Program-made: the position numbers and the translations under genes | DNA from: Eubacteriales bacterium | Lineage (GTDB): Bacteria > Bacillota > Clostridia > Oscillospirales > CAG-272 | Length of the DNA stretch: 64,000 nucleotides | Direction: 5' to 3' | NCBI GenBank assembly: GCA_045535375.1 | Contig: JAZSLM010000007.1 | Coordinates: 15,322-79,321 of the forward strand | Notes under the pieces: model-generated | What the model was told of the DNA's origin: nothing | Databases searched by the model: none | Seen by the model: the letters and a program-made list of their open reading frames with translations, nothing else | Part shown: one piece after another, positions 1 to 64,000 of the stretch | How positions within the stretch are numbered: the stretch's first letter is position 1 | Layout: the number at the start of each line of letters is the position of its first letter

Positions 1-1
1 C

Positions 2-949
2 TTTATCAACGCGATTCTGCGCTCATATCTGCGCGCGGATTCGATCAAATTCCCCGAAAAGCCCGATTCCGAGCGACTTTCGGTCATTTATTCGGCTCCC
101 CGCGAGCTTTGCGAGAAGTTTATTTCGCTTTTCGGTATAGAAAAGTCAGAAAGCATTCTCGCCTCATACCTTGAAACTCCCGCGCTGACTTTGCGCGTAA
201 ACACTTTGAAAACGACCCGCGACGGGCTTATCGAAGCTCTCAGATCCGAAGGATTTGAATGCGAACCCACTTCCGTTTCCCCTTACGGAATCAGAATTTA
301 CGGTTCGGGTCTGCCCGCTGCGATCGCCGAGGGGCTCTGCTACGTTCAGGACGAGTCCTCGCAGATCTCCTCGCTCGTACTCGATCCGCGCGAGGGCGAC
401 ATTCTGCTTGACGCCTGCGCCTGCCCCGGGGGAAAATCCTTCTCGGCGGCTATGCTGATGAACGATAAAGGCAGTATTACCTCGCGCGATCTGCACGCCT
501 CCAAGCTTCCGCTTATCTCATCGGGTGCTGAGCGTCTCGGTATTTCGATAATCAGGACCGAGGAGCGCGATTCTTCCCTTCCCACGGATGAAAAATACTC
601 GAAGATCATCTGCGACGTGCCCTGCTCAGGACTCGGCGTTGCGGCAAAGAAGACCGAGATCAAGTACCGTCCGCTCGAAAAGAACGCGGAGCTCCCCCCG
701 CTTCAGTACTCCATTCTCTGTGCCGTTGCAAATTCGCTCGAGATCGGCGGCACGCTCGTTTACTCGACCTGCACGATCCTGCCCGAGGAAAACGGAAATA
801 TCGTAGAAAAATTCCTATCCGAACATAAAGATTTTGAAGCCGTTCCCTTCACTGTCGGTGAACTTGACGCTCCCGCGGGTATGCTGACGCTTTATCCGAC
901 AGCCGAACACGACGGATTCTTCATTTCGAAACTCACAAGAAAGTCTTAA
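2..949 (+). CDS. rsmB: 16S rRNA (cytosine-C5)-methyltransferase RsmB/Sun, C-terminal part (5' end outside window)
   Basis: The frame is open from base 2. It carries the SAM motif DACACPGGKS, the PC motif CDVPCSGLG and the TC motif LVYSTCTI. It sits directly before rlmN, as in the Firmicute yloM-yloN arrangement. Confidence 0.85.
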   Translation, partial: FINAILRSYLRADSIKFPEKPDSERLSVIYSAPRELCEKFISLFGIEKSESILASYLETPALTLRVNTLKTTRDGLIEALRSEGFECEPTSVSPYGIRIYGSGLPAAIAEGLCYVQDESSQISSLVLDPREGDILLDACACPGGKSFSAAMLMNDKGSITSRDLHASKLPLISSGAERLGISIIRTEERDSSLPTDEKYSKIICDVPCSGLGVAAKKTEIKYRPLEKNAELPPLQYSILCAVANSLEIGGTLVYSTCTILPEENGNIVEKFLSEHKDFEAVPFTVGELDAPAGMLTLYPTAEHDGFFISKLTRKS

Positions 950-963
950 ATAAAGTCTTAAAT

Positions 964-2034
964 ATGGAAAACAAACAAACCGACCTGCTCTCCCTCTATC
1001 CCGAGGAGCTGCAGGAGCTTATCGTATCGCTCGGCGAGCCGAAATACCGCGCGGGACAGATATTTCCCGCACTGCACAAGGGTCTGCGCCCGGGCGCGAT
1101 GACGAATATATCCAAGGCGACCGCCGAAAAGATCGAATCGGCTCTGCCCTCGCGTATGCCCGAGATCGAGCAAAAGCTCGTCTCAAAAGTGGACGGCACG
1201 GTGAAATACCTCTTCCGCCTGCACGACGGCGAGTGCATCGAATCGGTCGTGATGCGCTACAACCACGGCAACACCATCTGCGTTTCCTCGCAGGTCGGAT
1301 GCCGTATGGGTTGCGCCTTCTGTGCCTCCACCATCGGCGGCAAGATACGCGACCTCAGCGCGGGCGAGATCCTCGGCCAGGTGATCGTGGCATCCGCCGA
1401 CATGGGTGAGCGCATTTCAAACATAGTACTTATGGGAATCGGCGAGCCGATGGACAATTACGAGAACGTCCTGCGCTTCCTGTGCCTTGTCAACGACGAG
1501 CGCGGTATCTGCATCGGCTACCGCCACATCTCGCTTTCGACCTGCGGACACGTAGACGGTATCCGCAAGCTGATGCGCGAAGATCTTCCCATCACCCTTT
1601 CGATCTCCCTCCACGCCGCAGATGACGAGGTGAGGGACAGGATAATGCCGATCAACCACCGATGGAACGTCTCCGAGCTTCTCTCCGCCTGCCTTGACTG
1701 GTGGCGCGCGACGGGACGGCGCATTTCCTTCGAATACACCCTCATCGACTCTCAGAACTCCTCGCCCGCAGATGCCGCCCACCTTGCACAAGTGCTGAAC
1801 TCCGCGCTTCGCGGCAAACCCTCTCGCGGTGAGAAATTCCCGATACACGTCAATCTCATCCCCGTTAATCCCGTCAAGGAAACGGGACTGATGCCCCCAT
1901 CCCCCGAAAAGATCGAGGCATTCCGCGCGGCTCTTGAAAAGAAGGGCATACGCGCAACGGTGCGCCGCAAGCTCGGCCCCGACATCAACGCTTCCTGCGG
2001 ACAGCTCAGACGACAGCATAAAGAAGAAAAATAA
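964..2034 (+). CDS. rlmN: 23S rRNA/tRNA (adenine-C2)-methyltransferase RlmN, radical SAM
   Basis: 356 aa with a CRMGCAFC radical-SAM cluster motif and a C-terminal CGQL motif. Position in the conserved operon fits. Confidence 0.9.
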   Translation: MENKQTDLLSLYPEELQELIVSLGEPKYRAGQIFPALHKGLRPGAMTNISKATAEKIESALPSRMPEIEQKLVSKVDGTVKYLFRLHDGECIESVVMRYNHGNTICVSSQVGCRMGCAFCASTIGGKIRDLSAGEILGQVIVASADMGERISNIVLMGIGEPMDNYENVLRFLCLVNDERGICIGYRHISLSTCGHVDGIRKLMREDLPITLSISLHAADDEVRDRIMPINHRWNVSELLSACLDWWRATGRRISFEYTLIDSQNSSPADAAHLAQVLNSALRGKPSRGEKFPIHVNLIPVNPVKETGLMPPSPEKIEAFRAALEKKGIRATVRRKLGPDINASCGQLRRQHKEEK

Positions 2035-2079
2035 GTCATTCAAACCAAGATCATTTTAACACGGTAGAAAGGTGTTCTC

Positions 2080-2853
2080 ATGAAATTTTACGGAAAGACC
2101 GACGTCGGCGTTCGACGCACAGAAAATCAGGATTGCTTCGGTATCTACGAGATCCTCCCCGGTGTCACTCTGCTTGCAGTTTGCGACGGTATGGGAGGAG
2201 TGGCGGGAGGCGCGATAGCCTCCAGGATCGCACTCGATACCTTTGCTCAGTCGATGCGCGAGCATATTCTGCCCGACAATCCCGAGGACGAGCCCGACCT
2301 TGGCAGTATAGGTCTGCGATTTGCTCTCTCGGCTTCGGCATCCGAGGCTAACCGCGCCGTTTACAAGGAAGCACGCGACTCGGACGGCAAGTACGACGAT
2401 ATGGGCACCACGCTCGTTGCGCTTCTTGTGGTTGAGAACACGCTTGCATATTCGCTGAACATCGGCGACAGCCGTATGTACGATATCTCGGACGGCAAGA
2501 TCACACAGCTGACGAAGGATCACTCCTATGTCCAGCAGCTTGTGGATATGGGTCAGCTTACATACGAGGAAGCCAAGACCTCGCCGATGAGAAACATCAT
2601 CACCCGCGCGGTCGGAATCGACGGCGACGTTGTTGCGGATATTCATTCCCTCAGCCCCGCCCCCGGCTTCCCCGATGCGCCTCGCTACCTCCTTCTCTGC
2701 TCGGACGGTCTTTGCGGTGTCGTAAGCGACGAGGAGATCGCTGAGATAGTCTGCTCCGAGGGTGAGCTGAACGAAAAGACCGAAAGGCTCGTTGCCGCCG
2801 CAAACAACGCGGGCGGTCCCGACAACATCACGGTGGTTATCGCCGAACTCTGA
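2080..2853 (+). CDS. stp: PP2C-family Ser/Thr phosphatase (Stp/PrpC)
   Basis: 257 aa with the AVCDGMGG and LLCSDGL metal-binding motifs. It lies immediately upstream of the PASTA kinase. Confidence 0.88.
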   Translation: MKFYGKTDVGVRRTENQDCFGIYEILPGVTLLAVCDGMGGVAGGAIASRIALDTFAQSMREHILPDNPEDEPDLGSIGLRFALSASASEANRAVYKEARDSDGKYDDMGTTLVALLVVENTLAYSLNIGDSRMYDISDGKITQLTKDHSYVQQLVDMGQLTYEEAKTSPMRNIITRAVGIDGDVVADIHSLSPAPGFPDAPRYLLLCSDGLCGVVSDEEIAEIVCSEGELNEKTERLVAAANNAGGPDNITVVIAEL

Positions 2854-2878
2854 AAATAACGGATAACAATTATAAATT

Positions 2879-5221
2879 ATGGAAAAGAACCTATCATACA
2901 AAGCTCTGGTCGGCACAACGCTCGACTCGAGATATAAAATAGAAAAATTCCTCGGAACCGGCGGAATGAGTGTCGTCTTCAAAGCGACCGATCTGAAAGA
3001 CGGTTCCCCGGTTGCGATAAAAATGCTTCGCGACGACGTTGCGGACGACCGCGAATCGCTCGAGATATTCACGAACGAGTCAAAGGTCGTTTCGATGCTT
3101 TCGCACCCCAACATCGTATCCATCCGCGCGGTATCCTTCAAGACCGAGAAGAAATATCTCGTCATGGAATATATCGACGGAATCTCTCTGCGAACCTATA
3201 TGGACAAGCGCGGTGCGCTTGATTTTGACGAATTCATCTCATTCTCGGAGCAGATCCTTGCCGCGCTTGAGCACGCGCACAGCCGCGGTGTCGTTCACCG
3301 CGACATCAAGCCGCAGAATATTCTCGTCCTTAAGGACGGTTTTATCAAGGTAACCGACTTCGGTATCGCAAAGGTGCCCGAGAAAAACAAGGGCAAAACG
3401 ATCTCCGATAACGCGATCGGCACCGTTTACTACATCAGCCCCGAGCAGGCGGCGGCGAAGTCGACAGACTCGCGCTCCGACCTTTACTCCTTCGGCGTTA
3501 TGATGTACGAAATGGCAACGGGCAAGCTCCCCTTCGACGACGAGCGCCCCATTTCGGTGCTTATGATGCAGATACACGACAAACCCCTGCCCCCGAGAAA
3601 GATCAACAGATCGATTCCCCGCGGGCTTGAGCAGTTGATACTCACCTGCATGGAAAAGGACCCTCGCCGACGTTATCAGACGGCGAAGGACATCTTCGTT
3701 CAGATACGCAGACTCGGACAGAATCCCCTCGCCGCAGTTCCTTCCCCGAAGCAGATGGCTGCCAACGCGCGCTCACATAAAAACCGCAAGGAAAGACCTC
3801 CGAGCCGCTCTTTCTTCCCCATCGCTCTCGGAATTGCCTGCGCAGTTTGCTTTGTCGGCCTCGTTTCGGTCTTTTACGGACTTGACGCGCTTGATTTCGG
3901 TGCTCCCGGCACCTCAAGCCTTAAGGTCCCCGACAGCGTCGGAGTAGCATACAGCGAAGAGCTTATAGAAGAGCTCGGTTTCAACGAGGAGGATTATATC
4001 GTCACCGTTGAATATCTGACCTCAAACACAGTAGAAAAAGGCACGGTCATCTCGCAGAAGCCGTCCGCAGGCGCTCGCAGAAAATCACCGTGTCACGTGA
4101 CGATCTCCGTCAGCCTCGGCCCCGAGCTTGTCACGTTCGGCGACTATCTTATGATGAACTGGCGCATAGCGCAGACAAAACTCCGTTCCGAGGGTTACGC
4201 GGTAAACATCATCCGTGAGGAAAACGCCGCGATCCCGGAGGGATACGTATACGCTACCGTACCGATGCCGGGTGAAAAGATCGAGCCCGGAAGCATGATC
4301 ACCGTCTACGTCAGCGCGGGAACCGAGCAGGTACTCGTTACTCTGCCCGAATTCGTCGGTATGAGCGAGCGCGAGGCAAAAACTTTCCTCGACGAGAACG
4401 CGCTTCTTGTCGGAGAGGTGACCTATACGCGCTCTCCCAAGAAAGCGGGAACTATCATTGCGACTTCGCACCAGGCGGGAACGGGTGCATACGCATACAC
4501 GACCGCGATAGACTTTACCGTAAGCGGCGGCAGCGGCTTTGCGCTGAACGTCTGCCCCGACGTTGTGGGAAAAGAAGTCGGTCCCTCAAAGAGCGAACTT
4601 GAAGGCTACGGCGTTCAGGTAACTCTTATCACGCTCAGGGACGAAGCCCCCGAAGGAACAGTTCTTATCCAGTCCCCGAGCGCGGAGGAAGCCGTTGCGA
4701 CCAATGCAGACTCCGTCACCCTGACGGTCAGCGGCGGTCCTACATACTCGCGCACAGTCAATATGGTGAATCTCGCGGGACAGTCGCTGAACGCTGCGCG
4801 CGCGATCCTCGACTATATGTTCGAGGGTGTCTGCGAATACAAGCTGAACGTGACCTATACCATGAGCCTCAGACCCAAGGATACCATCCTCTCGCATACT
4901 CCCGGTGCGGGTCAGATCGAGCTGACCACGGGTGTTCTTGAGATCAACCTCGTTCTCAGCGGCGGAACAAATTATACTCCGCCCGTCGTCAGCGTTATCG
5001 TGCCCGACGTGCTCGGCATGACTCTTGCCGAAGCCGAAGCGCGTCTGCTCTCCGCAGGCATCGTTGTCGGCGGTGTAAGCTATGTCCAAAGCTATTCTCC
5101 CGCGGGAACCGTCATCCTTCAGTCAACCGAAGCGGGACAGTTCATCACGGGACCGCAGGGCTGGATAACGATCGACCTTGTGATCAGCGAGGGCTTCGGA
5201 TCAACCGATATACCTCAATAA
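2879..5221 (+). CDS. pknB: Ser/Thr protein kinase with one TM segment and about six PASTA-like repeats (PknB/PrkC)
   Basis: Hanks kinase motifs are present: HRDIKPQNIL, DFGIA and YISPEQ. A TM helix (FFPIALGIACAVCFVGLVSVF) follows, then repeated PASTA-like units of about 65 aa. Confidence 0.9.
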   Translation: MEKNLSYKALVGTTLDSRYKIEKFLGTGGMSVVFKATDLKDGSPVAIKMLRDDVADDRESLEIFTNESKVVSMLSHPNIVSIRAVSFKTEKKYLVMEYIDGISLRTYMDKRGALDFDEFISFSEQILAALEHAHSRGVVHRDIKPQNILVLKDGFIKVTDFGIAKVPEKNKGKTISDNAIGTVYYISPEQAAAKSTDSRSDLYSFGVMMYEMATGKLPFDDERPISVLMMQIHDKPLPPRKINRSIPRGLEQLILTCMEKDPRRRYQTAKDIFVQIRRLGQNPLAAVPSPKQMAANARSHKNRKERPPSRSFFPIALGIACAVCFVGLVSVFYGLDALDFGAPGTSSLKVPDSVGVAYSEELIEELGFNEEDYIVTVEYLTSNTVEKGTVISQKPSAGARRKSPCHVTISVSLGPELVTFGDYLMMNWRIAQTKLRSEGYAVNIIREENAAIPEGYVYATVPMPGEKIEPGSMITVYVSAGTEQVLVTLPEFVGMSEREAKTFLDENALLVGEVTYTRSPKKAGTIIATSHQAGTGAYAYTTAIDFTVSGGSGFALNVCPDVVGKEVGPSKSELEGYGVQVTLITLRDEAPEGTVLIQSPSAEEAVATNADSVTLTVSGGPTYSRTVNMVNLAGQSLNAARAILDYMFEGVCEYKLNVTYTMSLRPKDTILSHTPGAGQIELTTGVLEINLVLSGGTNYTPPVVSVIVPDVLGMTLAEAEARLLSAGIVVGGVSYVQSYSPAGTVILQSTEAGQFITGPQGWITIDLVISEGFGSTDIPQ

Positions 5222-5252
5222 ATCTTATATAATAAAAAGGAAAGCAAAATTT

Positions 5253-6707
5253 ATGCCGAACTTTCAGAAAATCAAGGAAGCCATCAAACAGACCGACAGA
5301 AAAAAGTTAATACGGATCTCTGTTGCGGCAGTTTTTGTACTGCTTCTTTTGACAATGCTTCCCGCGGCAATGCCGGATACCGGCGAAAGTCTGACACTTC
5401 CGCCCTTCTCCTTCGACGACGAGATGCCCGAACTTGACGGCATCGCGGTCCCGAAACTTTTCCCCCATCTCGTTCTGGTCTATCCCGAAGCCGAAAGCTG
5501 GGGCGAGGAGCTGGCGGTACATATCAAAGCTGAGCTGCAAAGCCGTTTCCATGCGCATTTCGTCATTCTTTCCGACGGGGAGTATCTCGCGTTGGATGAA
5601 GATACGCTCGCGCTTTACAATGCGGATCCGACCTTGACTGTCAACCTTGGAATCACTGATCTTCTTGACGCCTCGTATCTGCAAATTCTTTCGCGCCTTG
5701 GCACCGAAGGACTCGAGATCGTCCGCGGCGGCAACCGCATCGACATTCTGGCGGCATCTTACACAAAGGTCAAAGAAGGAGTAAGCGCCTTCATTGATGC
5801 TTTGGAATACCGCAGCGGTTACGTCATCTCCGAGGAGCTTTACCGTTTCGATCTCCAACCCTCGGAGGAGAGCGCATACGCACCCGAGATCGTGACTGAT
5901 TCGTCGGTAAATATACTCACCTTCTCACATATCGACTCGAATTCCTATACTCTCCGCGCGCTTGAAGGCATCATTGCGGACGCAAAGCCCGATCTCGTTG
6001 TTTTCAACGGCGGCGTTGAAGGCGGAACAAAGAACCGTCAGGAGCTGACCGCGCTCTGGCAGAGCATTTCGGATATTCTGGCAAAGACTTCGACTCCCTG
6101 GTGCTTCACACCGGGTGAGCTTTCGGGCGATATCCCGCGCGTGACGGTCTGTGAGGTCATTTCCTCCTTCCCCGGATGCATCAAAAAGGTCACGGACGGA
6201 GCTTCCTATTCGATAACCGTCGGAAATCCGCAGGGTATCGTTACCGCAAGCATCTACGTTGCCGACGTATACGCCTCCACGAACGAGCTTTGCTCTTTGA
6301 TAGAGGCTGAAACCAAGCTTTTTGCCCGCGCATCCGATTACAAGCGTTCGGTCACCGCAATTCTGCCCGCGCCCTCAAAACAGATCGCGACCTCCGCTGA
6401 AGGCATCGAAAGCAAGTACGTATCCTCTGCCCTTTCCGACGTTTGCGACTCGCTGATGATCGCGGGAGCCGACACCTTTATCTGCGCGGCTGATCCCACG
6501 TCGCCCGCGCTTATAAGCTGTTCTGTTGGTAACGTTGCGCTCTGCGGCTCGATCGGTTTTGATCAGCTTGGCATCGGCGGAAGATTTGAATACAACCATT
6601 CCCTGCGCGGAGGAGTACTTCTGACGCTCGACTGCCGCCGTGCGGGATATACCGAAGCGGCAATTTCCTACGTTTACGCCGCCGCTCTCGGACTTACGGA
6701 GAGATGA
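5253..6707 (+). CDS. N-terminally anchored extracytoplasmic protein of unknown function (degenerate metallophosphoesterase-like C-terminal half)
   Basis: 484 aa with an N-terminal TM segment (ISVAAVFVLLLLTMLPAA). The stretch FSHID...DLVVFNGG...FTPGE resembles calcineurin-like phosphoesterase motifs I-III, but with substituted metal ligands. The gene is inserted between pknB and rsgA. Confidence 0.55.
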   Translation: MPNFQKIKEAIKQTDRKKLIRISVAAVFVLLLLTMLPAAMPDTGESLTLPPFSFDDEMPELDGIAVPKLFPHLVLVYPEAESWGEELAVHIKAELQSRFHAHFVILSDGEYLALDEDTLALYNADPTLTVNLGITDLLDASYLQILSRLGTEGLEIVRGGNRIDILAASYTKVKEGVSAFIDALEYRSGYVISEELYRFDLQPSEESAYAPEIVTDSSVNILTFSHIDSNSYTLRALEGIIADAKPDLVVFNGGVEGGTKNRQELTALWQSISDILAKTSTPWCFTPGELSGDIPRVTVCEVISSFPGCIKKVTDGASYSITVGNPQGIVTASIYVADVYASTNELCSLIEAETKLFARASDYKRSVTAILPAPSKQIATSAEGIESKYVSSALSDVCDSLMIAGADTFICAADPTSPALISCSVGNVALCGSIGFDQLGIGGRFEYNHSLRGGVLLTLDCRRAGYTEAAISYVYAAALGLTER

Positions 6708-6710
6708 CCG

Positions 6711-7721
6711 ATGGAATATAAAACTCAATGCCGCATTCTTCGCGGTGTAGGCGGACTTTATTACGTCAGCCTTGCTGATGCCGAGGAGCATTCCTCGCTC
6801 TACCCCGGAACGCCCTCGCCCCTTGCGGGCAGATCGCTCCTCACCCGCGCGCGCGGCTCGCTCCGCACGCCCGACGGCGGAAAGATCAAGGTCGGCGACA
6901 TCTGCGAATTCATTTATACAGACAATTCCTTCACCGAAGGCGGAATTCAGCAGGACGATTCTTCGGGGCTCCCCGAGGGCGCGGTTTCAGCTATCCTTCC
7001 GCGACGCAATTCGCTCATCCGCCCCCCGCTTTCGAATCTTGACATTCTCGTCATCGTTTGCGCATCGGCGGCTCCCGCCCCCGCGACCGAAACGATAGAC
7101 AAGCTCCTCTCGGTCGCCGAATACCACGGCATAGAGGCGATCGTCGTCATCGGCAAATGCGAGCTTGACGCGGAGGTTGCCGAAAAGCTCGAAAAAACGT
7201 ACAGATCCGCGCTCTATCCCACCTTCACCCTTTCCTGCTACGAGGGCGACGGTATCGAAGAATTTTCTTCCTATATAAAAGAGCGCTTGCACGGCAAAGT
7301 CGCCGCTTTTGCAGGTGCATCGGGTGTCGGAAAATCGACCCTGATAAACGCTCTTTTCCCCGAAATGAAGCTGGCGGCGGGCGAGATCAGCCGAAAGATC
7401 GCGAGAGGCAAGCACACCACCCGCCAGGCGGAGCTTTTCCCGCTTGAAGGCGGCGGATTCCTTGCCGACACGCCCGGTTTTTCGATGATAGACTTCGAAA
7501 ACTTCGATTTCTTCCCCTTTGACGCGCTCCCCGACACCATGCGCGAATTCCGCGAGCATTACGGCGAGTGCAAGTACCTTGACTGCTCGCACACCAAAGA
7601 GGAAGGCTGCGCCATCCTTGAAGCCATCGAGCGCGGTGAGATCGCGCCCTCGCGCCACGAAAGTTATCTTTCGATGTATAAAACCCTCAAAGCAAAACCC
7701 CGCTGGGAGAAAAGACAATGA
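6711..7721 (+). CDS. rsgA: Ribosome small-subunit-dependent GTPase A (RsgA/YloQ/CpgA)
   Basis: P-loop GASGVGKSTLINAL, DTPGF, and a C-terminal zinc knuckle CKYLDCSHTKEEGCA. Confidence 0.9.
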   Translation: MEYKTQCRILRGVGGLYYVSLADAEEHSSLYPGTPSPLAGRSLLTRARGSLRTPDGGKIKVGDICEFIYTDNSFTEGGIQQDDSSGLPEGAVSAILPRRNSLIRPPLSNLDILVIVCASAAPAPATETIDKLLSVAEYHGIEAIVVIGKCELDAEVAEKLEKTYRSALYPTFTLSCYEGDGIEEFSSYIKERLHGKVAAFAGASGVGKSTLINALFPEMKLAAGEISRKIARGKHTTRQAELFPLEGGGFLADTPGFSMIDFENFDFFPFDALPDTMREFREHYGECKYLDCSHTKEEGCAILEAIERGEIAPSRHESYLSMYKTLKAKPRWEKRQ

Positions 7722-8350
7722 AAGCATTCATCTACGTCGGCGGTAAGATCGACGTAAACTACATAACCGAACACCCGAAGGGCGAGGACATCACCGTTGC
7801 CGCCGATTCGGGCATCCGCAACGCGATCGCGCTCGGCGACCGCGTTGATATTGCCGTGGGCGATTTTGACTCCTTCCCCGAGCGCGAGATACCCGAGGGA
7901 GCAGAGATCATCCGCCTCAAGCCCGAAAAGGACATCACCGACGCACAGGCGGCGATCGAGATCGCCATCGAGCGCGGTGCTGATTCCTTCGTCATCATCG
8001 GCGGACTTTCGGGCAGACTCGACCACACGCTCGCGAATCTCTCCATCCTCGAGGACCTTGACGCGCGTCATCTCTACGCCATCGCGACCGACGGCTATTC
8101 CCGCGTTCACTTCGTAAACGGAGGCTCCGCGCTGATCGGACGCGGCGGCGGATACAAGTATTTCTCGCTCATCCCCGCATCCGACACCGTTAAGGGAGTT
8201 TCTATCGAGGGCGCGAAATATCCACTCAAGAATGCCAGACTTTCAAGAAAGAACGGCGGTTTTGCCACCTCGAATGAGATCGAGGGCAACTGCGCGCTCA
8301 TCTCGGTCAAAAAAGGCTCGCTTTATCTCATAGAATCGCGCGACGCGTGA
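7718..8350 (+). CDS. thiN: Thiamine pyrophosphokinase
   Basis: 210 aa with a GDFDSF motif. Its start overlaps rsgA by 4 nt (ATGA). The position matches yloS in Bacillus. Confidence 0.8.
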   Translation: MKAFIYVGGKIDVNYITEHPKGEDITVAADSGIRNAIALGDRVDIAVGDFDSFPEREIPEGAEIIRLKPEKDITDAQAAIEIAIERGADSFVIIGGLSGRLDHTLANLSILEDLDARHLYAIATDGYSRVHFVNGGSALIGRGGGYKYFSLIPASDTVKGVSIEGAKYPLKNARLSRKNGGFATSNEIEGNCALISVKKGSLYLIESRDA

Positions 8351-8406
8351 ACTTTTCCGCCCCTGACGCATATAATGTCATTGAAGACGATTTGCGGAGG
8401 TGGAAT

Positions 8407-8559
8407 ATGAGAGATTCAAGAAAGATGCGGCAAACTGTTGGTGTTCTTGCGCTGACCTTCGGCGCGGGGATACTGCTTGCCTTTCTTTTGCCCGGGAAGA
8501 TCCTCGCCTTTATCGAGGCGGCCGTCCTCCTCTGCGCGGGATTTATGCTCATCAAGTAG
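8407..8559 (+). CDS. Small hydrophobic protein (50 aa, two predicted TM segments), unknown function
   Basis: A GGAGGTGG Shine-Dalgarno sits 5 nt before the ATG at 8407. The product is hydrophobic: VGVLALTFGAGILLAFLLPGKILAFIEAAVLLCAGFMLI. Confidence 0.45.
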   Translation: MRDSRKMRQTVGVLALTFGAGILLAFLLPGKILAFIEAAVLLCAGFMLIK

Positions 8560-8567
8560 GAGGAAAT

Positions 8568-8651
8568 ATGAGGATCGTTCTGATGCGCCCGCCCGCCATT
8601 CTGGCATCGATTTTGCGAAAATTTTTCGGAATAAAAAAGGCCAAAAAATAG
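8568..8651 (+). CDS. spoVM: SpoVM-like 27-aa amphipathic sporulation peptide (below the ORF-track size cutoff)
   Basis: The product is MRIVLMRPPAILASILRKFFGIKKAKK, with an AGGAGG 6 nt upstream. It aligns to my recollection of B. subtilis SpoVM (MKFYTIKLPKFLGGIVRAMLGSFRKD) at P9, L12, I15, R17 and G21. Its position downstream of thiN/yloS is the same as in B. subtilis. Confidence 0.65.
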   Translation: MRIVLMRPPAILASILRKFFGIKKAKK

Positions 8652-8674
8652 TTTGTAAAAATTATAAGCCACGT

Positions 8675-9035
8675 GCTAACAAAACGTTCTGGGTGTCCCC
8701 TCATCACCCGCTGCGGCGGGAGCTTCTCCCAGGAGAAGCCTTGGGAACTCAGTTCGTGCGTACATTGCGAATAAAGTTGAAGTTGTAATTAAAATGATAT
8801 TCGCTATGTGAATCATATATGCTTCGTGTATGATATATTTCGCCAGGGACGAAATAGAAGGTAGAGGTTTGCTAAAGCAAATTTCAATTTATTAAAAAAC
8901 ACCATTACTTTTTCGGGATCAAATAATACGAAATACAGAAAATTCAAAACACAGTTGACAGTAACTTAAGGCTTCTCCTGGGAGAAGCTCCCGCCGCAGC
9001 GGGTGATGAGGGGACACCCAGAACGCTTTGTTCGC
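8675..9035. repeat. 361-bp element: 68-nt near-perfect terminal inverted repeats (8675-8742 and 8968-9035) flanking a 225-bp AT-rich core with no ORF
   Basis: The reverse complement of the right arm matches the left arm with 2 mismatches in 68 nt. Each arm holds internal hairpins (cccgc-tgcg-gcggg and cttctcc-ca-ggagaag). The core has TATGATATAT words plus small hairpins. Confidence 0.85.
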
Positions 9036-9087
9036 ACTCGCTTTTTGATAAAAATTTTCTATTTGACCATAATTCAGGAGATAAAAA

Positions 9088-11022
9088 ATGCTCGGAACAG
9101 AATTTCTTCCCATCACGCGCGCCGAAATGGAGGCGCGCGGGTGGGACAGACCCGATTTTGTATATATCACGGGGGATGCTTACGTCGATCATCCCTCTTT
9201 TGGCGTTGCCATCATCTCGCGCGTGCTTGAGGCGGCGGGATACCGCGTTGCTATCCTTGCACAGCCGAACTGGAAGACACTTGATGACGTCAAGCGTTTC
9301 GGCAAGCCGAGGCTAGGATTCCTCGTCACCGCGGGCAACGTTGACTCGATGGTATCGCACTACTCGGTCACCCGCCACCGCAGAGGATACGACTATTATT
9401 CCCCCGGCGGAAAGACGGGTCTGCGCCCCGACCGCGCGACTATCGTTTACTCGAACCTCATAAGACAGGCTTACGGCGACGTGCCGATAATCCTTGGAGG
9501 TCTTGAAGCCTCGCTTCGCCGCTTCGCCCACTACGATTATTGGGAGGACCGCATGCGCCGCTCGATGCTCATCGACAGCCGCGCAGATATTCTGACCTAC
9601 GGAATGGGTGAAAACATTCTCCTGCGCATAGCAGAACTTCTCGACAAAGGCGTGCCCGTCAAAAAGATCCGCGACGTGAGAGGCACCTGCTATCTCTGCC
9701 CCGCGGACAAGCTCGAGGTCCACTATCCCGTTGCCACGGAGCTTGACTGGGAAGAGCTCAAAGAGGGCGGACGCGCATATGCCGAGGCTTTCGGCGCGCA
9801 GTACCGCGAGCAGGACGCCATAGGCGGCAGAGCCATAATCGAGCACTACGGCGACAAGCTCCTCGTTCAGAATCCCCCGATGCCTCCGCTTGAAAGAAAA
9901 GAGCTTGACCGCGTTTACGCGCTTCCCTACACCCGAAAAGTCCATCCCGTTTACGACAAGGACGGCGGCGTGCCCGCGATCGCGGAGGTAGCATTCTCGA
10001 TAACGCACAACCGCGGATGCTTCGGTGCTTGCAACTTCTGCGCGCTTGCGTTCCATCAGGGACGAAGCGTGAGAAGCCGTTCGAAGGAAAGCGTTCTTGC
10101 CGAGGCGCGTGATATCGTCAAAATGCCCGATTTCAAGGGTTACATCCACGACGTTGGCGGCCCCACGGCAAATTTCCGCGCGCCCGCGTGCGACAAACAG
10201 CTTCAGCACGGCGTTTGCCCCAACCGCAAGTGCCTCGCCCCGAAGCCCTGCCCCAATCTCAAGGTCGATCACAAGGAATATTACGATCTGATCGAATCGG
10301 TTGAGAAAATTCCGGGCATCAAGAAGGTATTCATCCGCTCGGGAATCAGATTCGACTACCTTATGGCGGACCCCGACGATTCCTTCTTCCGCAAGCTCGT
10401 CCGCGACAACGTTTCGGGACAGCTAAAGGTCGCGCCCGAGCATTGCTCGGCAGGAGTTCTCGCCTATATGGGCAAGCCCGATTTCTCGGTCTATCGCCGT
10501 TTCCGCGAGAAATTCTTTGATCTTTGCCGCGCGTGCGGTAAGGAGCAGTACCTCGTTCCCTACCTTATGTCCAGCCACCCCGGCTCGACTCTGCACGACG
10601 CGATCGCCCTTGCGCTCTACTTAAAGCGCGAAAACCTCTCGCCCGAGCAGGTTCAGGATTTTTACCCCACCCCCGGCACGGCTTCGACCGTAATGTTCGC
10701 AACGGGAATCGATCCCTTCACGGGCAAAAAGGTCTACGTCGCCCGCGACCCGCGCGAAAAGAAGCTTCAGCGCGCGCTTCTGCAGTACGGCAAGCCCGAA
10801 AACGCTCCCTTCGTACGCGAGGCACTCATAGCCGCGCACCGCGAAGACCTCATTGGCACGGGCAAGGATTGCCTCGTCCGCCCCGAGAACACTTTCAAGC
10901 CTCAGGGTAAGAATCAAAATCAGCGCAATCAGAAAAATTCCCACCCGCAGAAAACCGCGAAAGGCTCAAAGCCCGCGGGAAACGGACAAAGGAATAACAA
11001 AAACAATAAGAAAAAAAGATAA
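9088..11022 (+). CDS. ygiQ: YgiQ-family radical SAM protein (UPF0313)
   Basis: 644 aa. The N-terminus FLPITRAEMEARGWDRPDFVYITGDAYVDHPSFG is typical of YgiQ. A CFGACNFC cluster motif and a Lys/Asn-rich tail are present. Confidence 0.85.
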   Translation: MLGTEFLPITRAEMEARGWDRPDFVYITGDAYVDHPSFGVAIISRVLEAAGYRVAILAQPNWKTLDDVKRFGKPRLGFLVTAGNVDSMVSHYSVTRHRRGYDYYSPGGKTGLRPDRATIVYSNLIRQAYGDVPIILGGLEASLRRFAHYDYWEDRMRRSMLIDSRADILTYGMGENILLRIAELLDKGVPVKKIRDVRGTCYLCPADKLEVHYPVATELDWEELKEGGRAYAEAFGAQYREQDAIGGRAIIEHYGDKLLVQNPPMPPLERKELDRVYALPYTRKVHPVYDKDGGVPAIAEVAFSITHNRGCFGACNFCALAFHQGRSVRSRSKESVLAEARDIVKMPDFKGYIHDVGGPTANFRAPACDKQLQHGVCPNRKCLAPKPCPNLKVDHKEYYDLIESVEKIPGIKKVFIRSGIRFDYLMADPDDSFFRKLVRDNVSGQLKVAPEHCSAGVLAYMGKPDFSVYRRFREKFFDLCRACGKEQYLVPYLMSSHPGSTLHDAIALALYLKRENLSPEQVQDFYPTPGTASTVMFATGIDPFTGKKVYVARDPREKKLQRALLQYGKPENAPFVREALIAAHREDLIGTGKDCLVRPENTFKPQGKNQNQRNQKNSHPQKTAKGSKPAGNGQRNNKNNKKKR

Positions 11023-11025
11023 AAT

Positions 11026-11058
11026 AAAGACGGCACCGAATTTCGGTGCCGTCTTTAT
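11026..11058. terminator. Bidirectional rho-independent terminator between ygiQ and the convergent gene
   Basis: Stem gacggcaccg / cggtgccgtc, flanked by an A-run upstream and a T-run downstream. Confidence 0.8.
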
Positions 11059-11062
11059 TGAT

Positions 11063-12124
11063 TCATTTTCTCTTTGAAATCACAAAAGCTGCCGCGATAA
11101 GCGGAATTATTGACGCTGATACGATCGCCGCGCATCCGCTTTCTTCGGGTACGGGCGCTGTTTCCGTCACGGGTTCGGTTTCGGGCACTGCCGTGGTTTC
11201 GGAAGCCGCGGTGGTTTCGGGTTCTGCAGTCGTTTCGGGAACCTTCAGCTCCTCGAAAACGGGTTCGACCGTGCCGGTATAAACGAGGATATTATCAACG
11301 TAGCCGTTAATCGTTCCGCCCGCCTTGAGAACGATCGCCTTTCCGCCGGTTTTGCGCCAATGCGAGCTTGTATATACTTCGTCGTCCTCACTGCCCGCGC
11401 GGGAAACGAGCACGAAATCGCCGCCCTCGGCTGTGTTTCTGATATAAACACGAGGGCCGATGTCGTATTTTTCGCAGACGATGCGGACGGTCAGTGTGAC
11501 GTTTTTGAGCAGCGGGCTTCCGTTATAATCCTTGCCGAGCACCTTCTTGACGATCGTGCTCGTACCGTCGGTATCATCCTGATCGGCGGCAAAATAGGGG
11601 CCCGCCGCATCAAAAGTAGTCCATTTGCCCGCGATTCGAGCCTGATTGTTCGCGGAACCGTTGATTCGGAGGTGGAAGGAATGATAATCGCCTTTGGCAG
11701 TGGGCTTATAATCCGTCAGAAGCGCGATATAGCGTGCGTTGTCGCCCGCAGAGGTCAGAGTGACGTCGAACTGAACGGTATAATCCCCCTGCCACGCGCC
11801 GTACATCTGCGCGTCGTTCAGAAGCATAAAATAGGAATCCTTGCCGCCGCTTTTGTTATTTTCAACGTAAAGCCTGCCGTCGATGATCGAAAGCTTCGCC
11901 GTCGGATCGTTGACCGCCGTCTTGTTGGCGTTTGAAAGCGCGGTCCATCCGAGAGCCTGCAGTACCTTTTCGTTGCCGCCCATATTGTCGTAATTAAATT
12001 CTTCGTAATAAACGATATTATATCCAACGCCCGGCTCCGCCTCGTCGCGCGGAGCGGCAGAGACCGAGGTGGTGAGAAGTGTCGAGATAAGAATAAAAGT
12101 GAAAGCCCTGAAGAGTTTTTTCAT
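11063..12124 (-). CDS. Secreted protein with a signal peptide, a jelly-roll/LamG-like body, a Thr/Pro/Glu linker and a C-terminal hydrophobic anchor
   Basis: The likely start is MKKLFRAFTFILISTLLTTSVSAAP at 12124; the ORF-track start at 12184 lacks an RBS. The C-terminus is PETTAEPETTAASETTAVPETEPVTETAPVPEESGCAAIVSASIIPLIAAAFVISKRK. Confidence 0.7.
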   Translation of the reverse strand: MKKLFRAFTFILISTLLTTSVSAAPRDEAEPGVGYNIVYYEEFNYDNMGGNEKVLQALGWTALSNANKTAVNDPTAKLSIIDGRLYVENNKSGGKDSYFMLLNDAQMYGAWQGDYTVQFDVTLTSAGDNARYIALLTDYKPTAKGDYHSFHLRINGSANNQARIAGKWTTFDAAGPYFAADQDDTDGTSTIVKKVLGKDYNGSPLLKNVTLTVRIVCEKYDIGPRVYIRNTAEGGDFVLVSRAGSEDDEVYTSSHWRKTGGKAIVLKAGGTINGYVDNILVYTGTVEPVFEELKVPETTAEPETTAASETTAVPETEPVTETAPVPEESGCAAIVSASIIPLIAAAFVISKRK

Positions 12125-12204
12125 CAAATTGCATCCTTTCGCTTGATATTTTATTTTACCATATATAAAAGGAATTGTCAACAAAAATTTTATTCAAAAA
12201 AGTC

Positions 12205-12232
12205 TTGACTTTTTCGGCACGTCGTGTATAAT
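12205..12232 (+). promoter_or_regulatory. SigA-type promoter for the phosphoribosyltransferase gene
   Basis: TTGACT (12205-12210), a 16-nt spacer ending in TG, then TATAAT (12227-12232). Confidence 0.6.
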
Positions 12233-12271
12233 TATATATGGAAGAAAAAATCACTCAAGGAGTTAAAAATC

Positions 12272-12835
12272 ATGGCAAAAACACACTACAATATGAACAT
12301 CGCGGGCTGCGACCGCGCGCTTCCTCTCTGCCCTCTCAACGAGAATCTGCAGATCGGTGCTTTCGTCATCTTCGGCGACCCCGAGCTGACCACGGCTTGC
12401 GCGCAGAAGATGCTCGATCTGGCACCCGAATACGACTACCTCATTTCCGCCGAAGCAAAGGGCATTCCGCTCGTTCACGAAATGGCGCGTCTTGCGGGAA
12501 ATCAGAAATACTTTCTCGCGCGCAAGGCGGCAAAGCTTTATATGACAGGCGTTTTCGAGGTCATCGTCAACTCGATCACCACCGCAAAGGAGCAGAAGCT
12601 TTATCTTGACAAGGCAGACGCCGATCTGATGAAGGGCAAAAAGATCCTCATCGTCGACGACGTTATCTCGACCGGCGAGAGCCTGCTTGCGATCGAAAAG
12701 CTTGTAAATGCCGCCGGAGGCAACATCTGCGGACGCATGGCGATCCTTGCCGAAGGCGACGCAACCAAGAGGGACGACCTCATTTATCTCGAAAAGCTGC
12801 CCCTCTTCGACAAAGAGGGCAACCCCATAGATTGA
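12272..12835 (+). CDS. Type I phosphoribosyltransferase-family protein (adenine/purine PRT-like)
   Basis: PRPP-binding motif KILIVDDVISTGESL. AAGGAG lies 9 nt before the ATG at 12272. The ORF-track start at 12224 lies inside the promoter. Confidence 0.7.
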   Translation: MAKTHYNMNIAGCDRALPLCPLNENLQIGAFVIFGDPELTTACAQKMLDLAPEYDYLISAEAKGIPLVHEMARLAGNQKYFLARKAAKLYMTGVFEVIVNSITTAKEQKLYLDKADADLMKGKKILIVDDVISTGESLLAIEKLVNAAGGNICGRMAILAEGDATKRDDLIYLEKLPLFDKEGNPID

Positions 12836-12842
12836 TACACCG

Positions 12843-14603
12843 ATGAAGAATAATTTCAAAAGATTATTATCCTTCTTCCTCCTTGCCTGCATGCTCTTCT
12901 CTGCGGTTGCGTGCACCGGCGGGATAGGGGAAGAAACCACTCAGCCGATCACGAACGCGATCACGGAAGCACCCGAAACCGAGGCTCCCGGATTCAACCT
13001 GCACGCGGATTTCAAGCTTTGCCGACCCGATGAAGCGGCGGACGAGGAAGTAGCGGCAATGCAGCTTCTCTCGCGCGGTCTTGAGAGCACATTCGGCTTC
13101 CGGTTTTCGATGTCGACAGACTTCACCAAGAAGGGCGCCGAGGTCAAGCCGGCCGAATTTGAGATCCTCATCGGACAAACCAACCGCGCGGATTCGGTCA
13201 GCGCACTCGAGGATCTGACCTATTACGATTGGACCTATAAGATCGTCAGCGAAAACGTCATCGTCATCTGCGGCGGCTCGCCCGAAGCAACCGTGACCGC
13301 TGCCAAAAGCTTCCTCAAAGATCTCTTCGGCTACGAAGAGGACGCCGACGGCAAGGTCCTTACCGCAGGAAGCGCTTCCGAGCTAAAGATCGGCACGGAA
13401 TTTCTTTACACCAAAGGCTACCCGATCACTTCGCTCAAGCTCGGTGACAGAGAAATCACCGAATACTCGATCGTCGACGCAACCAAGAACGGCAAGAACA
13501 CGGAATTGATCGTTCAGGGAATCAGCCGCGTTTGCGGTGTCAATCTCCCCGTTGTTCCTCTTGCCGAATACAATGGCGGACCCGCCATATTCTTCGGATG
13601 CGGAAAGACCGACGGAAACCACGGTGAGCACGAATATTTCGTATCTGCACGCTATTTCATCACCGAATCTGACGGAAATATCTTCATTGATTTCAAAACC
13701 GACTCGGCAGGCAGCAAGGCAGCCGAGCGATTCATATTCGAATATATGCCCGCCAGCGCTTCCGGTGAATACAAGATCGAGCTTTCGAACGACCGCGCTT
13801 ATTCGGGGCTCAACGTTCATACGGGAACCAACAAGCTCAGTGAGGTCAAAAAGACTTCAAAGGAAGTCGCGCCCGGCATTATTTATACCGAGATCCTTTA
13901 CGATGACAAGAATTCCGCGCCCGTGCGCGCTTACGCGATAAGCATCAAGAAGGGAGCGGCGACTATCCAAACCACTATGCCCTCCGACAGCGCGGAAAAG
14001 AAAGGAAGCGTTTCGAATATGAAGAATCAGCTCTCCGCCGCGATCTCGAACGGCAAAAACGTTCTTGCGGGTGTCAACGCCGACTTCTTCGATATGGGCG
14101 GAACGAACGTGATGCGCGGCCTTTGCATCAAGGACGGCACATTGATCAGCGGCACGGGCGACCGCCCCTGGTTCGGGATCACCGCCGAGGGCGATGCCGT
14201 TATGGGCACCTCCGACGAATACATTTCCTACAAAGACAAGCTCACCGCCGCAGTCGGCGGCTCGCACGTCTTGCTCAGAAACGGAGCGGTCGATAACGTT
14301 TCGGTCGGCACCGAATTTTCCGATACGCGCCATCCCCGCACCGCGGCGGGCGTCACAGCGGACGGAACCATCGTGCTTGTCGTCGTTGACGGCAGACAGC
14401 CCATCGTTTCGAACGGAGCTTCCCTGTCCGACCTCGCATACATTATGTCGACACTTGACTGCGTCAATGCGGTCAACCTTGACGGCGGCGGATCCTCCAC
14501 CTTCATACTTAAAAACGAAAAAGGCGAGCTTATCACAGAAAACAGCCCCTCGGACGGCTCTTTGCGTGCCGTTGCGAACGGACTGATGGTGGTTTTGCCG
14601 TAA
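12843..14603 (+). CDS. Lipoprotein with a C-terminal phosphodiester glycosidase (NAGPA/DUF2233) domain
   Basis: Lipobox LLACMLFSAVAC. The C-terminal block NADFFDMGG...RTAAGVTADGTIVLVVVDGRQ...NLDGGGSSTF is typical of the family. Confidence 0.75.
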   Translation: MKNNFKRLLSFFLLACMLFSAVACTGGIGEETTQPITNAITEAPETEAPGFNLHADFKLCRPDEAADEEVAAMQLLSRGLESTFGFRFSMSTDFTKKGAEVKPAEFEILIGQTNRADSVSALEDLTYYDWTYKIVSENVIVICGGSPEATVTAAKSFLKDLFGYEEDADGKVLTAGSASELKIGTEFLYTKGYPITSLKLGDREITEYSIVDATKNGKNTELIVQGISRVCGVNLPVVPLAEYNGGPAIFFGCGKTDGNHGEHEYFVSARYFITESDGNIFIDFKTDSAGSKAAERFIFEYMPASASGEYKIELSNDRAYSGLNVHTGTNKLSEVKKTSKEVAPGIIYTEILYDDKNSAPVRAYAISIKKGAATIQTTMPSDSAEKKGSVSNMKNQLSAAISNGKNVLAGVNADFFDMGGTNVMRGLCIKDGTLISGTGDRPWFGITAEGDAVMGTSDEYISYKDKLTAAVGGSHVLLRNGAVDNVSVGTEFSDTRHPRTAAGVTADGTIVLVVVDGRQPIVSNGASLSDLAYIMSTLDCVNAVNLDGGGSSTFILKNEKGELITENSPSDGSLRAVANGLMVVLP

Positions 14604-14673
14604 CAATTCCCGCCACAAACGGGAATTAGTGACTGGTGACTAGTAAAATGTGAATTATCAAATTTTTATAAAT

Positions 14674-14703
14674 AAAGCGGAGCGCAAGCTCCGCTTTATT
14701 TTT
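14674..14703. terminator. Bidirectional terminator
   Basis: Stem aaagcggagc, GCAA loop, gctccgcttt, followed by a T-run and preceded by an A-run. It lies between convergent genes. Confidence 0.8.
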
Positions 14704-14920
14704 ACATTGTAGCAGATTCCTCGTAATCATCGCGCGAGCGGAAGAGGAGCGTAACGCACCAAAGACCCGCAAGAGCAACGAGGGTATAAACGATTCGTGC
14801 TCCGAGGGTATCGTTGCCTCCGAAGAGCCAAGCCACGGTATCGAACTTAAAAAGTCCGACTCCGCCCCAGTTGAAAGCACCGACGATAGTCAGAATGAGA
14901 GCAATACGGTCGATTATCAT
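14702..14920 (-). CDS. DUF378-family small membrane protein
   Basis: 72 aa. IALILTIVGAFNWGGVGLFKFD is the DUF378 signature. AAGGAGG precedes the start. Confidence 0.8.
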   Translation of the reverse strand: MIIDRIALILTIVGAFNWGGVGLFKFDTVAWLFGGNDTLGARIVYTLVALAGLWCVTLLFRSRDDYEESATM

Positions 14921-15097
14921 AGGTAAGCCTCCTTATAATTTGCACAAGTTTTGCGCTCATGAGTATTATTTACCCGCGAAAAACAGTCTATTCACTCAAG
15001 ATAAAAAAGGAAAACATCTCCGTCACCGCTCATTCCCCGACTTTTTCAAAAAATCCAAAAAAATCGCATTTTTCTAAAACTTTTTTTCAAAAAGGTA

Positions 15098-15126
15098 TTG
15101 ACATTTCACAAAATATATGATATAAT
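15098..15126 (+). promoter_or_regulatory. Consensus SigA promoter driving the tRNA
   Basis: TTGACA (15098-15103), a 17-nt spacer with an extended TG, then TATAAT (15121-15126). It ends 18 nt before the tRNA. Confidence 0.8.
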
Positions 15127-15143
15127 ATTCAAGCATCAAACGT

Positions 15144-15218
15144 GGCCCATTGGTCAAGCGGTCAAGACGCTAGCCTCTCACGCTGGAAACTCGGGTTCGA
15201 TTCCCGGATGGGTCACCA
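15144..15218 (+). tRNA. tRNA-Glu (anticodon CUC), CCA encoded
   Basis: Hand-folded. Acceptor stem GGCCCAT/ATGGGTC. D-arm TGGTCAAGCGGTCAAGAC as in Firmicute tRNA-Glu. Anticodon stem CTAGC/GCTGG with loop CTCTCAC. T-arm TCGGG-TTCGATT-CCCGG. Ends in ACCA. Confidence 0.85.
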
Positions 15219-15220
15219 AT

Positions 15221-15258
15221 AAGAAAAGCACGACGCACAGCGTCGTGCTTTTCTTATT
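15221..15258 (+). terminator. Rho-independent terminator after the tRNA
   Basis: aagaaaagcacgacgc-acag-gcgtcgtgcttttctt, a perfect 16-bp stem followed by a T-rich tail. Confidence 0.8.
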
Positions 15259-15363
15259 GCTGAATTCAATGGAATCAGAACCCCGTGTAGTTGCGCTTGC
15301 GCAACTACACAAAACGTGCGGCGCACCTGTTTTCAGTTTAGCACAAATCAAATCCGCACGTGG

Positions 15364-15430
15364 GGGTTCAGATTCCCGGATGGGTCACCAAAAAAGAAAA
15401 ATCCGAACTCCGTTCGGATTTTTCTTTTTA
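15364..15430 (+). repeat. Duplicated tRNA-Glu 3' end (27 nt, one inserted base) plus a second terminator-like hairpin; no 5' half
   Basis: gggttcAgattcccggatgggtcacca matches tRNA positions 15192-15218. It is followed by aagaaaaatccgaac-tcc-gttcggatttttctt, which has the same AAGAAAA/TTTTCTT frame as the first terminator but a different stem core. Confidence 0.8.
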
Positions 15431-15432
15431 TT

Positions 15433-15600
15433 CAAGCCGCAGGCTTGGTATATCATCACGCGCAAGCGTGTATATCATCGCCGAAGGCGTATATCATCAC
15501 GCGTCTGCGTGTATCCCCTGCGGATTGATGATATACAATGCTGCGCATTGATGATATACCGCAACAGGTTGCGAATGATATACACGCCTTCGGCGTGATC
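15433..15600. repeat. Mirrored array of short GC hairpins punctuated by the word TATATCATC (3 forward copies, 3 reverse)
   Basis: Forward TATATCATC at 15449, 15471 and 15490. Reverse (G)ATGATATA at 15527, 15550 and 15575. Each copy adjoins a different 4-6 bp GC stem, for example cacgc-gcaa-gcgtg, cgcc-gaa-ggcg, caatgc-tgc-gcattg, cacgcc-ttc-ggcgtg. Confidence 0.8.
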
Positions 15601-15650
15601 AGGATGCGAGAGATTGCGTTTGCGGCCTTCTGCATGACTAAAATAAAACA

Positions 15651-15676
15651 ATAGCCCCGCGCGAAGCGGGGCTGCA
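15651..15676 (-). terminator. Terminator of the minus-strand corrinoid operon
   Basis: agccccgc-gcgaa-gcggggct, followed on the minus strand by attgttttatttt. Confidence 0.75.
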
Positions 15677-15681
15677 TTCAT

Positions 15682-17187
15682 TTATACCTCCTCAAACATC
15701 ATCCCCATCATAAAGTACTCGGAGAAGACTTTGTTGGTCGATAGTTCGAGTGTTTCTGCTTTTTCCGCCAGACCGCGCGCTTTTTCGCTCATATTCGCAT
15801 TGAGCAGGAGCATCGACGCGCCTTCGAGGGCGGCGTTGCCGACGGTTTCCGAATTTTTTGCAAGAGAGGTCGGCAAGAGTCCGATCTTTGCGGCGCTTTT
15901 TTTATTGAGATAATTTCCGAATCCGCCTGCGATATAAAGGATCGGAACGTCCTCGGGTTCGATGCCCGCGCTTTCGGTGAGGGTAAGAAGTCCCGCGCAG
16001 ATCGCGCTTTTGGCAAGCTGGAGCATTCGGATGTCCTGCGCGGTGACAGAAACGCCGTCGCAAAGCGTGAAGGGATCTTCGTCAAGTGCGCCTGTCTCAT
16101 CGATAATTTCGCAGTCGAGCATGCAAGCCGCGGCATCGACGAGTCCGCTTCCGCAGATTCCGATCGCTTTGCCTCCGCCGATGACGTGCGGATAGGGCTC
16201 GCCGTTGAGCAGGACCACTTTATCGATCGCACCGGCGGCGCCTCGCATACCCATCGAGATACCAACGCCCTCGAAAGCGGGGCCGGCGGCAGTTGAACAG
16301 ACGGTAAGTTTTCCTCCGTGCCGGATCGCCATCTCGCCGTTCGTTCCGATATCGACGAGCATTGCCATTTCACCGTCGCAAAGCCCCGTGGAAATCAAGG
16401 CGCAAACGGTATCCGCGCCGACAAAAGCCGAGATACAAGGCGGCAGATAAACCGCGGTTTCGGGGGAAAGGCTCGAAAGATCGAGCGCCTTCGCCGTCAA
16501 CGTTTCGCCAAACAGCCTTTTTGCCTCGAAAGGTGCGTGCGAGAAAGGCTCAACCGATTCGACGGTCAGCAGCGAAAGCATTACGGTGTTGCCGGTAACG
16601 GCAACGGCATCAATATTCTTTGAATCAATTTTTGCTTTTGAAGCAAGCTCCACGAGGATTTCATCCAGAGCCTTACGGATCGAATCGGCAAGCTCCTCGT
16701 CTTTTCCGCCGAGGGCGGCTTCTATTCGCGAAATGACGTCGGCACCAAACTCCGACTGTGGATTGAGGCGCGAAGACGTGGCAAGAATATTACCTTTTGC
16801 ATCGTAAAGCCTTGCCGCCAGAGTGGTGGTGCCGATATCTATCGCGGCGCCGTACTGCACAAAGATCGGGTTCAGATCAAACCCGATCCGCTTTCCTGCG
16901 GTAACTATCTGCGCATCCGAATCGGATGCGACGTTCTTCACCTCGGCATCACCCTCGGCGAAGGTACAGCAAGAAAGACGTATGCCTGCGGCAAGCTCTT
17001 CGTTTGTCAAAAGTTCGCGCTCGGCGGCGCTCGGCGGGGAAAGTTTGCCCTTTGCCCACACCTTGCATTTTCCGCATTTGCCGTGGCCGCCGCAGGGCTT
17101 TTCGCCCGCGATGATCTCGGAAAGTGCGGCACCGGCGAGGGCTCTGCGCTCCTCGCCGTTTACGATAACTTTAATATAATCACTCAT
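15682..17187 (-). CDS. Corrinoid activation/regeneration protein (RACo/AcsV-like): N-terminal 2Fe-2S ferredoxin domain plus ASKHA ATPase domain
   Basis: 501 aa. The plant-type ferredoxin motif CGGHGKCGKCKV...LSCC is followed by a DUF4445/ASKHA-like body (DIGTTT...VDIGTNGE). Confidence 0.75.
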   Translation of the reverse strand: MSDYIKVIVNGEERRALAGAALSEIIAGEKPCGGHGKCGKCKVWAKGKLSPPSAAERELLTNEELAAGIRLSCCTFAEGDAEVKNVASDSDAQIVTAGKRIGFDLNPIFVQYGAAIDIGTTTLAARLYDAKGNILATSSRLNPQSEFGADVISRIEAALGGKDEELADSIRKALDEILVELASKAKIDSKNIDAVAVTGNTVMLSLLTVESVEPFSHAPFEAKRLFGETLTAKALDLSSLSPETAVYLPPCISAFVGADTVCALISTGLCDGEMAMLVDIGTNGEMAIRHGGKLTVCSTAAGPAFEGVGISMGMRGAAGAIDKVVLLNGEPYPHVIGGGKAIGICGSGLVDAAACMLDCEIIDETGALDEDPFTLCDGVSVTAQDIRMLQLAKSAICAGLLTLTESAGIEPEDVPILYIAGGFGNYLNKKSAAKIGLLPTSLAKNSETVGNAALEGASMLLLNANMSEKARGLAEKAETLELSTNKVFSEYFMMGMMFEEV

Positions 17188-17755
17188 TGTTCTTATAAAG
17201 CACCGCGCCGAAATAGGTGACGGTGTTCTGACCGTTGATGTATTTCATATCCGCCGCCGCGGCAAGGCGCGAAACGTTGAAGCCGTATGCCTCGAGCGAA
17301 GCCATTGCAAGATCGGGGTGGCGGCATGCTTCATTCGTCCGCTTGGCGCAGACCTTGCAGACACCGCATCCGCCCGCACCGAGGTGCAGGACTTTTTCTA
17401 TGCCCGCCTCACGGAAAACTCCGCGGAGCTTTTGCGAGATCGGATAAAATTTCTTTTTCGCCTCGACCATACCCTCGAAATCGAAGCTGTCCTCAAGACC
17501 TGACACGGTCTGGTACACCAGGGCGTAATCGTATTCCCTGACCTCTGCCATCAGCGCGTCGATATCGCCGACGTCGGGCGGGCACATATAGCATTTGCCG
17601 TACATTCCGCAGCTGTTCGAGGCACAGATATCGCGGAAAACGCGGTCAAGCTCGATCTTGTCGGTGGTTATGATGCTCGCCTTGAACGCGCCGAGCGCGA
17701 GCGTTTCTTTTATCAGCTTATCAAATTTTTCCATAATATTCTTCATATGCGGCAA
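17180..17755 (-). CDS. DUF2284-family Cys-rich metal-binding protein
   Basis: About 185-191 aa with NSCGMYGKCYMCPP and GGCGVCKVC motifs. The start is ambiguous (Met at 17755, 17746 or 17734). The gene overlaps both neighbours. Confidence 0.65.
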   Translation of the reverse strand: MPHMKNIMEKFDKLIKETLALGAFKASIITTDKIELDRVFRDICASNSCGMYGKCYMCPPDVGDIDALMAEVREYDYALVYQTVSGLEDSFDFEGMVEAKKKFYPISQKLRGVFREAGIEKVLHLGAGGCGVCKVCAKRTNEACRHPDLAMASLEAYGFNVSRLAAAADMKYINGQNTVTYFGAVLYKNNE

Positions 17756-18725
17756 AGAATGCCTTTATGTTCTCCCAAGGAGTCATGGGCGGGATATCGC
17801 ATCCCGACGAGAGAAGGAAATTGGGATATTTTGAGCATTTTTCGAGCAGAGCAAGAGTTGCTGCACGGACTTTTTCCGGAGTTCCCATACGGAGCACGCC
17901 CGCGGGGTCGATGTTTCCCATAACGAGAACGTCGGCGGGGATCTTCTTGATAATATCCTCTTCCATATCAACGGCGTTGCCGAAATGGTAAGCCGCCGCG
18001 CCCGTCGAGAGGATCGATTCGAGCATTTTGGGCACGTTGTCGCCGCAGTTATGGTAGATCACCGAGAAGGAATCATCCTGAACGGCATCAACGATCTTTT
18101 TGACGTAAGGCGAGGAAAATTCCTCCTCGAGCGTGGGAGAAAGCAGGCCCGAAACCGGCTCCGCCATCACGATTCCCGCGGCGCCCGCGGATTTATATGC
18201 CTTTGCATATTCGATCAAAAATTCGGTCGCCTTGTCAAGCACGACGTGCACCATATCGGGGTCGTCGTAGCAATCCATCATGATCTCGGTGACGTCGAGA
18301 AGTCTTGCCGCGAGCGAGAAGGGACCGATGATGCCCGCAAAAACGGGGCGGTCGCTGATCTTCGCGGCGGCTTTTTTCACCGCTTCAATGTAAATCCCCG
18401 TGCGTCCGCTTCCGACGGCGGGAACAGCGAGAGCCTGTGCCTCATCCTCATCGGTGACAAGTCTGCCCTTGACAGTCGGAACCTCATCCTCCGAGAAGCT
18501 GACGGTCGCTCCGAAAGCCTCGGCTTCGAGAGAGAGATCCATAAAGCTGACAGATGCCGAAGCATCGACCGCCTCTGCCACCGCGAGCATACCTTTTGCC
18601 TGCAGATCGCTGTCCGAGATAAGCTCGCTGACCTTTACACCGAGCAGGCTGACCGAGGGGAAGGAAAGCAGAGGCATCGGTTTTTTATTGTTTTCGGACT
18701 TAAGTCCTTCGATCCAGATTTTCAT
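17721..18725 (-). CDS. MtaA/CmuA-family (URO-D fold) methylcobamide methyltransferase
   Basis: 334 aa. It shows family-typical zinc-ligand motifs YHNCGD and SSGCDIPP, and overall MtaA-like sequence. Confidence 0.75.
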   Translation of the reverse strand: MKIWIEGLKSENNKKPMPLLSFPSVSLLGVKVSELISDSDLQAKGMLAVAEAVDASASVSFMDLSLEAEAFGATVSFSEDEVPTVKGRLVTDEDEAQALAVPAVGSGRTGIYIEAVKKAAAKISDRPVFAGIIGPFSLAARLLDVTEIMMDCYDDPDMVHVVLDKATEFLIEYAKAYKSAGAAGIVMAEPVSGLLSPTLEEEFSSPYVKKIVDAVQDDSFSVIYHNCGDNVPKMLESILSTGAAAYHFGNAVDMEEDIIKKIPADVLVMGNIDPAGVLRMGTPEKVRAATLALLEKCSKYPNFLLSSGCDIPPMTPWENIKAFFAAYEEYYGKI

Positions 18726-18726
18726 T

Positions 18727-19851
18727 TTACACCCTTATCTTCTTGATCTCTTCCGCATAATACTGCACGAGCTCGAACTTCGAACCGGGCATAAGTCTGT
18801 GGTCGGGGCAGGGGATGAAGCCGCCGAGGCCAAAGAGACGCTTGATGCGCTCAAGCTCTGCGTCGACCGCCGCTCGATCCTTGCGGAACGCGGTCTTATC
18901 CATACCGCCGACACCGAGGATCTCCTTGCCGTATTTCTTTCGCGCGGGCTCAAACTGATCGCCCCAAACACCGACCTCGATCGGGAACAGGACGTTTACG
19001 CCCGTCTCAATCCAAGTGGGAATGAGCTTTTCGGTCACTCCGTCGCAGTCGAGCGAAATGATGTCAATACCGTGCTTATGAAGCAGATCGTTTCGCTTCT
19101 TGTAGTGCTTGCGGCAGAGCTCGTCGAACACCTCGGGCGAGATCAGCGGGCTGCTCTTGAAGCAGATATCTTCCCAATAATGACCGAAATCAAATTTCAG
19201 CCCTGTTTTAAGTGCCGCTTCAACGCATTTATATTGCATCTCCGCATAGGCATCCACGATATCCGCAAAAAGCTCTTCATCCTCATCGTACATAAGGTAG
19301 CTCATACCCATAACGGTCGTAATATCACGGATATCACCCAACACGCTTCCGACCCTGAGTCCTATCGGGGCATCGTATTCGAGTTTTCCATTATACTGTC
19401 TGATAAGATCCTCGCTCTTTGCACGATCTTCCGAATATTGCATTTTGGGCAGGAAGAACTCCTCGAAGGCTTCTCTGTCCTTCAGAAGATAATCATCCTC
19501 GGAGGGGATCGAAACTATTCCTGGCTTGAATTTTTCAATCACGCCCTTGTCGGTGAGCACTCTTTGAGAGCCGTCGGGAAGAGTCTCGATGACCTTTCTT
19601 TGAAAAGCGGGATAAAGACCCAATTTGGGATACACGCAATTATGCCAGGTGCAATCCCAGCCGATGATCTTGTCAAGCTCCCCCTGTACCCTAGAACCGT
19701 CGTGGACGGCGCCCTTTGCCATCTCCATAGAAATATGTCCCTGCTCTGCCCATTCGACGAGCAGTTCTCCCCAATAGCCGAAATGCACGGCGGGGATGCG
19801 GTCGGTGTCCTTATAATGAAGGATATTCATACAACGTTCGCGTGTGGTCAT
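18727..19851 (-). CDS. Uroporphyrinogen-decarboxylase-family protein, putative substrate:corrinoid methyltransferase
   Basis: 374 aa. The N-terminus MTTRERCMNILHYKDTDRIPAVHFGYW is typical of the bacterial URO-D-like methyltransferase group. It lies in the operon with the corrinoid protein. Confidence 0.6.
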   Translation of the reverse strand: MTTRERCMNILHYKDTDRIPAVHFGYWGELLVEWAEQGHISMEMAKGAVHDGSRVQGELDKIIGWDCTWHNCVYPKLGLYPAFQRKVIETLPDGSQRVLTDKGVIEKFKPGIVSIPSEDDYLLKDREAFEEFFLPKMQYSEDRAKSEDLIRQYNGKLEYDAPIGLRVGSVLGDIRDITTVMGMSYLMYDEDEELFADIVDAYAEMQYKCVEAALKTGLKFDFGHYWEDICFKSSPLISPEVFDELCRKHYKKRNDLLHKHGIDIISLDCDGVTEKLIPTWIETGVNVLFPIEVGVWGDQFEPARKKYGKEILGVGGMDKTAFRKDRAAVDAELERIKRLFGLGGFIPCPDHRLMPGSKFELVQYYAEEIKKIRV

Positions 19852-19865
19852 ATATTTTATCCCTT

Positions 19866-21101
19866 TCAGATTCTATCATAATATTTATCAAGCACGTCGC
19901 TGACCGTTTGTGCCCAGACTATCAGATTTTCGGGTCTGCACGAAACCGTACTTATGTCCTTGAGCACGATATCGTAAGGGCATCCGTATTTGATACAAGC
20001 CTTCACGGTCTCTTCGGTCTCTCGTCTGATAAGGTCGGGGTCGGTGCTGATCGCAACGTGCGCGGGGTTCGGCTTTCTTGAAAGCACGTAGTCGCCCCTG
20101 ATCTGCTCGGCGCATCTTTCGACGTTTGCCCAAGGGGAACAGCCGATCTTGCGCAGATTGGGTATCTTTTTGATCACGCTGATCTTGTCGTCAAGGGGTT
20201 CGCAGCAGCCATAGTAAGTATAGGCAAACCTATCCGCCACGGCAAGGAGATACTGCACCTCGAACTCATCGAACATCTCGGGCGATATAACGCCGAATGT
20301 CTGCGCCATACTGCGGCACCATGTTGCCTTCAGGCCCGTATCTGCCAGACCCGACACCGCACCGGGTGTGCAATGGAGCGACGGAGGCAAAGAAACGTCG
20401 AGATTCTTTTCCACAAAATCAAGCTCGGCGTGTGCCGCACAGACGAATTTTTTGATGATCTCGTGCAAATATTCGGGGCGGTCGTACATATCCATAAGGA
20501 TCGGCTCGACTCCGCGCAGGCGGGTGATCTTATCCCACGGGGCGAAATAAAAGTAGCCGTAACCGTAAAGCTGCACGGGAATCGTATCCCCAAGCAGATC
20601 GGTGTAAAATTCCATTCTTGCGGCATCCTTTTCGGGACTGAGCGTGAGCACGGGATCGTGCATCGCCTCAAGCGCGGACTCATCCTCAAGGATATCCTCA
20701 AATTCGCGAGATACGATATTGTTGATGCTATCGGTCCGCTTCATATCCGCGGTGACGGGATCGAGTCCTATTCCGGTTGACTCCACGGCACGCTTGACAC
20801 GAAATACGGGTTCATAGAGATTATCCGCCTTGAAGTGCTTTATGTAATAGATAGCCTTTCTGAAATAGAGCTCGACATTGCGCGCGCCCTTGTGCTCGCA
20901 TACGAGGGTAAGCTCGCCGTCCATATCCATCTGATACCACGGGATCTCGTCGAGAATGACCGGCGGACGGCCGGGCTTCAGATCGTTGGTATCGCGGAAT
21001 CTGCGAACCATTTTCTCCTGCTTCTCCGTGCAGACCAAAGACATATATATCTTTGCGAGCTCTCTTACGACGGATTTATCCTTTTCGGTCATTACAATCA
21101 C
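19866..21101 (-). CDS. URO-D-like protein, putative second substrate:corrinoid methyltransferase
   Basis: 411 aa. The C-terminal half (YYGCCEPLDDKISVIKKIPNLRKIGCSPWANV) resembles the URO-D/MtaA TIM barrel. It is adjacent to the corrinoid protein. Confidence 0.45.
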   Translation of the reverse strand: MIVMTEKDKSVVRELAKIYMSLVCTEKQEKMVRRFRDTNDLKPGRPPVILDEIPWYQMDMDGELTLVCEHKGARNVELYFRKAIYYIKHFKADNLYEPVFRVKRAVESTGIGLDPVTADMKRTDSINNIVSREFEDILEDESALEAMHDPVLTLSPEKDAARMEFYTDLLGDTIPVQLYGYGYFYFAPWDKITRLRGVEPILMDMYDRPEYLHEIIKKFVCAAHAELDFVEKNLDVSLPPSLHCTPGAVSGLADTGLKATWCRSMAQTFGVISPEMFDEFEVQYLLAVADRFAYTYYGCCEPLDDKISVIKKIPNLRKIGCSPWANVERCAEQIRGDYVLSRKPNPAHVAISTDPDLIRRETEETVKACIKYGCPYDIVLKDISTVSCRPENLIVWAQTVSDVLDKYYDRI

Positions 21102-21126
21102 CCTCCGAATAACGGCTCGCGGATCT

Positions 21127-21762
21127 TTATTCCTTGCAGAAAGCTACTGCGACGTCTGCGGCGCTTGCGGCGTCAACGGTGTATGCGTCCGCGCCGATCT
21201 TCTTGCAGTATTCCTCGCTTACGGGAGCGCCGCCAACCATAATTTTTACTTTATCGCGAATACCCGCAGCCTCTGCCGCTTTTACTACCTCTTCCATAAC
21301 TCCCATAGTGGTGGTGAGAAGCGCAGAACAGCAGATCACACGGCAATTCTGCTCGATAGCGGTCTGAACGAACGCATCGGGAGAAACGTCGGTGCCAAGG
21401 TCAACGACCTCGAGGCCCTTGCCCTCCATCATCATCTTTACAAGATTCTTGCCGATGTCGTGAAGGTCGCCCTGAACGGTACCAATGCAGACCTTTCCGG
21501 TCGCCTTGACGCCCTCAGCGGCAAGAAGGGGCTTGATTATCTGAACGCCCATGTTCATTGCGCGCGCGGCAACGAGGACCTCGGGAACGTAAATTTCATT
21601 GTTCTTGAACTTTTCGCCGACGATATTCATACCTGCAAGCAGACCTTCGTTAAGGATCTGCTCGGGGCTGACGCCCTCCTCGACCGCCTGCGCGACGAGT
21701 TCCTTTACTATTTTCGATTTACCCTTTTGGAGATTTTCACAAATTTCAACTAAAATGCTCAT
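21127..21762 (-). CDS. Corrinoid (cobalamin-binding) protein, MtaC/MtbC-like
   Basis: 211 aa with a B12-binding_2 helical cap and a Rossmann domain. It carries the DxHxxG motif (GDLHDIG), SALLTTT and MVGGAP. Confidence 0.85.
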   Translation of the reverse strand: MSILVEICENLQKGKSKIVKELVAQAVEEGVSPEQILNEGLLAGMNIVGEKFKNNEIYVPEVLVAARAMNMGVQIIKPLLAAEGVKATGKVCIGTVQGDLHDIGKNLVKMMMEGKGLEVVDLGTDVSPDAFVQTAIEQNCRVICCSALLTTTMGVMEEVVKAAEAAGIRDKVKIMVGGAPVSEEYCKKIGADAYTVDAASAADVAVAFCKE

Positions 21763-21860
21763 AGTTTGCTCCTTATATAATTTATTGTATTAATTATATA
21801 CTAAATTGCACAAAAATTCAATAGAAAAAGAGAAAAAATATATCCGATTCAACATTTCAC

Positions 21861-21889
21861 TTGATATTTATATGCAGTTGTGTTATAAT
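21861..21889 (+). promoter_or_regulatory. SigA-type promoter for the glycan locus
   Basis: TTGATA (21861-21866), 17-nt spacer, TATAAT (21884-21889), in a 160-bp AT-rich divergent region. Confidence 0.6.
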
Positions 21890-21921
21890 TAACATAACAA
21901 CATCTAAAAGAGGTTCAGCCC

Positions 21922-23292
21922 ATGAGATCTGCCGAAAGCTGGAGCTATCCGCGCTATCTGCCCTTGCACGAAAAGGCGCGCGCACGCTCGCCCTATATTT
22001 GCCGAATTGCACCGTCTGCGGGCGGTTTTGAATTTGATTTTACAGACAGCGCCGCAAACGCAAAATATCAACTTATCCTGAGAGAAAGAGATTCCGAAGA
22101 AGCTCACGTTCTCGATCTTGATTCCTTTACGGGCAAGGTCGACGGGCTTGAATGCGGCAAGGATTACGCCTTCCGCGTCCGGCGCGACGACGGTACTTCA
22201 TCGACCGAAAGGCTTGTCCGCACAGGTGAGGCGGCGGGTGTCGTTGTCAATTATCTTCACCCCGATGACCCCGAATACGCTTTTTCGGGCAGATATCTCT
22301 GCTCGCCCTCGCTGATCCGCCTCGAAAACGGCGATCTGCTCGCATCGATGGACCTTTACGCAAGCGGCGCGCCGCAGAATCTCACACTCATATACGTTTC
22401 GCACGATGACGGCGCGACTTGGGAGCATCACGCGGAGCTTTTCCCCTGCTTCTGGGGCAAGATGTTCCTTTCGGGCGGCGCGCTTTATATGCTCGGCTGC
22501 TCGACGGAATACGGCGACGTGCTGATCGGGCGCTCGGATGACGGCGGAAAGAATTGGACGAAGCCGACCGTGCTCCTCCGCGGATGCTGTCACCCGCGCC
22601 AGGTGGGATGGCACCGCGCGCCGATGCCCGTGCTTATCAAGGACGGGCGCGTTATGACCGACGTTCAGTACGGCGCGTGGTCGGAGAAGGTTTTCTGCGA
22701 CGCCGTGCTTTCCGCCCCCGCCGACAGCGACCTTCTTTGCGCGGATAATTGGGTCTGCACCGAGCTTTTTGATGCTCGCGAGCACATCTCTCCGCTCCCC
22801 GAGAAGATCTGGGGCGGTATCGAGGGCAACGTGATCGAAACGCCCGACGGGAAGATCATAGATTTCCTTCGATTTGCAGATAAAACTGCACTTATTCTTA
22901 ACTACGATCCCGAAAACCCCGAGGCTGAGCCTACTCTCGATTCGGTGATCGACTTCCCCGCCACCGCGTCGAAATTCAACATCGTTTTCGATGAAGTAAC
23001 GAAAAAATATTACACGATCGTAAGCTACGCGCTCGACGAGCCGATGACGAAGCGCAACCTGCTCTCGCTCATTTGCTCGGAAGATCTCGTCAACTGGGAG
23101 CTTTGCCGTCACCTGATCGACCGCCGAAACGACGAGCCGAAGGAGGTCGGCTTCCAATACGTCGATTTCTTCATTGAGGGCGAGGACATTCTCTACCTTT
23201 GCCGCACTGCGGTGAACGGCGCGAACAACTTCCACAACTCGAATTTCACCACTTTCCACAGAATAAAAAATTTCCGCGAGGTGCAGAAATGA
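21922..23292 (+). CDS. BNR/Asp-box repeat protein, sialidase-like (GH33-like), no signal peptide
   Basis: 456 aa with Asp-boxes SHDDGATW and RSDDGGKNW. No N-terminal hydrophobic segment is present. Confidence 0.6.
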   Translation: MRSAESWSYPRYLPLHEKARARSPYICRIAPSAGGFEFDFTDSAANAKYQLILRERDSEEAHVLDLDSFTGKVDGLECGKDYAFRVRRDDGTSSTERLVRTGEAAGVVVNYLHPDDPEYAFSGRYLCSPSLIRLENGDLLASMDLYASGAPQNLTLIYVSHDDGATWEHHAELFPCFWGKMFLSGGALYMLGCSTEYGDVLIGRSDDGGKNWTKPTVLLRGCCHPRQVGWHRAPMPVLIKDGRVMTDVQYGAWSEKVFCDAVLSAPADSDLLCADNWVCTELFDAREHISPLPEKIWGGIEGNVIETPDGKIIDFLRFADKTALILNYDPENPEAEPTLDSVIDFPATASKFNIVFDEVTKKYYTIVSYALDEPMTKRNLLSLICSEDLVNWELCRHLIDRRNDEPKEVGFQYVDFFIEGEDILYLCRTAVNGANNFHNSNFTTFHRIKNFREVQK

Positions 23293-23741
23293 TCTACGGT
23301 AAAATTGCAAACCTTCCCTTTTGGGCGGAGAAGATACCCTCTCTCGGATATGCGCTAACCGAATCGAAGAAGATCGCCGACGCTCCCTTTGCCCTCGGCA
23401 AGGTCGTCATCGACGGCGACGCGCTTTTCGCATCCTCCTCGGAATACACGGCGGAATCGAGAGAAACCAAAATTTTTGAAAACCATCACGCATACATAGA
23501 CGTGCAAATGATGATCGATGGAGAGGAACAGATAGACGTTATCATTCCCGAGGAAGCTCCCAAAGCGGAATATTCCGCGGAAAAAGATATTGAATTTGCC
23601 TCTTTCGATAAGAATTATTCGACGCTCACCCTCCGCGCGGGGGATTTTCTCCTGCTTCTGCCCGGTGAGTGGCACCGCCCCGGCGTGGCTATCGGCGAAG
23701 GTGCAAAATGCCGGAAGACCGTCGTCAAGATCAGAAAATAA
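23289..23741 (+). CDS. YhcH/YjgK/YiaL-family protein (NanQ-like sugar anomerase/epimerase family)
   Basis: 150 aa starting at MIYGKIANL; the ATG overlaps the upstream stop. The HHAYIDVQMMIDGEEQID block is typical of the family. The ORF-track start at 23199 lies inside the upstream gene. Confidence 0.65.
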   Translation: MIYGKIANLPFWAEKIPSLGYALTESKKIADAPFALGKVVIDGDALFASSSEYTAESRETKIFENHHAYIDVQMMIDGEEQIDVIIPEEAPKAEYSAEKDIEFASFDKNYSTLTLRAGDFLLLLPGEWHRPGVAIGEGAKCRKTVVKIRK

Positions 23742-23756
23742 GGAAGGTATTTATAA

Positions 23757-24704
23757 ATGAAGGATTTTAAGGTAGTCAAGGGCGTTTACCCTACGATGAT
23801 AACGCCCTACAAGAACGGCGAGATCGACGAGGATGCAGTGCGCGAGCTCGTCAGATTCTATTGGAAAAGCGGATGCGACGGCATTTTCGCCGCTTGCCAG
23901 TCGAGCGAGATAATGTTCCTCTCGATCGAGGAGCGTGTTCTGCTCGTACGCCTTGTTGTTGACGAGGCAAAGAAGCTCGCCGAAGCCGACAAGAGCCGCG
24001 CGCCTCTGATGATCGTTGCATCGGGACATATTTCGGACAGCCTTGACGATCAGGCAGAAGAGCTTTGCCGAGTTGCCGCGGAGGGACCCGATGCGGTTAT
24101 TCTCATCTCGAACAGACTTGATATCGCAAATACTACCGACGAGGCTTGGATAGCAGACGCTGAAAAGCTTATCGCGAAGCTTCCTCCCGATATGCCCCTC
24201 GGTATTTATGAATGCCCGAAGCCTTATAAGCGTTTGCTCACCGATGCGATGCTCCGTTGGTGCATCGAAACAGAGCGTTTCTACTTCATCAAGGACACCT
24301 GTTGCGACGCCGATCTGATCGCGCACAGACTCGATATCTGCCGCGGCTCGCGACTTGAGATCTTCAACGCCAATGCTCAGACACTTCTGCCCACTCTCAA
24401 AAACGGTTGCTCGGGCTATTGCGGAGTCATGGCGAACATCCACCCCGAGCTTTACGTCAGACTCTGGCGCGCCGATTGGGAAAGCCGCGAGGCTTCTCTG
24501 TTGCAGGACTACCTCGGTCTTGCCGCGACAGCCGAGTCGCTGACCTATCCTTGCTGCGCGAAGGATTACCTCAACCGTTACCGCGGAATCAAGATGGACA
24601 CCTACGCAAGAAGTGCCGACGAGGCGAATTACACGCCCTATCAGCGCGGATGTATAGATCAATTTGCAGAGCTTAGTCATTATATTACAAAAGGAGAATT
24701 CTGA
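23757..24704 (+). CDS. DapA/NanA (DHDPS)-family aldolase/lyase
   Basis: 315 aa with class I aldolase family features, including the Schiff-base-type FIKDT block. It is divergent in the GxTGE region. Confidence 0.65.
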
Positions 24705-26512
24705 TGAGAAACAGAACTATCGGACAGTACCCCGCGATCGGCATCCGTCCCGTTATCGACGGCAGACGCGGCGCGCTTAAAGTGCGCGAATCTCTTGAAG
24801 ATCAGACTATGGGTATGGCGGAACGCGCCGCAGCCCTCTTCCGCGAAAATCTCCGCTACGCCGACGGAAGCCCCGTCCGCGTTGTTATAGCCGACACCAC
24901 TATCGGCCGTGTCGGTGAAGCCGCCGCTTGCGCAGATAAATTCAAGCGCGAGGGCGTTGCCGTCACCTTGACCGTCACCCCCTGCTGGTGCTACGGCTCG
25001 GAAACCATGGACACAGACCCGAACACCATCAAGGGCGTTTAGGGATTCAACGGCACCGAGCGTCCCGGCGCGGTCTATCTCGCATCCGTCCTCGCCGCGC
25101 ACGCACAAAAAGGCTTGCCCGCATTCGGAATTTACGGTCACGACGTTCAGGATGCCGATGACACCACCATTCCCGATGACGTGCGCGCGAAACTTCTCCG
25201 CTTCGGACGCGCCGCTATTGCCGCCGCTTCGATGGAGGGACGCTCCTACCTGCAGATCGGCGCGATGTGCATGGGTATCGCGGGCTCGCTGATCGATCCC
25301 GATTTCTTCGAGGACTATCTCGGTATGCGCGTTGAATCGGTCGACGAGGTAGAGATCCTGCGCCGAATCGACAAGGGCATTTACGATCACGAGCTTTACG
25401 AAAAAGCCCTCGCTTGGACACGCGCAAACTGCCCCGAGGGACTCGACAAGAATCCCGAATTCATCCGCAAATCCGATGAGGAAAAGGCGGCGGACTGGGA
25501 ATTCACCGTCAAGACCGCACTCATAATTCAGGATCTGATGTCGGGCAACAACAATCTCCCCGAAGGATGCGAGGAAGAGATGGTCGGTCACAACGCGATC
25601 GCCGCGGGCTTCCAGGGTCAGCGTCAGTGGACCGATGCATACCCCAACGCCGACTTCCCCGAGGCTATACTCAACAGCTCCTTCGACTGGAACGGCGCAC
25701 GCGAACCCTTCGTGCTTGCCACCGAAAACGATACTCTCAACGGCATCTCGATGCTTCTGATGAAGCTTCTGACCAACCGCGCACAGCTTTTTGCCGACGT
25801 CCGCACCTTCTGGTCGGCTGACGCTCTGCGCCGCGCGGCGAATTACGAGCTTGAAGGTCACGCTCTTGAGGCGGGAGGCTTCATCCATCTCATCAACTCC
25901 GGAGCGGGTGCACTCGACTATTGCGGAAAATCGACCGACGAGGACGGAAAAGCAACCGTCAAGCCTTGGTACGACGTTACCGAGGACGATATTTCCGCTA
26001 TGACAAAGGCGACCGAATGGTGCGCCGCCGACAACGGCTACTTCCGCGGCGGAGGATATTCCTCGCGCTTCGTCACCGAGACCGAAATGCCCTGCACGAT
26101 GATGCGACTCAACATCGTCAAGGGGCTCGGACCCGTGGTTCAGCTCGTTGAAGGCTGGACGGTCAAGCTTCCCGAAGAGGTCACCGACATCCTCTGGAAA
26201 CGTACCGACTACACCTGGCCCTGCACCTGGTTTGCTCCGCGCTGTGACGGAGTTGATGGCTCGCCCTTCGCGACCGCATACGACGTTATGAACAACTGGG
26301 GCGCAAATCACGGCGCGATCAGCTACGGCCACATCGGCGCGGACATCATCACCCTCTGCTCGATGCTTCGCATACCCGTCTGTATGCACAACGTGCCCGC
26401 ATCCGACGTCTTCCGCCCCGCATCCTGGAATGCGTTCGGAATGGATAAGGAAGGTCAGGACTACCGCGCCTGCCATGCCTACGGCCCCCGCTTCGGCAAA
26501 GGAAAAAGATAA
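24704..26512 (+). pseudogene. fucI: L-fucose isomerase interrupted by a single in-frame TAG (25040-25042)
   Basis: It appears collinear with my recollection of E. coli FucI over the whole length: [72 protein letters not shown]. The TAG sits where I recall Trp in ...IWGFNGTE..., a one-base change from TGG. Confidence 0.85.
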
Positions 26513-26515
26513 TAA

Positions 26516-26544
26516 TTGACACACGCCTCTCTTTATGGTATAAT
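26516..26544 (+). promoter_or_regulatory. SigA-type promoter embedded in the fucI terminator hairpin
   Basis: TTGACA (26516-26521), 17-nt spacer, TATAAT (26539-26544). The hairpin cctctctttatg...cataaagagagg plus a T-run spans 26526-26565. Confidence 0.55.
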
Positions 26545-26640
26545 TATCATAAAGAGAGGTTTTTGTTATCTCATCCCACTGACAATTATCAATCTTGTCC
26601 TGTCGATAATTTTTGAATTCAATTAAGAAAGGTTTTTATT

Positions 26641-27933
26641 ATGACACTCAAAAAAATCATCTCCGTATTCCTCATCATCTGCACTCTTCTCTCCTTTTCC
26701 GCCTGCAAGCCGGAGGACGCCGATCTGACCACGGCTCCCGTGCTTGAAACCGATGCGCCCGAGGCGGAAAAGCTTGTCTTTATCGATAACGGCAAGACCG
26801 ATTTCAAAACCATTCGCTCGGAAAACGCCGAGGGTTATTACCTTGACACCGCGCGCATCATCTACCGCAAGCTGAAGGACGAATATTCCTCCGATTTCAA
26901 GCAAGGTGAGGACTGGATAAATCCCCTCGAACCCGATCCTGCCAAGGCACACGAGGTCCTTCTTTTTGACACTGCCCGTGCGGAATCGGTTGCCGCAATG
27001 GCAGATCTGACCTCCCCGGGCTACATCATCCGGGTCACCGACTGCAAGATCGTCATCGTCGGCTCGGGGATCTCGCAGTGCAACGCGGCGCTGAATGAAT
27101 TTTTCTATAAGATCATCCCCGAGAACACCGCGGACGGCGTGACCGCTCTTCCCGTTGGTCTTGAGGTCAAAAAAGAACTTGCAAACGAAGCCTTCGACTT
27201 TTCCGCCGCGCTTTCTGCCGGCAAGAAGATCGGCGCGCACATCAGCGAGGTCTTCAAATATTCGGGGAGCGACGGTTTCACCTCCTCCCAGGGCGTAGCG
27301 AGCGACGGAAAATACGTTTATATCGCCACTAAAAAGAAGGATGGCGACACAGAAACCGACAAGATCGTCAAGGTCGATGCCGCATCGTGGGAAATAGTCA
27401 AGATCAGTGAGGAGCTTCCGCTCGATCACGCAAACGACATGACCTACGACCCCGTGCGCGGTCAGCTTGCCGTCGTCAACATGGTTGGCGGAGTTATATC
27501 CTTTGTTGATACCGAAACCCTGACCGTTATAAAAGCGCCGAGCCACCCCTTCTTCACAAGTGCGATCGAGTATATCGAGGAGGACGGTCAGTATCTTCTC
27601 CGCGCCGGAAACGGCTTCATTTACACCGACGGGGATCTGAATCAGCTTTCTTACCACGAAGTTAAAGGCTACCCCGCCGAGCTCGACAAATACACGGGCC
27701 AGGGCATGTACGCCGACACCAAGTACCTTTACATCCCCCGCAGCCCCACGGCGGGACTTACCGATAATATCATCATCATCTGCGATCGCGGAGGCGAATA
27801 TCTGACGACCGTAACCCTCGCAACCAAAATGGAATCCGAAACCATATTTACCGTGGGCGAAAAATTCTACGTCAGCTTCAACAAGAGCTGCAACGTGATC
27901 TGCGAAATGGAATTTTACGAGGTTTTTGAATAA
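26641..27933 (+). CDS. Lipoprotein, unknown function (N-terminal alpha/beta module shared with 5253 and 12843; propeller-like C-terminal part)
   Basis: Lipobox LLSFSAC, 430 aa. Confidence 0.7.
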   Translation: MTLKKIISVFLIICTLLSFSACKPEDADLTTAPVLETDAPEAEKLVFIDNGKTDFKTIRSENAEGYYLDTARIIYRKLKDEYSSDFKQGEDWINPLEPDPAKAHEVLLFDTARAESVAAMADLTSPGYIIRVTDCKIVIVGSGISQCNAALNEFFYKIIPENTADGVTALPVGLEVKKELANEAFDFSAALSAGKKIGAHISEVFKYSGSDGFTSSQGVASDGKYVYIATKKKDGDTETDKIVKVDAASWEIVKISEELPLDHANDMTYDPVRGQLAVVNMVGGVISFVDTETLTVIKAPSHPFFTSAIEYIEEDGQYLLRAGNGFIYTDGDLNQLSYHEVKGYPAELDKYTGQGMYADTKYLYIPRSPTAGLTDNIIIICDRGGEYLTTVTLATKMESETIFTVGEKFYVSFNKSCNVICEMEFYEVFE

Positions 27934-27938
27934 AATAT

Positions 27939-27962
27939 AAGGACTGCCCGCGGGCAGTCCTT
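27939..27962. terminator. Bidirectional terminator
   Basis: aaggactgcccg/cgggcagtcctt palindrome between convergent genes. Confidence 0.75.
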
Positions 27963-27968
27963 GTTATT

Positions 27969-29393
27969 TTAATATCTTCCTATTCTGTTCTGTCCCGGTC
28001 TTTGAACGACTGCGGCGACGTCGAAGGATTTTTTGAGCATATTGAAGCGAAGCTCGGTATAGGCGGGGTCATACCAGAGGTTATGCTCCTCGCGGGGGTC
28101 GGCTTCCATATCGTAAAGCTCACCCGTTTCGATTCCGTGGTAGACCACTAGCTTATATCGGCGGTCGCGGAACATTGTGGCGTAAGCCGCGGGTCTGCCG
28201 GGGCCCATACAGGACCAATAATACTCTGTGCGAACGTAGTCGCGCTCGATTCCCTCTCCGCCATCCTCCGAAAGCGCGGCACAGAGCGAATGGCCGTGCG
28301 TATCGGGAAACTCGATGCCGCAAAGCTCCGCGATCGTGGGCGCGATATCGGTATATTCGGTGATTCCCTTCACCACCTTGCCCGAGGCAAAGCGCGCGGG
28401 GCAGGAGAAGATGAGCGGCACGCGAACCGCGCCGTCATAGAAGCGGCAGCCCTTGTGAGTCAGTCCGTGGTCGCCGAGCATCTCGCCGTGATCGGAGGAG
28501 AATATGATGACGGTATCGTCGCGCAGACCGAGCTCGTCGATGACGTCGATGATTCTGCCGTAATGCGTGTCAACGATCTCGCAGGTGCCGTAATACGACG
28601 CCTTGTTGCGGCGCATCACGTCATCGGGGGCGTTGACGCCCTTCGACTGGTGGTAAGCAAGCGCAAGTTGCTCGCCGAGGGTGTAGTCGGATTCGTTGAA
28701 AATGGGATCGGGGATGTTACGCGCGAGGTATTTTTCGATCAGGTGCGTCGGCGCGTCGTAGGGTGGATGCGGGTCGAAGCAGTTGACCGAAAGAAGCCAC
28801 GGCTCATCCGACTCCGCACGCTCGCGGATGAATTTTTCGGCTTCCTCCGCCATCCAAGCGGTCTGCCGCAACTCGACGGGCGCGTCCTCGCGGTACCAGA
28901 AATAGTCGCTCTTGCCGCTGTCGTTGGTCATGATGTCGCGGAAATTGATGTCCTTGCGCTTCAGCCACTCGCGGTATTCGTTGACACCCGATTCCATCTG
29001 GTGACCGCCCGAGAGGCTGTAAATGAAGGTTTCGTAGCCATCCTCGCCGCGCTCCTCGTAGCCTCGCCAAGCGGTGGTGATGTGGAGCTTGCCGATGTTT
29101 CCGCAATGGTATCCCGCGTCCGCAAGAGCCTTGGTGATAAGTGTGCAATGCTCGGGCAGGTTGTCGCCGCCGAGGATGTTTGCGTTGATCGACGAGGGAT
29201 ATTTGCCCGTCAGAAAGCTCGAACGGCTCGGCGTGCAGACGGGATTCTGAACGTACGCCTTGTCGAAAGCAACGCCCTCGCGGCAGAGGCGGTCGAGATT
29301 CGGTGTATCTATGTATTCGTTGCCGAGCGCACGGATGGTGTCATACCGTTGCTGATCGGCGCAAAGCCAGAGAATATTAGGTCGTTTTTTCAT
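27969..29393 (-). CDS. Cys-type sulfatase (arylsulfatase family), cytoplasmic or lacking an obvious signal peptide
   Basis: 474 aa. It has the N-terminal PNILWLCADQQR block and the formylglycine motif CTPSRSSFLTG. Confidence 0.85.
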   Translation of the reverse strand: MKKRPNILWLCADQQRYDTIRALGNEYIDTPNLDRLCREGVAFDKAYVQNPVCTPSRSSFLTGKYPSSINANILGGDNLPEHCTLITKALADAGYHCGNIGKLHITTAWRGYEERGEDGYETFIYSLSGGHQMESGVNEYREWLKRKDINFRDIMTNDSGKSDYFWYREDAPVELRQTAWMAEEAEKFIRERAESDEPWLLSVNCFDPHPPYDAPTHLIEKYLARNIPDPIFNESDYTLGEQLALAYHQSKGVNAPDDVMRRNKASYYGTCEIVDTHYGRIIDVIDELGLRDDTVIIFSSDHGEMLGDHGLTHKGCRFYDGAVRVPLIFSCPARFASGKVVKGITEYTDIAPTIAELCGIEFPDTHGHSLCAALSEDGGEGIERDYVRTEYYWSCMGPGRPAAYATMFRDRRYKLVVYHGIETGELYDMEADPREEHNLWYDPAYTELRFNMLKKSFDVAAVVQRPGQNRIGRY

Positions 29394-29635
29394 TTTTCGG
29401 TCTCCATCAGATTTATTGGTTATATTATAGCATACAGCGGCAGTTTTTTCAATATCGAACAGAAAGAAAAAACTCGTGATGAGAAAACTGCCGCGGTCTC
29501 AAATAGATAACAGAGTGGTCGCTTGCATTGCAAACTAAATCTCTATGATGAACATAAAAATCACCAAATTCCGCGCAAATTACGGTTGCAAACCCAAATG
29601 CAACCGCAGGTTGCGCGGATTCCACTGTTTATTGG

Positions 29636-29664
29636 TTGAAATCGTGGCGTGTTTGTGGTATAAT
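29636..29664 (+). promoter_or_regulatory. SigA-type promoter for the XRE regulator
   Basis: TTGAAA, 17-nt spacer, TATAAT (29659-29664). Confidence 0.55.
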
Positions 29665-29696
29665 TTGTTCAAAATCACACGAAAGGAATTTTTTCA

Positions 29697-30626
29697 ATGG
29701 AAAAAGCTGCTACGCTTGGCGAAAGAATTTATAAATACCGCACCGCGCGGGGGCTCTCACAGCTCGAGCTTTCCGAGCTTCTCGAGGTCTCGCGCCAATC
29801 GATCTCGAAATGGGAGACCGACGCCGCCGTCCCCGAGCTTTCAAAACTCGTCAAAATGGCAGAGGTTTTTGATATCAGCCTTGACACGCTCGTTCTCGGC
29901 AAAGAGGACGAAGCAAAGGAAGAACCAATCAAAGAAGAACTCGCACCCGCCGCGCCGATCGCGGAGATTCGCGAGAGAAGCCGCCTCAAGCTCGGATTCG
30001 GATTCTGTTTTCTCGGCGTGGGTATTCTGATTTCATTTCTCCTATTACTCCTTGCAGGCGACTTTCTCGCCGCGCTGATCGTCTTTGTTCCATTCGGAGT
30101 ATCGGCTTTCTTCTGCCTCAAACAATTCCGCCACGCCGCGCTTTGGTGCTTTGAGGCGTGGTATTGCTGGATCGCGGCGTACTTTTACTATGCAACGGGA
30201 TGTCATTGGAACGCATGGCTGCCGAGGCTCATACATTTTTCCAAATCCGGCATTGATATTCAGACAATAATATCGTTCGGATTCTTCCTTTTGCTCGTTT
30301 TCTTCATCTGCATGACGGTTTTCGTCCACCGCAAGGAAAGATTTGAATTTTCGAAGAAAAAGCATATAGTTCTTGCCGTTATCACAGCACTTGCGATCCC
30401 CGTCAAGCACCTTGCGCTCTGGCTTATGCAGAGTTTTTGGTTCAACGTCGTGGCAAACGGTGACACGGATTATTACGCTCGCGTGATCGCCAGGAACTAC
30501 CGCGCGCTCATCCCGACCCTCGAATTCCTCGTCGACCTCGCCTTCACCGTCATCTTCACCGCCTGCCTTGTCCCGACGTTTTATTGGATTCGCGCGCTAA
30601 TAAAAGAAAAGAAAGCAAACAAATAA
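29697..30626 (+). CDS. XRE-family HTH regulator fused to a polytopic membrane domain
   Basis: The HTH is LGERIYKYRTARGLSQLELSELLEVSRQSISKWETD. About six hydrophobic segments follow. Confidence 0.8.
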   Translation: MEKAATLGERIYKYRTARGLSQLELSELLEVSRQSISKWETDAAVPELSKLVKMAEVFDISLDTLVLGKEDEAKEEPIKEELAPAAPIAEIRERSRLKLGFGFCFLGVGILISFLLLLLAGDFLAALIVFVPFGVSAFFCLKQFRHAALWCFEAWYCWIAAYFYYATGCHWNAWLPRLIHFSKSGIDIQTIISFGFFLLLVFFICMTVFVHRKERFEFSKKKHIVLAVITALAIPVKHLALWLMQSFWFNVVANGDTDYYARVIARNYRALIPTLEFLVDLAFTVIFTACLVPTFYWIRALIKEKKANK

Positions 30627-30637
30627 TACCTTCACCT

Positions 30638-30667
30638 AAAAACAGCGGTTTTTCCACCGCTGTTTTG
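30638..30667 (+). terminator. Rho-independent terminator
   Basis: aaaacagcggt-ttttcc-accgctgtttt followed by a T-run. Confidence 0.75.
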
Positions 30668-30672
30668 TTTTC

Positions 30673-30701
30673 TTGACAAATTTTCCGCAATATGATAAAA
30701 T
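30673..30701 (+). promoter_or_regulatory. SigA-type promoter upstream of sigma module 1
   Basis: TTGACA (30673-30678), 17-nt spacer with TG, TAAAAT (30696-30701). Confidence 0.6.
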
Positions 30702-30766
30702 AAATTATAATAATCTGTTACCTGCGCGGGAGACTTTTCGTCTTATAGGATGAAGGAGGAATGACG

Positions 30767-31324
30767 ATGGACGACAAAAGAATAATTGAACTCTTTTTTG
30801 CCCGCGACGAGCGCGCCCTTCGCGAGGTAACGAAAAAGTACGGCAAACTTTGCATGCATATTGCCGAAAACTTCCTTTCCAGCCGCGAGGACCGCGAGGA
30901 ATGTCAGAGCGACGTTCTGCTCGAGCTGTGGAATCGCATTCCGCCGGAAGAACCCAACGATCTGCGGGCATACGTCGCCGCGATAATCCGGAGTCGCGCG
31001 ATAGATAAGCTCCGCCGTGATTCCGCGGGAAAGCGCGGCGGAAACGTGCTCATCGTCAGCGACGAACTGATTTCCGACCTCGCTGACGGCACCTCTCTTG
31101 CGGAAGAATACGAATCGACACGCGCGGGCGAGGTCATAAACAAGTTCCTCGACTCGCAACAAAAGTGTGAACGCGCAGTCTTCATCATGCGCTATTACCT
31201 AATGGAGAGCATCAAGGACATCTCCGCCCGCACGGGATTTTCCGAGGGTAAGATCAAGATGATGCTGATGAGAATGCGCCGCAGACTTGAAGAAGATTTA
31301 AGAAAGGAAGGAATACTGCTTTGA
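30767..31324 (+). CDS. ECF-type sigma-70-family factor (module 1)
   Basis: About 185 aa with only region 2 (REDREECQSDVLLELWNRIPPEEP) and region 4 (ERAVFIMRYY...ISARTGFSEGKIKMMLMRMRRRL). The start is MDDKRII, with GAAGGAGG 7 nt upstream; the track start at 30761 is too close to the SD. Confidence 0.8.
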   Translation: MDDKRIIELFFARDERALREVTKKYGKLCMHIAENFLSSREDREECQSDVLLELWNRIPPEEPNDLRAYVAAIIRSRAIDKLRRDSAGKRGGNVLIVSDELISDLADGTSLAEEYESTRAGEVINKFLDSQQKCERAVFIMRYYLMESIKDISARTGFSEGKIKMMLMRMRRRLEEDLRKEGILL

Positions 31325-32556
31325 AAAACAAAAATGAAAAGCTGATGTCGGCTTTCGACCACATCGACTCGCGCTACATAGGCGAGGCGATGGAATATTA
31401 CGGTGAAAAGTCCGCCAAGAAGCCCGTTTTCGCCAAAAGAATTAACCGCTACGTCGCCGTAGCATCGGCAGCCGCCGCGTGCCTTTTGATCATCGCGCTC
31501 GCGCTCCCCTCTTTGCTGATCGAAAGAGGCGCGGACAGCTACACCCCCACCGACGTCCGCGCGGAGGACACTGATACAAAAGTTCAGACCCCGCCCGAGC
31601 ATGACGGCAGTAAAGGACTTCTTTACGAGATCAACGAGGACGGCAAGAGTGCATCCTTCGTTGGCTTCGGTACTTGCACCGAGGAAACTGTCGTGATTGC
31701 AAGCACATATGACGGTCTGCCGGTTACGAGAATGTATAATAAAGGATATTGGGAAGCTGAAACTATTCCTGTCGACCACGATTTCAACAGTAAGTATCTC
31801 AAACGTCTTGTTATTTCGGATACCGTACAGACCGTTGATTTTGAATGTATCCGCCAGTGCCCGAATATCGAAAGCATATATTTTGGCTCAAGAGTGAATC
31901 ATATTGGAGCGCTTTTCTTCGGTCCCGGCTATGGGGAAAACTTTTCCTCGGTAGAGGTTTCTCCCGACAACAAGTATTTTTCCGATAAAGGAAATTGTAT
32001 TGTGGACCTGAGAACGGGGGCTCTCGTCTTGGCAACTCCCACGACCGTTATCCCCAATGACGGAAGTGTTAAGATCATAGGTAATTCGGCTTTTGGCTCC
32101 GCAAGACGGCATCTTACCTCTATCGTCATCCCGGAGGGCGTGAGGATGATCGACCACGGCGCGTTCCGCGAGTGCCAGAAGCTTGAGAACATTGTGCTTC
32201 CAAATAGTCTTGAGATCATTGAATCCTGTGCGTTTGATGGTTGCCACAGCCTTAAGACTCTTGAACTCGGCGTAGGGCTGAAGGTGTATAATCAAGATGT
32301 CTTTTTCACCTGTATCCCAAAAACACAAATAATCTATAAGGGTACCGTGGCGCAGTGGGAGTCGATAGCGAAGAACGATGACTCTCCGGAACTTGTTGAC
32401 GGCACCCCACAAGACCCTATTGTCAGTACGGTATACTGTACCGACGGTGAAACTTACAGCAACGCAGGTAATCTGGAACAGTATAGATGGTGGTTTATGC
32501 CGGAGTACAGCACATATTGGGAGATCCAATATTTAACACCGGCAGAAACCGATTGA
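31321..32556 (+). CDS. Single-pass membrane protein: short cytoplasmic N-domain (putative anti-sigma), TM segment, one extracellular BspA-type LRR cassette (module 1)
   Basis: A TTG start overlaps the sigma stop by 4 nt. The N-terminus MKNKNEKLMSAFDHIDSRYIGEAMEYY is homologous to the other four partners. The TM segment is YVAVASAAAACLLIIALALPSLLI. LRR units follow (IPxxVxxIGxxAFxxC). Confidence 0.75.
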   Translation: MKNKNEKLMSAFDHIDSRYIGEAMEYYGEKSAKKPVFAKRINRYVAVASAAAACLLIIALALPSLLIERGADSYTPTDVRAEDTDTKVQTPPEHDGSKGLLYEINEDGKSASFVGFGTCTEETVVIASTYDGLPVTRMYNKGYWEAETIPVDHDFNSKYLKRLVISDTVQTVDFECIRQCPNIESIYFGSRVNHIGALFFGPGYGENFSSVEVSPDNKYFSDKGNCIVDLRTGALVLATPTTVIPNDGSVKIIGNSAFGSARRHLTSIVIPEGVRMIDHGAFRECQKLENIVLPNSLEIIESCAFDGCHSLKTLELGVGLKVYNQDVFFTCIPKTQIIYKGTVAQWESIAKNDDSPELVDGTPQDPIVSTVYCTDGETYSNAGNLEQYRWWFMPEYSTYWEIQYLTPAETD

Positions 32557-32567
32557 TAAAAGAAAAC

Positions 32568-32601
32568 GGGGCTGATTCATTAAGCAAGATGAATCAGCCC
32601 C
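32568..32601. terminator. Hairpin terminator between convergent genes (T-run on the minus strand)
   Basis: ggggctgattcat-taagcaag-atgaatcagcccc. Confidence 0.7.
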
Positions 32602-32609
32602 ACTCTATC

Positions 32610-34451
32610 TTATCTTCTCATCGCCCTTATCGCGTTGAGCACGGCGATGACCATGACTCCGACGTCGGCGAAGATTCCGAGCCACATGTTGGCGAGTCCT
32701 GCGGCGACGAGCGCGAGGCAGCCGAATTTGACGGCGAGCGAGAAGATTATGTTCTGTTTAACGATGGACAGGCATTTGCGCGAGATTGCGACGGCCTTGG
32801 CAATATCGCGCGGGTCGTCCTTCATCAGCACGACGTCCGCCGCCTCGATCGCGGCATCCGAGCCCATCGCGCCCATTGCGATTCCGACGTCGGCGCGCGC
32901 AAGCACGGGGGCGTCGTTGATTCCGTCGCCGACAAAGGCGACCTTTTTGCCCTCCGAAAGAAGCGCCTCGACCTCCGTGATCTTATCCGCGGGCAGGAGC
33001 GCGGCGCGGTATTCGGCAATTCCGAGCTTTTCGCTGACCGCTTTTGCGATGGCCTCGCCGTCGCCCGTCAGCATCACGCATTTTTCGATACCGATCTTGT
33101 CAAGTTCCGCGATCGCCTCGCGCGATTCCTCCTTGACGGCATCGGCAACAAGGATGATTCCCGCAAATTCACCGCCGACGGCAACGTAAACCGCCGCCCG
33201 GGCGCCCGTATACTCGGGTGCGTTCGGTATCAGCTTGCGGTTTCCGACGGCGACTTCGATCCCGTCTACCTCGCAGGTGACACCGAGACCGCCGATCTCG
33301 CGAATATCCTTCACACGCGCGCGGTCGATCTCGCCACCGTAAGCCGAAACTAGGCTTTTTGCGATCGGATGCGAGGAGGATGCCTCGGCATGCGCGGCAA
33401 ATCCGAGCAGTTCTTCTTTTTCTATCTTATTTTCGATGATCTCGGTGACCTCAAAAGTACCGCGGGTCAGCGTGCCGGTCTTATCAAGGGCGACAATTTT
33501 GACCTCGGCAAGCGCCTCGAGGTAGTTAGAACCTTTGACAAGTATTCCCTCGCGGCTCGCGCCGCCGATCCCCGCAAAAAACGTCAGCGGAATGCTGATA
33601 ACAAGTGCGCAGGGACAGCTGATAACGAGGAATGTCAGCGCGCGGTAGAGCCAGACCGACCACTCGCCTAGTCCGCAAAGGGGCGGAATGACGGCAAGAG
33701 CGAGCGCGGAAGCGCATACTGCGGGAGTATAAACACGGGCAAATTTTGAGATAAATTTTTCCGATCTCGATTTGCGCGAGCTTGCGTTTTCAACGAGCTC
33801 GAGAATGCGCGAAACCGTCGATTCCGGGAATTCCTTTTCGGTACGGATTCGCAAAAGTCCCGTAAGACTCACGCAGCCGCTGATGACGGAATCTCCCGCC
33901 GCGATCTCGCGCGGCACGCTCTCGCCCGTCAGCGCCGAGGTGTCAAGCGTGCTTTCGCCCTCGATCACCACGCCGTCGATCGGGATCCTCTCACCGGGGC
34001 GGACAATTATGATCTCTCCGAGCGCAACTTCGGCGGGGTCGACTTCGATCAGTTCCCCGTCACGTTCAACGTTCGCCGAATCGGGGCGGATATCCATCAG
34101 CTCAGCAATATTTTTGCGGCTCTTACCTACCGCGATCGACTGAAAGAGCTCGCCCGTCTGGTAAAAGAGCATAACGGCAACCGCCTCGTTGTAGTCGCCG
34201 CTTTTCGTATAGACAGCAAGCGCGAACGCGCCGACGGTGGCTATTGCCATGAGGAAATTTTCATCGAGGAACTGACGGTTCCAAAGTCCGCACAGAGCCT
34301 CCCAAAGGATGTCGTAACCGATCAGAAGATAGAGCGCGGTGAAAAGCGCAAGTCGGAGAATGCCTTCGATCGGCAAAATATTGAGCAAAAGCGTGCCCGC
34401 CGCGGCGGTGATTATCCGCGCGAGCATTATCTTGTGCCGTTTTTTCATCAC
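32610..34451 (-). CDS. P1B-type heavy-metal-translocating ATPase (Cd/Zn/Co-type) lacking a fused metal-binding domain
   Basis: 613 aa with CPC (SCPCALVISIP), DKTGTLT, SSHPIA and GDGINDAP. Confidence 0.88.
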   Translation of the reverse strand: MMKKRHKIMLARIITAAAGTLLLNILPIEGILRLALFTALYLLIGYDILWEALCGLWNRQFLDENFLMAIATVGAFALAVYTKSGDYNEAVAVMLFYQTGELFQSIAVGKSRKNIAELMDIRPDSANVERDGELIEVDPAEVALGEIIIVRPGERIPIDGVVIEGESTLDTSALTGESVPREIAAGDSVISGCVSLTGLLRIRTEKEFPESTVSRILELVENASSRKSRSEKFISKFARVYTPAVCASALALAVIPPLCGLGEWSVWLYRALTFLVISCPCALVISIPLTFFAGIGGASREGILVKGSNYLEALAEVKIVALDKTGTLTRGTFEVTEIIENKIEKEELLGFAAHAEASSSHPIAKSLVSAYGGEIDRARVKDIREIGGLGVTCEVDGIEVAVGNRKLIPNAPEYTGARAAVYVAVGGEFAGIILVADAVKEESREAIAELDKIGIEKCVMLTGDGEAIAKAVSEKLGIAEYRAALLPADKITEVEALLSEGKKVAFVGDGINDAPVLARADVGIAMGAMGSDAAIEAADVVLMKDDPRDIAKAVAISRKCLSIVKQNIIFSLAVKFGCLALVAAGLANMWLGIFADVGVMVIAVLNAIRAMRR

Positions 34452-34666
34452 ATATCAATAGAAAAATGGCGCTCGACCTTGCGGCAGGTCTTGAGGACAT
34501 CTTTAAGTACCTTTGCCTCATCCGCGCCGTCGGCGAAAACGACGGTCATTTTCTGCGTCATAAAGTTGATAGCAAGGTCGGCAACTCCCGCGACCTTCTT
34601 TGCGGCGTCCTCCGCCTTCGCGGCGCAATGCGCGCAGTCAACCTCGATTTTGTAGATCTTCTTCAT
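34448..34666 (-). CDS. Stand-alone heavy-metal-associated (HMA) domain protein
   Basis: 72 aa, MKKIYKIEVDCAHCAAKAE..., with a CxxC motif. Its stop overlaps the ATPase start by 4 nt. The track start at 34756 lacks support. Confidence 0.75.
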   Translation of the reverse strand: MKKIYKIEVDCAHCAAKAEDAAKKVAGVADLAINFMTQKMTVVFADGADEAKVLKDVLKTCRKVERHFSIDM

Positions 34667-34814
34667 TATGTAAATCTCCTTGGATTGTTTTTTTACAATT
34701 AAACGCTTGTTTAATCGTTCCGAAAGTATTATACTATTTATAGGGCAAAAAATCAACGATTTTCGATCCTAAACGACCAAAAAGGCAAATTATGTTTCCA
34801 AAAAGGAGAAAGCC

Positions 34815-35465
34815 GTGGCACACCTTCATTCTCACATCGACAACGAAAATTTTGAGACCGCCGCAGAGTTTTTCAAGATGCTCGGCGACGGCACGCGGAT
34901 AAAAATATTCTGGCTTCTTTGCCACAGCGAGGAATGCGGAGTCGGACTTTCCGAAAAGCTCGGCATTTCGGGTCCCGCGGTGGCGCATCACCTGCGCGTC
35001 CTTCGCGAATGCGGGCTGATCGACTCGCGCCGCGAGGGCAAGGAGGTCTATTACCGGATCGCCGACAACGAGGTAAGCCTTGCGATGCACACGGCGGTCG
35101 AGGGCGTAATGGAGGTCGCCTGCCCCGAAAGCGAGGGCGGACGGACAAGCGCGGAGACCGTGCGTATGGTGCACGATTACTTGCTCGAGCACATCTCCGA
35201 GCGCGTGACGATCGAGGAGCTCTCGAGACAATTCCACATCAACCCGACGACGCTCAAAAAGGCTTTCAAGGAGGAATACGGCTCCTCGATCGCGGCACAC
35301 ACCAAGGAGCATCGAATGGAACGCGCCGAAATGCTGCTTCGCGAGGGCTCGGGAAGTGTCAGCGACGTCGCCCGCGCCGTCGGATTTGACAGCGCGAGCA
35401 GGTTTACCTCGGCTTTCAGGGAGAAATACGGCATCTCACCGAGCGATTATAAGAGGAAAAAATAA
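34815..35465 (+). CDS. Fusion regulator: ArsR/SmtB-type HTH (N-terminal) plus AraC-type HTH (C-terminal)
   Basis: GTG start with AAGGAG 6 nt upstream. The ArsR part is FKMLGDGTRIKIFWLLCHSEECGVGLSEKLGISGPAVAHHLRVLRECGLI. The AraC part is ...INPTTLKKAFKEEYG...VSDVARAVGFDSASRFTSAFREKYGISPSDY. Confidence 0.75.
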   Translation: MAHLHSHIDNENFETAAEFFKMLGDGTRIKIFWLLCHSEECGVGLSEKLGISGPAVAHHLRVLRECGLIDSRREGKEVYYRIADNEVSLAMHTAVEGVMEVACPESEGGRTSAETVRMVHDYLLEHISERVTIEELSRQFHINPTTLKKAFKEEYGSSIAAHTKEHRMERAEMLLREGSGSVSDVARAVGFDSASRFTSAFREKYGISPSDYKRKK

Positions 35466-35476
35466 AAAATAAAACC

Positions 35477-35513
35477 GCGGCGAATATCGGTAAAATGCTC
35501 CGATATTCGCCGC
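35477..35513. terminator. Bidirectional terminator
   Basis: gcggcgaatatcgg-taaaatgct-ccgatattcgccgc between convergent genes. Confidence 0.75.
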
Positions 35514-35520
35514 ATAGGTT

Positions 35521-37026
35521 TTATTCAAATTTGACTGCGGGGATAAAATCGATCTCTCCCGTTTTGAGGTTGAGGGCGGCAAAGCCGCTGTCGAGGATCC
35601 TTGTCTCGTATTTTGAAGCCTTTCTCAGATAGCCGATGATATGGTCACCCACACGGCGGTAAGGAATAAAGTCGATATTTTCTCCTTCGAAAACAAGGGC
35701 TTGGTTCCCGCCGCGGGCATCGGTGAGGTAGAATTGCATCTCCACCTTGCAATTGAGTTTGATCTCGGTTTCGCTTTTCAGCTTCGAGATCTTGTCGGGG
35801 TCGGTCACGTTCGGATAGTTCTTCGCGATATAGGCGTCGGGGTCCTTTTTGTAGGAGTTATATTCCTCTATACGCGAAGTTGTGGTGAATCCTAGCTCTC
35901 CCGAATCCAGATAAACGTATTGGATACTGCCGAAATCGATCGTTGATACCGAATCTGTCGCAAGATCATAAGCAAGCACGGTGCTGTTTTCGCCGGCACC
36001 GTATGCAATCGTTCCGCAGACAAACAAGGGAACAAAATTGAAGTTCGCCATCTTTCTGTAATTCTCGCCCGAATAGTCGCAGGACCAGATCTCGGAATCA
36101 TAATGTATCTCAACGAACGGATCTTTACTGAAAAAGAAGCGCTTGTTGGTCACGCCGACAAGATACATCTTTGCAGGGATGTCAACCATCTTTTCGGTCG
36201 TGTCTGTCGCGGGATCGTAGCAGACAATATAATCGCGGCGCGTTCCCATGGTGAGTCCTGCGTCCGATACACTCAAATACACCTTTCCGTCCATAGCAAA
36301 AGCGGCTTCGGGAGTCGGGTGGACACTATCGTCCTGGTTCTTTTCCGCAATCACTCTCTTCTCGCCGGTCTTCATGTTGTAAAGGCATACCTTTGTGCTT
36401 CCGGAATCTTCATCGGCAGCTTGAGTGCTCGATATCTGATACATACACCAATAGTCAAAAACGGTGATGGAGTCAATAAGCCACCCTACGGGTATGAAAG
36501 CGGGGCAGCTTTCGTCCGTATGCTTACAGGCAGAGTCGATGCAAAGACTCGTGCTCGTTTTTGCCACGGGATCGTATTTATAAAGATATTCGAAAAATTC
36601 CATCTTTGTTCCCGTGAGGTTTTTGTATGCCGCTGATTTGTGAATCCAACACCCATCATATTCAACGCCGAGGAAGTAGGAGGGATAGGACAAAAATCCC
36701 TCTCCTGCCGTAAAATATTCCTCGGGCAGGTTATTATTTTCGGGCGGTTCGTTCGTTTCAAGAACATTCGATTCGTTCGCGGTGCCCGCGGGATTGAAAA
36801 GCTCGGGGATGAGCCCGACGAGCCTTCCCGCAAGCGGGATCGCCGCGCCGAGAAGCAAGAGGCAGGCGGCAAGCAGCGCGACCTGCTTGATGATCTTTTT
36901 CTTATTTGCGCCGCGCTCATGGACTCCTTCCGCGCGCGGCTTGATCCTTTTTGCGGCGGATTCGATGTATTTGTCATCAATATGATCGATCGCGCCGATC
37001 AATCGCTTGTCGTTTTTGTTTTTCAT
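35521..37026 (-). CDS. Single-pass membrane protein: putative anti-sigma N-domain, TM segment, propeller-like ectodomain (module 2)
   Basis: 501 aa. The N-terminus is MKNKNDKRLIGAIDHIDDKYIESAAKRIKP. The TM segment is VALLAACLLLLGAAIPLAG. The start overlaps the sigma stop by 4 nt. Confidence 0.75.
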   Translation of the reverse strand: MKNKNDKRLIGAIDHIDDKYIESAAKRIKPRAEGVHERGANKKKIIKQVALLAACLLLLGAAIPLAGRLVGLIPELFNPAGTANESNVLETNEPPENNNLPEEYFTAGEGFLSYPSYFLGVEYDGCWIHKSAAYKNLTGTKMEFFEYLYKYDPVAKTSTSLCIDSACKHTDESCPAFIPVGWLIDSITVFDYWCMYQISSTQAADEDSGSTKVCLYNMKTGEKRVIAEKNQDDSVHPTPEAAFAMDGKVYLSVSDAGLTMGTRRDYIVCYDPATDTTEKMVDIPAKMYLVGVTNKRFFFSKDPFVEIHYDSEIWSCDYSGENYRKMANFNFVPLFVCGTIAYGAGENSTVLAYDLATDSVSTIDFGSIQYVYLDSGELGFTTTSRIEEYNSYKKDPDAYIAKNYPNVTDPDKISKLKSETEIKLNCKVEMQFYLTDARGGNQALVFEGENIDFIPYRRVGDHIIGYLRKASKYETRILDSGFAALNLKTGEIDFIPAVKFE

Positions 37027-37580
37027 ACCAAAATACCCTCCTTTTGAAGTTTTTCCGCAAATTTGCGGCGTGTGCGGAAAAGGATCGTTTTCACTTTTCC
37101 CTCGCTGAATCCCATATCGGCGGCGACGTGAGCGACCTTTTCGCCGAAATAGTGGTGCAGGACGAAGACGTCGCGCTCGTGCTCGGGCAGGCTTTCAAGA
37201 AGCTCGTTGAGTATCTCGCCCGCGCGGGCGGTTTCGAACTGCGCGATAAGGTCATAGGTGTCGGGGATCGATGCGACAAATTCCTCGCCGATCTCGGTGA
37301 AGCTCTTGCACCTGCGCCATACGTTTTCCGAGCGCGTTTTCTTCATGGCGAGGTTGCGCACGATCTTTGCAATATAGGCTTTCAGATTCTGCGGTCTTTC
37401 GGGCGGAATGTTGTTCCAGAGCGCCAGAAGAAGATCGTTGAGGCATTCCTCGCGGTCCTCGCGCAAGGAAAGAATATTCGACGCGACCGTGTGGCAAAAG
37501 TTCCCGTACTTCGCCTGCGTTTCCTCAAGCGCCTTTTCATCACGCTCAAAAAGCATTTCGATTATCTTCTCATCTTGCAT
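37023..37580 (-). CDS. ECF-type sigma-70-family factor (module 2)
   Basis: 185 aa from MQDEKIIEMLFERDE, with AGGAGG 8 nt upstream. The track start at 37622 is a GTG inside the conserved leader motif. Confidence 0.8.
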   Translation of the reverse strand: MQDEKIIEMLFERDEKALEETQAKYGNFCHTVASNILSLREDREECLNDLLLALWNNIPPERPQNLKAYIAKIVRNLAMKKTRSENVWRRCKSFTEIGEEFVASIPDTYDLIAQFETARAGEILNELLESLPEHERDVFVLHHYFGEKVAHVAADMGFSEGKVKTILFRTRRKFAEKLQKEGILV

Positions 37581-37730
37581 CAGCTTCGCCTCCTTGTCAG
37601 TTTTTTCAAAGGGTCCCTTCACCTATCAAGTACCACCAAGGTGTATTTGGGTTTCAATCTTTTCGACAATTTTCAAAATTTTGTGGACTTGCACAAAGTG
37701 CCAAGCCTTATTTTGTGCAACTTCACAAAT

Positions 37731-37759
37731 ATAATAGCATATTATTTTTGATTTGTCAA
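37731..37759 (-). promoter_or_regulatory. SigA-type promoter for sigma module 2
   Basis: On the minus strand: TTGACA (37759-37754), 17-nt spacer, TATTAT (37736-37731). Confidence 0.55.
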
Positions 37760-37770
37760 TAAAAAGAACG

Positions 37771-37792
37771 CCCGCAGGCAAAAGCCTGCGGG
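37771..37792 (-). terminator. Terminator of the giant LRR gene
   Basis: cccgcaggc-tttt-gcctgcggg followed by a T-run on the minus strand. Confidence 0.8.
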
Positions 37793-37801
37793 AAAAAGTT
37801 T

Positions 37802-40800
37802 TTAATTCAGCGGATATCTTTCAAAAGGGTACCAGGTCACTTCGGTTGTTGAGATTATACCCGCCATATTGAGATATCGATCAAGCGACGAAAGACTACC
37901 ATGGACGTAATATTTCGCGTTTTCGGTTCCATCGCCTATGACGTGGCAGATATTATTGATCTTACAATCGCCGTCAGAAAATTCGAGCCTTGCATCGCCG
38001 TAGGAAATACCCTCTGCGGTATTGTCGTTCCACTCGAAAGTGCCGTCGATCTTGATATCGTCCATGTTCCTAAACGTAAAAGCATAGCCGTGGACCCTGC
38101 CTTTTTCCTCGTGAAGGACGAGCATATCGCCCACATCGCCGGTCACCACGACCTCTACCTCACCGTCAACATCCATATCTACAACGGTATATTTCACGTC
38201 GTCGCAATAAGCGATCTCTTTTCCGTTATAGGGGAACTCGAACTCATCAAGGAAAATCTCGTTTGAATCAAGAATGAACTTCGATTCGTTATTGAGCACC
38301 ATGCGGTATGCATCGGGAAGATTCGCAAGATCGGCATAACCTGCCATAACGTCTCCATCAGAGCATCGTATAACGGTGAAGGGACAGTTTTCGTTCCAGC
38401 CATCTTGCTTTTCGATAGCAGTCCACTCGGCAAGCGTGCCGGCAAAGTTAAAATCTGTAAGGCTCGTACAATTTTTGAAGCAAGATCCCTTTATTTCGGT
38501 AACGCTTCGCGGAATCGTGATGCTAGCAAGAGAAATGCAATCTGTGAAAGCCGAATAATTTATACTCGTCAAGGTATCGGGAAGTGTCACGCTCTTAAGA
38601 CTTGTGCAACCTTCAAAGATATAATTCAGCAATGTCGTTCCAGAAGGTACAACAACACTTTCAAGACTCGTGCATCCCTTGAAGGCAGATGCGGAAAGCT
38701 TACCCGTTTTCGGAAGATCGATATTCTTCAACGAGGTACAATTTATAAAACCGCCGACCCGTTCCATTTTGGAAGGCAATTCGATATACTCAAGCGACGT
38801 GCATCCACTGAAAGCACTGTTTATCTTCGTCAGACTGTCGGGGATCTTTATCTTTTTAAGGTTGACGCAGTTCTCGAATGCACCGTCATAGATAATGAGC
38901 ACCCCGTCGGGGATCGTTAATTCAGTAATAGCGCTACATCCGGCAAAAGCTCTGTCACCTATTCTTAAAACGCTTCCATCGCTCGGTATAACACTGCCGT
39001 TGCAGCCCATAAAGATCGTTTGGCTTTCTTCATGAATAATACAATTATCAACGCTGTAATATTGAGGGTGATCAGAATCGATCTCCAGCTCTTTAAGATT
39101 ACGGCAGTTTAAAAATGTGTCCGGAAAGAAAGTGGATATTGTAGCAGGAATATAAACTCCCGTGATATTCTGATTATTCTGAAAAGCCGTTCTGTCGATC
39201 GCAGTCACGGGAAGTCCGTTGAAGGAGGAAGCAATAACTAAACGTTTATCGGTACACGTTCCTATACCGACGAGAGTCGCGCTCTTTTTGTCTTCATTGA
39301 TCTTATATTTAAGCCCTGCGCTAACATTGTATTCGGGCTCGGAGTAGAGTTTGACATCGCCGTCAGTGCAGAAGACCTTGGTTGCGGGGATTCCCCGATA
39401 CCATTCCGAATTCCATTCTGCACCCTCTTTTCCGACACGGCTCCACTCAGTCGTGGTTCCACCATATGACACGCTTGCAAGCTTTGTGCAACCGTCGAAC
39501 GATGCAGCGGCAAGAAGCTTAAGTCCGCGCGGGAATCTGACGCTTTTAAGCGAGGCGCAGTTCATAAAAGCATTTTCCTGGATCTGCTCAAGACCCTCGC
39601 CGAGAGTGAGCGTGGAAAGCTTTGCGCAATCGCTGAAGGCGCGCTGCCCTATCCACTTGGCGCTGTCGGGAATGAGGATGCTTTCAAGGCTCTCGCAATT
39701 CGCAAACGCCCAGTCCTGAATATACTCGAGAGTCGAGGGCAGAGTGACCTTTTTGAGGCTCTTGCAAAGGTAAAACGCCTCGTCCCCAATGATGGTCACA
39801 CCCTCGGGGATGGCGATCTCCTTGAGAGAGGAACAGCCGCTGAAGGTATGCGATCCGATTTCCGTAATGCCCGCGGGGATATTGATGCTCGTAAGAGCAG
39901 TGCAGCCGTTAAACGCGTCGGAGCCGAGAGTTTTGAGATTCTCGGGCATAACGACACTCTCGAGCGAGGTGCAGAACGCAAAGGCATCCTCTCCGATATA
40001 CTTAATCGCGTTCGGAATACTAATGCTTCGGATGTTTTTATTGCTTCGGAATACCCCATCCGCAATGGCATACACGGGTACGCCGTTGTAGGTTGCGGAA
40101 ATAACGATATCTTTATCGGTACAGGTGCCGATACCCTCAAGCACCGCATACGAATCGTATTGAACATACAGAAGCCCGCGGCTGCCGTCGTATTCGTAGA
40201 GTTCAAGGTCTCCGTCCGAGCAATGAATAACGGAAAATGCCGCGCCGTCGCTCCACATCTCTGTTTTTTCGATAGCCTTCCATTCCGCCATCGTGCCCTC
40301 ATAGCTAACCTTTGTAAGCGATTTGCACTCAAAAAATGCAAGCGCGCATAAAAGCTTGGTCGTTTTCGGGAACGTCAGCTCCATAAGCTTCGGACAATCC
40401 TCAAATACCGAGCCGCTCAAGGTTTCCAAACTGCTTCCTAAGCTGATGGTTTCGAGAGACTCACATGAGGAAAACGCACCAAATCCGAGATAAGTAAGAC
40501 TATCGGGCAAGTTGACTTTCTTGAGCGACTCACATCCGGCGAACGCATAGGCATCGATCCGTTCAATTCCTTCGGGAATAGTCAGCTCGGTCAGCCAATC
40601 ACAGCCGTGAAAGGAGAATTCGCCTATCACAGTGACGCTTCCGTCCGTGGGAATAACGCTTCCCTTACAACCGTGAACGATGGTTTTTGTTGCCTTTTCG
40701 ATAAGGCAATTTCCTGACGACATATATTTCGGATTGTCTTTGTCAACCTCTATAATTACGAGGTTCGGACAGCCGATCAATGATTCGGGATTTATTCCGG

Positions 40801-42685
40801 TAACATTTTTTGAAAAATAGACGCTGACGAGATCGGGCATATTGTCAATTCCGCCGACAGTCAGAACCGAATCGGATAAAGTCATGCTCGTGACATTGCT
40901 GATTTTTGAAAAGCTGTAATCAACGGAGGTCACCGGCAGACCGTTATAGGTAGAAGCGACGATGATCTCTTTGTCGGTGCAAGTGCCAATACCTACAAGC
41001 ACGGCGTGATCTCCCTCAATTCGGTATTCAAGTCCGCGCGAGCCGTCGTATTCGATGATCAGATTGACGTCACCGTCGGAACAATGGATGACGGTGAAGG
41101 GACAGCCATCGCTCCATTCATTTCCTTTGGCAAGCTTCAACCACTCGTTTACAGTACCGTCAAACGAAAACTTTGTAAGTGATCTGCAATTCTTGAAGGC
41201 ATAATGCGATATGTCTATGCATTTTCCGGAAATAACTATGTTGTTAAGCTTGACACAATCCTCAAAGGCACTTGTATCGATACTGCCTACACCCTTCATA
41301 ACGATGCTTTCAAGAGAAGTGCAACCCTTGAAGGTTTCTACGCCGAGATAATTCATACCGTCGGGCAGAACAATGGTTTTGAGAGAGGTGCAGTTTTTGA
41401 AGGTTTCAGCTTCGCCGAAATTTTTTAAGCCGGAGGGGAGCGTTATTCTTTGGAGAGAACTGCAGTTTGCGAATGCGCGTTCTTCTATAAAGGTAACGCT
41501 CTCGGGGATGATAACACTGACTATCTGCGAATTACCGTTGAAAGCATTGTAGAATATTTCCGTAACGGGTAAACTGTTATAGGTGGAAGCGACAACGATC
41601 TCGGTATCGGTACAGGTTCCGATCCCGAAAAGCGAGGCGGTTTTACCATCGTTGTTTACCTTATACTCAAGCCCTTGCGAGCCGTCGTATTCGGGTTCAT
41701 CGGCATTATAAGGTGAAATTTCAACATCACCGTCGGTGCAGTGGACTACGGTGATCGCGCTCTTTGCATTCCAATCCAAGTCCTTTTGGATCTTGTTCCA
41801 TTCTGTCTTTGTGCCGAGGTAATGGAGCTCGCGCAAGGCGGAACAATCATAAAATGCACCCAAAACGATTCTTTCGACTTCGTTTCCGATAATAACCTTT
41901 TGGAGATTGATGCAATTCGCAAAAAGTCCGGTCTGGATCCATTCGAGCGACTTCGGGAGGGTGATCTCCGTAAGCGCAACACAGTTTTCAAATGCGTCTG
42001 CGCCGATGTAAGAGATGCCATCGTGCAGTTTAACACTTTCAAGCCCCGTGCAGTTCTTGAAGGCGCGCATATCTATCACGGTTACGCTTTCTGGGATCGT
42101 TACGGTCTTGTATTTGACATATTCGGCTAAAGCCGCCTCGCTTATGCGAGTGACGGGTACGCCGTTCCAGACCGATGCGACGATGACGTTTTCATCCGTG
42201 CATATCCCGCGATGGAAGAGCATCGCGCTCTTTCCGTCCTCGTTCATCTTGTATTCAAGACCATAGCTTCCATCGTGCTCGGGTTCGGGCTCAGCCGTCG
42301 TGCCGTCGTAGAGGGGCGCGGTGGTTTCGGGGTCGGTATTGACCGAGGTTTCGGGCGCGGGGACAGTGGTTTCCACGGGCGGGGTCTCGGGGTGGGTCAG
42401 CTCGGGGTCGGTATCGGTGGTCTCGTCGCCGGTGAAGAATGCGACGATGTCGGGAAGATGGTTCGCAAGATAGGTTATTGTGGGTATGGCGGCGACAAGC
42501 AGGGCTATGCAAGCCGCAAGCGCAAGTAACTGCTGCAGGGTCCTTTTGCGGCTGGGTGTGGCAAAATAGACCTGACCCGTCGGGCGGGGCTTGATCTTCT
42601 CGGCGGCTTCCTCGATGAAGCGGACGTCGATGTATTCAAGTGCCTCGATCAGCCTTGCGGTTTTATGGTTCTTTTGCCGTTTCAT
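37802..42685 (-). CDS. Giant (1627 aa) single-pass membrane protein: putative anti-sigma N-domain, TM segment, five BspA-type LRR cassettes, C-terminal DxDxDG-containing domain (module 3)
   Basis: The N-terminus is MKRQKNHKTARLIEALEYIDVRFIEEAAEKIKPRP. The TM segment is LLALAACIALLVAAIPTITYL. Five cassettes are each bounded by YDGSxGLEY...GTCTD...YNGLPVT and ...EWxxIxKxxxW...VIHCSDGDV. Confidence 0.85.
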   Translation of the reverse strand: MKRQKNHKTARLIEALEYIDVRFIEEAAEKIKPRPTGQVYFATPSRKRTLQQLLALAACIALLVAAIPTITYLANHLPDIVAFFTGDETTDTDPELTHPETPPVETTVPAPETSVNTDPETTAPLYDGTTAEPEPEHDGSYGLEYKMNEDGKSAMLFHRGICTDENVIVASVWNGVPVTRISEAALAEYVKYKTVTIPESVTVIDMRAFKNCTGLESVKLHDGISYIGADAFENCVALTEITLPKSLEWIQTGLFANCINLQKVIIGNEVERIVLGAFYDCSALRELHYLGTKTEWNKIQKDLDWNAKSAITVVHCTDGDVEISPYNADEPEYDGSQGLEYKVNNDGKTASLFGIGTCTDTEIVVASTYNSLPVTEIFYNAFNGNSQIVSVIIPESVTFIEERAFANCSSLQRITLPSGLKNFGEAETFKNCTSLKTIVLPDGMNYLGVETFKGCTSLESIVMKGVGSIDTSAFEDCVKLNNIVISGKCIDISHYAFKNCRSLTKFSFDGTVNEWLKLAKGNEWSDGCPFTVIHCSDGDVNLIIEYDGSRGLEYRIEGDHAVLVGIGTCTDKEIIVASTYNGLPVTSVDYSFSKISNVTSMTLSDSVLTVGGIDNMPDLVSVYFSKNVTGINPESLIGCPNLVIIEVDKDNPKYMSSGNCLIEKATKTIVHGCKGSVIPTDGSVTVIGEFSFHGCDWLTELTIPEGIERIDAYAFAGCESLKKVNLPDSLTYLGFGAFSSCESLETISLGSSLETLSGSVFEDCPKLMELTFPKTTKLLCALAFFECKSLTKVSYEGTMAEWKAIEKTEMWSDGAAFSVIHCSDGDLELYEYDGSRGLLYVQYDSYAVLEGIGTCTDKDIVISATYNGVPVYAIADGVFRSNKNIRSISIPNAIKYIGEDAFAFCTSLESVVMPENLKTLGSDAFNGCTALTSINIPAGITEIGSHTFSGCSSLKEIAIPEGVTIIGDEAFYLCKSLKKVTLPSTLEYIQDWAFANCESLESILIPDSAKWIGQRAFSDCAKLSTLTLGEGLEQIQENAFMNCASLKSVRFPRGLKLLAAASFDGCTKLASVSYGGTTTEWSRVGKEGAEWNSEWYRGIPATKVFCTDGDVKLYSEPEYNVSAGLKYKINEDKKSATLVGIGTCTDKRLVIASSFNGLPVTAIDRTAFQNNQNITGVYIPATISTFFPDTFLNCRNLKELEIDSDHPQYYSVDNCIIHEESQTIFMGCNGSVIPSDGSVLRIGDRAFAGCSAITELTIPDGVLIIYDGAFENCVNLKKIKIPDSLTKINSAFSGCTSLEYIELPSKMERVGGFINCTSLKNIDLPKTGKLSASAFKGCTSLESVVVPSGTTLLNYIFEGCTSLKSVTLPDTLTSINYSAFTDCISLASITIPRSVTEIKGSCFKNCTSLTDFNFAGTLAEWTAIEKQDGWNENCPFTVIRCSDGDVMAGYADLANLPDAYRMVLNNESKFILDSNEIFLDEFEFPYNGKEIAYCDDVKYTVVDMDVDGEVEVVVTGDVGDMLVLHEEKGRVHGYAFTFRNMDDIKIDGTFEWNDNTAEGISYGDARLEFSDGDCKINNICHVIGDGTENAKYYVHGSLSSLDRYLNMAGIISTTEVTWYPFERYPLN

Positions 42686-43239
42686 ACGATGATCCCCTCC
42701 TTTCCGAGTCTGTCCGCAAGCCGCTGGCGCGTGCGCATCAAGAGCGACTTAACCTTGCTTACCGAAAAATCCATATCCTCGGCGACTGCACTCACGCTTT
42801 CGCCGAAATAATAGCGGAGGACGAAGACCTGACGCTCGTGTGCGGGGAGCGAGGCGAGGAAATCGTTGATGATCTCGCCCGCGCGGGCAGCCTCAAACTG
42901 CTCGGCGAGGTCGGCGGTGTCGGGAATCGTTTCAAGAAACTCGTCCCCCACCGTCAAAAAGCTTGCGCATCTCTTCCAGGTGCTCATTGCCCTCGTTTTG
43001 TTATAAGCTATGTTGCGAACTATTCTTGAAATGTATGATCTCAGACTTTCGGGTCGCTCGGGCGGGATCGCGTTCCAGAGCGCAAGCAGCACGTCGTTGA
43101 CGCACTCCTCGCGGTCCTCGCGGATAGCAAGGATATTCGCCGCGACCGTGTGGCAAAACGCCGAATATTTCTTCTCGATCTCGCCAAGCGCCGCTTCGTC
43201 GCGCTCAAAAAGCATCTCGATGATTTTTTCGTCAGTCAT
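42682..43239 (-). CDS. ECF-type sigma-70-family factor (module 3)
   Basis: 185 aa, MTDEKIIEMLFERDEAAL..., roughly 60% identical by eye to the module 2 sigma. Confidence 0.85.
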   Translation of the reverse strand: MTDEKIIEMLFERDEAALGEIEKKYSAFCHTVAANILAIREDREECVNDVLLALWNAIPPERPESLRSYISRIVRNIAYNKTRAMSTWKRCASFLTVGDEFLETIPDTADLAEQFEAARAGEIINDFLASLPAHERQVFVLRYYFGESVSAVAEDMDFSVSKVKSLLMRTRQRLADRLGKEGIIV

Positions 43240-43333
43240 AAGTTCGCCTCCTTTCGTAAAGTTCCCTTCACTTTACAAGTAACTAAAAAACGGGGATCGG
43301 TTGCAGGGTTTTGAGAAAAAAGTTGAAAAATTT

Positions 43334-45472
43334 TTATCCGCCGGGGTAGTAAGCGCGGATCGGATAGATCGCGAGGTGTTCGTAAACCGCTTTTTCGCCC
43401 AAGAGAAGCACCTCGCGTGCCTCAAATTCCTCTTTTGTGGCTTTTTCGTTGTCGACAAAGTAAGTCACGCTTCCGTCCTCACCCATCTCTTTTCGCGTTA
43501 TGTCGTGCCAAACGACCTCGACACCGTCGAAGCTGAGCCTTGCGGTGCCGTGCGTTCTGCCCGCGTTTGAGGTGAAATCGACGTTTCCGTTTGTTTTAAG
43601 GTTCAAAAATGATCTGAAATCGAACAAATACCCGTAAACCTTACCCTCAAATTCGCGCAGGACGATCTCGTACTGCAGTGAGGAAAGGATGAGCTCGGGA
43701 TCCAAGTCGCCGTCAAGATCGCAGACGGCATAATTGTAAGAGCCGATTTCCGCGCTCGGATAATCAAGTATGGTGTCCTTGAAGTATCCCTCCGGCTGAA
43801 AACCGAATTTGGGAATGTACGTTGTTTCATTGAGAAGGACCTTGAGGAAGACCTCGGGTATGTCGGGGTAGGTCAGGCGGGGTACGCTGATCTCGCACGT
43901 GTAGCGGTCGATGTAGATCCTGTCCTCGACTGCTTCATCGGGGCGAACGAGAAGATACATTTCATCGGTTGCATAACGGACGAAATAACCGCTTTTTATC
44001 GGTGCCCAATACTGACGTGCGAGCTCGATAGCCGCATCATGGGAGATCGACTCCGCAAGGACTTCGCCGTCCGAGCATTTTGTGGACTCAAAGGCAGCGC
44101 CCTCGTTCCATCTTTCCTGCGTGGCAACCCATTTCCACTCTGCAACGCTTCCCCCAAAGCGAAGTTCCTTGAGCGCAGTGCAGTCCTTGAAGGTATACAT
44201 TCCGATATATTTAAGGCTCGCGGGCAGATCGATGACCTCAAGCGAGGTACAGCCCGCGAAGGTGTGACCGACAAAGCGCTCAAATCCGTCGGGCAGAGTG
44301 ACGGCTTTCAGCATCTCGCACTCGGCAAAAGCCGCGCCGAGTTCTGTCACGCCTGAGGGAATTACGATATTTTCAACTGCGCAACCCTTGAAGGCTTCGC
44401 TGTCGATCAGGGTAAGATTTTTCGAGAGAGTGACGTTTTTCAGATTTTTGCAATCGGAGAACGCACCGTTGTATATCTCTGTGACCGAGTCGGGAATAAC
44501 TATCGAGGTAAGCGCGGTGCATCCCTTAAATGCCGATTGACGGATGGTTTTCAGAGTTGTCGGCAGAGTTACGCTCGCAAGATTCGTGCAACCCTCGAAA
44601 GCCGAGGTGTGAATATCGGTCACGCCCTCGGGAATATTGACCGATTTCAGCAGAAGATTGCCCGCGAAAGCGTGCGCACCGATCGATTTGACGCTTCCGT
44701 CAGCGGGAATTTCAGCCTTTCCGCCGCCGAGGACAAGCTTGCCCGTCGATTTTTCGATCAAACAATTGTTTTTAGCAAAATATTTCTCGTTGCCCTCAGC
44801 AACCTCGATGAACTTAAGCGCGGGGCAATTCATAAATCCGATGCTGAGGCTTCCCGTGACGTTCTCAAGCGACGCGGGGAGAAAGATCTCGCTCAGATAG
44901 GGGCAGTTCAGAAACGCTTCGCTTTCGATATAGGTCACGCCCTCGGGGATCGTCACAGAGGTCATACCCTTGACTTCGAAAAACGCTCTGTCCCATATCT
45001 CGGTGACAGGCAGACCGTTGTATGTTGCGGGAATGATGACCTCGCTGTCTTTGCAGGTGCCGATGCCGACCAAGACGGCGTAGTCTGAAAACTGGCGGAA
45101 TTCGAGACCTTCCGAAGCCTCGGGTTCACCCGATATACCGCAAATAGTACAAGTATTATTGACAAACCTGTGACCGTAAGGGGGCTGGGGTTCGTGCTTG
45201 GTGTAACCACAAAGGTGGCAGTAGGATTCTATATTGTATATTTCGGTACAATTCGGCACGATCTCTCTAGTGATCATATCAGGATGAGTGCATTCCGTTG
45301 TTTCAGACACGGAAGTGCTTCCTTCGGCAGTAGTTTCAGGCGAAGTTGTTACCGTCGGGGATGCGGTAACGGACGGAGGCGCGGTCGTGTCCTCGCCGCC
45401 CTCGCCGCGACAGCCTGTAAATACAAGCGCAAGCGCGAGCAGTATAACTAAGGTGATATTTATTTTTTTCAT
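43334..45472 (-). CDS. Lipoprotein with a Cys-rich zinc-ribbon-like segment, one BspA-type LRR cassette and the same C-terminal domain as the giant protein
   Basis: The start is MKKINITLVILLALALVFTGC at 45472, with AAGGAG 8 nt upstream. The 940-aa track ORF is an antisense extension. The C-terminal 200 aa align with the C-terminus of 37802..42685. Confidence 0.8.
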   Translation of the reverse strand: MKKINITLVILLALALVFTGCRGEGGEDTTAPPSVTASPTVTTSPETTAEGSTSVSETTECTHPDMITREIVPNCTEIYNIESYCHLCGYTKHEPQPPYGHRFVNNTCTICGISGEPEASEGLEFRQFSDYAVLVGIGTCKDSEVIIPATYNGLPVTEIWDRAFFEVKGMTSVTIPEGVTYIESEAFLNCPYLSEIFLPASLENVTGSLSIGFMNCPALKFIEVAEGNEKYFAKNNCLIEKSTGKLVLGGGKAEIPADGSVKSIGAHAFAGNLLLKSVNIPEGVTDIHTSAFEGCTNLASVTLPTTLKTIRQSAFKGCTALTSIVIPDSVTEIYNGAFSDCKNLKNVTLSKNLTLIDSEAFKGCAVENIVIPSGVTELGAAFAECEMLKAVTLPDGFERFVGHTFAGCTSLEVIDLPASLKYIGMYTFKDCTALKELRFGGSVAEWKWVATQERWNEGAAFESTKCSDGEVLAESISHDAAIELARQYWAPIKSGYFVRYATDEMYLLVRPDEAVEDRIYIDRYTCEISVPRLTYPDIPEVFLKVLLNETTYIPKFGFQPEGYFKDTILDYPSAEIGSYNYAVCDLDGDLDPELILSSLQYEIVLREFEGKVYGYLFDFRSFLNLKTNGNVDFTSNAGRTHGTARLSFDGVEVVWHDITRKEMGEDGSVTYFVDNEKATKEEFEAREVLLLGEKAVYEHLAIYPIRAYYPGG

Positions 45473-45589
45473 ATTTTTCTCCTTGAATGTAAGTCGAAAA
45501 AGCATCAGCCTTCTTCTCACTAAAATTATATAATATCCGCGCGCCCTTGTCAATAGTTTTTTACTTGAGGGAAATAAAGGCAGTTTACA

Positions 45590-45618
45590 TTGACAAATCG
45601 GGGTCGGAGTGGTATAAT
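45590..45618 (+). promoter_or_regulatory. Consensus SigA promoter for the FAD oxidoreductase
   Basis: TTGACA (45590-45595), 17-nt spacer, TATAAT (45613-45618). Confidence 0.7.
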
Positions 45619-45652
45619 TATATCGAAAATATCTTTGGAGGACATTATAATA

Positions 45653-47512
45653 ATGAAGAGAATTGCCGAAAGATTTGCAGAAAAAAGCTATGACTTCATC
45701 GTTGTCGGCGGCGGAATGTCGGGAGTTTGTGCCGCTATTGAGGCAGCTCGCTCGGGTGCGAGAACCGCGCTCATCCACGCTCGTCCCGTTCTCGGCGGCA
45801 ATGCATCGAGCGAGATCAGAGTACACATTTCGGGCGCCGATCACGGTATGGAGAAGCCCGACTACGCCGAAAGCGGTCTGCTTTACGAGCTGATGCTCGA
45901 AAATAAGGCGCGGAACGAGCATTTTTCCTACTCGATCTGGGATATGATCCTCTTTGAGGCGGCAAAAAACACCGAAAATCTCACCGTTTACTATAACACC
46001 GTCCTCTACGACTGCGAGACCGAGGGCGACCGCATCACCGCCGCGCTCTGCGTTCAGGAGACGACCGAGATGCGATACCGTCTGACAGCGCCCCTCTTCG
46101 CCGACTGCACGGGCAACGGCACGCTCGGCTACTACGCGGGTGCGGAATACCGCCAAGGAAGCGAATCAAAGGCTGAAACCGGCGAGATCGACGCCCCCGA
46201 GGTAGGAAACAACGAGCGAATGGGCAACACCATCTACTTCCGCGCTCGGAATATGGGGCATCCCGTCAAGTTTACGCCTCCGTCCTTTGCCAAAAAATAC
46301 ACCGAACACGATCTGCGATTCCGCATGCACTGCGCGAACCACAAGGTCGATTACTCGGGCTGCAAGGACCCCGAAAAGAACGAGGCTTGCGGCGGAGTTT
46401 CGGCTCGCGGAGTCGATTACGGCTACTTCTGGATCGAGCTGATGGGCGACAAGGACGACATCATCACCGATTACGAAAACATCCGCGACGAGCTTGTCGC
46501 GTCGCTTTACGGCGTCTGGGATCACATCAAGAACGGCGGCGACCACGGCGCGGAGAATCACGAGCTTGAATGGGTCGGAATGCTCCCCGGCACGCGCGAA
46601 TCGCGCAGGCTTATGGGTGATTATATCCTCGACGAAACCGATATTCTTGAAAACCGTATTTTTGACGATGCAGTCGCCTACGGCGGTTGGTGCGTCGATC
46701 TTCATTGCCCGCACGGTCTGCTCGACACCGACATCATGCCCTCGGGCGACTGCCGCTTCTACGACGGCGTTTACACGATCCCCTACCGCTGTTACTACTC
46801 GAAAAACATTGAAAACCTCTTTATGGCGGGCAGAAATATATCCGCGACCAAGCTCGGAATGTGTTCGACGCGCATTATCGGCTGCTGCGCGATCGGCGGA
46901 CAGGCTGTCGGCGCGGCTGCCGCGCTCTGCACGAAATACTCCTGCGACCCGCGCGGACTCGCTCCCCATATTTCCGAGCTCCAACAGCTTCTTCTCCGCC
47001 GCGACTGCTTTATTCCCGGATTCAAGAATGAAGACGGGCTCGATCTCGCAAGAGATGCAAAATTTACCGCGACCTCGCAGAAAGAAAACTGCGAGCCCGC
47101 GAAAGTCACCGACGGCATCTCTCGCCGACTTGGCGAGGACTCGCACGGCTGGGTCTCCGACGGAATCCGCGAGAGCGGCGAGGTGCTTACGATGTCGTTT
47201 GACTCGGCAAAAGCTCTTTCCGAGATCGCGCTGACCTTTGAGTCGGATTTCAACTACCCCATCCGCGTGACGATGGCGCCGAACCGCCAGGTTCAGCAGC
47301 GCCCCGGCGTCCCTGCCGAGCTTGTCAAGGATTATGATATCGTTTTCAAGAAGGACGGCGAGCGCGTAAAGACTATCGAAATTCGCGATAATCATCAAAG
47401 ACATAACGTACATAAATTTGACTCTACCGAGTGCGATAGCGTCGAGTTCCGCATTTATTCGACCAACGGCGCGAAGGATATTACGATTTTTGAGGTAAGA
47501 GCTTACGAATAA
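45653..47512 (+). CDS. FAD-dependent oxidoreductase (pfam12831-like) with a C-terminal discoidin/F5-8-type-C-like domain
   Basis: The start is MKRIAERF, with GGAGG 9 nt upstream. The dinucleotide-binding motif is DFIVVGGGMSGVCAAIEAARSG. The C-terminal beta-sandwich-like segment ends ...ITIFEVRAYE. Confidence 0.75.
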   Translation: MKRIAERFAEKSYDFIVVGGGMSGVCAAIEAARSGARTALIHARPVLGGNASSEIRVHISGADHGMEKPDYAESGLLYELMLENKARNEHFSYSIWDMILFEAAKNTENLTVYYNTVLYDCETEGDRITAALCVQETTEMRYRLTAPLFADCTGNGTLGYYAGAEYRQGSESKAETGEIDAPEVGNNERMGNTIYFRARNMGHPVKFTPPSFAKKYTEHDLRFRMHCANHKVDYSGCKDPEKNEACGGVSARGVDYGYFWIELMGDKDDIITDYENIRDELVASLYGVWDHIKNGGDHGAENHELEWVGMLPGTRESRRLMGDYILDETDILENRIFDDAVAYGGWCVDLHCPHGLLDTDIMPSGDCRFYDGVYTIPYRCYYSKNIENLFMAGRNISATKLGMCSTRIIGCCAIGGQAVGAAAALCTKYSCDPRGLAPHISELQQLLLRRDCFIPGFKNEDGLDLARDAKFTATSQKENCEPAKVTDGISRRLGEDSHGWVSDGIRESGEVLTMSFDSAKALSEIALTFESDFNYPIRVTMAPNRQVQQRPGVPAELVKDYDIVFKKDGERVKTIEIRDNHQRHNVHKFDSTECDSVEFRIYSTNGAKDITIFEVRAYE

Positions 47513-47595
47513 CACAGCGAAAAGTTTTGATCAAACTTTTTCAGAAAAGTGTGTTTGCCTTCGGCAAACGGCGGAGTATGAGGCAGAGCCTCATT

Positions 47596-47690
47596 TCAAT
47601 GCGAAGTGCGGCTCTGGCGGTTTTCCGAAGGAAAATGGAGGCGTGAGCCGACAAGACAGAGTCGTCATTTGCCGAAGGTAAATATTTCAG
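47596..47690 (+). ncRNA. Copy A of a structured repeat of about 85 nt (candidate small RNA or REP-like element)
   Basis: About 85% identical to 56081-56165. It has three helices (outer gcggctcTg/cAgagtcgt; ttttcC-gaa-Ggaaaa; atttgcc-gaa-ggtaaat). Differences between the copies are compensatory or wobble-compatible. Confidence 0.45.
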
Positions 47691-47831
47691 CTTTTGCTTC
47701 AATGCTTCGAAAATCTGAAGCTCTGCTTCTGATTTTCGGACAGAGTCGATACTTCCCGAATGTAGGGAAGTATCGACTTTGTCACCCCACCGCATCGGTT
47801 GAATAATACAAGCTTATCGAGGAGAATGTAC

Positions 47832-48539
47832 ATGGAAATCACCGAATCCAGACTTGCATCTCTTTTTACCGAACTATCAGCGCAAGGACTGCAACAATAT
47901 GAAGAAATCTTAAAAAATAAAGACGGAATTCTCCAAAGCTGCACTTCCTTCAAATATGGAATCGGAGGATTAAATCTGCCCGCACGCGGATATTTTTGTC
48001 CGTCTCTTATTATGGATACAGTTGTCGGTAACTGTTCAAGAGGACGGCTTGTCTGTAAGCCGAAAAGCACTACACATCCCGATTTCAAATACGGATTCAC
48101 AAAAGAGGGCGAGCTTGTCTATATTGAAAGCCTTTACGAAGGCAAAAAAGTTTTAACCGAGTACATTTTGCGCGAGAATAACGTAATAACAGGCTTTACC
48201 TTTAACGACGAAGATGTATTGGTAAACTACTCACGCGAACAATACCAAAACGGAAGACTTATTGCTTATTCGCTTGTCTTTTATGACGAAATACTAGGAA
48301 AAGCGTACAGCCTTCACAACGAAACTTACAATATAAATGACCGCCGAATGACGGCAAGCTTTTTTGACTACGAGCCGAAAACGGGTAAACTTTCAAGCTC
48401 ATGCCGTGGGGATTATTATTGCTTTTATATTGATAACGAAGGTTATTTAATGTCATATTATCCCTCAAAAAACGGAATCGACCCTATTGATGATCGCGTG
48501 TTTGAATGCGCACCGAAACGTAGGCGCATAATTGAATAA
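47832..48539 (+). CDS. Low-GC orphan protein, unknown function
   Basis: 235 aa from MEITESRL, with GAGGAG 7 nt upstream. Codon third positions are A/T-rich, unlike the neighbours. I recognise no motif. Confidence 0.55.
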   Translation: MEITESRLASLFTELSAQGLQQYEEILKNKDGILQSCTSFKYGIGGLNLPARGYFCPSLIMDTVVGNCSRGRLVCKPKSTTHPDFKYGFTKEGELVYIESLYEGKKVLTEYILRENNVITGFTFNDEDVLVNYSREQYQNGRLIAYSLVFYDEILGKAYSLHNETYNINDRRMTASFFDYEPKTGKLSSSCRGDYYCFYIDNEGYLMSYYPSKNGIDPIDDRVFECAPKRRRIIE

Positions 48540-48568
48540 CTTTATTTAGAACGACAAATAAAAGATTC

Positions 48569-49010
48569 GTGCTCTCAGACTTCCCCCTTCCGGTTTACGG
48601 AAGGGGGAGTGAGGGGGATGGTCCCGTGCGGATTCGGCGGTTTTCCGTAGGAAAACGGCGGTGTTTAACCGCCGAGACGGATTCGCCGCTTGCCGAAAGG
48701 CAAGCATTTTGCCGACACAAAATTATTAGGATATCGGCAAAGATTCTGAGCAGGCGCAAAATTATCTCCGAGGCCCCGCAGGAAGAATAAAATCGCTGTA
48801 GATTAGCGCGCCCGAATGGGCGCGCGGGGTGAAGGAGCGAAAACCTCCCGCGAGGGGAGGTTTTACTCCTTCCAAACGGTCGGCAGGGGCGCCGCCCGTT
48901 TGAAGCACGGAGAGTGTTTCGCCCTCTGCGGAGGGCGACTAAAGAAACTTTTTGAAAAAAGTTTCTTTAGAATCTTCAAAAACTTCCCGCTGATTTCTGT
49001 CGAATGAAAG
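48569..49010. repeat. Dense array of at least eight unrelated GC hairpins, including divergent copy C (48625-48716) of the structured repeat
   Basis: Examples: cttcccccttccg-gttta-cggaagggggag, ttttcc-gta-ggaaaa, cggcgg-tgtttaa-ccgccg, cttgcc-gaaa-ggcaag, gcgcgccc-gaat-gggcgcgc, aaacctcccc-gcga-ggggaggttt, cgccctc-tgcg-gagggcg, aaagaaacttttt-gaaa-aaagtttcttt. Confidence 0.75.
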
Positions 49011-49019
49011 GAAAAATTT

Positions 49020-50300
49020 ATGGACATTTCCGCAATTCTTAAAAATCTTGAGCACTGCCCTTGCGGCAGGGTGCACACCGTAAACATCAAAGCCGTCGAG
49101 ATCGGCGATGGTGTGCTTGCGCGAACTGCCGAAATCTTGCGCGGTGCGGGATTTCCCCGCCGAATTCTTGCCGTTGCTGACAAAAACACTCTTGCGGCTT
49201 CGGGAAATATCATAAATATACTCGAAAACGGCGGTTTTTCGGTAAAGCTCAAGCTTTACGACGATCTGCGCGAGCCGACTGTCGAGCGAGTGAATGAAAT
49301 TTGTAAACTTTGCGCCGATGTCGAAGCCATTCTTTCGATCGGCACGGGATCGCTCAACGACATCTGCCGCCGCGCGGCGCTCCTATGTGACCGTGAATTC
49401 GCGATCTTTGCAACCGCGCCCTCGATGGACGGTTTCGCTTCGGGAACCTCGCCGATAATCGAAAACGGCTTCAAGGCGACTCTTCCCGCGCGTCAGCCTT
49501 CGGTCATCATTGCCGACACCGCCATCCTCGCCGCCGCGCCCGCGCATCTCAAAGCCGCGGGATTCGGCGACATTATCGGAAAATTCACCGCCCTTGTCGA
49601 TTGGCGCGTGGCGCATCTGACCGTCGGTGAATACTATTGCGAAAATATCGCGAATCTCGTCCGCGAGGCGCTTCGCAGAATTTGCTCGATGGCTCACCGC
49701 GTTTCCGCAGAAGATGCCGAAACCGCGGGCACGATCATGGAGATCCTCGTTTTCACGGGACTTGCAATGAAGCTTGCCGAAGCCTCCCGTCCCGCCTCCG
49801 GCGCGGAGCACATGATCTCGCACATGATCGGCATGCGCCGGCTCGCCGAGGGTAAGATCTCGGATTTTCACGGCAAAAAGGTCGGCGTCGCCACCGTGAC
49901 CCTTTGCGATCTGTATCATAAGTCAACCGAAATTACACCGAATTTCCGTCCCGACACTCCCGATTGGGAGCGCGTTTACACCGCGTTTGGCGAAAACATC
50001 AAGGGAAACATCATCCGCGAGAATTCGCCGCCTATCACCGACCGCCTCGATCCCGCAGTCATAGCTTCGCAGTGGCAGGAAATCGGCAAGATCGTCCGCG
50101 AGGAGCTGCCAACGCAGGCTGAACTTCTCGAGATTATGCACGCGGCAGGCGCGGCAACGACCTACGCAGAGATCGATACCGACGAAGCTCTCGCCCGCGA
50201 CTGCATCGTCTATCATCCCTACATGCGCGACAAGATCGTCCTCTCGCGCATCCTCCGCATGACAGATATTGATCCCGCGGAGTTTGTAAGATTCAAATAA
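49020..50300 (+). CDS. Iron-containing alcohol dehydrogenase-family protein, sn-glycerol-1-phosphate dehydrogenase-like (AraM/EgsA-like)
   Basis: 426 aa with GTGSLNDICR and ASGAEHMISHMIG metal-site motifs. Confidence 0.6.
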   Translation: MDISAILKNLEHCPCGRVHTVNIKAVEIGDGVLARTAEILRGAGFPRRILAVADKNTLAASGNIINILENGGFSVKLKLYDDLREPTVERVNEICKLCADVEAILSIGTGSLNDICRRAALLCDREFAIFATAPSMDGFASGTSPIIENGFKATLPARQPSVIIADTAILAAAPAHLKAAGFGDIIGKFTALVDWRVAHLTVGEYYCENIANLVREALRRICSMAHRVSAEDAETAGTIMEILVFTGLAMKLAEASRPASGAEHMISHMIGMRRLAEGKISDFHGKKVGVATVTLCDLYHKSTEITPNFRPDTPDWERVYTAFGENIKGNIIRENSPPITDRLDPAVIASQWQEIGKIVREELPTQAELLEIMHAAGAATTYAEIDTDEALARDCIVYHPYMRDKIVLSRILRMTDIDPAEFVRFK

Positions 50301-50304
50301 TGAC

Positions 50305-50340
50305 AAAATCGGCTTCATCCTTCGATGAAGCCGATTTTTT
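50305..50340. terminator. Bidirectional terminator
   Basis: aaaatcggcttcatc-cttc-gatgaagccgatttt plus a T-run. Confidence 0.8.
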
Positions 50341-50341
50341 G

Positions 50342-52453
50342 TTAATTATAAAGCTCCGGATGTGCCGCGCGGTAGGTTTCCCAGATTTCTTTGAGCTGTT
50401 CGTCGGATATATATTTGCTGTCATACGCGTAATTCAGGCTGAATTCTTTGCTATACCCCCAGAAGAAGCCGAGTCTTTGCGTTGTGGGATAGATAAACTC
50501 ATATTCACCGACTCTATCGACGGTCACAGTCGCTTCGTAGGTCTTATCAGTGCAATCGAGAAAAGCCACGCATCCTGCGTCGGTTTTGCCGTAGCAACGG
50601 ATCGAATAGACCGCTCCATTTTCGTGCGCCGCGCCGAATTCGACCTCCGAATGTATAATAGCCTTGATATCCTGCTCTGAAAGCTCAATCGGTGCGGTTA
50701 CTTTGTCGTAGGAATAGGGCGCGCTCTTGCTCCACTCGATAGCGGCGACGTTATCCTCGCTGATGATGCCGAGCTCGTATGCCTTGAGAATACTGTAAAA
50801 AACACCGTCCTTGTATATATACATCTGCTGACCGTCGGGGAAATAGAAAACGTATCCGCAGATATTTTCGTATCTTATCGCCATAGTATACATCCAGGGT
50901 CCGTCGAGCATAACGGCGTAGGCATCACCGAATTTGCCGTAACAACGCACGAAATAGCTATAATCAAGTTCCGATTCCGACGACGGCGCGATATATTCCC
51001 AAACGATCTCGCGCATTTTCTCTTCGCTGAGCTTTATGGGAGATTCTCGGTAAGCCTCGCCTATCTTCAGCCTTGCGGGAGGAGCGATCTCCTCGATGCC
51101 GCCAACGAGATTTTTGCTGTACTCAAGATGCCTTTCGTGCGCGAGGGCGACTTCGGATTTTGTTACGATTCCTTTTTCGTAAGCCTCGGCGAGAGGTGTG
51201 ATCTTGCCGTTTTCATAGACCAGAGGATCACAGTCGCTTCCGTCAAGTACGAATTTATATCCCGCGATCTCAACGACTGTCAGAGTATCATAGCTGTTTT
51301 GCGTTGCGATAAAGATTTTTGAACCTCTCTTGCCCCAATACTGATAATCCTCAAGTCGCTCCTCGTGGAAAAAGCGGTGCGGGTCGCGGCCCATTATCGA
51401 ATATGCGGCGCTGTCGGCGCTTTCTGCGGCATTTTCGGGGGTAAATTGAGCCGCAATATACATTTCGTAATATTCCGCATATCTCCGCTCGTAATTCCAC
51501 GCTTCGTAGGCTTCGTTTATCTTCCGCATCTCGTCTTCTGTGAGCTTTTCGAGATCGGAGGTGAATTCAAGAGCGACATAAGGATCGGATTGGAGGGGCA
51601 GATAATACTCGGTGTAATGCTCGTAAAACGCCTTTATTTCCTCATCGGTCATGATCTTTGCGCTTTCCGCCTCTTCGCCTATATAAATGCCCGTCGGATC
51701 ATAGAAGAAAATACCTCCGCTGAAAAAATCGAAATCGTAGCCGCCGAGAGTAAAATCCGTGCTGTTAAAGTAGTGCCGTGCCGACCAGATAATGACTGTG
51801 TCGCCGAATTTGCCGAAATAATAGCCGCGGTCCTTTATTCTCTGCGTGGCAATCTCGAGCGTGTCAAATAACTTGTACGTATCCTTGGCGTCAATTCTTT
51901 TCGCGTAAGTCAGATTCAAGGCGTCAAGCTCGGCTTGTGTGATAACGTACTCGCCCTCTCCCAGGACTATTTCGGGCTTGAAATGACGATAGGTATTGGC
52001 ATAATAATCATAAAACGCGCCTAAATGATCGGGAGTGAAGACCTCCGTGAGCGCAATTTCGCTCTGTGTATATACCTTATCGCCGTTGACGAAATACAAA
52101 TGACCGCGCGGAAATACGAACGTATATCCGTTCCATTCGAAATCCATATCCCATTCATACGAATATCGGTAAAAAACGAAAGTTCTGCCGTATCTGCCGA
52201 AATAGAAATTGCCCTGTTCGCTTCTCTTCATCGCCTCTTTTGGCGTGGCGGAGAAATCCCTGCCGAACTCGGCGCGCCAGAGCTTGTTTATAGCAGAAAG
52301 CTCCGCGTCGGTAATGACGTGTTCGGTGTCGATCTCGGAGTTGTAAACGAAATCTTCAAGTTTCGGCTCGACATCGGGGGCTTCATCGCAGGCGGCGAAA
52401 AAGCAGATAAGTGCGAGCAGAAGCGAAAGGATCGCGTTTTTTCGTAGTTTCAT
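50342..52453 (-). CDS. Lipoprotein built from five copies of a module of about 110-130 aa (YGKFG...GYxFxF...YxDG...AYExGII)
   Basis: Lipobox LLLALICFFAAC, 703 aa. Modules 2-4 are collinear with the C-terminal half of 52649..55180. Confidence 0.8.
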   Translation of the reverse strand: MKLRKNAILSLLLALICFFAACDEAPDVEPKLEDFVYNSEIDTEHVITDAELSAINKLWRAEFGRDFSATPKEAMKRSEQGNFYFGRYGRTFVFYRYSYEWDMDFEWNGYTFVFPRGHLYFVNGDKVYTQSEIALTEVFTPDHLGAFYDYYANTYRHFKPEIVLGEGEYVITQAELDALNLTYAKRIDAKDTYKLFDTLEIATQRIKDRGYYFGKFGDTVIIWSARHYFNSTDFTLGGYDFDFFSGGIFFYDPTGIYIGEEAESAKIMTDEEIKAFYEHYTEYYLPLQSDPYVALEFTSDLEKLTEDEMRKINEAYEAWNYERRYAEYYEMYIAAQFTPENAAESADSAAYSIMGRDPHRFFHEERLEDYQYWGKRGSKIFIATQNSYDTLTVVEIAGYKFVLDGSDCDPLVYENGKITPLAEAYEKGIVTKSEVALAHERHLEYSKNLVGGIEEIAPPARLKIGEAYRESPIKLSEEKMREIVWEYIAPSSESELDYSYFVRCYGKFGDAYAVMLDGPWMYTMAIRYENICGYVFYFPDGQQMYIYKDGVFYSILKAYELGIISEDNVAAIEWSKSAPYSYDKVTAPIELSEQDIKAIIHSEVEFGAAHENGAVYSIRCYGKTDAGCVAFLDCTDKTYEATVTVDRVGEYEFIYPTTQRLGFFWGYSKEFSLNYAYDSKYISDEQLKEIWETYRAAHPELYN

Positions 52454-52602
52454 AGCGGTGTGCCTCCTTTTTTATTTCTTCATATATTTCATATATAGAC
52501 GGTTTTTGCGCAGTAAAAGTTTCACTTTCTTTGAAAATTTCTCCGATTTTATTATATCATATAGGAAAAGAGATGTCAAGTGCATCGAAAAATATATAAT
52601 TC

Positions 52603-52635
52603 ATTAAAAAATGGGCGGGATGAAGGATCCCGCCC
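52603..52635 (-). terminator. Terminator of the module 4 operon
   Basis: gggcggga-tccttca-tcccgccc followed by TTTTTT on the minus strand. Confidence 0.75.
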
Positions 52636-52648
52636 TAAAAAATACGTA

Positions 52649-55180
52649 TCAATCAGCAATCAGGGTTTTACTCCACTGAATTTCCGCAACATCATCTTTG
52701 CTTATAATATCCCTTGCATAAGCTTCGGCAAGCCTATAGAAAACGCCGTCTTTGTAAATATACATAGGCTGGCTGTTCGGGAAACTAAATCTGTAACCGG
52801 CAACATCCTCGGTCTCGATCATCTGCGAATACATATACGGTCCATCGATCATTACAGCATACGCGCCTCCATCAAACTTTCCGTAGCATCTTACGCCAAA
52901 GGTATATTTCAGTTCCTTGTCGTTTTCGATATGCTCCCAAACTATCTCGCGCTTCTCGGCATCGGTCAGTTCGATGGGGGAAGGGTTTTCGGGGTTATCC
53001 GCAATCTTTAATTCATCGGGTATCGGCTCTTCCTTACGGCCGCCGGTGAAACAGTAGTAGTAATAAGCCAGATGCCTCTCGTGCGCCTTGGCAACCTCCT
53101 GCTCGCTGACAATGCCCCGCTCATAAGCTACCGAAAGCTCTGTAACAACACCGTCCGAATATACAAGAGGTAACGAATCATATCCTCCAAGAACAAATCT
53201 GTAACCTGCAATTTCGGTCGTGGTGAAAGCTATTGCAATATCCCTTTCTTTTGCTATAAATATCTTTCCGCCTATCTTTCCGTAATAATGGTACTCATCA
53301 AATTTCGATGATCTGAAAAACCTGTGCGGGTGATAGCCTATGCTGCTGTAGGTGTATTCATAAGCCTTGTCATAGTCTTTGGTAGATTCAAATCTCTTCT
53401 CAACGTACCACTTTTCGTAAGCCTCGTTGACGCTCTTCATTTCGTCTTCCTCGAGCGTTTCAATATCGGGCGTGAAAGAAAGGATGTCATAATCGTAAGT
53501 GATAAGCGGGAGATAATGCTCGGTGAAAGCATCGTGAAAGGCTTTGGCTTCTTCCGGAGTGAGCAGGTCATCGGGCACGTTGGCGTTTTCATACCATTTG
53601 TAACCCTTTATGAACCATACTCTTCCTTCATAAAAGTCAAAATCATACCCACACAGACTAAAGTTGCATTTTCCCGACATATTCTCTAAGATTATAAAAG
53701 TATTGCCGTACTTTCCGAAATAATAATGTGTCCACGGGGTTCTTCTCATAGCCCTTTCCACATCGGAGAAACGGCGGAAGTTTTTGCTCTTACCGGGATA
53801 AGTTGCATTCCACGCATCATTTATCCGCTCAAGGTCCTCCTCGGTTATAACGTAATCGTAACCCGTCGGCTTGATCTCTTTGATATCGCCGCTTTCAAGA
53901 TCGATCTCGACCCAAACACGTCCGCTGTCTATTCCAAGCTCGGGGAAGGTGCCGCAGAAATCGCCTATCATTTTTCCGCAGGCAATGATCTGTTCGGAAG
54001 GAGGAATACTTGCTATTTTCTCGTTTTTATATATCTCGCGGTCATCCTTACCGTCAAGAGCGCAATAACGCAGCACGTCGGATTCGGTTGTTCCATAAGG
54101 ATCAGAGATTGGAGTGTTTGACAGAAGGTAATTCACCCCGCGATGTTCGAAAGGATAGTAATATATGCCGTCGTTCATAAGCCAATAGCTCGCGATCCCA
54201 CTGATAAGGATTTTTGATCTTCCGCTCTTGACGTCAACGGCAATAAGATCATAACCTATACGTTTGCTTGCAAGAAAATACAGCTTGCCGTCAAGGTATG
54301 AGGGATTTGTCGCTCTCTCGTAATCGGTCTTCTCACCGTTCCAAAGTATTCGTTCGTTTCCGGTTTCGATATTATATGATTTGATCACCGATTTTTCCGT
54401 GATAGTGTCGACGGAAACTTCAGAACGGGTCTTGATGGTTATGATCTCCCCGTCCGCGATCACAACGAGCTCTTCTTCTGCTTCGAAAGTTTTGACAATC
54501 TCTTCCTCACCGCCCAAGAGCGGAATTCTGCATAACTGACCCCGCGAATTTATGATGTTGAGCGATCTGAAGTAGTAGTAATAATCGCCGTAAACATAGC
54601 CTTTTCCGACGGTATATTGATATGAGATCTTGCAGAGATCGACAGATTGCATCGTTAAAAGATCAAGTGCCGCGACGTAGCAGTAACGCTCGTCAATCGG
54701 AAGGGAACTGTCCTCATAAATATAGTAAAGCTTTCCGTCCGCGATCTGGGAAAGACATTTGACCTCTTTGGCAGGCATCCCTTCAGCCTTGCCGCTGAGA
54801 TCGCGGAACTCGCCCGTTTCGGGCAAATAGCGTGTAAGGTGTCCTTTATCAAGGAAATAGACCTCATCACCGAAGACCTGATAACCCGTTCTGATCACTT
54901 CTGACGAATCGGTGCTTTCCGAGGTCGTGATCGAGCCGGGATCGAGATCGATAATGCCCATGATATAGGATACGATCGGAAACACCGCGCCTATAAGCAT
55001 AACGCAGGCAGCGAGGAGGGCGGCGTATTTGACCGAGCGGAGGATCGTTCTTTTGCGCGGTGCGGGCGCGGCGGTGTCGGGAATCGAGATGTCGGAGAGC
55101 ACGTCGGCAAGGACTTCCTCGTCGATATAATACAGAGCCTCGAGCAGGCGTCTGTTTTCGGGTTTTATATTGCTTCTCAT
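52649..55180 (-). CDS. Single-pass membrane protein: putative anti-sigma N-domain, TM segment, propeller-like domain, three copies of the YGKFG/GYxF module (module 4)
   Basis: 843 aa. The N-terminus is MRSNIKPENRRLLEALYYIDEEVLADVL. The TM segment is YAALLAACVMLIGAVFPIVSYIMGI. The start overlaps the sigma stop by 4 nt. Confidence 0.8.
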   Translation of the reverse strand: MRSNIKPENRRLLEALYYIDEEVLADVLSDISIPDTAAPAPRKRTILRSVKYAALLAACVMLIGAVFPIVSYIMGIIDLDPGSITTSESTDSSEVIRTGYQVFGDEVYFLDKGHLTRYLPETGEFRDLSGKAEGMPAKEVKCLSQIADGKLYYIYEDSSLPIDERYCYVAALDLLTMQSVDLCKISYQYTVGKGYVYGDYYYYFRSLNIINSRGQLCRIPLLGGEEEIVKTFEAEEELVVIADGEIITIKTRSEVSVDTITEKSVIKSYNIETGNERILWNGEKTDYERATNPSYLDGKLYFLASKRIGYDLIAVDVKSGRSKILISGIASYWLMNDGIYYYPFEHRGVNYLLSNTPISDPYGTTESDVLRYCALDGKDDREIYKNEKIASIPPSEQIIACGKMIGDFCGTFPELGIDSGRVWVEIDLESGDIKEIKPTGYDYVITEEDLERINDAWNATYPGKSKNFRRFSDVERAMRRTPWTHYYFGKYGNTFIILENMSGKCNFSLCGYDFDFYEGRVWFIKGYKWYENANVPDDLLTPEEAKAFHDAFTEHYLPLITYDYDILSFTPDIETLEEDEMKSVNEAYEKWYVEKRFESTKDYDKAYEYTYSSIGYHPHRFFRSSKFDEYHYYGKIGGKIFIAKERDIAIAFTTTEIAGYRFVLGGYDSLPLVYSDGVVTELSVAYERGIVSEQEVAKAHERHLAYYYYCFTGGRKEEPIPDELKIADNPENPSPIELTDAEKREIVWEHIENDKELKYTFGVRCYGKFDGGAYAVMIDGPYMYSQMIETEDVAGYRFSFPNSQPMYIYKDGVFYRLAEAYARDIISKDDVAEIQWSKTLIAD

Positions 55181-55734
55181 ACCGTGATACCTCCCTTTTT
55201 CAGCTCCTCGGCGAGCTTTTTTCTTGTGCGGAGAAGCGACATTTTGATGCGGCTCTCGCCGTAGCCGGTGAGCGCGGTGATCTGATTGATCTCAAGACCC
55301 ATCCAATAGCGCAGGACGAAGATCTTTTTGTCGCTTTTATTCAGCTTTTGCAGGGCGTCGCTGATGAGCTTGCCCGCGCGCTTTGCCTCGAATTCGGCGG
55401 CGAGGTCGGTGCCGTCATCGAGCATCGAGAGGAATTCGTCGCCCACGATCTGCACTCTGCCGCCTCGCTTCCAGGCATTCTGACCGCGCGAGATCTCGTG
55501 GGCGCGGTTTCGCACCGATTTTCCTATGTAAGCACGCAGGTCGCGCGGGCAGTCGGGCGGAATATTCTGCCAGAGCGCGAGCATAACGTCGCTGACGCAT
55601 TCCTCGGCATCCTCGCGGATGGCAAGAATGTTCGAGGCGATGTATCTGCAAAGCGCGCCGTATTTCTTTTCGGTCTGCGCGAGCGCTTCCTCATCACGTG
55701 CAAAGAAGAGTTCTATTATTCTTTTGTCATCCAT
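55177..55734 (-). CDS. ECF-type sigma-70-family factor (module 4)
   Basis: 185 aa from MDDKRIIELFFARDEEAL. The alternative Met at 55743 abuts the SD. Confidence 0.8.
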   Translation of the reverse strand: MDDKRIIELFFARDEEALAQTEKKYGALCRYIASNILAIREDAEECVSDVMLALWQNIPPDCPRDLRAYIGKSVRNRAHEISRGQNAWKRGGRVQIVGDEFLSMLDDGTDLAAEFEAKRAGKLISDALQKLNKSDKKIFVLRYWMGLEINQITALTGYGESRIKMSLLRTRKKLAEELKKGGITV

Positions 55735-55900
55735 TTTTGTCATCTCCTTTCACTAAACAAGAAGCGTTTTGCCGAGCCCGCGTCACCGATATTTTCAAAT
55801 TTCAGCTTTCTGCATAAATCTTCACGGCGTTTTTTGTGCAATTTGTTGTTCTGATATTATATTATCATATTTTTTTGGAGTTGTCAAGAGGATTTGATTT

Positions 55901-56215
55901 GCGACCTCTGCGGAGGTCGCGCGATATGCTCGCTTCGCGAGCGTGATATATCTTCGACACGATATGCCTTACGGCACGATATATTTCGCCGCGGCGAAAT
56001 GTTTCGGTGAATTTCCGCGGAGCGGAAATTTTCCTATTAATATCACGTTCGCCTGCGGCGAACATATCGTATCGCCATAAGCCGTGCGGCTCCGGCGGTT
56101 TTCTGCAAGAAAATGGAGGCGGAAGCCGACAAGCCGGAGTCGTAATTTGCCGAAGGCAAGTATTATATCGTGTGCCAACATATCGTATGAGCGCAGCGAA
56201 TATATCGTGTTTACA
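55901..56215. repeat. Hairpin array with the word TATATCGTG in divergent orientation, surrounding copy B (56081-56165) of the structured repeat
   Basis: Reverse copies: GTGATATATC at 55943, CACGATATG at 55958, CACGATATAT at 55975. Forward copies: ATATCGT at 56064 and 56180, TATATCGTG at 56164 and 56201. Interleaved hairpins: gcgacctc-tgc-ggaggtcgc, gctcgc-ttc-gcgagc, ttcgcc-gc-ggcgaa, tttccgc-gga-gcggaaa, gttcgcc-tgc-ggcgaac. Confidence 0.75.
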
Positions 56216-56306
56216 CATCTGATAATATAATATTTCCGTATGGAATATTGATCTCTGTAACGCCCAATTATATTATTGCAATTTACTTTGCCAACACGTA
56301 CAGATT

Positions 56307-56468
56307 AAATTATCATTGTAGGGGAGGGCGTCTCGACCTCCCGAGCCCAATGACGGGGTTGATGTGTCAAAATCAAGAAAAACTCGTGCAGTTTTTCTGT
56401 ATTTTATCAGCAAAATTATATCGCTCAGTCCGGGAGGTCGAGGACGCCCTCCCCTACAATGATAATTT
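56307..56468. repeat. 162-bp element: 37/38-nt inverted repeats flanking an 86-bp AT-rich core
   Basis: The left arm aaattatcattgtaggggagggcgtctcgacctcccg (56307-56344) matches the reverse complement of 56431-56468 except for one indel. Confidence 0.8.
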
Positions 56469-56544
56469 TATTATTACATATTGATATCGTTTTGCTATTT
56501 TTCGATATTCAAAAAGCCGAATAATGAAGTTTGCAATCTAAAAC

Positions 56545-56580
56545 AGAAAAAGCAGGATCGCCCGAGGTAGGGATCCTGCT
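56545..56580 (-). terminator. Terminator of the module 5 operon
   Basis: agcaggatc-(12-nt loop)-gatcctgct followed by a T-run on the minus strand. Confidence 0.7.
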
Positions 56581-56599
56581 TTGAGTGAATATATTGGTT

Positions 56600-57955
56600 T
56601 TAAGGCTTTGCGATGCCGTCGGAGCAAACGATCTCCCTGAGGGGGGATTCGGGATACTCAATGGGGTACACGAACCATTCGGGATCCTTTTCAATCTCAT
56701 TCCACTGTGCTACCGTTCCGCTGTAATAAACAGTTGCTTTCCATGGAGTTCCCGCAAAAGCATGCTTGCCAATGCTTTCGAGAGAGGTTCCAAAACACAC
56801 ACTTGTAAGACAGTTGCAAGCGTTAAAAGCCGATCTACCTATTTCAGTCACATACTCAAGACCCTTGATTTCAGAAAGAGCCGATGCACCGCTGAACGCA
56901 GATTCGGGAACTTTTGTAAATCCGTTAAGATCAACCGACTTGAGGCTTGAGCAAGCTTCGAATGCCCCTACACCCAAATATTCCAGATTTTTCGGTAATA
57001 CTATACACTCGAATACGTTGCAACCTGCAAAAGCATGATATTCTATTCTCTTGATACAATCGGGAATAACTATCGGATTCACGGGCTTGAGGCAGTAAAA
57101 TGCACTATCGCCGATTATCTCCACACTTCCGTCGTCGGGTATAACCGAGTTTTTGCAAGCAACGATCAAAGTCTTGCTCTGCTTCTCAATAAGACAGTTT
57201 CCGTTGTCCGAAAAATAGATATTATCGGGCGATACTTTGAACTCTGCAAGAATATGCCCTTCCCACGTGTTGGCAACGAATGGTCTTATAAAATTGACAT
57301 TTGTACCGATATAAATACTTTCAAGATTCGGGCAGAGGTCAAATATTCCTTGATAGATCTCCTCTACCGTGTCAGACACAGTAATGCTTTTAGCATAGTT
57401 GCTTCCGCAATACTGCGCATCGACTCCGCAGAGCAAGGCTTCGTTTCTCATCTGCGTGACGGGAAGACCCATAAAGGTGGTTGCGATAACGACATTCTCT
57501 TCCGTACAGGTTCCAAATCCGATAAAGGACGCACTCTCACCGTCGGCATTTACCTGATATTCAAGCCCTTCGCTACCGTCACTTACACGCTCGGTCGGAG
57601 CGCCTGTTTCCTCTGCGCCGTTGCTTTCATCCGTTAAACTATCGTGTTCGGTTTCGAGATTCTCGCTCTCTCCGCCCGAGGGCGAAATACCCTCGCCGGG
57701 ATTAGTTCCGGTGGGATTAATATTTCCAACGAGCATCGATATTGCGGGAATTATCGCGCCCATCAGGAGCGCGCAGGCGACGAGGGCGGCGGCTTGCTTC
57801 CAGGCGGTGAAGACCTTTGTCTTTTTCGATTGCTCGGCTTCGCGTTTCGGCGCGGCGGGCGGGCGGATCTTATCGGCGGTCTCGGCTATAAGATCGCTGT
57901 CGATATGGTCGATGGCGTCAAGCAGTCTTGTGTCCTTGAAAAACTCGTTTTTCAT
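56600..57955 (-). CDS. Single-pass membrane protein: putative anti-sigma N-domain, TM segment, one BspA-type LRR cassette (module 5)
   Basis: 451 aa. The N-terminus is MKNEFFKDTRLLDAIDHIDSDLIAETADKIRPP. The TM segment is AAALVACALLMGAIIPAISML. The cassette is bounded by SDGSEGLEYQVN...GTCTE and AQWNEIEKDPEW...IVCSDG. Confidence 0.8.
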   Translation of the reverse strand: MKNEFFKDTRLLDAIDHIDSDLIAETADKIRPPAAPKREAEQSKKTKVFTAWKQAAALVACALLMGAIIPAISMLVGNINPTGTNPGEGISPSGGESENLETEHDSLTDESNGAEETGAPTERVSDGSEGLEYQVNADGESASFIGFGTCTEENVVIATTFMGLPVTQMRNEALLCGVDAQYCGSNYAKSITVSDTVEEIYQGIFDLCPNLESIYIGTNVNFIRPFVANTWEGHILAEFKVSPDNIYFSDNGNCLIEKQSKTLIVACKNSVIPDDGSVEIIGDSAFYCLKPVNPIVIPDCIKRIEYHAFAGCNVFECIVLPKNLEYLGVGAFEACSSLKSVDLNGFTKVPESAFSGASALSEIKGLEYVTEIGRSAFNACNCLTSVCFGTSLESIGKHAFAGTPWKATVYYSGTVAQWNEIEKDPEWFVYPIEYPESPLREIVCSDGIAKP

Positions 57956-58509
57956 ACCATTATACCTTCCTTTTTAAGATAATCCGCAAGCTTTTTGCGG
58001 GTGCGGAAGAGCTTCATTTTGATCCTGCTCTCGCCGCTGTGCATTTGTTTTGCGATGTCGGAGGGACTCATGTCAAAGAAATAGCGCATTATGAAGATCT
58101 GCCGCTCGCCCTCGCCGAGTCCGCGCAGAAATTTGCTTATCAGCTCGCCCGCGCGGCGCGATTCGTAAAGCTCGGAAAGGTCGGTGCCGTCGTCAAGCAT
58201 CGAGAGCAGCTCCTCGTTGACTATCTTGACCTGCCCGCCGCGCTTCCAGGCGTTGTTTGAGCGGGATTTCTTCATTGCCTGACGGCGCGTGATCTCGGAG
58301 ATATACGCCGAAAGACTCGCGGGTTCGGTTGGCGGGATCGAATTCCAGAGTGCGAGGTAGACGTCATTGACGCACTCTTCCCTATCCTCGCGCAGGGCGA
58401 GAAAATTCGAGGCGATATAGTAGATCAAATCGCCGTATTTTTTGTCGATCTCTTCAAGCGCCCTCTCGTCGCGCGAGAAGAAAAGCTCAATTATCTTTTC
58501 GTCCTTCAT
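57952..58509 (-). CDS. ECF-type sigma-70-family factor (module 5)
   Basis: 185 aa from MKDEKIIELFFSRDERAL, with AAAGGAG 8 nt upstream. The track start at 58566 runs through the leader motif. Confidence 0.8.
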   Translation of the reverse strand: MKDEKIIELFFSRDERALEEIDKKYGDLIYYIASNFLALREDREECVNDVYLALWNSIPPTEPASLSAYISEITRRQAMKKSRSNNAWKRGGQVKIVNEELLSMLDDGTDLSELYESRRAGELISKFLRGLGEGERQIFIMRYFFDMSPSDIAKQMHSGESRIKMKLFRTRKKLADYLKKEGIMV

Positions 58510-58615
58510 TACGCTCTCCTTTCCACGGTTCTTTGTCCCTTCACTTAATAAGTACCCTTTCGACACCCGCGGTCACGCTTTTTTGCGAAAAAAGGAAAGT
58601 ATTTTTTGGAGTGCT

Positions 58616-59341
58616 TTATTCCGATGCCACGGTGAAAGTAAAAACGTTGCGGTCAACGGGATAATAGCTCTCGCAATACTCGACCACTCTTCCGTCTTTG
58701 TCGTACAAACGCGTTGTCATAAGAAAGAACAGATCGTCCTCATTCGCAGAAAGCCAACGGCACTCACGCGGAGGCAGGCGCGTCGCAGAGATCTTATGTA
58801 TGCTTTGCACCCACACTATACGGTGGCTTTTCCGCACCTGGTAAAGAGAAAATTTTTCATAGTCGCAGTCGAGTATCTGCGCGCCGATGTCCTCGGGGAA
58901 ATATGAGGTCATGAGCGTGATCGGTCCGTGCTCTCCTTTCTCCTCGGAGTAGCGAAGACGCTTTAGCTTCATCGCCGACGCTCCGATCGGAATACCGAGC
59001 CCCTGCGCGACCTTTTCGTCGCTCACACGGAGCATTCGGAGCTCAAGCACCTCGGTCTTGCAGGTCAAACCCTGCGAGCGGAGCTCCTCGGCAAAGCTAT
59101 GAGTAAATAAGGTAGTCTTTTCAAATATCTGCGGACGGCTCACGAAGGTGCCCGTTCCCTTGATCCTTTTCAGCTTTCCCTCCTCGGCAAGTGTCGAGAG
59201 AGCGCGGCGCATCGTGGTTCGGCTCACATCAAATTCGCGACAGAGATCGACCTCGCGCGGGAGCTTATAGCCCACCGACCACTTGCCGCTATCGATCCTC
59301 TCTTCCACGGTCCGTCTTACCTCAAGATAACGTTTTGACAT
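58616..59341 (-). CDS. GntR-family (HutC/UTRA subtype) transcriptional regulator
   Basis: The wHTH is LPREVDLCREFDVSRTTMRRALSTLAEEGKLKRIKGTGTFV. A UTRA-like C-terminal half follows. Confidence 0.85.
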   Translation of the reverse strand: MSKRYLEVRRTVEERIDSGKWSVGYKLPREVDLCREFDVSRTTMRRALSTLAEEGKLKRIKGTGTFVSRPQIFEKTTLFTHSFAEELRSQGLTCKTEVLELRMLRVSDEKVAQGLGIPIGASAMKLKRLRYSEEKGEHGPITLMTSYFPEDIGAQILDCDYEKFSLYQVRKSHRIVWVQSIHKISATRLPPRECRWLSANEDDLFFLMTTRLYDKDGRVVEYCESYYPVDRNVFTFTVASE

Positions 59342-59577
59342 TGTTTCGTCCTCCTGTTAAATATTACTTTCAGTATAGCAGATCTGCGTAAATTTGTCAA
59401 TACATACAAGGCATTATGTATCTGTTACGTAAAAGATTTTAGATACATACATTCTTTTTTGTTCTTTTATATTGACAAACCGCCTTTTTCGCGTGTAAAA
59501 TAATCCCAAGCAACACAATGTATTACCTTAAAGGTTTTCACACGATTTTGAATGCTGCGTAACCGCAGCGGAAAGGA

Positions 59578-60693
59578 ATGGATAAAAAAATGAAGGTTGA
59601 CAAGAATTTTGTAAGCGGCAACATTGAGGTTCTGGATATTCAGGGCGACACAGTCACATTGGCGAACGAGCTACGCGATACGAGACTCGACCGCGACTGG
59701 TTTTATTGGGCGTTTCGTGTAAGAGGCGCAGAGGGACGAACCGTTACCTTCCAATTCCCGCACATAAAACGCGTGGGCTATTGGGGCGCGGCAGTATCAA
59801 GCGATCTCATTTCGTGGAAATGGACGGGCGGACGAAAGGAATGGACAGCCGAGGATGGCACGCCCTACGAGGCATTCACCTATACCTTTGGAGCAGAAGA
59901 GGACGAGGTGTTTTTCTGCTACGACCTGCTCTATACGCCGGCGCGCTTTGAGGTATTTTGCGAAAGAAACGGGTTGAAGGTCGAGCCGCTTTGTATCTCC
60001 AACAAAGGCAGAAGCGTGCCTTGCGTTCGTGTGGGAAAGGGTGAGAAAAAGATCCTTATCACCTCGCGCCACCATGCGTGCGAAAGCACCGGAACCTACG
60101 TAATGGAAGCTATTATTCGATCACTGCTCAAGGAACCACTCGAGGGTTACGAGCTCCTTTGCATCCCCTTCGTAGATATCGACGGTGTTATGGAAGGAGA
60201 TCAAGGCAAGCATCGCCTGCCCCACGACCATTGGATCGATTATCCGTGCGATGGTGAAAGCCTCTATAACTCTTGCACCGCGTTGCGTCAAATTATTGAC
60301 AATAACGACGTGGCATATCTGTTTGACATCCATGCGCCCAAGCATTTTGGAGATATCAACGACAAGGTACATATCCCTTACAACGTGGCAGAAGGAACTC
60401 CCCGTTTGGATCTTTTCTCAAAAATTTTCCAAAGCAAGATCCTCCCGGGCTCCATCCCATTTGATCCGGGGAACAACATCGCTGCCGATGACGGTTGGAA
60501 CAAGATCTCCATGCCCACTTTGCCGCGCTACGCAACACGCAAACCGGCAAGCCAGCTTTCTTTCTGTTGCGAAGTTCCCTACTTTGGCGAAGAAGATGGC
60601 AGCGTGGTAGTAACGGAGGAAACGTTGCGTTCGTTTGGTGAAGCATTTGCGGATGCACTTCGCGAGTATGACAAAACGGCGCCAAGACGGTAA
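59578..60693 (+). CDS. M14-like zinc carboxypeptidase-family protein (cytosolic type with an N-terminal beta domain)
   Basis: 371 aa. An HxxE zinc motif lies in ITSRHHACESTG, followed by IPFVDIDG. An alternative start is at 59590. Confidence 0.5.
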   Translation: MDKKMKVDKNFVSGNIEVLDIQGDTVTLANELRDTRLDRDWFYWAFRVRGAEGRTVTFQFPHIKRVGYWGAAVSSDLISWKWTGGRKEWTAEDGTPYEAFTYTFGAEEDEVFFCYDLLYTPARFEVFCERNGLKVEPLCISNKGRSVPCVRVGKGEKKILITSRHHACESTGTYVMEAIIRSLLKEPLEGYELLCIPFVDIDGVMEGDQGKHRLPHDHWIDYPCDGESLYNSCTALRQIIDNNDVAYLFDIHAPKHFGDINDKVHIPYNVAEGTPRLDLFSKIFQSKILPGSIPFDPGNNIAADDGWNKISMPTLPRYATRKPASQLSFCCEVPYFGEEDGSVVVTEETLRSFGEAFADALREYDKTAPRR

Positions 60694-60743
60694 CCGAAAA
60701 GGATCGAAACAGGGCAATCACGAATATTGAAAGGAAACTCATC

Positions 60744-61541
60744 ATGAGAAAGCTTGGTATAAATTACGGCGCGGAGCGGCCCCAGGGGATGACGGACGAG
60801 GATCGTCTGTGCCGACTCGCCGAATACGGCTTCGGCGCGATCTTTACGGGAATAGGCAAGCCCGAAGCTATCGACGCACTTGCACCGAAGGTACGCGCGG
60901 CAGGGATCGACTACGATTTCATCCACGCGCCATTCGACGGCATAAATCATATGTGGACGGAAGGCGAGCAGGGCGACACTATGCTCAATCGCCTGATCGT
61001 CGTCGCAGAAACCTGCGCGCGCAACGAGATCCCGATCATGGTCATCCATCTGTCGTCGGGCGACAATGCCCCCTGTGTCAACGATTGCGGCATCGCGCGC
61101 TTTGATGCGCTCGTGAAAAGGTCGGGCGAGCTCGGTGTTAAGGTTGCCATCGAGAATCAGAGAAAGATCGGTAACATCGCTTGCCTGATGGAGCGTTACC
61201 TTGGTGAATCCCACGTTGGCTTCTGCTGGGATAACGGCCACGAGGCTTGCTATGCTTATGGCCGCGAGTATATGCCGTGGTTCGGAGACCGTCTCATCTG
61301 TCTTCACATACATGATAATCTCAAGATCTACAACGGTGACAGCCACTACCTGCCGTTCGACGGGCTGATCGACTTTGGTCACGTTGCGGATCAGATCCGC
61401 GCATCGGGATATATGGGCTCTTTGATGCTCGAAACAGGCGGCCGCGGCAACCCGCTTTATGCAGGACTGAGCGACGTTGATTTTCTTAAACGCGCGTATA
61501 TGCAGGGAGACCGTCTCCGCAAATTGATCGACGGGGAATAA
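60744..61541 (+). CDS. Sugar phosphate isomerase/epimerase (xylose-isomerase-like TIM barrel)
   Basis: 265 aa with HAPF, IENQ and HIHDN metal-site blocks. Confidence 0.75.
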   Translation: MRKLGINYGAERPQGMTDEDRLCRLAEYGFGAIFTGIGKPEAIDALAPKVRAAGIDYDFIHAPFDGINHMWTEGEQGDTMLNRLIVVAETCARNEIPIMVIHLSSGDNAPCVNDCGIARFDALVKRSGELGVKVAIENQRKIGNIACLMERYLGESHVGFCWDNGHEACYAYGREYMPWFGDRLICLHIHDNLKIYNGDSHYLPFDGLIDFGHVADQIRASGYMGSLMLETGGRGNPLYAGLSDVDFLKRAYMQGDRLRKLIDGE

Positions 61542-61680
61542 GGAAAATATTATTTTGCTTCCTTTTATATAATAGTATCGTTGCGCGGGGTTGTCAATCG
61601 ATAACGTTAATTATGCCAAACGTATTGCCAAGCGGGCGCTTTTGTGCTATAATTATCTTAAAAAAACGGAGGACCACACA

Positions 61681-62937
61681 ATGTACTGTCCCTTTTGCGG
61701 AAAAGAACTGAGCGGTGAGTACAAATTCTGCTATTTTTGCGGCGGAAGGCTTACCGAGCCCGAAAAGCCAAAGCCAAATACCAAAATGAAGGCTATCTGC
61801 TGGGCTTTCGGCGCTTTGCTGATACTTTGCGGAATTATGCCTTACGTTATGCAGGAAAGCCTTGCTGATTACAACAGTTACCTCTCGCGGTTTTACGCAA
61901 AGCTCCCCGGTGAAGATGCCGTTGCGGCGGTATCAGCACTTGTGCAATTCGCCAATTTGCCAAGTAATTTGTTTTATTTTTCCTCCTCTATGCTCGCCGT
62001 TTTTGCGGGGCTTTTGCTCCTGCGCCGCGAGTTGAAGGCCACCATTGCGCTTATTGCTTGCGCGGCATTCAATCTTCTGTCGATCGTCAGTACGTTTTTT
62101 ACCAATATTCTGGTCTGCTATGCACCCGGTGCGGTAATATCGATCTATGCAAATGACAATGACATCATCGAAGCGGGTATCGAGCTGATCAAGGATGATA
62201 TCAGATTCTTATCCTATAGTCAGGATCTGGCATTCAAGCGCATCTTCCTTTCAATCGTTGCCATCGCGATATCGCTCTTGTTTGTGCTTTTGAAGCGCAA
62301 GCTCACCGATGCAAATGCACTGCAAGAGAACAATATCTCTGCCGCGGGCGGTGCTTTGATGATACTTGCCCTCTCCTCGCTCTCCTTTTTGCGAAGCAAC
62401 GTTTCATTTGTGCTTATTTCCAAATTCTTCGGTCTGCAAGCAACAATAGTAAGTTCATTGTCGCACTCCACATTCAGTCAATACTTTCTCCCCGTTTGCA
62501 TATATGCGGCATTCTTTATCCTTGCCGTCGCGGTGCTCTCAGGCAAGATCCCCGCTTGGATCGTCGCCGTGCCCACATCCTTCTTGATCATACTGCTTGG
62601 CGGGGTCGGATTTTTGGCGGCAAAGCCAATATTAGTCGAAGCTGATACCTATGATTACATTTTTTCATACGTACTGAACAATCTCCGCTCGATCACCATC
62701 TGCGCCGCGTTGATACTTATCGCATTCACCTTGTGGATGTGCGCGATATCGCGAGGAAAGCTCCCGCTTGGGCTGCAGATAGCCCTGCCCGTCGCAATTC
62801 CGATCGTTTATATCATACTCGAATTTTTCTTTAAGATTATCCTCATATGGAACATGCGCATACCATTCAGCGTGATCGTCATCGCTCTTGCCATCTCGCT
62901 GATCTCTGCATTTGTTGATTGCAGAAAGAAGAAGTAA
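61681..62937 (+). CDS. Zinc-ribbon domain protein with about ten TM segments
   Basis: The start is MYCPFCGKELSGEYKFCYFCGG, with GGAGG 8 nt upstream. The rest is polytopic and hydrophobic. Confidence 0.7.
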   Translation: MYCPFCGKELSGEYKFCYFCGGRLTEPEKPKPNTKMKAICWAFGALLILCGIMPYVMQESLADYNSYLSRFYAKLPGEDAVAAVSALVQFANLPSNLFYFSSSMLAVFAGLLLLRRELKATIALIACAAFNLLSIVSTFFTNILVCYAPGAVISIYANDNDIIEAGIELIKDDIRFLSYSQDLAFKRIFLSIVAIAISLLFVLLKRKLTDANALQENNISAAGGALMILALSSLSFLRSNVSFVLISKFFGLQATIVSSLSHSTFSQYFLPVCIYAAFFILAVAVLSGKIPAWIVAVPTSFLIILLGGVGFLAAKPILVEADTYDYIFSYVLNNLRSITICAALILIAFTLWMCAISRGKLPLGLQIALPVAIPIVYIILEFFFKIILIWNMRIPFSVIVIALAISLISAFVDCRKKK

Positions 62938-63033
62938 GGCAAAATGCGCGGATGACATTGCAAACTTTTCGTGAACTTTCCGAAAAAAGATCATCATTTT
63001 TGCCGAAATGACAAAAAATTTCCGCAATACCCC

Positions 63034-63063
63034 TTGACAAAAGGGGGTAATTAATATTATAAT
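63034..63063 (+). promoter_or_regulatory. SigA-type promoter for rpmH
   Basis: TTGACA (63034-63039), 18-nt spacer, TATAAT (63058-63063). Confidence 0.6.
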
Positions 63064-63169
63064 ATACGATGTCATTGTGTGTGAGCGTAGTTGGCAGCAT
63101 TCAGAATCGTCGCTGCCTTTGGCATTAAACCCAAACGCTTCCGAATAATCACTCAAGGAGGTGCCACAA

Positions 63170-63304
63170 ATGTTCAGAACCTATCAGCCCAAAAAGCGTC
63201 AGCGCAAGAAGGAGCATGGCTTCAGAAAGAGAATGAGAACTCGTGACGGCAGAGAAGTACTCAAGAGACGTCGCGCAAAAGGCAGAAAGCGCCTTACCTA
63301 TTAA
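63170..63304 (+). CDS. rpmH: 50S ribosomal protein L34 (44 aa, below the ORF-track cutoff)
   Basis: Hand translation gives [51 protein letters not shown] lies 8 nt upstream. Confidence 0.95.
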
Positions 63305-63430
63305 TTAAAGTTTTCAATTTACGCTAAATCGCTATCGAAATAACCGGCGGGTGCCGACATCCATTGTCTGCTGCGCCGGTTATTTCGACGAAAAAAACAA
63401 AAATTTCTTTTCAACGGAAGCACAAGGACA

Positions 63431-63832
63431 ATGAAAAATACACCCATCAAAGAAAATCACCTTTATCAGAAGGCTTATTCGAAGGGCAAGTCGGCACCCG
63501 GTAAATACGTTGTCGTCTATACTCTTCCCGACCGTCAGAACCACCGCTTCGTCAAGGCAGACCCCTGCCACCGCCCACTCAACCGCCTGGGTCTTACCAC
63601 GGGCAAGAAGATCGGCGGAGCCGTCGTCCGCAGCCGCGCGCGCAGACTTATGCGCGAGGCATACAGACTCATCGAGGACGAGGGACGGCTCCTGCACGGC
63701 AATCTCATCGTGATCGCCGCGCGTGCAAAAATAGCGGATGCATCGATGCAGGACGTCAAAAAGGACCTCCTTTGGTGCTTAAAGCGCGTCGGACTTATCG
63801 AAAAGCCTGCACCCAAAGATGAAATTCAATGA
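63431..63832 (+). CDS. rnpA: Ribonuclease P protein component
   Basis: 133 aa. It follows rpmH and carries a basic RNR-like block (KKIGGAVVRSRARRLMREAYR). Confidence 0.9.
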   Translation: MKNTPIKENHLYQKAYSKGKSAPGKYVVVYTLPDRQNHRFVKADPCHRPLNRLGLTTGKKIGGAVVRSRARRLMREAYRLIEDEGRLLHGNLIVIAARAKIADASMQDVKKDLLWCLKRVGLIEKPAPKDEIQ

Positions 63833-64000
63833 AATATCTGTGTATCGCTCTTATAAAATTCTACAGAAAATATCTTTCAAGACTGAAATCGAATCCCACT
63901 TGTCGGTTCACGCCGACATGCTCTGCCTATGCACTTGAGGCATATCAGAAACGAGGCTTTATCGTAGGAACCATTCTGACGGTATGGCGCATCCTCCGTT
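63829..64000 (+). CDS. yidD: Membrane protein insertion efficiency factor YidD (3' end outside window)
   Basis: [44 protein letters not shown]... The start overlaps the rnpA stop (ATGA). Confidence 0.85.
   Translation, partial: [57 protein letters not shown]

Follow-up and report, generated by a model that had tools for sequence, protein, structure and literature searches.

Between a small spoVM-like gene and the radical SAM gene ygiQ, the 64,000-nt stretch of clostridial DNA analyzed here (the window) carries an inverted-repeat element of 365 bp (Table 1). A repeat search across the window delimits two 70-nt arms, 97% complementary to one another, separated by an AT-rich core of 225 nt; if a 3-nt mismatch is allowed, the repeat reaches from 8666 to 9044. 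The original prediction had drawn the arms at 8675-8742 and 8968-9035 with 2 mismatches; the same 2 mismatches are present, and the repeat extends 2 nt further on each side. Its claims of two internal hairpins per arm, of a core lower in GC than its surroundings, and of a core devoid of ORFs agree with our measurements: folding places two hairpins in each arm, GC content is 27-35% in the core compared with 55-62% in the flanking genes, and an ORF scan of the core returned nothing credible, the only candidate being 44 aa long on the minus strand. The window holds no other near-perfect long inverted repeat, and the inner 50 nt of the arm have exactly 2 matches in it, compared with 0 in 100 shuffles. 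In the minimum free energy (MFE) fold the arms are fully paired, and the full element folds at -199.7 kcal/mol versus -95.6 +/- 5.3 for shuffled sequences (z = -19.5).

Of the two neighbors named at the outset, ygiQ is confirmed by Pfam and by NCBI names, and the assignment of the 27-aa ORF to spoVM is plausible. The ORF matches the NCBIfam model SpoVM_broad over its full length with 23 bits (E 5.9e-5), where the cutoff is 31, and sits downstream of rsgA and a thiamine pyrophosphokinase (TPK) gene, a gene order also known from B. subtilis.

Table 1. Features of the spoVM-ygiQ junction, in window coordinates.
Feature	Position	Strand	Description and basis
spoVM-like ORF, 27 aa, MRIVLMRPPAILASILRKFFGIKKAKK	8569..8651	+	Upstream neighbor; stop TAG 8649-8651; conserved in all relatives
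Inserted block	8652..9073	n/a	21 nt, foldback element, and 36 nt with promoter-like site; missing from empty sites of close relatives L059, L091, and L094 and outgroups L086 and L084 (alignment, spacer extraction)
Left arm	8673..8742	+	A-type outer segment 8673-8691; invariant module 8692-8741
Left-arm C-rich lead, GGTGTCCCCTCATCACCC	8692..8709	+	Invariant in ~100 arms
Left-arm hairpin 1, CCCGC-TGCG-GCGGG	8707..8720	+	Folding; compensatory variants, 100% pairing across arm types
Left-arm hairpin 2, GCTTCTC-CCAG-GAGAAGC	8722..8739	+	Folding; variant comparison
AT-rich core	8743..8967	+	3' half homologous to family core (BLAST against other elements; direct comparison with L026)
Degenerate Gut-1-like array	8786..8841 (words and hairpins 8786-8856)	+	TGATAT / TCATATAT / ATGATATAT words alternating with short hairpins; layout as in published Gut-1 alignment
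Terminator-like hairpin, GAGGTTTGCTAAAGCAAATTTC then AATTTATT	8864..8885	+	Best-conserved core block across the family
Right arm	8968..9037	-	Reverse complement of left arm, 2 mismatches; hairpin 2' 8971-8988, hairpin 1' 8990-9003, lead' 9001-9018
TTTTT run	9042..9046	+	Directly after foldback base; terminator-like configuration
Candidate sigma-70-like promoter, TTGATA-17-CATAAT	9045..9073	+	Faces ygiQ; missing from empty sites
ygiQ, radical SAM, 644 aa	9088..11022	+	Downstream neighbor; Pfam Radical_SAM_N and DUF3362, NCBI names

A repeat family with an invariant arm module

The window element belongs to a hitherto undescribed family of small non-coding repeats found in uncultured gut Clostridia. 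A 22-mer scan identified 52 loci in 5 MAG species, and we catalogued 92 arms; a single MAG accounts for 56 of these, and at least 28 elements are found in one MAG. Taking five related MAGs and two metagenome assemblies together, there are about 100 occurrences of the arm module, nearly always as inverted pairs some 270-450 bp apart; the complete pairs, 34-37 in number, are 274-446 bp long. Because a scan of metagenomes found true arms in just two further assemblies (11 other matches being due to chance), we consider the family narrow; no autonomous copy surfaced in that scan. An arm search of viral contigs returned no match, plasmid and phage collections held nothing similar to the element, and the searchable literature describes nothing like this repeat family. 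A single copy in the 64-kb window would fit an inverted duplication that arose once and locally, or an artefact of assembly, of no wider significance in either case. This reading, to which we assign practically no probability, is refuted by the occurrence of about 100 arms in independent assemblies from differing studies, assemblers, and hosts, and by orthologous copies at the spoVM-ygiQ junction in three species; moreover, contig names show that several of the assemblies used k = 141, which exceeds the length of the repeat.

The arms are built around an invariant module of about 50 nt, consisting of the C-rich, single-stranded lead and the two hairpins; divergence is seen in the cores and outer segments, whereas the module is identical in all copies and species. 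Many orthologous copies come from species 6-15% apart and still have identical 50-nt modules, which argues for selection on the arms exceeding that expected of a decaying selfish repeat. The outermost ends are the least conserved part of the arm and fall into four types, a heterogeneity that is atypical for the termini of a classical MITE. Every arm type folds as lead, hairpin 1, and hairpin 2: the sequence of the lead is conserved, and the hairpins are preserved through compensatory changes. Across arm types, hairpin 1 is 100% paired with double changes in 2 of its 5 pairs, and the observed covariation was reached by 0 of 500 shuffles; within arm type 1 there is a single compensatory pair, so the covariation is convincing only because type-2 arms were found. 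Both hairpin loops tolerate insertions of 45-75 nt, and a 45-nt domain in the hairpin 1 loop, an optional extension of that hairpin, is common to arm types 1 and 2.

The compensatory changes keep the local hairpins rather than the duplex between arms. In the outer ~20 nt, arms of the same element are no more alike than arms of different elements (0.49 versus 0.53, p = 0.87); selection for arm-arm complementarity in this segment is therefore rejected, and of the 68-bp dsRNA stem that the original prediction put forward, among three unranked readings, as a possible RNase III substrate insulating ygiQ, only about 50 bp of arm pairing is general in the family. Taken with the strong conservation at orthologous sites, the structure-preserving variation between types points to a trans-acting factor yet to be found. 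One idea is that the lead mimics an anti-Shine-Dalgarno sequence, or that the arm contains a k-turn (UGAUGA). The arms gave no match in Rfam at gathering or relaxed thresholds, and that screen lent no support to a tRNA-like or other known ncRNA identity.

Relation of the core to the Gut-1 RNA motif

By BLAST, the cores of different copies are homologous (80-99%), and most are arrays of 3-5 units, each a 7-8-nt word followed by a hairpin, that end in a terminator-like hairpin; some carry non-Gut-1 sequence in place of the Gut-1 array described below. In the window core, the ATGATATAT and TCATATAT words resemble an array at 15430-15600, as had been predicted of hairpin arrays elsewhere in the window. 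The original prediction did not connect the core with the Gut-1 RNA motif.

Two sister cores exceed the gathering score of 50 for Rfam Gut-1 (RF01706), at 59.5 bits (L013) and 54.8 bits (L052), as does a bare array in the same spacer of another genome (L085, 70.4 bits). The window core scores 18.2 bits (E 1.1), under that threshold, and retains the word-plus-hairpin layout; by sequence comparison it appears to be a decayed, diverged relative of Gut-1 below the score of a member. Weinberg et al. 2010 (PMC2864571) described Gut-1 (RF01706) as a free-standing sRNA candidate from human-gut metagenomes only, unassigned to any organism and lacking flanking repeats, and we found no arms in the published Gut-1 flanks. 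Here, by contrast, it is a repeat module that occurs in both orientations, inside and outside arms, in MAGs of ruminant-gut Clostridia. A family orphaned since 2010, lacking organism, context, and function, is thus first placed in identifiable MAG lineages and in an interspersed-repeat setting, which alters the interpretation of Gut-1 and makes the motif testable.

Of 24 elements, about 20 are flanked by co-directional genes, and in about 14 of 18 the sense strand carries the Gut-1 array; in the window the Gut-1 sense strand is +, the direction of spoVM to ygiQ. Runs of at least 4 T follow 31% of A-type ends compared with 12% of control windows, a frequency that gives partial support only to a role of A-type ends as bidirectional terminators. 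In the window the foldback stem is followed by TTTTT, yet with its 225-nt loop it is not a canonical intrinsic terminator.

These observations would suit an RNA gene or processing cassette, in which the arms pair or fold locally, RNase III or another nuclease excises and stabilizes the Gut-1 array and insulates the flanking genes, and the copies are duplicates of a useful unit. Such a cassette is in keeping with the full pairing of the arms in the MFE fold (z = -19.5), the co-directional setting and sense-strand bias, the enriched T-runs, the hairpin-preserving variation and structured loop insertions typical of structured RNAs, and the view, on covariation grounds, that Gut-1 is a genuine RNA (PMC2864571). 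We nevertheless judge it unlikely. Since a transcript would contain the arms as complementary rather than identical sequences, no single sequence-specific RNA-binding factor could read both, yet both are intact and invariant; mere pairing would let the arms of different copies drift apart, and the outer segments show no excess of complementarity within elements. The cores, furthermore, can be inverted or replaced by non-Gut-1 sequence, and the arms have no Rfam match.

Turnover of the junction and inversion of the core

Comparison of relatives shows the spoVM-ygiQ junction in several different states. The spacer is empty in the close relatives L059, L091, and L094 and in the outgroups L086 and L084, where it measures 15-45 nt as opposed to 436 nt in the window. 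Alignment, spacer extraction, and the ygiQ tree and identities show that the tight empty spacer is ancestral and that the junction acquired the element later. Ten loci (L053-L058, L087-L090) hold a 100-nt mini-palindrome at the same site; L092 and L093 hold a type-2 foldback, with the second arm type and its compensatory stem changes; L085 holds the bare Gut-1 array; and L038 holds an element like that of the window with its core inverted. In the loci examined, a sample biased towards full arms, a regular-expression search for arm type 1 versions of the mini-palindrome was negative. This junction, which among close relatives is found empty, with an array alone, with a mini-palindrome, with either of two arm types, and with the core in both orientations, is a compact case of repeat-driven remodelling, in which a tightly coupled gene pair was separated and a new promoter-like site gained. 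The comparisons show a repeat that has been gained, lost, and inverted among close relatives. The original prediction had held that its proposals would fail if the element were single-copy and the same in position and orientation in all relatives; what we find is a multi-copy family, empty sites, and an inverted core.

Core inversion with collinear flanks is seen at three sets of orthologous loci (L029 versus L044, L039 versus L036 and L042, and the window versus L038), all of them comparisons between species, and the breakpoints are confined to the invariant module. The proposal of an invertible segment is thereby upheld between species, this locus included; the window core contains no promoter-like site, however, its candidate orientation-dependent signal being the + strand terminator-like hairpin at 8864-8885, and no recombinase lies near any copy. 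Contig ends at elements proved non-diagnostic as a sign of inversion within populations, since the contigs do not break where the expected graph topology would have them break.

Known invertons, such as the cwpV and flgB switches of C. difficile, have repeats of about 10-40 bp without internal hairpins, a known recombinase, and both orientations coexisting in culture, and Clostridia are known to use orientation-dependent terminators as switches. The present family resembles them in that inverted repeats flank a short segment found both ways around, with a promoter or a gene on its upstream side and a gene downstream; it differs in its longer repeats with internal hairpins. If it formed a programmed inverton regulon, the 50-nt modules would be sites of one dedicated recombinase, flipping the Gut-1 array or a type-2 promoter at dozens of loci and causing phase variation in the read-through or expression of neighbors. 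The breakpoints inside a module that stays identical while cores and outer segments diverge fit this scheme, as do the location of most elements between co-directional genes with promoters just outside, the TGCTATAAT extended -10 carried by type-2 cores, and the resemblance of about half of the B-type outer segments to inward-facing extended -10 promoters. Several findings make it improbable to us all the same. Orientation is kept in 5 of 7 comparisons of species G with S/Q; the window core has no promoter-like site; and the 45-75-nt insertions in both hairpin loops would split a double-stranded site bound by a dimer. Neighboring genes are housekeeping genes rather than surface or variable ones (Pfam, 135 genes). 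RecA-type recombination between identical inverted repeats of 50-70 nt could, in addition, suffice to yield equally rare inversions.

Mobility and comparison with known repeat systems

The family satisfies much of what defines a MITE, as the original prediction had proposed: it is multi-copy, non-coding, and 274-446 bp long, has terminal inverted repeats, and shows insertion polymorphism, as the empty sites of close relatives and outgroups demonstrate. Against that label stand the poorly conserved ends, the lack of a clear target-site duplication, and the absence, near copies and in plasmids or phages, of a parent autonomous element or transposase with matching ends. All-versus-all clustering of ORFs in neighboring loci revealed no transposase or recombinase beside the copies and no recurrent ORF family; the Pfam batch of 135 neighboring genes contained no transposase- or recombinase-like family with 2 or more members; and no pair of arms flanks a gene among the loci examined. 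An ATAAT direct repeat flanks the inserted block in species S and G and, imperfectly, in the window; it lies 20-55 nt outside the arms, in AT-rich sequence, at the single locus with an empty site, and a target-site duplication is thus only suggested. In principle, the gain at this site could also reflect recombinational transfer instead of transposition.

Architecturally, the closest parallels are modular repeats. BOX elements of pneumococcus and S. suis (boxA-boxBn-boxC) combine alternative terminal modules with shared internal modules and can create ORFs (PMC3049150). Like them, the present elements are small, intergenic, and non-coding, with terminal modules of about 50 nt that pair around a variable number of independently folding tandem modules; related families place different termini around shared internal modules, stem-loops are predicted if the repeats are transcribed, spurious or novel ORFs arise, the repeats lack a transposase gene, and a target duplication is difficult to demonstrate. 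The likeness is architectural only, and no sequence relationship is apparent. In our family a single module with two conserved internal hairpins forms both termini as true inverted copies, word-plus-hairpin (Gut-1) units of ~20 nt take the place of the 45-nt boxB, the interior is known to invert, and the hosts are uncultured gut Clostridia.

REPINs are inverted REP doublets that fold in ssDNA or mRNA (PMC3116915), and the REPIN/BIME-RAYT systems (PMC3116915, PMC3337134) share with our family the inverted doublet of a conserved hairpin unit plus spacer, foldable as one hairpin in ssDNA or mRNA; the extragenic location in tens to hundreds of copies per genome; highly conserved persistence at orthologous sites; and, for BIMEs, mosaic combination with other motifs. 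The unit here is ~50 nt with a lead and two hairpins, compared with ~20-25 nt for a REP, its spacer of ~200 nt carries an RNA-like array, the taxon is Clostridia, and the 8-kb loci around copies showed no gene for a RAYT (Y1 transposase). We know of no description of REPIN-RAYT-like long-term associations in Clostridia. Comparable, too, are the Correia repeat-enclosed elements of Neisseria (PMC2649163) and bacterial MITEs (PMC2229807, PMC10969869), which likewise have terminal inverted repeats, a short non-coding core, intergenic insertion polymorphism, and promoters at or beside their ends; their hairpin RNA can be cut by RNase III or act as a terminator, as that of the present elements might. 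Correia elements differ in that their repeats measure 26 bp, their target duplication is a defined TA, and their tips are sharply conserved; in this family the tips are heterogeneous and the conserved part is internal and structured.

The reading we prefer, and hold to be probable without great assurance, is that of a clade-restricted family of non-coding, modular foldback repeats, a mosaic in the manner of BOX, REPIN, BIME, and MITE elements, whose arms mediate inversion and deletion. Each copy comprises two inverted modules of ~50 nt, variable outer segments, and variable AT-rich cargo. A trans-acting enzyme encoded away from the copies may spread and maintain them, perhaps by recognizing the folded, single-stranded arm module (as ssDNA or RNA) much as RAYTs recognize REPs. 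Recombination between the identical inverted modules would flip the cargo, and their internal palindromes would permit collapse or loss. In the window, the insertion may have uncoupled ygiQ from spoVM: the spoVM transcript would fold into a long stem that closes the array and run into TTTTT, leading to termination or processing, while ygiQ could be served by the adjacent promoter-like site. Any effect on spoVM or ygiQ expression is conjecture on our part.

A bolder version, which we regard as a long shot, would make the arms single-stranded-hairpin recognition modules of an undiscovered recombination system of uncultured gut Clostridia, one that acts at dozens of junctions between housekeeping genes, where it would move, invert, and delete cassettes holding RNA arrays or promoters, with Gut-1 as exchangeable cargo and the spoVM-ygiQ junction as a targeted hot spot. 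Were this so, Gut-1 "RNAs" might be orientation-dependent insulators or sponges for a species-specific factor, and the junction would be a hot spot with at least 5 different states among genomes that are 85-96% identical.

The family also has practical consequences: assemblies break at it, and databases acquire spurious "hypothetical proteins" from it. Five reading frames of the arm are open, all three forward and two reverse, and the anticipated contamination of protein databases is real on a small scale: arm-derived ORFs appear in public protein sets, for example P0133 ("hypothetical protein IJF21_02080"), and P0121, P0123, and P0125 read through whole elements.

An inverted-repeat element and its interspersed family

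The arms predicted between spoVM and ygiQ are real and highly non-random: a repeat search recovered two 70-nt arms, 97% complementary and separated by 225 nt, as the only long near-perfect inverted repeats in the window. The inner 50-mer of the arm has exactly two matches in the window versus none in 100 shuffles, and the 391-nt element region folds at -199.7 kcal/mol, compared with -95.6 ± 5.3 kcal/mol for shuffles (z = -19.5). The two hairpins per arm and the AT-rich core of the original prediction were likewise recovered; the core has a GC content of 27-35% (versus 55-62% in the flanking genes), holds no credible ORF, and carries ATGATATAT-type words, as does the array downstream of a tRNA gene (see table). 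The gene downstream of the element encodes a radical SAM protein of the YgiQ family. Upstream, after the rsgA and thiamine pyrophosphokinase genes, lies a 27-aa ORF that is plausibly SpoVM, matching NCBIfam SpoVM_broad over its full length at 23 bits (cutoff 31).

Features of the window and of related loci (L numbers, loci from other genomes or assemblies)
Feature	Position	Remarks
Left arm	8673-8742	
Right arm	8968-9037	
Left-arm hairpins	8707-8720; 8722-8739	mirrored in right arm at 8971-9003
TTTTT	9042-9046	directly after right arm
Promoter-like TTGATA-17-CATAAT	9045-9073	facing ygiQ; absent from empty sites
tRNA	15144-15215	
tRNA 3' end and its copy	15199-15227; 15371-15399	copy 172 nt downstream, 90% identity
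Mirror-image hairpin array	15430-15600	downstream of tRNA; (hairpin + TATATCAT) x3 then (ATGATATAC + hairpin) x3
Inverted counterparts of gene-start regions	30.8-31.2 kb	
Four paralogous gene-start regions	37.0-37.6, 42.7-43.2, 55.2-55.7, 57.9-58.5 kb	60-75% identical over 250 nt
Third repeat family (GTGCGGCTCTGGCGGTTTTCCGAAGGAAAATGGAGGCG...)	47606-47697; 48626-48664; 56084-56175	
Hairpin-rich block, ~150 nt	48829-48985	upstream of ORF starting 49021
Second weak Gut-1 match	55892-55970 (+)	34 bits, E 0.008, below gathering score
Truncated arms	L064 1373-1563; L048 1400	lead only, or lead + hairpin 1, fused straight to Gut-1-type array
Type-2 elements	L093 1163-1461; 3539-3897	GCA_017628755.1, JAGBYM010000107.1; core in common
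Gut-1 array at spoVM-ygiQ site	L085 1384-1467 (-)	more distant relative; 70.4 bits, antisense to genes, without arms

The copy-number check proposed with the original prediction shows that the element is multi-copy: a 22-mer from the arm occurs in 52 stretches from five metagenome-assembled species, uncultured Clostridia/Eubacteriales sampled from the guts of goat, cattle and other hosts; in these loci, BLAST and anchored searches yielded a catalogue of 92 arms (by genome, RGIG1801 56; SGB_169 22; RGIG402 6; SGB_892 4; SGB_7356 2). No arm copies were found in viral contigs. When a metagenome collection was scanned with an 18-mer, only the assemblies RHMF01 and JAEIGA01 yielded further true arms, the remaining 11 matches being chance, and the family is therefore narrow. 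Arms are nearly always arranged in inverted pairs, and the resulting elements measure 274-446 bp. Each arm comprises a practically invariant inner module of ~50 nt (GGTGTCCCCTCATCACCC + CCCGC-TGCG-GCGGG + A + GCTTCTC-CCAG-GAGAAGC; that is, a C-rich lead, hairpin 1 and hairpin 2) and an outer segment of ~20 nt of four recurrent types: A (AAGCAAGTGCGAACAAAGCGTTCTG, on both sides of the window element), A' (...GAACATAGACGCACTT), B (CACTTGATATAATGCAGTACAGAC, resembling an extended -10 promoter facing inward in about half of cases) and C. Since the outer 24 nt are no more alike within one element (0.49) than between elements (0.53; permutation p = 0.87), the 70-nt match in the window reflects two A-type ends, and the repeat common to the whole family is therefore the 50-nt module. 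Truncated arms at L064 and L048 show further module combinations.

Folding of the arms and selection on their sequence

Arms fall into three types by stem sequence, which have in common the lead YCYCCTCATCNACC and the order lead, hairpin 1, hairpin 2. The stems of type 1 are nearly invariant, apart from one G:C pair changed to U:A in 13 arms and never in both arms of an element, a change by which the local hairpin is retained and the pairing between the arms disrupted. Type-2 arms (L093, in two elements; L019; L013) and a type-3 arm (L079) have other stems (hairpin 1, ACCGC/GCGGT or ACCAC/GTGGT; hairpin 2, CCTTCCCC/GGGGAAGG). Hairpin 1, which is also preserved by loop-length variants (e.g., L004 and L007), is 100% paired across nine distinct variants, with double changes at two of its five pairs, one of them showing three pair types; none of 500 shuffles reached the observed covariation. 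All arm variants, folded independently, give the same layout. A 45-nt structured insertion in the hairpin 1 loop is common to types 1 and 2, and we thus regard it as an optional domain; hairpin 2 may hold an insertion of ~75 nt. From this covariation, the kept layout and the loop insertions, we argue that the module would act folded, as single-stranded DNA or RNA, and not as a double-stranded palindromic binding site. The compensatory changes are all Watson-Crick, and so point to neither strand as the acting one. Between orthologous copies in species 6-15% diverged, the modules are identical while the cores and intergenic flanks have diverged, which indicates selection on the arm sequence; we read this selection as indirect evidence for a putative trans-acting factor.

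At L093, the type-2 elements have in their core a promoter-like (TG)CTATAAT box together with an internal inverted repeat (AAATAGGAA...TTCCTATTT); the second of these elements sits between convergent genes, flanked by their terminators. A sub-threshold match there to Rfam "MIR7533" is just the long foldback.

Cores, Gut-1 arrays and core orientation

Across most copies, the cores are homologous (80-99% over ~200 nt) and run from a 5' hairpin through three to five units, each a 7-8-nt word (GCTAAAT, GTGAAAT or similar) plus a short variable hairpin, to a conserved terminator-like hairpin (GAAATTTGCCAAGGCAAATTTC then AATTT) and a further ~60 nt. Two cores pass the Rfam gathering score for the RNA motif Gut-1 (RF01706; L013, 59.5 bits; L052, 54.8 bits). 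The window core scores 18.2 bits, aligning to the family chiefly in its 3' half, and its array has diverged to the word ATGATAT, also found in the same genome at 15.4 kb. The 2010 description of Gut-1 drew on human-gut metagenomes alone and listed 43 representatives, giving neither organism nor function (PMC2864571). The flanks in the published alignment lack the arms of our element, and a literature search found no later paper on the motif; the present repeat family supplies Gut-1 with a host and a context. As cores unrelated to Gut-1 also exist (e.g., L017/L043, L029/L044 and L034/L035), and Gut-1-like arrays occur outside arms too, facing inward, the system is modular. The window's mirror-image array has the same layout as some original Gut-1 representatives located after a tRNA, and the duplicated 3' end of the tRNA could be an integration-site remnant.

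In three comparisons, the core is reversed between collinear flanks: L029 (RGIG1801) versus L044 (SGB_169), with flanks collinear at 91% and the arm-to-arm interior reversed at 86.9% over 259 nt; L039 (RGIG1801) versus L042 and L036, two contig ends of SGB_169 (flanks 94-96%, interior 87-91%); and the window versus L038 (RGIG1801), where 42 nt of core beside the ygiQ-side arm match, in reverse, the core beside the spoVM-side arm (87.8% over 123 nt, arm included). In the window the Gut-1-sense strand points toward ygiQ, in RGIG1801 and SGB_169 toward spoVM. Breakpoints fall within the invariant module only, and assembler mis-orientation is unlikely, as several assemblies used k = 141, which exceeds the length of the repeats. 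Orientation is kept in five other comparisons of RGIG1801 with SGB_169 or species Q. The invertible segment originally suggested is thus borne out in part, in that cores are reversed between loci, but no recombinase family recurs near the copies; an inverton would be expected to have a recombinase and population-level switching, whereas the orientation change here is read between loci only, and we consider a programmed invertible switch unlikely.

By crude long-ORF calls, elements lie between co-directional genes in ~20 of 24 scorable cases, often 10-150 nt from both, with the Gut-1 array on the genes' strand in ~14 of 18. Up to 1.25 kb away, the neighbouring genes are of common housekeeping families. 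Among them, recombinases and transposases are not represented by any family with more than one member, nor does any ORF family recur next to copies that are not orthologous. Of 111 anchor matches scanned (~100 true arms plus chance matches), 16 have a near-consensus outward promoter just beyond them, and T-runs of at least four follow 31% of A-type ends versus 12% of control windows. Promoter, terminator and RNase III themes are in common with Correia elements (PMC2649163). That the family consists of RNA-processing cassettes, a notion akin to the possible RNase III substrate stem first suggested, seems to us improbable.

History of the spoVM-ygiQ site and relation to known repeats

L017 (SGB_169) and L038 are syntenic with the window (80-88% identity) and carry a type-1 element at exactly its site, with identical arms and almost unalignable cores. 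Further relatives, reached through YgiQ homologues, include the empty sites sought to check the original prediction: L059, L091 and L094 have a 15-nt spacer, with the spoVM stop adjoining the ygiQ ribosome-binding site. Both outgroups are empty too, L086 with a spacer of ~22 nt and L084 with one of ~45 nt that holds a plain GC hairpin, which makes the element an insertion. L092 and L093 (GCA_017628755.1) have a foldback of full size with the type-2 arm, and L053-L058 and L087-L090 a ~100-nt mini-palindrome with B-type ends and diverged lead; the junction is an unusually dynamic site. At least 10 loci, drawn from different samples, share one and the same mini-palindrome sequence, with the form B-type end, lead, one central hairpin, lead', B-type end; a deletion between the palindromic hairpin 1 stems of two inverted arms would yield this form.

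In the ygiQ tree, filled RGIG1801 is 95.8% identical to empty L091/L094 and 93.7% to filled SGB_169, which favours a secondary loss in the empty lineage, as judged from sequence identity; right at the junction, that lineage also has a derived TCA->CTC change, possibly an excision footprint. By a mechanism that we infer, as we do any phenotype of the family, the insertion would have made two units of spoVM and ygiQ, formerly translationally adjacent, with a large foldback of terminator-like character between them and, after it, a new promoter-like site ahead of ygiQ.

In SGB_169 and RGIG1801, an ATAAT direct repeat, single in empty sites and imperfect in the window, bounds the inserted block; given the AT-rich sequence and a block that reaches 20-55 nt past the arms, we take target duplication as unproven. 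The MITE of the original prediction is borne out in part, by multiple copies, inverted arms and empty sites; a MITE would also be expected to have a defined duplication, for which the ATAAT repeat is a candidate, and a parent transposase, no family of which recurs near the copies. The closest architecture is that of BOX elements, in which terminal boxA and boxC enclose tandem, independently folding boxB modules, and whose Streptococcus suis families combine different termini with common internal modules; BOX elements also create ORFs (PMC3049150). Also near are REPINs, in which two conserved hairpin units in inverted arrangement fold in single-stranded DNA or mRNA, and which are long-lived (PMC3116915). 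As the expected marks of MITEs and invertons named above are absent or doubtful here, we somewhat favour reading the element as an interspersed modular foldback repeat outside every named family; the repeat family is previously undescribed.

Other repeats occur in the window. The hairpin-rich block belongs to another multi-copy intergenic family: three other genomes carry it at no fewer than eight loci (L004, L013, L019, L024, L031, L037, L046 and L052), at 78-88% identity, and it has no Rfam match. Sequence related to the third family adjoins the L050 element. The paralogous gene-start regions suggest a multigene family, possibly sigma-factor-like, judging by its MDDKRIIELFFARDE start.

Follow-up and report, generated by a model that had tools for sequence, protein, structure and literature searches.

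Word array in the 3′ flank of a tRNA-Glu gene

The window, which is the whole stretch of 64 000 nucleotides analysed here, contains a tRNA-Glu(CUC) gene followed on its 3′ side by an array of short words and hairpins and then by a convergent RACo-like gene. A second array, of another dialect, is present further along the window. The features are listed with the basis on which each was assigned.

15144..15218, plus strand: tRNA-Glu(CUC) gene, CCA encoded (ARAGORN; Rfam tRNA, 59.6 bits)
15219..15257, plus strand: intrinsic terminator, AAGAAAAGCACGACG-CACA-CGTCGTGCTTTTCTT, directly 3′ of the tRNA (sequence; L155 arranged alike)
15258..15392, plus strand: structured unit of ~135 nt between the tRNA and the module, outside the array proper (fold z = −5.2)
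15391..15429, unstranded: bidirectional intrinsic terminator opening the module, with A-run, hairpin ATCCGAAC-TCC-GTTCGGAT and T-run (read from the sequence)
15433..15447, plus strand: first hairpin, H1, CAAGCC-GCA-GGCTTG; the ATT(C) before it corresponds to the ATCC of other copies (sequence)
15448..15514, plus strand: half-array 1, in which the word reads GTATATCATC (word positions, Gut-1 match, family hairpin and loop statistics)
15515..15526, plus strand: centre segment CCCCTGCGGATT, the reverse complement of the 5′ arm and loop of H1 with one mismatch
15527..15599, minus strand: half-array 2, the mirror image, in which the word reads GTATATCATC on the minus strand (sequence and word positions)
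15600..15618, plus strand: remnant CAGGATGCGAGAGATTGCG of a leader/promoter module, 19 nt (by-eye alignment with L044, L050, L093 and L109)
15640..15676, minus strand: intrinsic terminator of the RACo-like gene, the right border of the intergenic region and outside the element (sequence)
15682..17187, minus strand: RACo-like gene, convergent (Pfam RACo_C_ter and Raco_middle)
55892..56215, unstranded: sister array of another dialect, GCATATCGY and TATATCGTG words beside GC hairpins (sequence; sub-threshold Gut-1 match)

In the window array (15433-15599), a unit composed of a GC hairpin and GTATATCATC occurs three times on the plus strand and then three times on the minus strand. There are five exact copies of TATATCATC, at 15449, 15471 and 15490 (+) and at 15527 and 15550 (−), against an expectation by shuffling of 0.33 and with zero shuffles reaching five. 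A sixth copy, AATGATATAC at 15574-15583, has one mismatch, and the complete word is 10 nt long, GTATATCATC. The sequence and word positions confirm the mirrored, convergent array of three forward and three reverse units described in the first-pass annotation. Half-array 1 consists of W1 (15448-57), a hairpin (15458-69), W2 (15470-79), a hairpin (15480-88), W3 (15489-98) and a hairpin (15499-510), and ends in a partial word, GTAT, at 15511-14; its loops on the plus strand are GCAA, GAA and GTCT. Half-array 2 consists of W′1 (15527-36), a hairpin (15537-49), W′2 (15550-59), a hairpin (15560-73), W′3, which is the mismatched copy, and a hairpin (15584-96), followed by a terminal GAT at 15597-99. 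Every spacer, H1 (15433-47) included, is a GC-rich hairpin from end to end, with a stem of 3-6 bp and a loop of 2-4 nt. The stems, previously described as all different, do mostly differ, the exception being three that have ACGC(C)...(G)GCGT in common. Together, H1 and the centre segment form an inverted repeat that brackets half-array 1.

The module sits in the 3′ flank of the tRNA-Glu gene, which is identical at the orthologous loci L154 and L155. The ~135-nt unit is closed by a direct repeat of the tRNA-Glu 3′ end (15362-15390, GGGGGTTCAGATTCCCGGATGGGTCACCA, offset +172); in L155 this unit is present in three tandem copies, with compensatory changes in its hairpin. Directly 3′ of the CCA of this tRNA-end copy is the bidirectional terminator, so that in the window, as in other copies of the module, a stable-RNA 3′ end (15362-15390) is followed by a bidirectional terminator (15391-15429). 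At the far end of other copies there is an outward promoter and a PF05635 gene, the leader running on into TTCTTGAA-N17-TATAAT and then into the gene, whereas in the window the leader is broken off and only the 19-nt remnant is present. No PF05635 gene was found in the window by tblastn. At L154, a PF05635 gene and an HTH gene are located between the array and the RACo gene, while at L155 the array is absent from the site where the window and L154 carry one. On comparison of these loci, the window array is an orphan copy, because its partner gene, together with the promoter, has been deleted.

The sister array, previously proposed at 55.9-56.2 kb as related and divergent, is real, having words that adjoin hairpins and a Gut-1 (RF01706) match of 34.0 bits (E = 6e-5; 55892-55970, plus strand), which is below threshold. 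Its halves are in divergent order and are interrupted by a separate structured motif (56070-56150), and downstream of it there is a gene for an ECF sigma factor (55177-55743, minus strand). Elsewhere in the window, one TGATATAT word adjoins a hairpin at 8.83 kb, and another repeated motif, at 47.5-49.0 kb, had no match in Rfam.

Distribution and conservation of the array

Species-representative genomes were searched with GTATATCATC-N8-16-GTATATCATC, which identified at least 120 loci, where the number estimated to occur by chance is ~10; the array is therefore neither a chance pattern nor a local one. The word array is present in at least 120 species genomes, almost all of them Oscillospirales gut MAGs, although at least one array-bearing MAG is labelled Bacteroidaceae. 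A clade contains many copies, and several can be on the same contig. The usual form is '+++---', which was seen 39 times among the matches listed, as against 0 times for '---+++'. The halves converge in the canonical and GATTACATAC dialects, while most other dialects have them in divergent order.

Hairpins are present in 209 of 240 distinct spacers, compared to 10.9 in shuffled sequences, and conservation of the 10-nt word is 81-99 % per position, supporting the earlier suggestion of selection for a word combined with a hairpin of any sequence, the reverse of what is seen in REP elements. The hairpins show compensatory changes across loci, and the folding z-scores are −5.4 and −6.8. In the frame of the word strand, the closing pair is C-G in 173 of the 209 hairpins, loops of the G..A type outnumber those of the T..C type (95 versus 4), and G·T or T·G stem mismatches outnumber A·C or C·A mismatches (21 versus 4); GNA-type triloops are more numerous than GNRA tetraloops. 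This asymmetry of closing pairs, loops and mismatches points to the hairpins being under selection on a single strand. Evidence as to which strand is mixed, since the loops and stem mismatches favour the strand with the G..A loops, while the Rfam model is built on the opposite one, on which the ends of the word lengthen the stems via a G·U pair.

The pairing of H1 with the centre segment is likewise a property of the family. The longest complement between the two has a mean of 9.2 nt in 64 elements, as against 5.7 (maximum 6.6) with permuted partners, and types of H1 recur at different loci, co-varying with the centre segment. Between W and W′ variants, no co-variation was found in any register, therefore long-range pairing of the words is unsupported. 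The long hairpin or attC-like fold through W:W′ pairing that is predicted by minimum free energy was rejected on this basis. Inversion of the segment between H1 and the centre repeat would convert '+++---' to '------', and unidirectional arrays do exist; however, the predicted junction is absent from these and the repeats are merely 9-12 bp, hence an invertible segment was rejected.

Stable-RNA genes, terminators and promoters around the arrays

As reconstructed from its copies, the full element is a stable-RNA 3′ end (tRNA or tmRNA, with CCA), a bidirectional terminator, mirrored half-arrays and an outward promoter of the sigma-70 type. Intact tRNA genes, of 14 isotypes, end less than 120 nt from the array in 47 of 138 arrays, the distance being 50-65 nt in all but one, and other arrays follow a copy of a tRNA 3′ end. 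The series 'CCA + A-run + variable hairpin + T7 + ATCC' was found in 61 oriented elements. At the end opposite the tRNA there is a promoter, TTGATT-N17-TATAAT or similar, that reads away from the array, and among 53 cases that could be scored, the downstream gene has this outward orientation in 44. The terminal 'hairpin + (T)TGAT' is conserved and, elsewhere than in the window, forms or precedes the −35 box of this outward promoter. The framing tRNA 3′ end, terminator and promoter, and the asymmetry of the element's two ends, had been overlooked in the first-pass annotation.

Since the arrays are located between a terminator and an outward promoter, with no promoter visible upstream of them, there is no obvious promoter from which they would be transcribed. 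No common function was found among the downstream genes, which outside the PF05635 cluster are of many kinds, and genes with an array on both sides are likewise varied and ordinary.

Relationship to the Gut-1 RNA motif

Gut-1 was rated as certainly RNA, on the basis of co-variation, by Weinberg et al. 2010 (PMC2864571) and has been in Rfam since 2010, where the sole remark is that it occurs in human-gut metagenomes only, with neither context nor function given (PMC2864571). Positions 15445-15520 of the window (minus strand) match it with 24.4 bits, and thus neither window array reaches the Rfam gathering threshold of 50 bits (24.4 and 34.0). The only sub-threshold matches to Gut-1 are the window's arrays. 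Scores of 52-74 bits, above the threshold, were obtained for eight arrays that share this genomic frame but are of other dialects. The grammar is the same, the Gut-1 consensus being CAaUGAAAU-hairpin-GUGAAAU-hairpin-GUGAAAu-hairpin-gUGAAAU with free stems, and in the window array there are likewise at least three variable hairpins between repeats of a conserved word. The window array is best read as a divergent member of the Gut-1 RNA motif family, using the GTATATCATC dialect. It differs in its word, GTATATCATC, and in scoring under the cut-off. In addition, the published motif corresponds to one half-array on one strand, whereas the element described here has mirrored halves and is closed by an inverted repeat, with a stable-RNA gene and its terminator to one side and a promoter with a PF05635 gene to the other. 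In the literature, searches for GTATATCATC or GATGATATAC matched unrelated primers only, and nothing relevant was found on Acutalibacteraceae or tRNA-downstream repeats.

A four-helix-bundle protein associated with the arrays

The partner of the array is a four-helix-bundle protein of ~115 amino acids (PF05635/TIGR02436), the gene for which is often behind the outward promoter. At other loci, the neighbouring proteins score 67-94 bits against PF05635 (cut-off 33.8) and 74-78 bits against TIGR02436 (cut-off 24). The closest solved structure is PDB 2RLD (E = 1.6e-15), deposited with five chains. No match was obtained for the protein in PADLOC, and no function outside DGRs is recorded for PF05635/TIGR02436 in the literature searched. 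Among the matches listed, a PF05635 gene is directly behind ~17 of 120 canonical arrays, ~85 % being without an adjoining gene.

The association was also investigated from the side of the protein, using 80 metagenome homologues, of which 65 had upstream regions long enough for scoring. An 8-mer repeated at least three times was present upstream in 57 of these 65, compared to 7 of 73 downstream controls. The 8-mers were in both orientations in 52, and a tRNA was upstream in 39 of the 57. The word changes with the protein clade, being AATATCACT in 21/23, TATTTCAC in 8-9/10, GATGATATAC in 5/5 and GATTACATAC in 4/4, and word and protein are correlated (Spearman rho 0.48; 0 of 1000 permutations as high), although part of this co-variation could be due to common ancestry of the gene and the upstream region linked to it. 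At L154, the hairpins of the window array are kept, the words are GYATGGMATC instead, and the adjoining protein is of subtype 2. In both L080 and L047, two dialects are present on one contig, each beside its own protein subtype.

Comparison with other repeat systems

The word was rejected as a −10 element (TATCAT) because conservation is at its lowest at two positions, one of them the putative −11 A (A 0.88, C 0.10). Its match by eye to DnaA, Fur and NrdR boxes, dif, Chi and the RCR nick-site consensus is too poor. There were 33 matches in viral contigs, all of which, except L149, are unrelated tandem repeats; the array is therefore not a phage feature. CRISPR arrays have one-way repeats of ~24-48 nt, in contrast to the 10-nt repeats, 9-21-nt hairpin spacers and mirrored orientation in the window. 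Likewise, the paired boxes of an integron attC-type site (R″/R′ and L″/L′) should co-vary, and W and W′ do not.

REP/BIME elements with their RAYT (TnpA-REP) transposases are similar in being extragenic, near terminators and multicopy, in having hairpins that adjoin a short conserved single-stranded tag in units of alternating orientation, and in having a cognate gene beside its own repeats plus many orphan copies. A conserved imperfect palindrome with a GTAG/CGTC tag was, however, not found, the stems here differing both within and between elements. REP elements combine a conserved palindrome with a tag of 4 nt (GTAG), while the elements described here combine a free stem with a tag of 8-10 nt; in addition, no Y1 gene was seen in a regex scan of 120 loci and the window, and the location is specific to the flanks of stable-RNA genes. 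NTS/SRM repeats with Ssn (PMC11893778) share an oriented conserved flank with a hairpin read on ssDNA (NTS), a small, single-domain cognate protein encoded between the repeats, and protein-repeat pairs that vary by lineage (PMC11893778). They differ in that the hairpin core of NTS is conserved, the partner is a GIY-YIG nuclease rather than a four-helix bundle, and there is neither tRNA linkage nor a regular mirrored array.

In DGRs, the target needs a GC-rich hairpin in which the stem sequence is free and the loop, on one strand, is GRNA; these systems also encode a PF05635-type protein, the accessory protein Avd (PMC3240598). The present system has in common with them a GC-rich stem that differs between elements, a G(R)NA loop on one defined strand, and a four-helix-bundle protein of the PF05635 family, although Avd is not known to read the hairpin. 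In contrast, the DGR target is a single hairpin downstream of VR without a repeated word, and DGRs need a reverse transcriptase, whereas none was seen here.

Interpretation

At a probability of roughly 55 %, and as judged from sequence comparison, the window array is interpreted as an orphan copy of an Oscillospirales module, in a Gut-1 dialect, in which the words would be read by a cognate four-helix-bundle protein and the hairpins would act as spacers. This protein, probably oligomeric, is predicted to recognize the 8-10-nt words specifically. The GC hairpins, free in sequence, may be stable spacers that display several words together on one strand, either of RNA or of unwound or extruded DNA, and the mirrored halves would place one such word platform on each strand. 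Bound beside the −35 box, the protein would control the promoter of its own gene as well as further promoters located at orphan arrays. As the words of the window copy are intact, this copy presumably continues to be served by a protein encoded in trans. A canonical protein (for example that of L109) would be expected to prefer GTATATCATC half-arrays over the word-swapped GTATGGAATC, and a subtype-2 protein the reverse. TRAP, one of the ring-shaped or oligomeric proteins that recognize spaced short repeats, is a homo-oligomer that binds (G/U)AG triplet repeats separated by unstructured spacers of 2-3 nt. For the predicted binding it may serve as a functional analogy, with identical short words and free spacers read jointly by a homo-oligomer, although its words are triplets, its spacers are unstructured and it has no homology to the PF05635 protein. 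The varying order of the halves is not explained by the word-reader model.

It is unlikely that the element is instead a cassette attachment region at tRNA 3′ ends, with the words as arm-type or accessory recombinase sites and the four-helix-bundle protein as accessory or cargo. Such a region would fit with the arrays always adjoining a tRNA 3′ end or a copy of one, with the presence of an array in the window and L154 and its absence from the same site in L155, with L023 and L049, where terminator, array, promoter and cargo are enclosed by a tRNA and, on the downstream side, by a direct repeat of the tRNA 3′ end, and with the tandem array-gene-array-gene runs in L042, L047 and L082. However, no integrase adjoins the arrays, and in L039, where a 4-kb integrase/Rep element is inserted between the tRNA and its displaced 3′ fragment, the array is left on the host side and so is not part of the integrated element. 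The same word is behind 14 tRNA isotypes, unlike the arm of a site-specific integrase, duplex arm sites would leave the hairpin spacers and their strand-specific loops unexplained, and W:W′ pairing, as in folded attC sites, is without co-variation. Spread as an ssDNA substrate of a nuclease or transposase, as for REP/BIME or NTS repeats (RAYT/Y1 HUH or GIY-YIG Ssn-type), is improbable. The strand-specific hairpins have C(GNA)G and C(GNNA)G loops, mini-hairpin loops that suit ssDNA, the element is abundant within clades and present several times per contig, and the mirrored doublets resemble REPINs. There is also the precedent of Ssn/NTS, in which an oriented flank with a hairpin can serve as an ssDNA nuclease site (PMC11893778). 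Against this, a motif (regex) scan of 2,589 ORF-like stretches from the 120 loci and the window returned 0 IS200- or RAYT-type matches and, for GIY-YIG, one weak match on the minus strand of the window that is not adjacent to an array. The recurrent neighbour is PF05635, the hairpin is conserved in REP and NTS but free here, and the copies are confined to a single type of location, 3′ of stable-RNA terminators, rather than scattered. Of the functions proposed in the first-pass annotation, a protein-binding array and a multi-hairpin RNA agree with these findings, through word-protein co-variation and kinship with Gut-1; a site for a Y1, HUH or RAYT enzyme finds no support among the loci scanned.

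No better placed is a free-standing structured ncRNA, Gut-1 as in Rfam, with the neighbouring protein gene a frequent passenger. The rating of Gut-1 as certainly RNA (PMC2864571), the compensatory changes in the hairpins and the folding z-scores all argue for this, but the arrays have no promoter before them, starting after a strong terminator and running up to an outward-reading promoter. Both orientations are represented in every element, by one half each, the word changes with the protein clade, and GNA triloops exceed GNRA tetraloops. Very improbable is an insulator acting independently of protein, by backup bidirectional termination or by absorption of supercoils between a busy tRNA gene and the next promoter, even though the placement is always between a terminator and a promoter, the array is mirror-symmetrical and its GC hairpins have AT-rich words on their flanks. 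The word is 81-99 % conserved across many species and is replaced in concert in other clades, which points to a sequence-specific reader; furthermore, the words are without a U-tract, and cruciform extrusion does not need the strict coupling of loop and word polarity.

The lineages in which Gut-1 occurs have here been named, being Oscillospirales plus at least one MAG with the label Bacteroidaceae. The motif makes up one half of a larger, mirrored element whose location behind tRNA and tmRNA genes is fixed, and it has been tied to a protein whose sequence changes alongside the word. More tentatively than the reading of the window array as an orphan copy, PF05635 proteins, the '23S rRNA intervening-sequence protein' family and relatives of Avd, may be sequence-specific readers of words set between free hairpins, with protein and array as a self-contained, rapidly co-evolving module in stable-RNA 3′ flanks that seeds orphan arrays, through which other promoters would come under its control. 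Swapping words and proteins between dialects should then swap binding, which is testable. If this is the case, a function would be provided for the orphan Gut-1 motif and for a large orphan protein family, a reader of the GRNA hairpin at DGR targets would be suggested, and a small protein that recognizes a conserved word beside any hairpin would represent a new, modular form of nucleic-acid reading.

Anatomy of the array in the window

The three forward units followed by three reverse units described in the first-pass annotation are confirmed by the word positions. The array spans 15433–15599.

Array and neighbouring features:
15448, 15470 and 15489, forward strand: 10-nt word GTATATCATC
15527, 15550 and 15574 (the last with one mismatch): GATGATATAC, the complement of GTATATCATC
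15144–15218: tRNA-Glu, left neighbour of the array, convergent with the RACo-type gene
15682–17187, minus strand: RACo-type corrinoid-activation gene, right neighbour of the array

The window contains five exact 9-mer words, compared with 0.33 in shuffled sequences, none of which reach five, and every spacer in the array is, from first to last base, a GC-rich hairpin. The array is genuine rather than an artefact and lies between two convergent transcription units in otherwise ordinary chromosome.

Between the tRNA-Glu and the array is a structured unit of approximately 135 nt (15258–15392; fold z = −5.2), in which the 3′ strand of the long closing stem copies the T-arm and acceptor end of the tRNA-Glu. 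This unit may be left over from an integrative element, or it may be a tRNA-derived RNA missing from annotation.

Distribution and conservation

One genome per species was scanned for two words 8–16 nt apart, giving at least 120 loci against approximately 10 expected by chance, by the estimate made here. Among the matches listed, the hosts are nearly all Clostridia, Oscillospiraceae or Acutalibacteraceae gut MAGs, and the form with three forward then three reverse units (+++---, approximately 150 bp) occurs in 39 cases, plus many near variants; the inverse form (---+++) occurs in none of the matches listed in this species-representative scan. Longer arrays running in one direction only, with as many as 12 units and with tandemly duplicated units, were also found. 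Viral contigs, when searched, contained only one true copy of the array.

Hairpins make up 209 of 240 distinct spacers (shuffles: mean 10.9, maximum 19). Word conservation is 81–99 % per position, with positions 2 and 5 tolerant. From locus to locus, hairpins in equivalent positions are related and carry compensatory changes (AATTCC-TGC-GGAATT versus AATTTC-TAT-GAAATT is one example), and at some positions there has been outright replacement.

Framing by stable-RNA genes and an outward promoter

The left end of the element is constant: an A-run, a variable hairpin, T7 and ATCC lead into H1, the first hairpin. A CCA, that of a tRNA gene or of a tRNA 3′ fragment, immediately precedes the A-run in most copies. 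ARAGORN places the end of an intact tRNA no more than 120 nt from the array in 47 out of 138 arrays (14 isotypes), and in all but one of these 47 the distance from tRNA end to first word is 50–65 nt. Approximately 12 more loci, including the window, have a displaced order of tRNA, 170–350-nt insert, direct repeat of the tRNA 3′ end, terminator, and array.

Among the loci from other genomes and metagenomes (L-numbers) with such an insert and repeat are L012, L015, L028, L042, L044, L063, L073, L075, L082, and L110. Several of the inserts share a CAGTCCGGGGGACTG hairpin, and they look like a family of miniature insertions or attL/attR remnants. In L039 (1650–5650), a 4-kb integrated element with a tyrosine integrase, an HUH-type Rep with P-loop domain, and an XRE/LexA-like repressor is lodged between tRNA-Pro and its displaced 3′ half, which still bears the array.

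The centre of the element is an inverted copy of the 5′ arm and loop of H1 and co-varies with it (longest complement mean 9.2 nt versus 5.7 nt with permuted partners), therefore half-array 1 is bracketed by an inverted repeat. No co-variation was found between variants of the words in half-array 1 and those in the mirrored half, therefore pairing of the two halves is unsupported. The right end is the last hairpin plus (T)TGAT. In many loci this supplies the −35 box, TTGATT, with TATAAT 17 nt further on; in the variant to which the window's copy belongs, TTCTTGAA-N17-TATAAT comes approximately 25 nt after the (T)TGAT end. Among 53 cases that could be scored, the downstream gene is oriented away from the array in 44.

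Strand asymmetry of the hairpins

The hairpins have a single-strand signature. In the strand frame where the word reads GTATATCATC (n=209), 173 hairpins have a C-G closing pair, loops of the G..A type number 95 (56 triloops and 39 tetraloops) versus four T..C loops, and stem mismatches are G·T/T·G in 21 cases versus A·C/C·A in four. These asymmetries in sequence point to selection acting on one strand, probably the top one for the left half and the bottom one for the right. A small sample of arrays with other words (dialects) leans in the same direction, with five wobbles versus none. C(GNA)G triloops outnumber GNRA tetraloops, which suggests what is presumably a better match to DNA mini-hairpins than to RNA. 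Every element carries its two halves in opposite orientations, and the array may act as RNA or as DNA, on either strand.

Association with PF05635 genes

Arrays and PF05635 genes are adjacent whichever of the two is used for the search, and the word changes with the protein clade. The genes downstream of arrays are diverse, the single exception being a cluster encoding a protein of approximately 115 aa (PF05635, ‘23S rRNA-intervening sequence protein’, and TIGR02436, ‘four helix bundle protein’; match to PDB 2RLD), directly behind approximately 17 of the 120 listed arrays with the window's word (canonical arrays).

From the protein side, an alignment of array-linked PF05635 proteins was the query and 80 metagenome loci were fetched (39–88 % identity). 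An 8-mer is repeated at least three times in 57 of 65 upstream regions versus 7 of 73 downstream controls, with repeats in both orientations in 52 of the 65. A same-strand tRNA ends 218–415 nt upstream in 39 out of 57, and one array (L216, 28–378) is behind a tmRNA gene instead. The layout is constant: terminator, half 1 closed by the inverted repeat, mirrored half 2, promoter, RBS, and gene. Half order depends on dialect, being convergent in the canonical and GATTACATAC dialects and divergent in most others.

Protein clusters correspond to the words AATATCACT (21 of 23), TATTTCAC (8–9 of 10), GATGATATAC (5 of 5), and GATTACATAC (4 of 4); additional words are ACATCATT, CTTCATTA, and CCTTCACT. 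Protein identity correlates with word similarity (rho = 0.48 over 993 non-identical locus pairs; 0 of 1000 permutations as high), a value to which shared descent contributes.

Locus L154, an orthologue of the window's own locus with an 82 %-identical RACo, runs from tRNA-Glu through terminator, array, PF05635 gene and HTH gene to RACo. Only 19 nt of leader (15600–15618) are left in the window, therefore the PF05635 gene has been deleted there. Hairpins ACGCGACAGCGT, GCCGTAGGC, CGCAACAAGTTGCG, and ACGCCTACGGCGT are common to both loci, whereas the L154 words, GYATGGMATC and GATTCCATAC, differ from those of the window and the protein encoded there belongs to another subtype (subtype 2), sharing 63 % identity with the canonical protein. 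A second subtype-2 gene is found in L080 behind GTATGTAATC/GATTACATAC arrays, with a canonical array on the same contig, and in L047 a 47 %-identical protein is behind mirrored ATTATTCATT words. Orphan arrays of the AGTGATATT/AATATCACT dialect in L016 (3480–3660), L055 (2290–2450), and L066 (3170–3330) share contigs with canonical GTATATCATC arrays, therefore one genome can hold several dialects. The word switch at an orthologous locus and the coexistence of dialects on single contigs argue for a real word–protein specificity beyond shared descent.

The other orthologous locus, L155 (74 % identical), has no array; behind its tRNA the ~135-nt unit is tandemly triplicated (5566–6032), with compensatory changes in the inner hairpin. 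Upstream of a PF05635 gene in L009, from a MAG labelled Bacteroidaceae, are TTCTTCACT words accompanied by GAA hairpins, which hints that the module extends beyond Clostridia. In L227 (1109–1300), two tandem c-di-GMP-I riboswitch aptamers follow a PF05635 gene that has its own array.

Other features of the window

A 70-nt inverted repeat (8673–8742 and 8968–9037; 97 % complementary) surrounds a 225-bp AT-rich core containing a TGATATAT word beside a hairpin, with a radical-SAM gene (9088–11022) just downstream. This may be an invertible promoter segment.

Another motif, conserved and apparently structured (GGCGGTTTTCCGAAGGAAAATGGAGGCG...GCCGACAAG...GAGTCG), has three copies, at 47600–47680, 48620–48710, and 56070–56150, whose outer stems co-vary; an Rfam search of 47480–49000 (E up to 0.1) gave no match for it. 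Some of the following sigma factor genes adjoin very large same-strand genes (1627, 940, and 843 aa).

Paralogous ECF-type sigma factor genes (shared N-terminus MDDKRIIELFFARDE...):
30761–31324
37023–37622
42682–43239
55177–55743
57952–58566

Relationship to known systems and interpretation

The Rfam RNA motif Gut-1 (RF01706) scores above threshold, at 52–74 bits, on half 1 of eight protein-linked arrays, and its consensus likewise alternates four words (GUGAAAU) with three hairpins. In the window, the arrays account for the only hits to this family, both sub-threshold (24.4 bits at 15445–15520, minus strand; 34 bits at 55892–55970, plus strand). It is very probable that the element belongs to a Gut-1-related, PF05635-linked module. 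The fuller reading, with recognition of the words by the protein, is given a probability of roughly 0.55. The words would be read by the PF05635 protein, the hairpins would be sequence-free spacers presenting several words together, the last word beside the −35 box would allow control of the promoter, and orphan arrays, such as that in the window, may be served in trans. Literature searches on PF05635 protein function outside DGRs returned nothing. DGRs encode the PF05635-type protein Avd, and their target sites require a GC-rich hairpin with a stem sequence varying by element and a GRNA loop on the sense strand (PMC3240598), the same hairpin grammar beside the same protein family.

Some weight is also given to other explanations. 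Gut-1 was originally rated a non-coding RNA, reported from metagenome sequence of the human gut but not from any sequenced organism, with no neighbouring gene named (PMC2864571), and the element could be a stand-alone sRNA. The Rfam model uses the strand opposite to that of the asymmetry frame, where the word ends lengthen each stem through an A-U and a G·U pair. A nuclease substrate resembling REP or NTS elements also has some claim, the Ssn/NTS system of GIY-YIG nuclease and hairpin repeats being a precedent for lineage-specific pairs of small protein and oriented hairpin repeat (PMC11893778). A recombination site of tRNA-targeting cassettes and a protein-independent insulator carry some weight as well, beside the preferred reading of an array recognised by its PF05635 protein.

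The element is of a kind already known but uncharacterised, of which the array in the window is a new variant. It brings an orphan Rfam motif and an orphan protein family together as one testable system.

What the first reader, a model, noticed from the sequence alone, without database searches (positions are those of the whole stretch)
15682..21762. Six-gene corrinoid methyl-transfer operon with three URO-D/MtaA-family methyltransferases, DUF2284 and a RACo activase; substrate unknown
- Gene order on the minus strand: corrinoid protein (DxHxxG), a 411-aa URO-D-like protein, a 374-aa URO-D-like protein, an MtaA/CmuA-like protein with HxC...C zinc ligands, the Cys-rich DUF2284, and a 2Fe-2S/ASKHA reductive activase.
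- The genes are tightly packed or overlapping.
- This is the architecture of three-component O-, S- or N-demethylase systems (MT-I, corrinoid protein, MT-II, activating enzyme).
- No MttB-superfamily member and no pterin-binding MeTr-type MT-II is present. Both the methyl donor(s) and the acceptor are therefore open.
- Two distinct candidate MT-I genes suggest two substrates feeding one corrinoid protein.
- The operon diverges from a sialic-acid/fucose/sulfatase locus, which raises the possibility of a host- or diet-derived methylated substrate.
Basis: partly seen in the sequence, partly recalled or inferred. Interest (0 to 1): 0.55.

Follow-up and report, generated by a model that had tools for sequence, protein, structure and literature searches.

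The report
Cobalamin methyl-transfer operon, unknown substrate
A six-gene operon from an uncultured gut Clostridia bacterium encodes a vitamin-B12-based relay for moving methyl groups; it contains two unrecognised enzyme families that, in related genomes, sit inside sugar-degrading gene clusters, so it may be an oxygen-free way of removing methyl groups from plant or host sugars.

Summary
Window 15682-21762 (minus strand) holds one tight operon with a promoter-like site and a terminator hairpin. It encodes a corrinoid protein (DxHxxG), a 408/411-aa protein ("U411"), a 374-aa protein ("U374"), an MtaA-like zinc methyltransferase (His225-Cys227-Cys309), DUF2284 (8 Cys) and a RACo activase.

U411 and U374 have almost no sequence similarity to known families. 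No NCBIfam family and no solved-structure sequence matched either one. AlphaFold models of both match uroporphyrinogen decarboxylase and MtaA folds.

The cassette recurs in 22 of 84 non-redundant related loci. Its fixed core is corrinoid protein, MtaA-like protein, DUF2284 and RACo. The set of divergent URO-D-fold genes around that core varies.

In a termite Treponema, U411 homologues lie next to a corrinoid protein and a pterin-binding methyltransferase, inside a monosaccharide-transporter operon. That marks U411 as the substrate-side enzyme (MT-I). Other homologues sit among GH78, GH43, GH95 and GH3 genes, and one is fused to a carbohydrate-binding module.

Best reading: an O-demethylase-type relay acting on glycan-derived methyl ethers, with a thiol-type acceptor. 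Substrate and acceptor are inferred, not shown. Methoxylated plant aromatics are the main rival. I rate it a new variant of a known kind.

The parts
21793..21821 (-). Promoter-like site (TTGAAT-17-TATAAT) upstream of the corrinoid protein gene. An AAGGAG ribosome-binding site lies 8 nt before the ATG at 21762.
   Evidence: This is a consensus match only. No cobalamin riboswitch was found (Rfam).
21127..21762 (-). Corrinoid (cobamide-binding) methyl-carrier protein, 211 aa
   Evidence: Pfam B12-binding_2 and B12-binding. Motifs D99xH101xxG104, S146xL and G180G. Closest solved sequences: 1y80 at 3.7e-55, MttC 7xcn, and the D. hafniense O-demethylase corrinoid protein 4jgi at 4e-35. It scores below every NCBIfam equivalog cut-off.
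19866..21101 (-). U411: divergent URO-D-fold protein, putative substrate:corrinoid methyltransferase (MT-I). The probable true start is ATG 21092 (408 aa).
   Evidence: Pfam URO-D is sub-threshold at 16.4 bits; no NCBIfam family and no solved-structure sequence hit. AlphaFold2 pLDDT 87.7; Foldseek best hits are UROD and MtaA at probability 1.0. hhalign against the MtaA-like family gives 94%, with Y297-G-C299-C300 aligned to H-N-C-G. Homologues lie next to a corrinoid protein in 22 of 84 loci, and next to a pterin-binding MT-II in L076.
18727..19851 (-). U374: second divergent URO-D-fold protein, putative second MT-I
   Evidence: Pfam URO-D 26.7 bits over residues 187-371. AlphaFold2 pLDDT 73.9; Foldseek best hits are UROD and MtaA. 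Invariant C269, C348, D350 and H351 lie near the canonical metal-site positions. It is present or absent independently of U411 across cassettes.
17721..18725 (-). MtaA-like zinc methyltransferase, putative methyl-corrinoid:thiol methyltransferase (MT-II)
   Evidence: Pfam URO-D 212 bits. TIGR01463 MtaA/CmuA scores 150.6, below its 235.4 cut-off. M. mazei MtaA 4ay7 at 2e-23, with H225, C227 and C309 aligned to its HxC...C motif. These residues are invariant in 14 orthologues.
17180..17755 (-). DUF2284 Cys-rich protein, probably an Fe-S or metal-binding accessory of the activase. The start is uncertain because the ORF overlaps the upstream gene by 35 nt.
   Evidence: Pfam PF10050 151 bits. Motifs C44x4C49x5C55x2C58P and C130x2C133x2C136x7C144, with 7 Cys invariant. 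Weak profile hit to the Fe-S-binding N-terminus of CODH, E=0.01. It lies beside the MtaA-like and/or RACo gene in most cassettes.
15682..17187 (-). RACo-type ATP-dependent reductive activase of corrinoid proteins (2Fe-2S plus ASKHA domains)
   Evidence: Pfam Fer2, Raco_middle and RACo_C_ter. C. hydrogenoformans RACo 3zyy at 1e-63. Cys32/38/41/73 and two DIGT motifs.
15653..15673 (-). Intrinsic-terminator-like hairpin (8 pairs, 7 G-C) followed by ATTGTTTTATTTT, 9 nt after the RACo stop codon

Best explanation
The operon encodes a corrinoid-dependent methyl-group relay of the O-demethylase type.

1. U411 and U374 are two separate, highly divergent URO-D-fold enzymes. Each takes a methyl group from its own substrate and puts it on the Co(I) cobamide of the 211-aa corrinoid protein (MT-I step). 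This step is inferred.
2. The MtaA-like enzyme has a His225-Cys227-Cys309 zinc site. It passes the methyl from CH3-Co(III) to a soft nucleophile, most likely a low-molecular-weight thiol such as homocysteine or sulfide (MT-II step). This is inferred from the motif.
3. RACo uses ATP and its 2Fe-2S cluster to re-reduce corrinoid protein that has been oxidised to Co(II). The Cys-rich DUF2284 probably acts as its Fe-S electron partner. The domains are shown; the roles are inferred.

The substrates are most likely methyl ethers released during glycan breakdown. O-methylated sugars or oligosaccharides from plant or host polysaccharides are the leading candidates, with zinc or acid activation of the ether oxygen and SN2 attack by Co(I). 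The substrate class is the weakest link. I put it at about 0.45 on its own. The relay architecture stands at about 0.9, and the MT-I role of U411 at about 0.7.
For: - Domains and motifs of all six proteins are as described.
- The six genes form one transcription unit.
- Both unknown proteins have URO-D/MtaA folds. U411 is homologous to the MtaA-like family by profile comparison.
- The cassette is conserved in 22 of 84 non-redundant loci. The corrinoid protein, MtaA-like, DUF2284 and RACo core is constant, and the set of URO-D-fold paralogues (U411, U374/U356 and others) varies.
- L076 (termite Treponema) reads: Rbs-type sugar ABC transporter, U411 homologue, xylose-isomerase-like TIM barrel, Pterin_bind/MtrH-like protein, corrinoid protein, U411-like protein, GFO/IDH/MocA. 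All are on one strand. With the MT-II slot filled there, U411 must be the MT-I, and the operon is a sugar operon.
- L044 reads FGGY, GH78, U411, GH43-CBM6, GH43, GH95, GH3.
- L030 has GH95 and a cellulase-like gene inside the cassette.
- P0370 is an NPCBM carbohydrate-binding module fused to a U411 domain.
- Recurrent neighbours are AraC (19 loci), GFO/IDH/MocA (12), GH43 (7), GH95, GH3, FGGY and sulfatase (4 each), and GH78 and GH36 (3 each).
- In UroD-superfamily methyltransferases, a His-Cys-Cys site marks S/Se-directed enzymes. O-directed enzymes replace those ligands (PMC10418091). U411 has Tyr in place of His, and U374 has Leu.
- No pterin-binding MT-II is present in the window.
Against: - There is no biochemistry for any member of either family.
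- 62 of 84 U411-homologue loci have no corrinoid protein within 10 kb, and I could not check whether those genomes carry the core elsewhere.
- The neighbour counts have no genomic baseline, and these gut Clostridia are rich in glycan genes anyway.
- The window's own flanks are not conserved in the closest relative, L085.
- U374's link to the MtaA family is weak by sequence (hhalign probability 2.7%), and its model is only of moderate confidence.
- The homologues that give the key evidence (L076, L044, P0370) are only 30-51% identical to the window's U411, so their substrates may differ.
- GH78, GH3 and GH43 contexts also fit methoxylated flavonoid glycosides or arabinoxylan-bound ferulate.
- Cleaving aliphatic methyl ethers with Co(I) has no enzymatic precedent apart from methanol (MtaB).
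- The one case where a homocysteine S-methyltransferase domain replaces the MtaA-like gene (L030) does not generalise.
Confidence: 0.5

Rival explanations
1. The relay is the same, but the substrates are methoxylated plant aromatics, as in classical O-demethylases. Candidates are ferulate or sinapate released from arabinoxylan or pectin, or methoxylated flavonoid aglycones freed by rhamnosidases and glucosidases.
For: - All characterised UroD-superfamily ether-cleaving MT-Is (OdmB, VdmB, MtvB, MtoB) act on aryl methyl ethers (PMC13222342).
- The habitats are herbivore guts, termite guts and digesters, which are rich in lignocellulose phenolics.
- GH78, GH3, GH43-CBM6 and GFO/IDH/MocA neighbours also occur in flavonoid-glycoside and arabinoxylan metabolism (the link itself is my own knowledge).
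Against: - There is no detectable sequence similarity to CdmB, a member of the aryl O-demethylase clade.
- The monosaccharide-type ABC transporter and sugar-isomerase-like gene in L076, the FGGY kinases, and the carbohydrate-binding-module fusion point to sugars.
- No aromatic-catabolism genes were seen among the recurrent neighbours.
Confidence: 0.25
2. The direction of roles is reversed, or the system handles methyl-sulfur or methyl-selenium compounds as proposed for type 1 mlp clusters. The MtaA-like enzyme would demethylate a methyl-thiol or methyl-selenide donor, and U411 and U374 would pass the methyl to unknown acceptors. Alternatively, the donor could be methanol or a methyl ester from pectin.
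For: - His-Cys-Cys MtaA-like proteins with a corrinoid protein and RACE but no tetrahydrofolate methyltransferase define the mlp clusters, and ClMlp2 methylates selenide in vitro (PMC10418091).
- DUF2284 domains occur in arsenite-methyltransferase and metal-binding selenoproteins (weak NCBIfam hits; PMC13188914).
- Pectin-type glycoside hydrolases near some cassettes would fit methanol or methyl esters.
Against: - Only one SCMT-like (coenzyme M methyltransferase-like) protein is present, not the Mlp2 plus Mlp3 pair.
- No sulfur or selenium metabolism genes were seen among the neighbours.
- In L076 the acceptor-side enzyme is clearly the pterin-binding protein, which leaves the U411 homologues on the donor side.
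Confidence: 0.12
3. U411 and/or U374 are not methyltransferases. They would be URO-D-fold or TIM-barrel enzymes of sugar metabolism (for example decarboxylases or isomerases) that merely share operons with a small corrinoid system made of the MtaA-like protein, the corrinoid protein and RACo.
For: - Most U411 homologues lie without a corrinoid protein within 10 kb.
- The URO-D fold also supports cofactor-free decarboxylation.
- The Foldseek list includes MetE and sugar isomerases at lower rank.
Against: - The order 'corrinoid protein then U411' recurs across lineages that are 40-87% identical, including Treponema.
- In L007 and L088 each URO-D-fold gene is preceded by its own corrinoid-protein gene.
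- Without U411 or U374 the window's system would have no donor-side enzyme.
- The motif DMYDRPEYLH and the canonical first Cys are shared with the MtaA-like family.
Confidence: 0.08

Closest known systems
Bacterial and archaeal three-component O-demethylase and dehalogenase systems: OdmABCD and Vdm (Acetobacterium dehalogenans), MtvABC (Moorella), MtoABCD (Methermicoccus), CdmBCA (PMC13222342, PMC8630106)
   Same: - A corrinoid protein with B12-binding_2 and B12-binding domains.
- A RACo-type ATP-dependent activase.
- URO-D-superfamily proteins next to the corrinoid protein as candidate MT-Is.
- Several MT-I paralogues per organism.
   Different: - U411 and U374 show no sequence-level similarity to CdmB, even with family profiles.
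- The MT-II is an MtaA-like His-Cys-Cys zinc enzyme, not a pterin-binding MtrH/MeTr-type protein.
- A DUF2284 gene is part of the core.
- The hosts look like saccharolytic gut Clostridia rather than known acetogens, and the family's neighbours are glycan genes.
Type 1 mlp gene clusters (Kountz and Balskus, bioRxiv 2023, PMC10418091)
   Same: - An MtaA-like His-Cys-Cys protein, a corrinoid protein and a bacterial RACE/RACo.
- No H4folate methyltransferase in the cluster.
- Found in anaerobic Firmicutes, including gut organisms.
   Different: - Type 1 clusters are defined by having both Mlp2 and Mlp3, each about 30% identical to coenzyme M methyltransferases. Here only one such protein exists, and the other two URO-D-fold proteins lack the His ligand.
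- Neither of those two matches MtaA in a phmmer search of PDB sequences.
- The neighbours are glycan genes, not sulfur or selenium genes.
Methanogen methylcobamide:CoM methyltransferase MtaA (PDB 4ay7) within MtaABC
   Same: The 334-aa protein aligns over 300 residues with conserved HxC...C zinc ligands.
   Different: - It scores far below the NCBIfam MtaA and MtbA equivalog cut-offs (126 against 400, and 119 against 600).
- No MtaB is present.
- Coenzyme M is not expected in Clostridia (my own knowledge).
Cytochrome P450 6-O-methyl-D-galactose demethylase of marine bacteria (PMC6292453). This would be a functional analogue only if the sugar hypothesis is right.
   Same: It would remove methyl ethers that block sugar catabolism, and it is encoded within polysaccharide-utilisation loci.
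   Different: The P450 is oxygen-dependent and releases formaldehyde. The system here would be anaerobic and cobamide-dependent, and would conserve the methyl group on a carrier.

Membership tests
Three-component corrinoid O-demethylase-type system (MT-I / corrinoid protein / MT-II / activase) | Corrinoid protein with a B12-binding_2 cap, a Rossmann B12-binding domain and the DxHxxG motif | tested here: met
Three-component corrinoid O-demethylase-type system (MT-I / corrinoid protein / MT-II / activase) | ATP-dependent reductive activase (RACo: 2Fe-2S plus ASKHA domains) | tested here: met
   (3zyy at 1e-63).
Three-component corrinoid O-demethylase-type system (MT-I / corrinoid protein / MT-II / activase) | UroD-superfamily MT-I related to OdmB, VdmB, MtvB, MtoB and CdmB | tested here: inconclusive
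   The fold is URO-D/MtaA-like. U411 is homologous to the MtaA-like family by profile comparison. Neither sequence nor profile hits CdmB 9rui at E<=10. Sequences of OdmB, VdmB, MtvB and MtoB were not available for testing.
Three-component corrinoid O-demethylase-type system (MT-I / corrinoid protein / MT-II / activase) | Pterin-binding (MtrH/MeTr-type) MT-II that transfers the methyl to H4folate or H4MPT | tested here: not met
   None in the operon or in the 46 window ORFs scanned. One is present beside U411 homologues only in the Treponema locus L076.
Three-component corrinoid O-demethylase-type system (MT-I / corrinoid protein / MT-II / activase) | Demonstrated substrate-dependent methylation of Co(I) corrinoid protein | not testable with these tools
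   Requires anaerobic enzyme assays.
Type 1 mlp gene cluster (PMC10418091) | Encodes at least an Mlp2 and an Mlp3, both SCMT-like (coenzyme M methyltransferase-like) with His-Cys-Cys sites | tested here: not met
   There is one SCMT-like protein. U411 has Y-G-C-C and U374 has L-D-C-D at the HxC position. Neither matches MtaA in a phmmer search of PDB sequences. Placement in the authors' similarity-network clusters could not be tested.
Type 1 mlp gene cluster (PMC10418091) | Corrinoid protein plus bacterial RACE, with no H4folate methylase in the cluster | tested here: met
Type 1 mlp gene cluster (PMC10418091) | Non-core genes belong to sulfur or selenium metabolism | tested here: not met
   Neighbours are glycan or sugar genes and regulators.
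MtaA/MtbA methylcobamide:CoM methyltransferase (NCBIfam equivalogs) | Score above the equivalog or subfamily cut-off | tested here: not met
   NF040654 scores 126 against a cut-off of 400, NF041608 scores 119 against 600, and TIGR01463 scores 150.6 against 235.4.
MtaA/MtbA methylcobamide:CoM methyltransferase (NCBIfam equivalogs) | HxC...C zinc ligands | tested here: met
   H225, C227 and C309 align to 4ay7 and are invariant in 14 orthologues.
Uroporphyrinogen decarboxylase HemE | TIGR01464 equivalog score | tested here: not met
   The MtaA-like protein scores 77 against a cut-off of 303. U411 and U374 have no hit.

The most novel reading that the evidence does not exclude
U411 and U374 found two new families of cobamide-dependent methyltransferases that remove methyl ethers from sugars or oligosaccharides under anoxic conditions. 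Candidate substrates are 2-O-methyl-fucose or 2-O-methyl-xylose from rhamnogalacturonan II, 4-O-methyl-glucuronate from xylan, and 6-O-methyl-galactose. The methyl group would be handed to a thiol rather than to folate. This would be the oxygen-free counterpart of the P450 sugar demethylase, widespread in ruminant and termite guts. In many relatives the operon would be controlled by an AraC regulator that itself binds a cobamide.
Probability: 0.35. Interest if true: 0.85.

Novelty: new variant of a known kind. Interest (0 to 1): 0.62.

Why it matters
Methyl ethers on sugars block normal catabolism. The only known enzymatic removal is an oxygen-dependent P450 (PMC6292453). A 2025 paper states that anaerobic demethylation of 6-O-methyl-galactose 'has not been elucidated yet' (PMC12316285).

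This operon and its relatives give concrete, clonable candidates for that missing step. Every member that carries a source name is annotated 'hypothetical protein'.

Even if the substrate turns out to be aromatic, the finding adds two unrecognised MT-I families. It also shows a bacterial system in which an MtaA-like zinc enzyme, rather than a folate methyltransferase, takes the methyl group. That raises the question of where methyl groups go in non-acetogenic gut fermenters. The possible sinks (methionine, methanethiol, other thiols) bear on rumen methane and sulfur-volatile budgets.

Tried and rejected
1. Sequence and profile searches of U411 and U374 against all PDB sequences found nothing useful, including no hit to CdmB.
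2. NCBIfam found no family for U411 or U374.
3. Rfam found no cobalamin riboswitch or other RNA in the operon.
4. I tested whether the window's sialic-acid/fucose/sulfatase flank is a conserved partner. L005 shares the BNR-like and DHDPS genes. The closest relative, L085, keeps only the sulfatase and a 435-aa unknown protein. Other cassettes have quite different flanks. I rejected it as a specific partnership.
5. I tested whether the stand-alone homocysteine S-methyltransferase domain that replaces the MtaA-like gene in L030 is a regular partner of such cassettes. Three further contexts at 67-80% identity showed no corrinoid genes. It is not general, so the 'acceptor is homocysteine' argument stays weak.
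6. From memory I had considered MtoA a URO-D-type folate methyltransferase. The paper shows it is MtrH-like (PMC8630106), so that idea was dropped.
7. Looking up the source record of the window by exact protein failed. I know only that the identical proteins are on an 81,336-bp NCBI contig.
8. The context of the carbohydrate-binding-module fusion P0370 was uninformative because the contig is only 6.6 kb.
9. Literature searches for cobamide-dependent sugar demethylation found none.

Full report
OBSERVATION.
- The 211-aa protein has B12-binding_2 and B12-binding domains and the motif D99-L-H-D-I-G104.
- The 334-aa protein scores 212 bits on URO-D. It aligns over 300 residues with M. mazei MtaA (4ay7, 2e-23), and H225-x-C227 and C309 fall on the MtaA zinc ligands.
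- The 191-aa protein is DUF2284 (151 bits). It carries two four-Cys motifs.
- The 501-aa protein has Fer2, Raco_middle and RACo_C_ter domains and matches C. hydrogenoformans RACo (3zyy, 1e-63).
- The gaps between consecutive genes are 25, 14, 1, -35 and -8 nt.
- A TTGAAT-17-TATAAT site and an AAGGAG ribosome-binding site precede the first gene. A G+C-rich hairpin with a T-run follows the last gene.
- No riboswitch was found.
- The 411-aa ORF probably starts at ATG 21092 and gives 408 aa, as in the public annotation of the identical protein.

THE TWO UNKNOWN PROTEINS. U411 reaches only 16.4 bits on Pfam URO-D, below the cut-off. U374 reaches 26.7 bits over its C-terminal half.
- Neither matches any NCBIfam family.
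- Neither matches any PDB sequence meaningfully, even as 29-sequence family profiles. That includes CdmB (9rui), the only solved member of the aryl-O-demethylase/haloalkane MT-I clade (PMC13222342).
- AlphaFold2 models have pLDDT 87.7 (U411) and 73.9 (U374). Both give uroporphyrinogen decarboxylases and MtaA as best Foldseek matches, at probability 1.0, TM about 0.5 and 11-16% identity.
- A profile-profile comparison links the U411 family to the cassette's MtaA-like family at 94% probability. The motifs DMYDRPEYLH and DCYDDPDMVH align. U411's Y297-G-C299-C300 falls on MtaA's H-N-C-G, so the first zinc Cys is kept and the His is lost.
- U374 compared with the MtaA-like family is not significant (probability 2.7%). 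The alignment still puts L-D-C269-D on H-N-C-G, and the invariant C348, D350 and H351 fall near the second Cys.
- According to PMC10418091, His-Cys-Cys marks S/Se-directed UroD-family methyltransferases, and O-directed ones replace those ligands.

DISTRIBUTION. U411 has more than 5,291 relatives and U374 more than 3,820 in the 90%-clustered collection. Every one that carries a source name is called 'hypothetical protein'.
- An exhaustive search finds 1,529 clusters at 50% identity, of which 275 have E<=1e-30.
- In a collection with one genome per species, at least 591 stretches encode a relative. All of the best 80 are metagenome-assembled genomes. They come from ruminant and other animal guts (Clostridia, Oscillospiraceae, Christensenella, Ruminococcus), from anaerobic digesters, and from termite-gut Treponema.

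THE CASSETTE. I mapped the six window proteins onto 92 loci. 22 of 84 non-redundant loci carry corrinoid genes.
- The constant part is a corrinoid protein, the MtaA-like gene, DUF2284 and RACo.
- In many loci the corrinoid protein is fused to an AraC-type HTH, giving a protein of 510-556 aa.
- The variable part is a set of divergent URO-D-fold genes: U411 alone (L014, L025), U374 or U356 alone (L088, L091), both together, or up to five paralogues (L001).
- In L007 and L088 each such gene is preceded by its own corrinoid-protein gene.
- This is the pattern expected of interchangeable substrate-specific MT-I modules around a shared carrier, MT-II and activase core.

WHICH SIDE OF THE RELAY. The termite Treponema locus L076 reads, on one strand: ABC ATPase, BPD_transp_2 permease, Peripla_BP_4 sugar-binding protein, U411 homologue, xylose-isomerase-like TIM barrel, a 263-aa Pterin_bind/MtrH-like protein, a 209-aa corrinoid protein, a 358-aa U411-like protein, and GFO/IDH/MocA.
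- Here the acceptor-side enzyme is the classical pterin-binding one, so the U411 homologues must be the donor-side enzymes.
- By analogy, the MtaA-like protein fills the MT-II slot in the Clostridia cassette. Its His-Cys-Cys site points to a thiol or selenol acceptor.
- In L030 the MtaA-like gene is absent and a stand-alone homocysteine S-methyltransferase domain lies in the cassette. Related stand-alone domains elsewhere are not next to corrinoid genes. This is a single case and weak evidence for homocysteine.

WHICH SUBSTRATE. Nothing here shows it directly. The leads are as follows.
- L076 is a monosaccharide-uptake operon.
- L044 reads PA14, FGGY, GH78, U411, GH43-CBM6, GH43, GH95, GH3.
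- L030 has GH95 and a cellulase-like gene inside the cassette.
- Cassette flanks include BNR_4, GFO/IDH/MocA, a trehalase-like glycoside hydrolase, a GH106-like protein, a rhamnogalacturonase-fold protein, a glycyl-radical enzyme, GH43 and sulfatase.
- P0370 fuses an NPCBM carbohydrate-binding module to a U411 domain.
- Among the 84 loci, the recurrent neighbour clusters are AraC (19), GFO/IDH/MocA (12), GH43 (7), GH95, GH3, FGGY and sulfatase (4 each), and GH78, GH36 and glycyl-radical enzymes (3 each). 23 loci have at least one recurrent glycoside hydrolase or sulfatase.
- No baseline was computed, and these genomes are rich in such genes.
- The window's own neighbours are a BNR-like protein, YhcH, a DHDPS-family protein, fucose isomerase and a sulfatase. 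L005 shares some of them, but the closest relative L085 does not.
- The same glycoside hydrolases would also serve methoxylated flavonoid glycosides or ferulate-bearing arabinoxylan, so aromatic substrates remain a serious rival.

DUF2284. Seven Cys are invariant, in the patterns C-x4-C-x8-C-P and C-x2-C-x2-C-x7-C. The second motif weakly resembles the Fe-S-binding N-terminus of CODH (E=0.01). The gene stays next to RACo even where the MtaA-like gene is missing (L030). I infer that it is an Fe-S electron partner for reductive activation. This is untested.

COMPARISON WITH KNOWN SYSTEMS. The system works like the Odm, Mtv, Mto and Cdm relays. It differs in three ways: its MT-I candidates belong to unrecognised families, its MT-II is MtaA-like rather than pterin-binding, and DUF2284 is part of the core.
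- It resembles the type 1 mlp clusters (PMC10418091) in having an MtaA-like protein, a corrinoid protein and RACE without a folate methyltransferase.
- It fails their defining feature, which is an Mlp2 plus Mlp3 pair that are both SCMT-like (coenzyme M methyltransferase-like) with His-Cys-Cys sites. It also lacks their sulfur and selenium neighbours.
- No paper in the held library describes cobamide-dependent sugar demethylation. PMC12316285 states that the anaerobic route is unknown.

VERDICT. This is a new variant of a known kind of system. Substrate and acceptor remain unproven. My estimates are about 0.9 for the relay architecture, about 0.7 for U411 as MT-I, about 0.5 for a thiol-type acceptor, and about 0.45 for glycan-derived methyl ethers as substrates.

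Noticed in passing
window 24704-26512 (+): The L-fucose isomerase gene is interrupted by a single in-frame stop at 25040-25042. The reading frame continues unchanged on both sides (Fucose_iso_N1, N2 and C domains). It could be a pseudogene, a sequencing error or a recoded codon.
   Followed up: partly
L001:6368-7960, L004:6286-7929, L088:6680-8212, L091:7082-8638, L007:11513-13051 and others: In many related cassettes the corrinoid protein is fused to an AraC-type HTH, sometimes with a cupin-like N-terminus, giving 510-556 aa. The closest genome, L007, has both a free corrinoid protein before U411 and a fused one before U374. A cobamide-binding transcription factor inside a methyltransferase operon might sense the methylation or redox state of its cofactor. 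The window lacks it.
   Followed up: partly
L076:6331-16082 (termite-gut Treponema MAG Po218_bin21): A complete classical system (U411 homologue, pterin-binding MT-II, corrinoid protein, second U411-like gene) is embedded in an Rbs-type monosaccharide ABC-transporter operon together with a xylose-isomerase-like protein and GFO/IDH/MocA genes.
   Followed up: yes
P0370 (595 aa; L092:3313-5100): An NPCBM/NEW2 carbohydrate-binding module (74 bits) is fused N-terminally to a U411-family domain. No signal peptide is apparent, because the module starts at residue 9.
   Followed up: partly
L030:7382-8227, and relatives L093, L096, L099: Stand-alone 281-aa homocysteine S-methyltransferase domains (PF02574 only) are common in these Clostridia MAGs, with 1,601 hits. 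They are sometimes tandemly duplicated or lie next to LuxS and Pfs. Their methyl donor is not obvious. Only in L030 do they sit inside a corrinoid cassette.
   Followed up: partly
window 15098-15218 (+): A tRNA-Glu (anticodon CTC) is preceded by a perfect sigma-70 consensus promoter (TTGACA-17-TATAAT with an upstream TG). It lies immediately downstream of the operon's terminator and converges on it.
   Followed up: no
window 30761-32556, 37802-43239, 56600-58566 (possibly also 52649-55743): There are repeated pairs of an ECF-type sigma factor gene followed by a BspA-type leucine-rich-repeat (LRR_5) protein gene. One of the LRR proteins is 1,627 aa.
   Followed up: no
window 26641-27933 (+) and L085:6648-7955: A 430-435-aa protein with no Pfam match lies next to the sulfatase in both the window and its closest relative. 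In the relative it directly abuts the cassette.
   Followed up: no
window 32610-35465: A P-type ATPase gene lies next to a 216-aa regulator that combines an ArsR-type HTH_5 with an AraC-type HTH_18. The same pair appears in L099.
   Followed up: no
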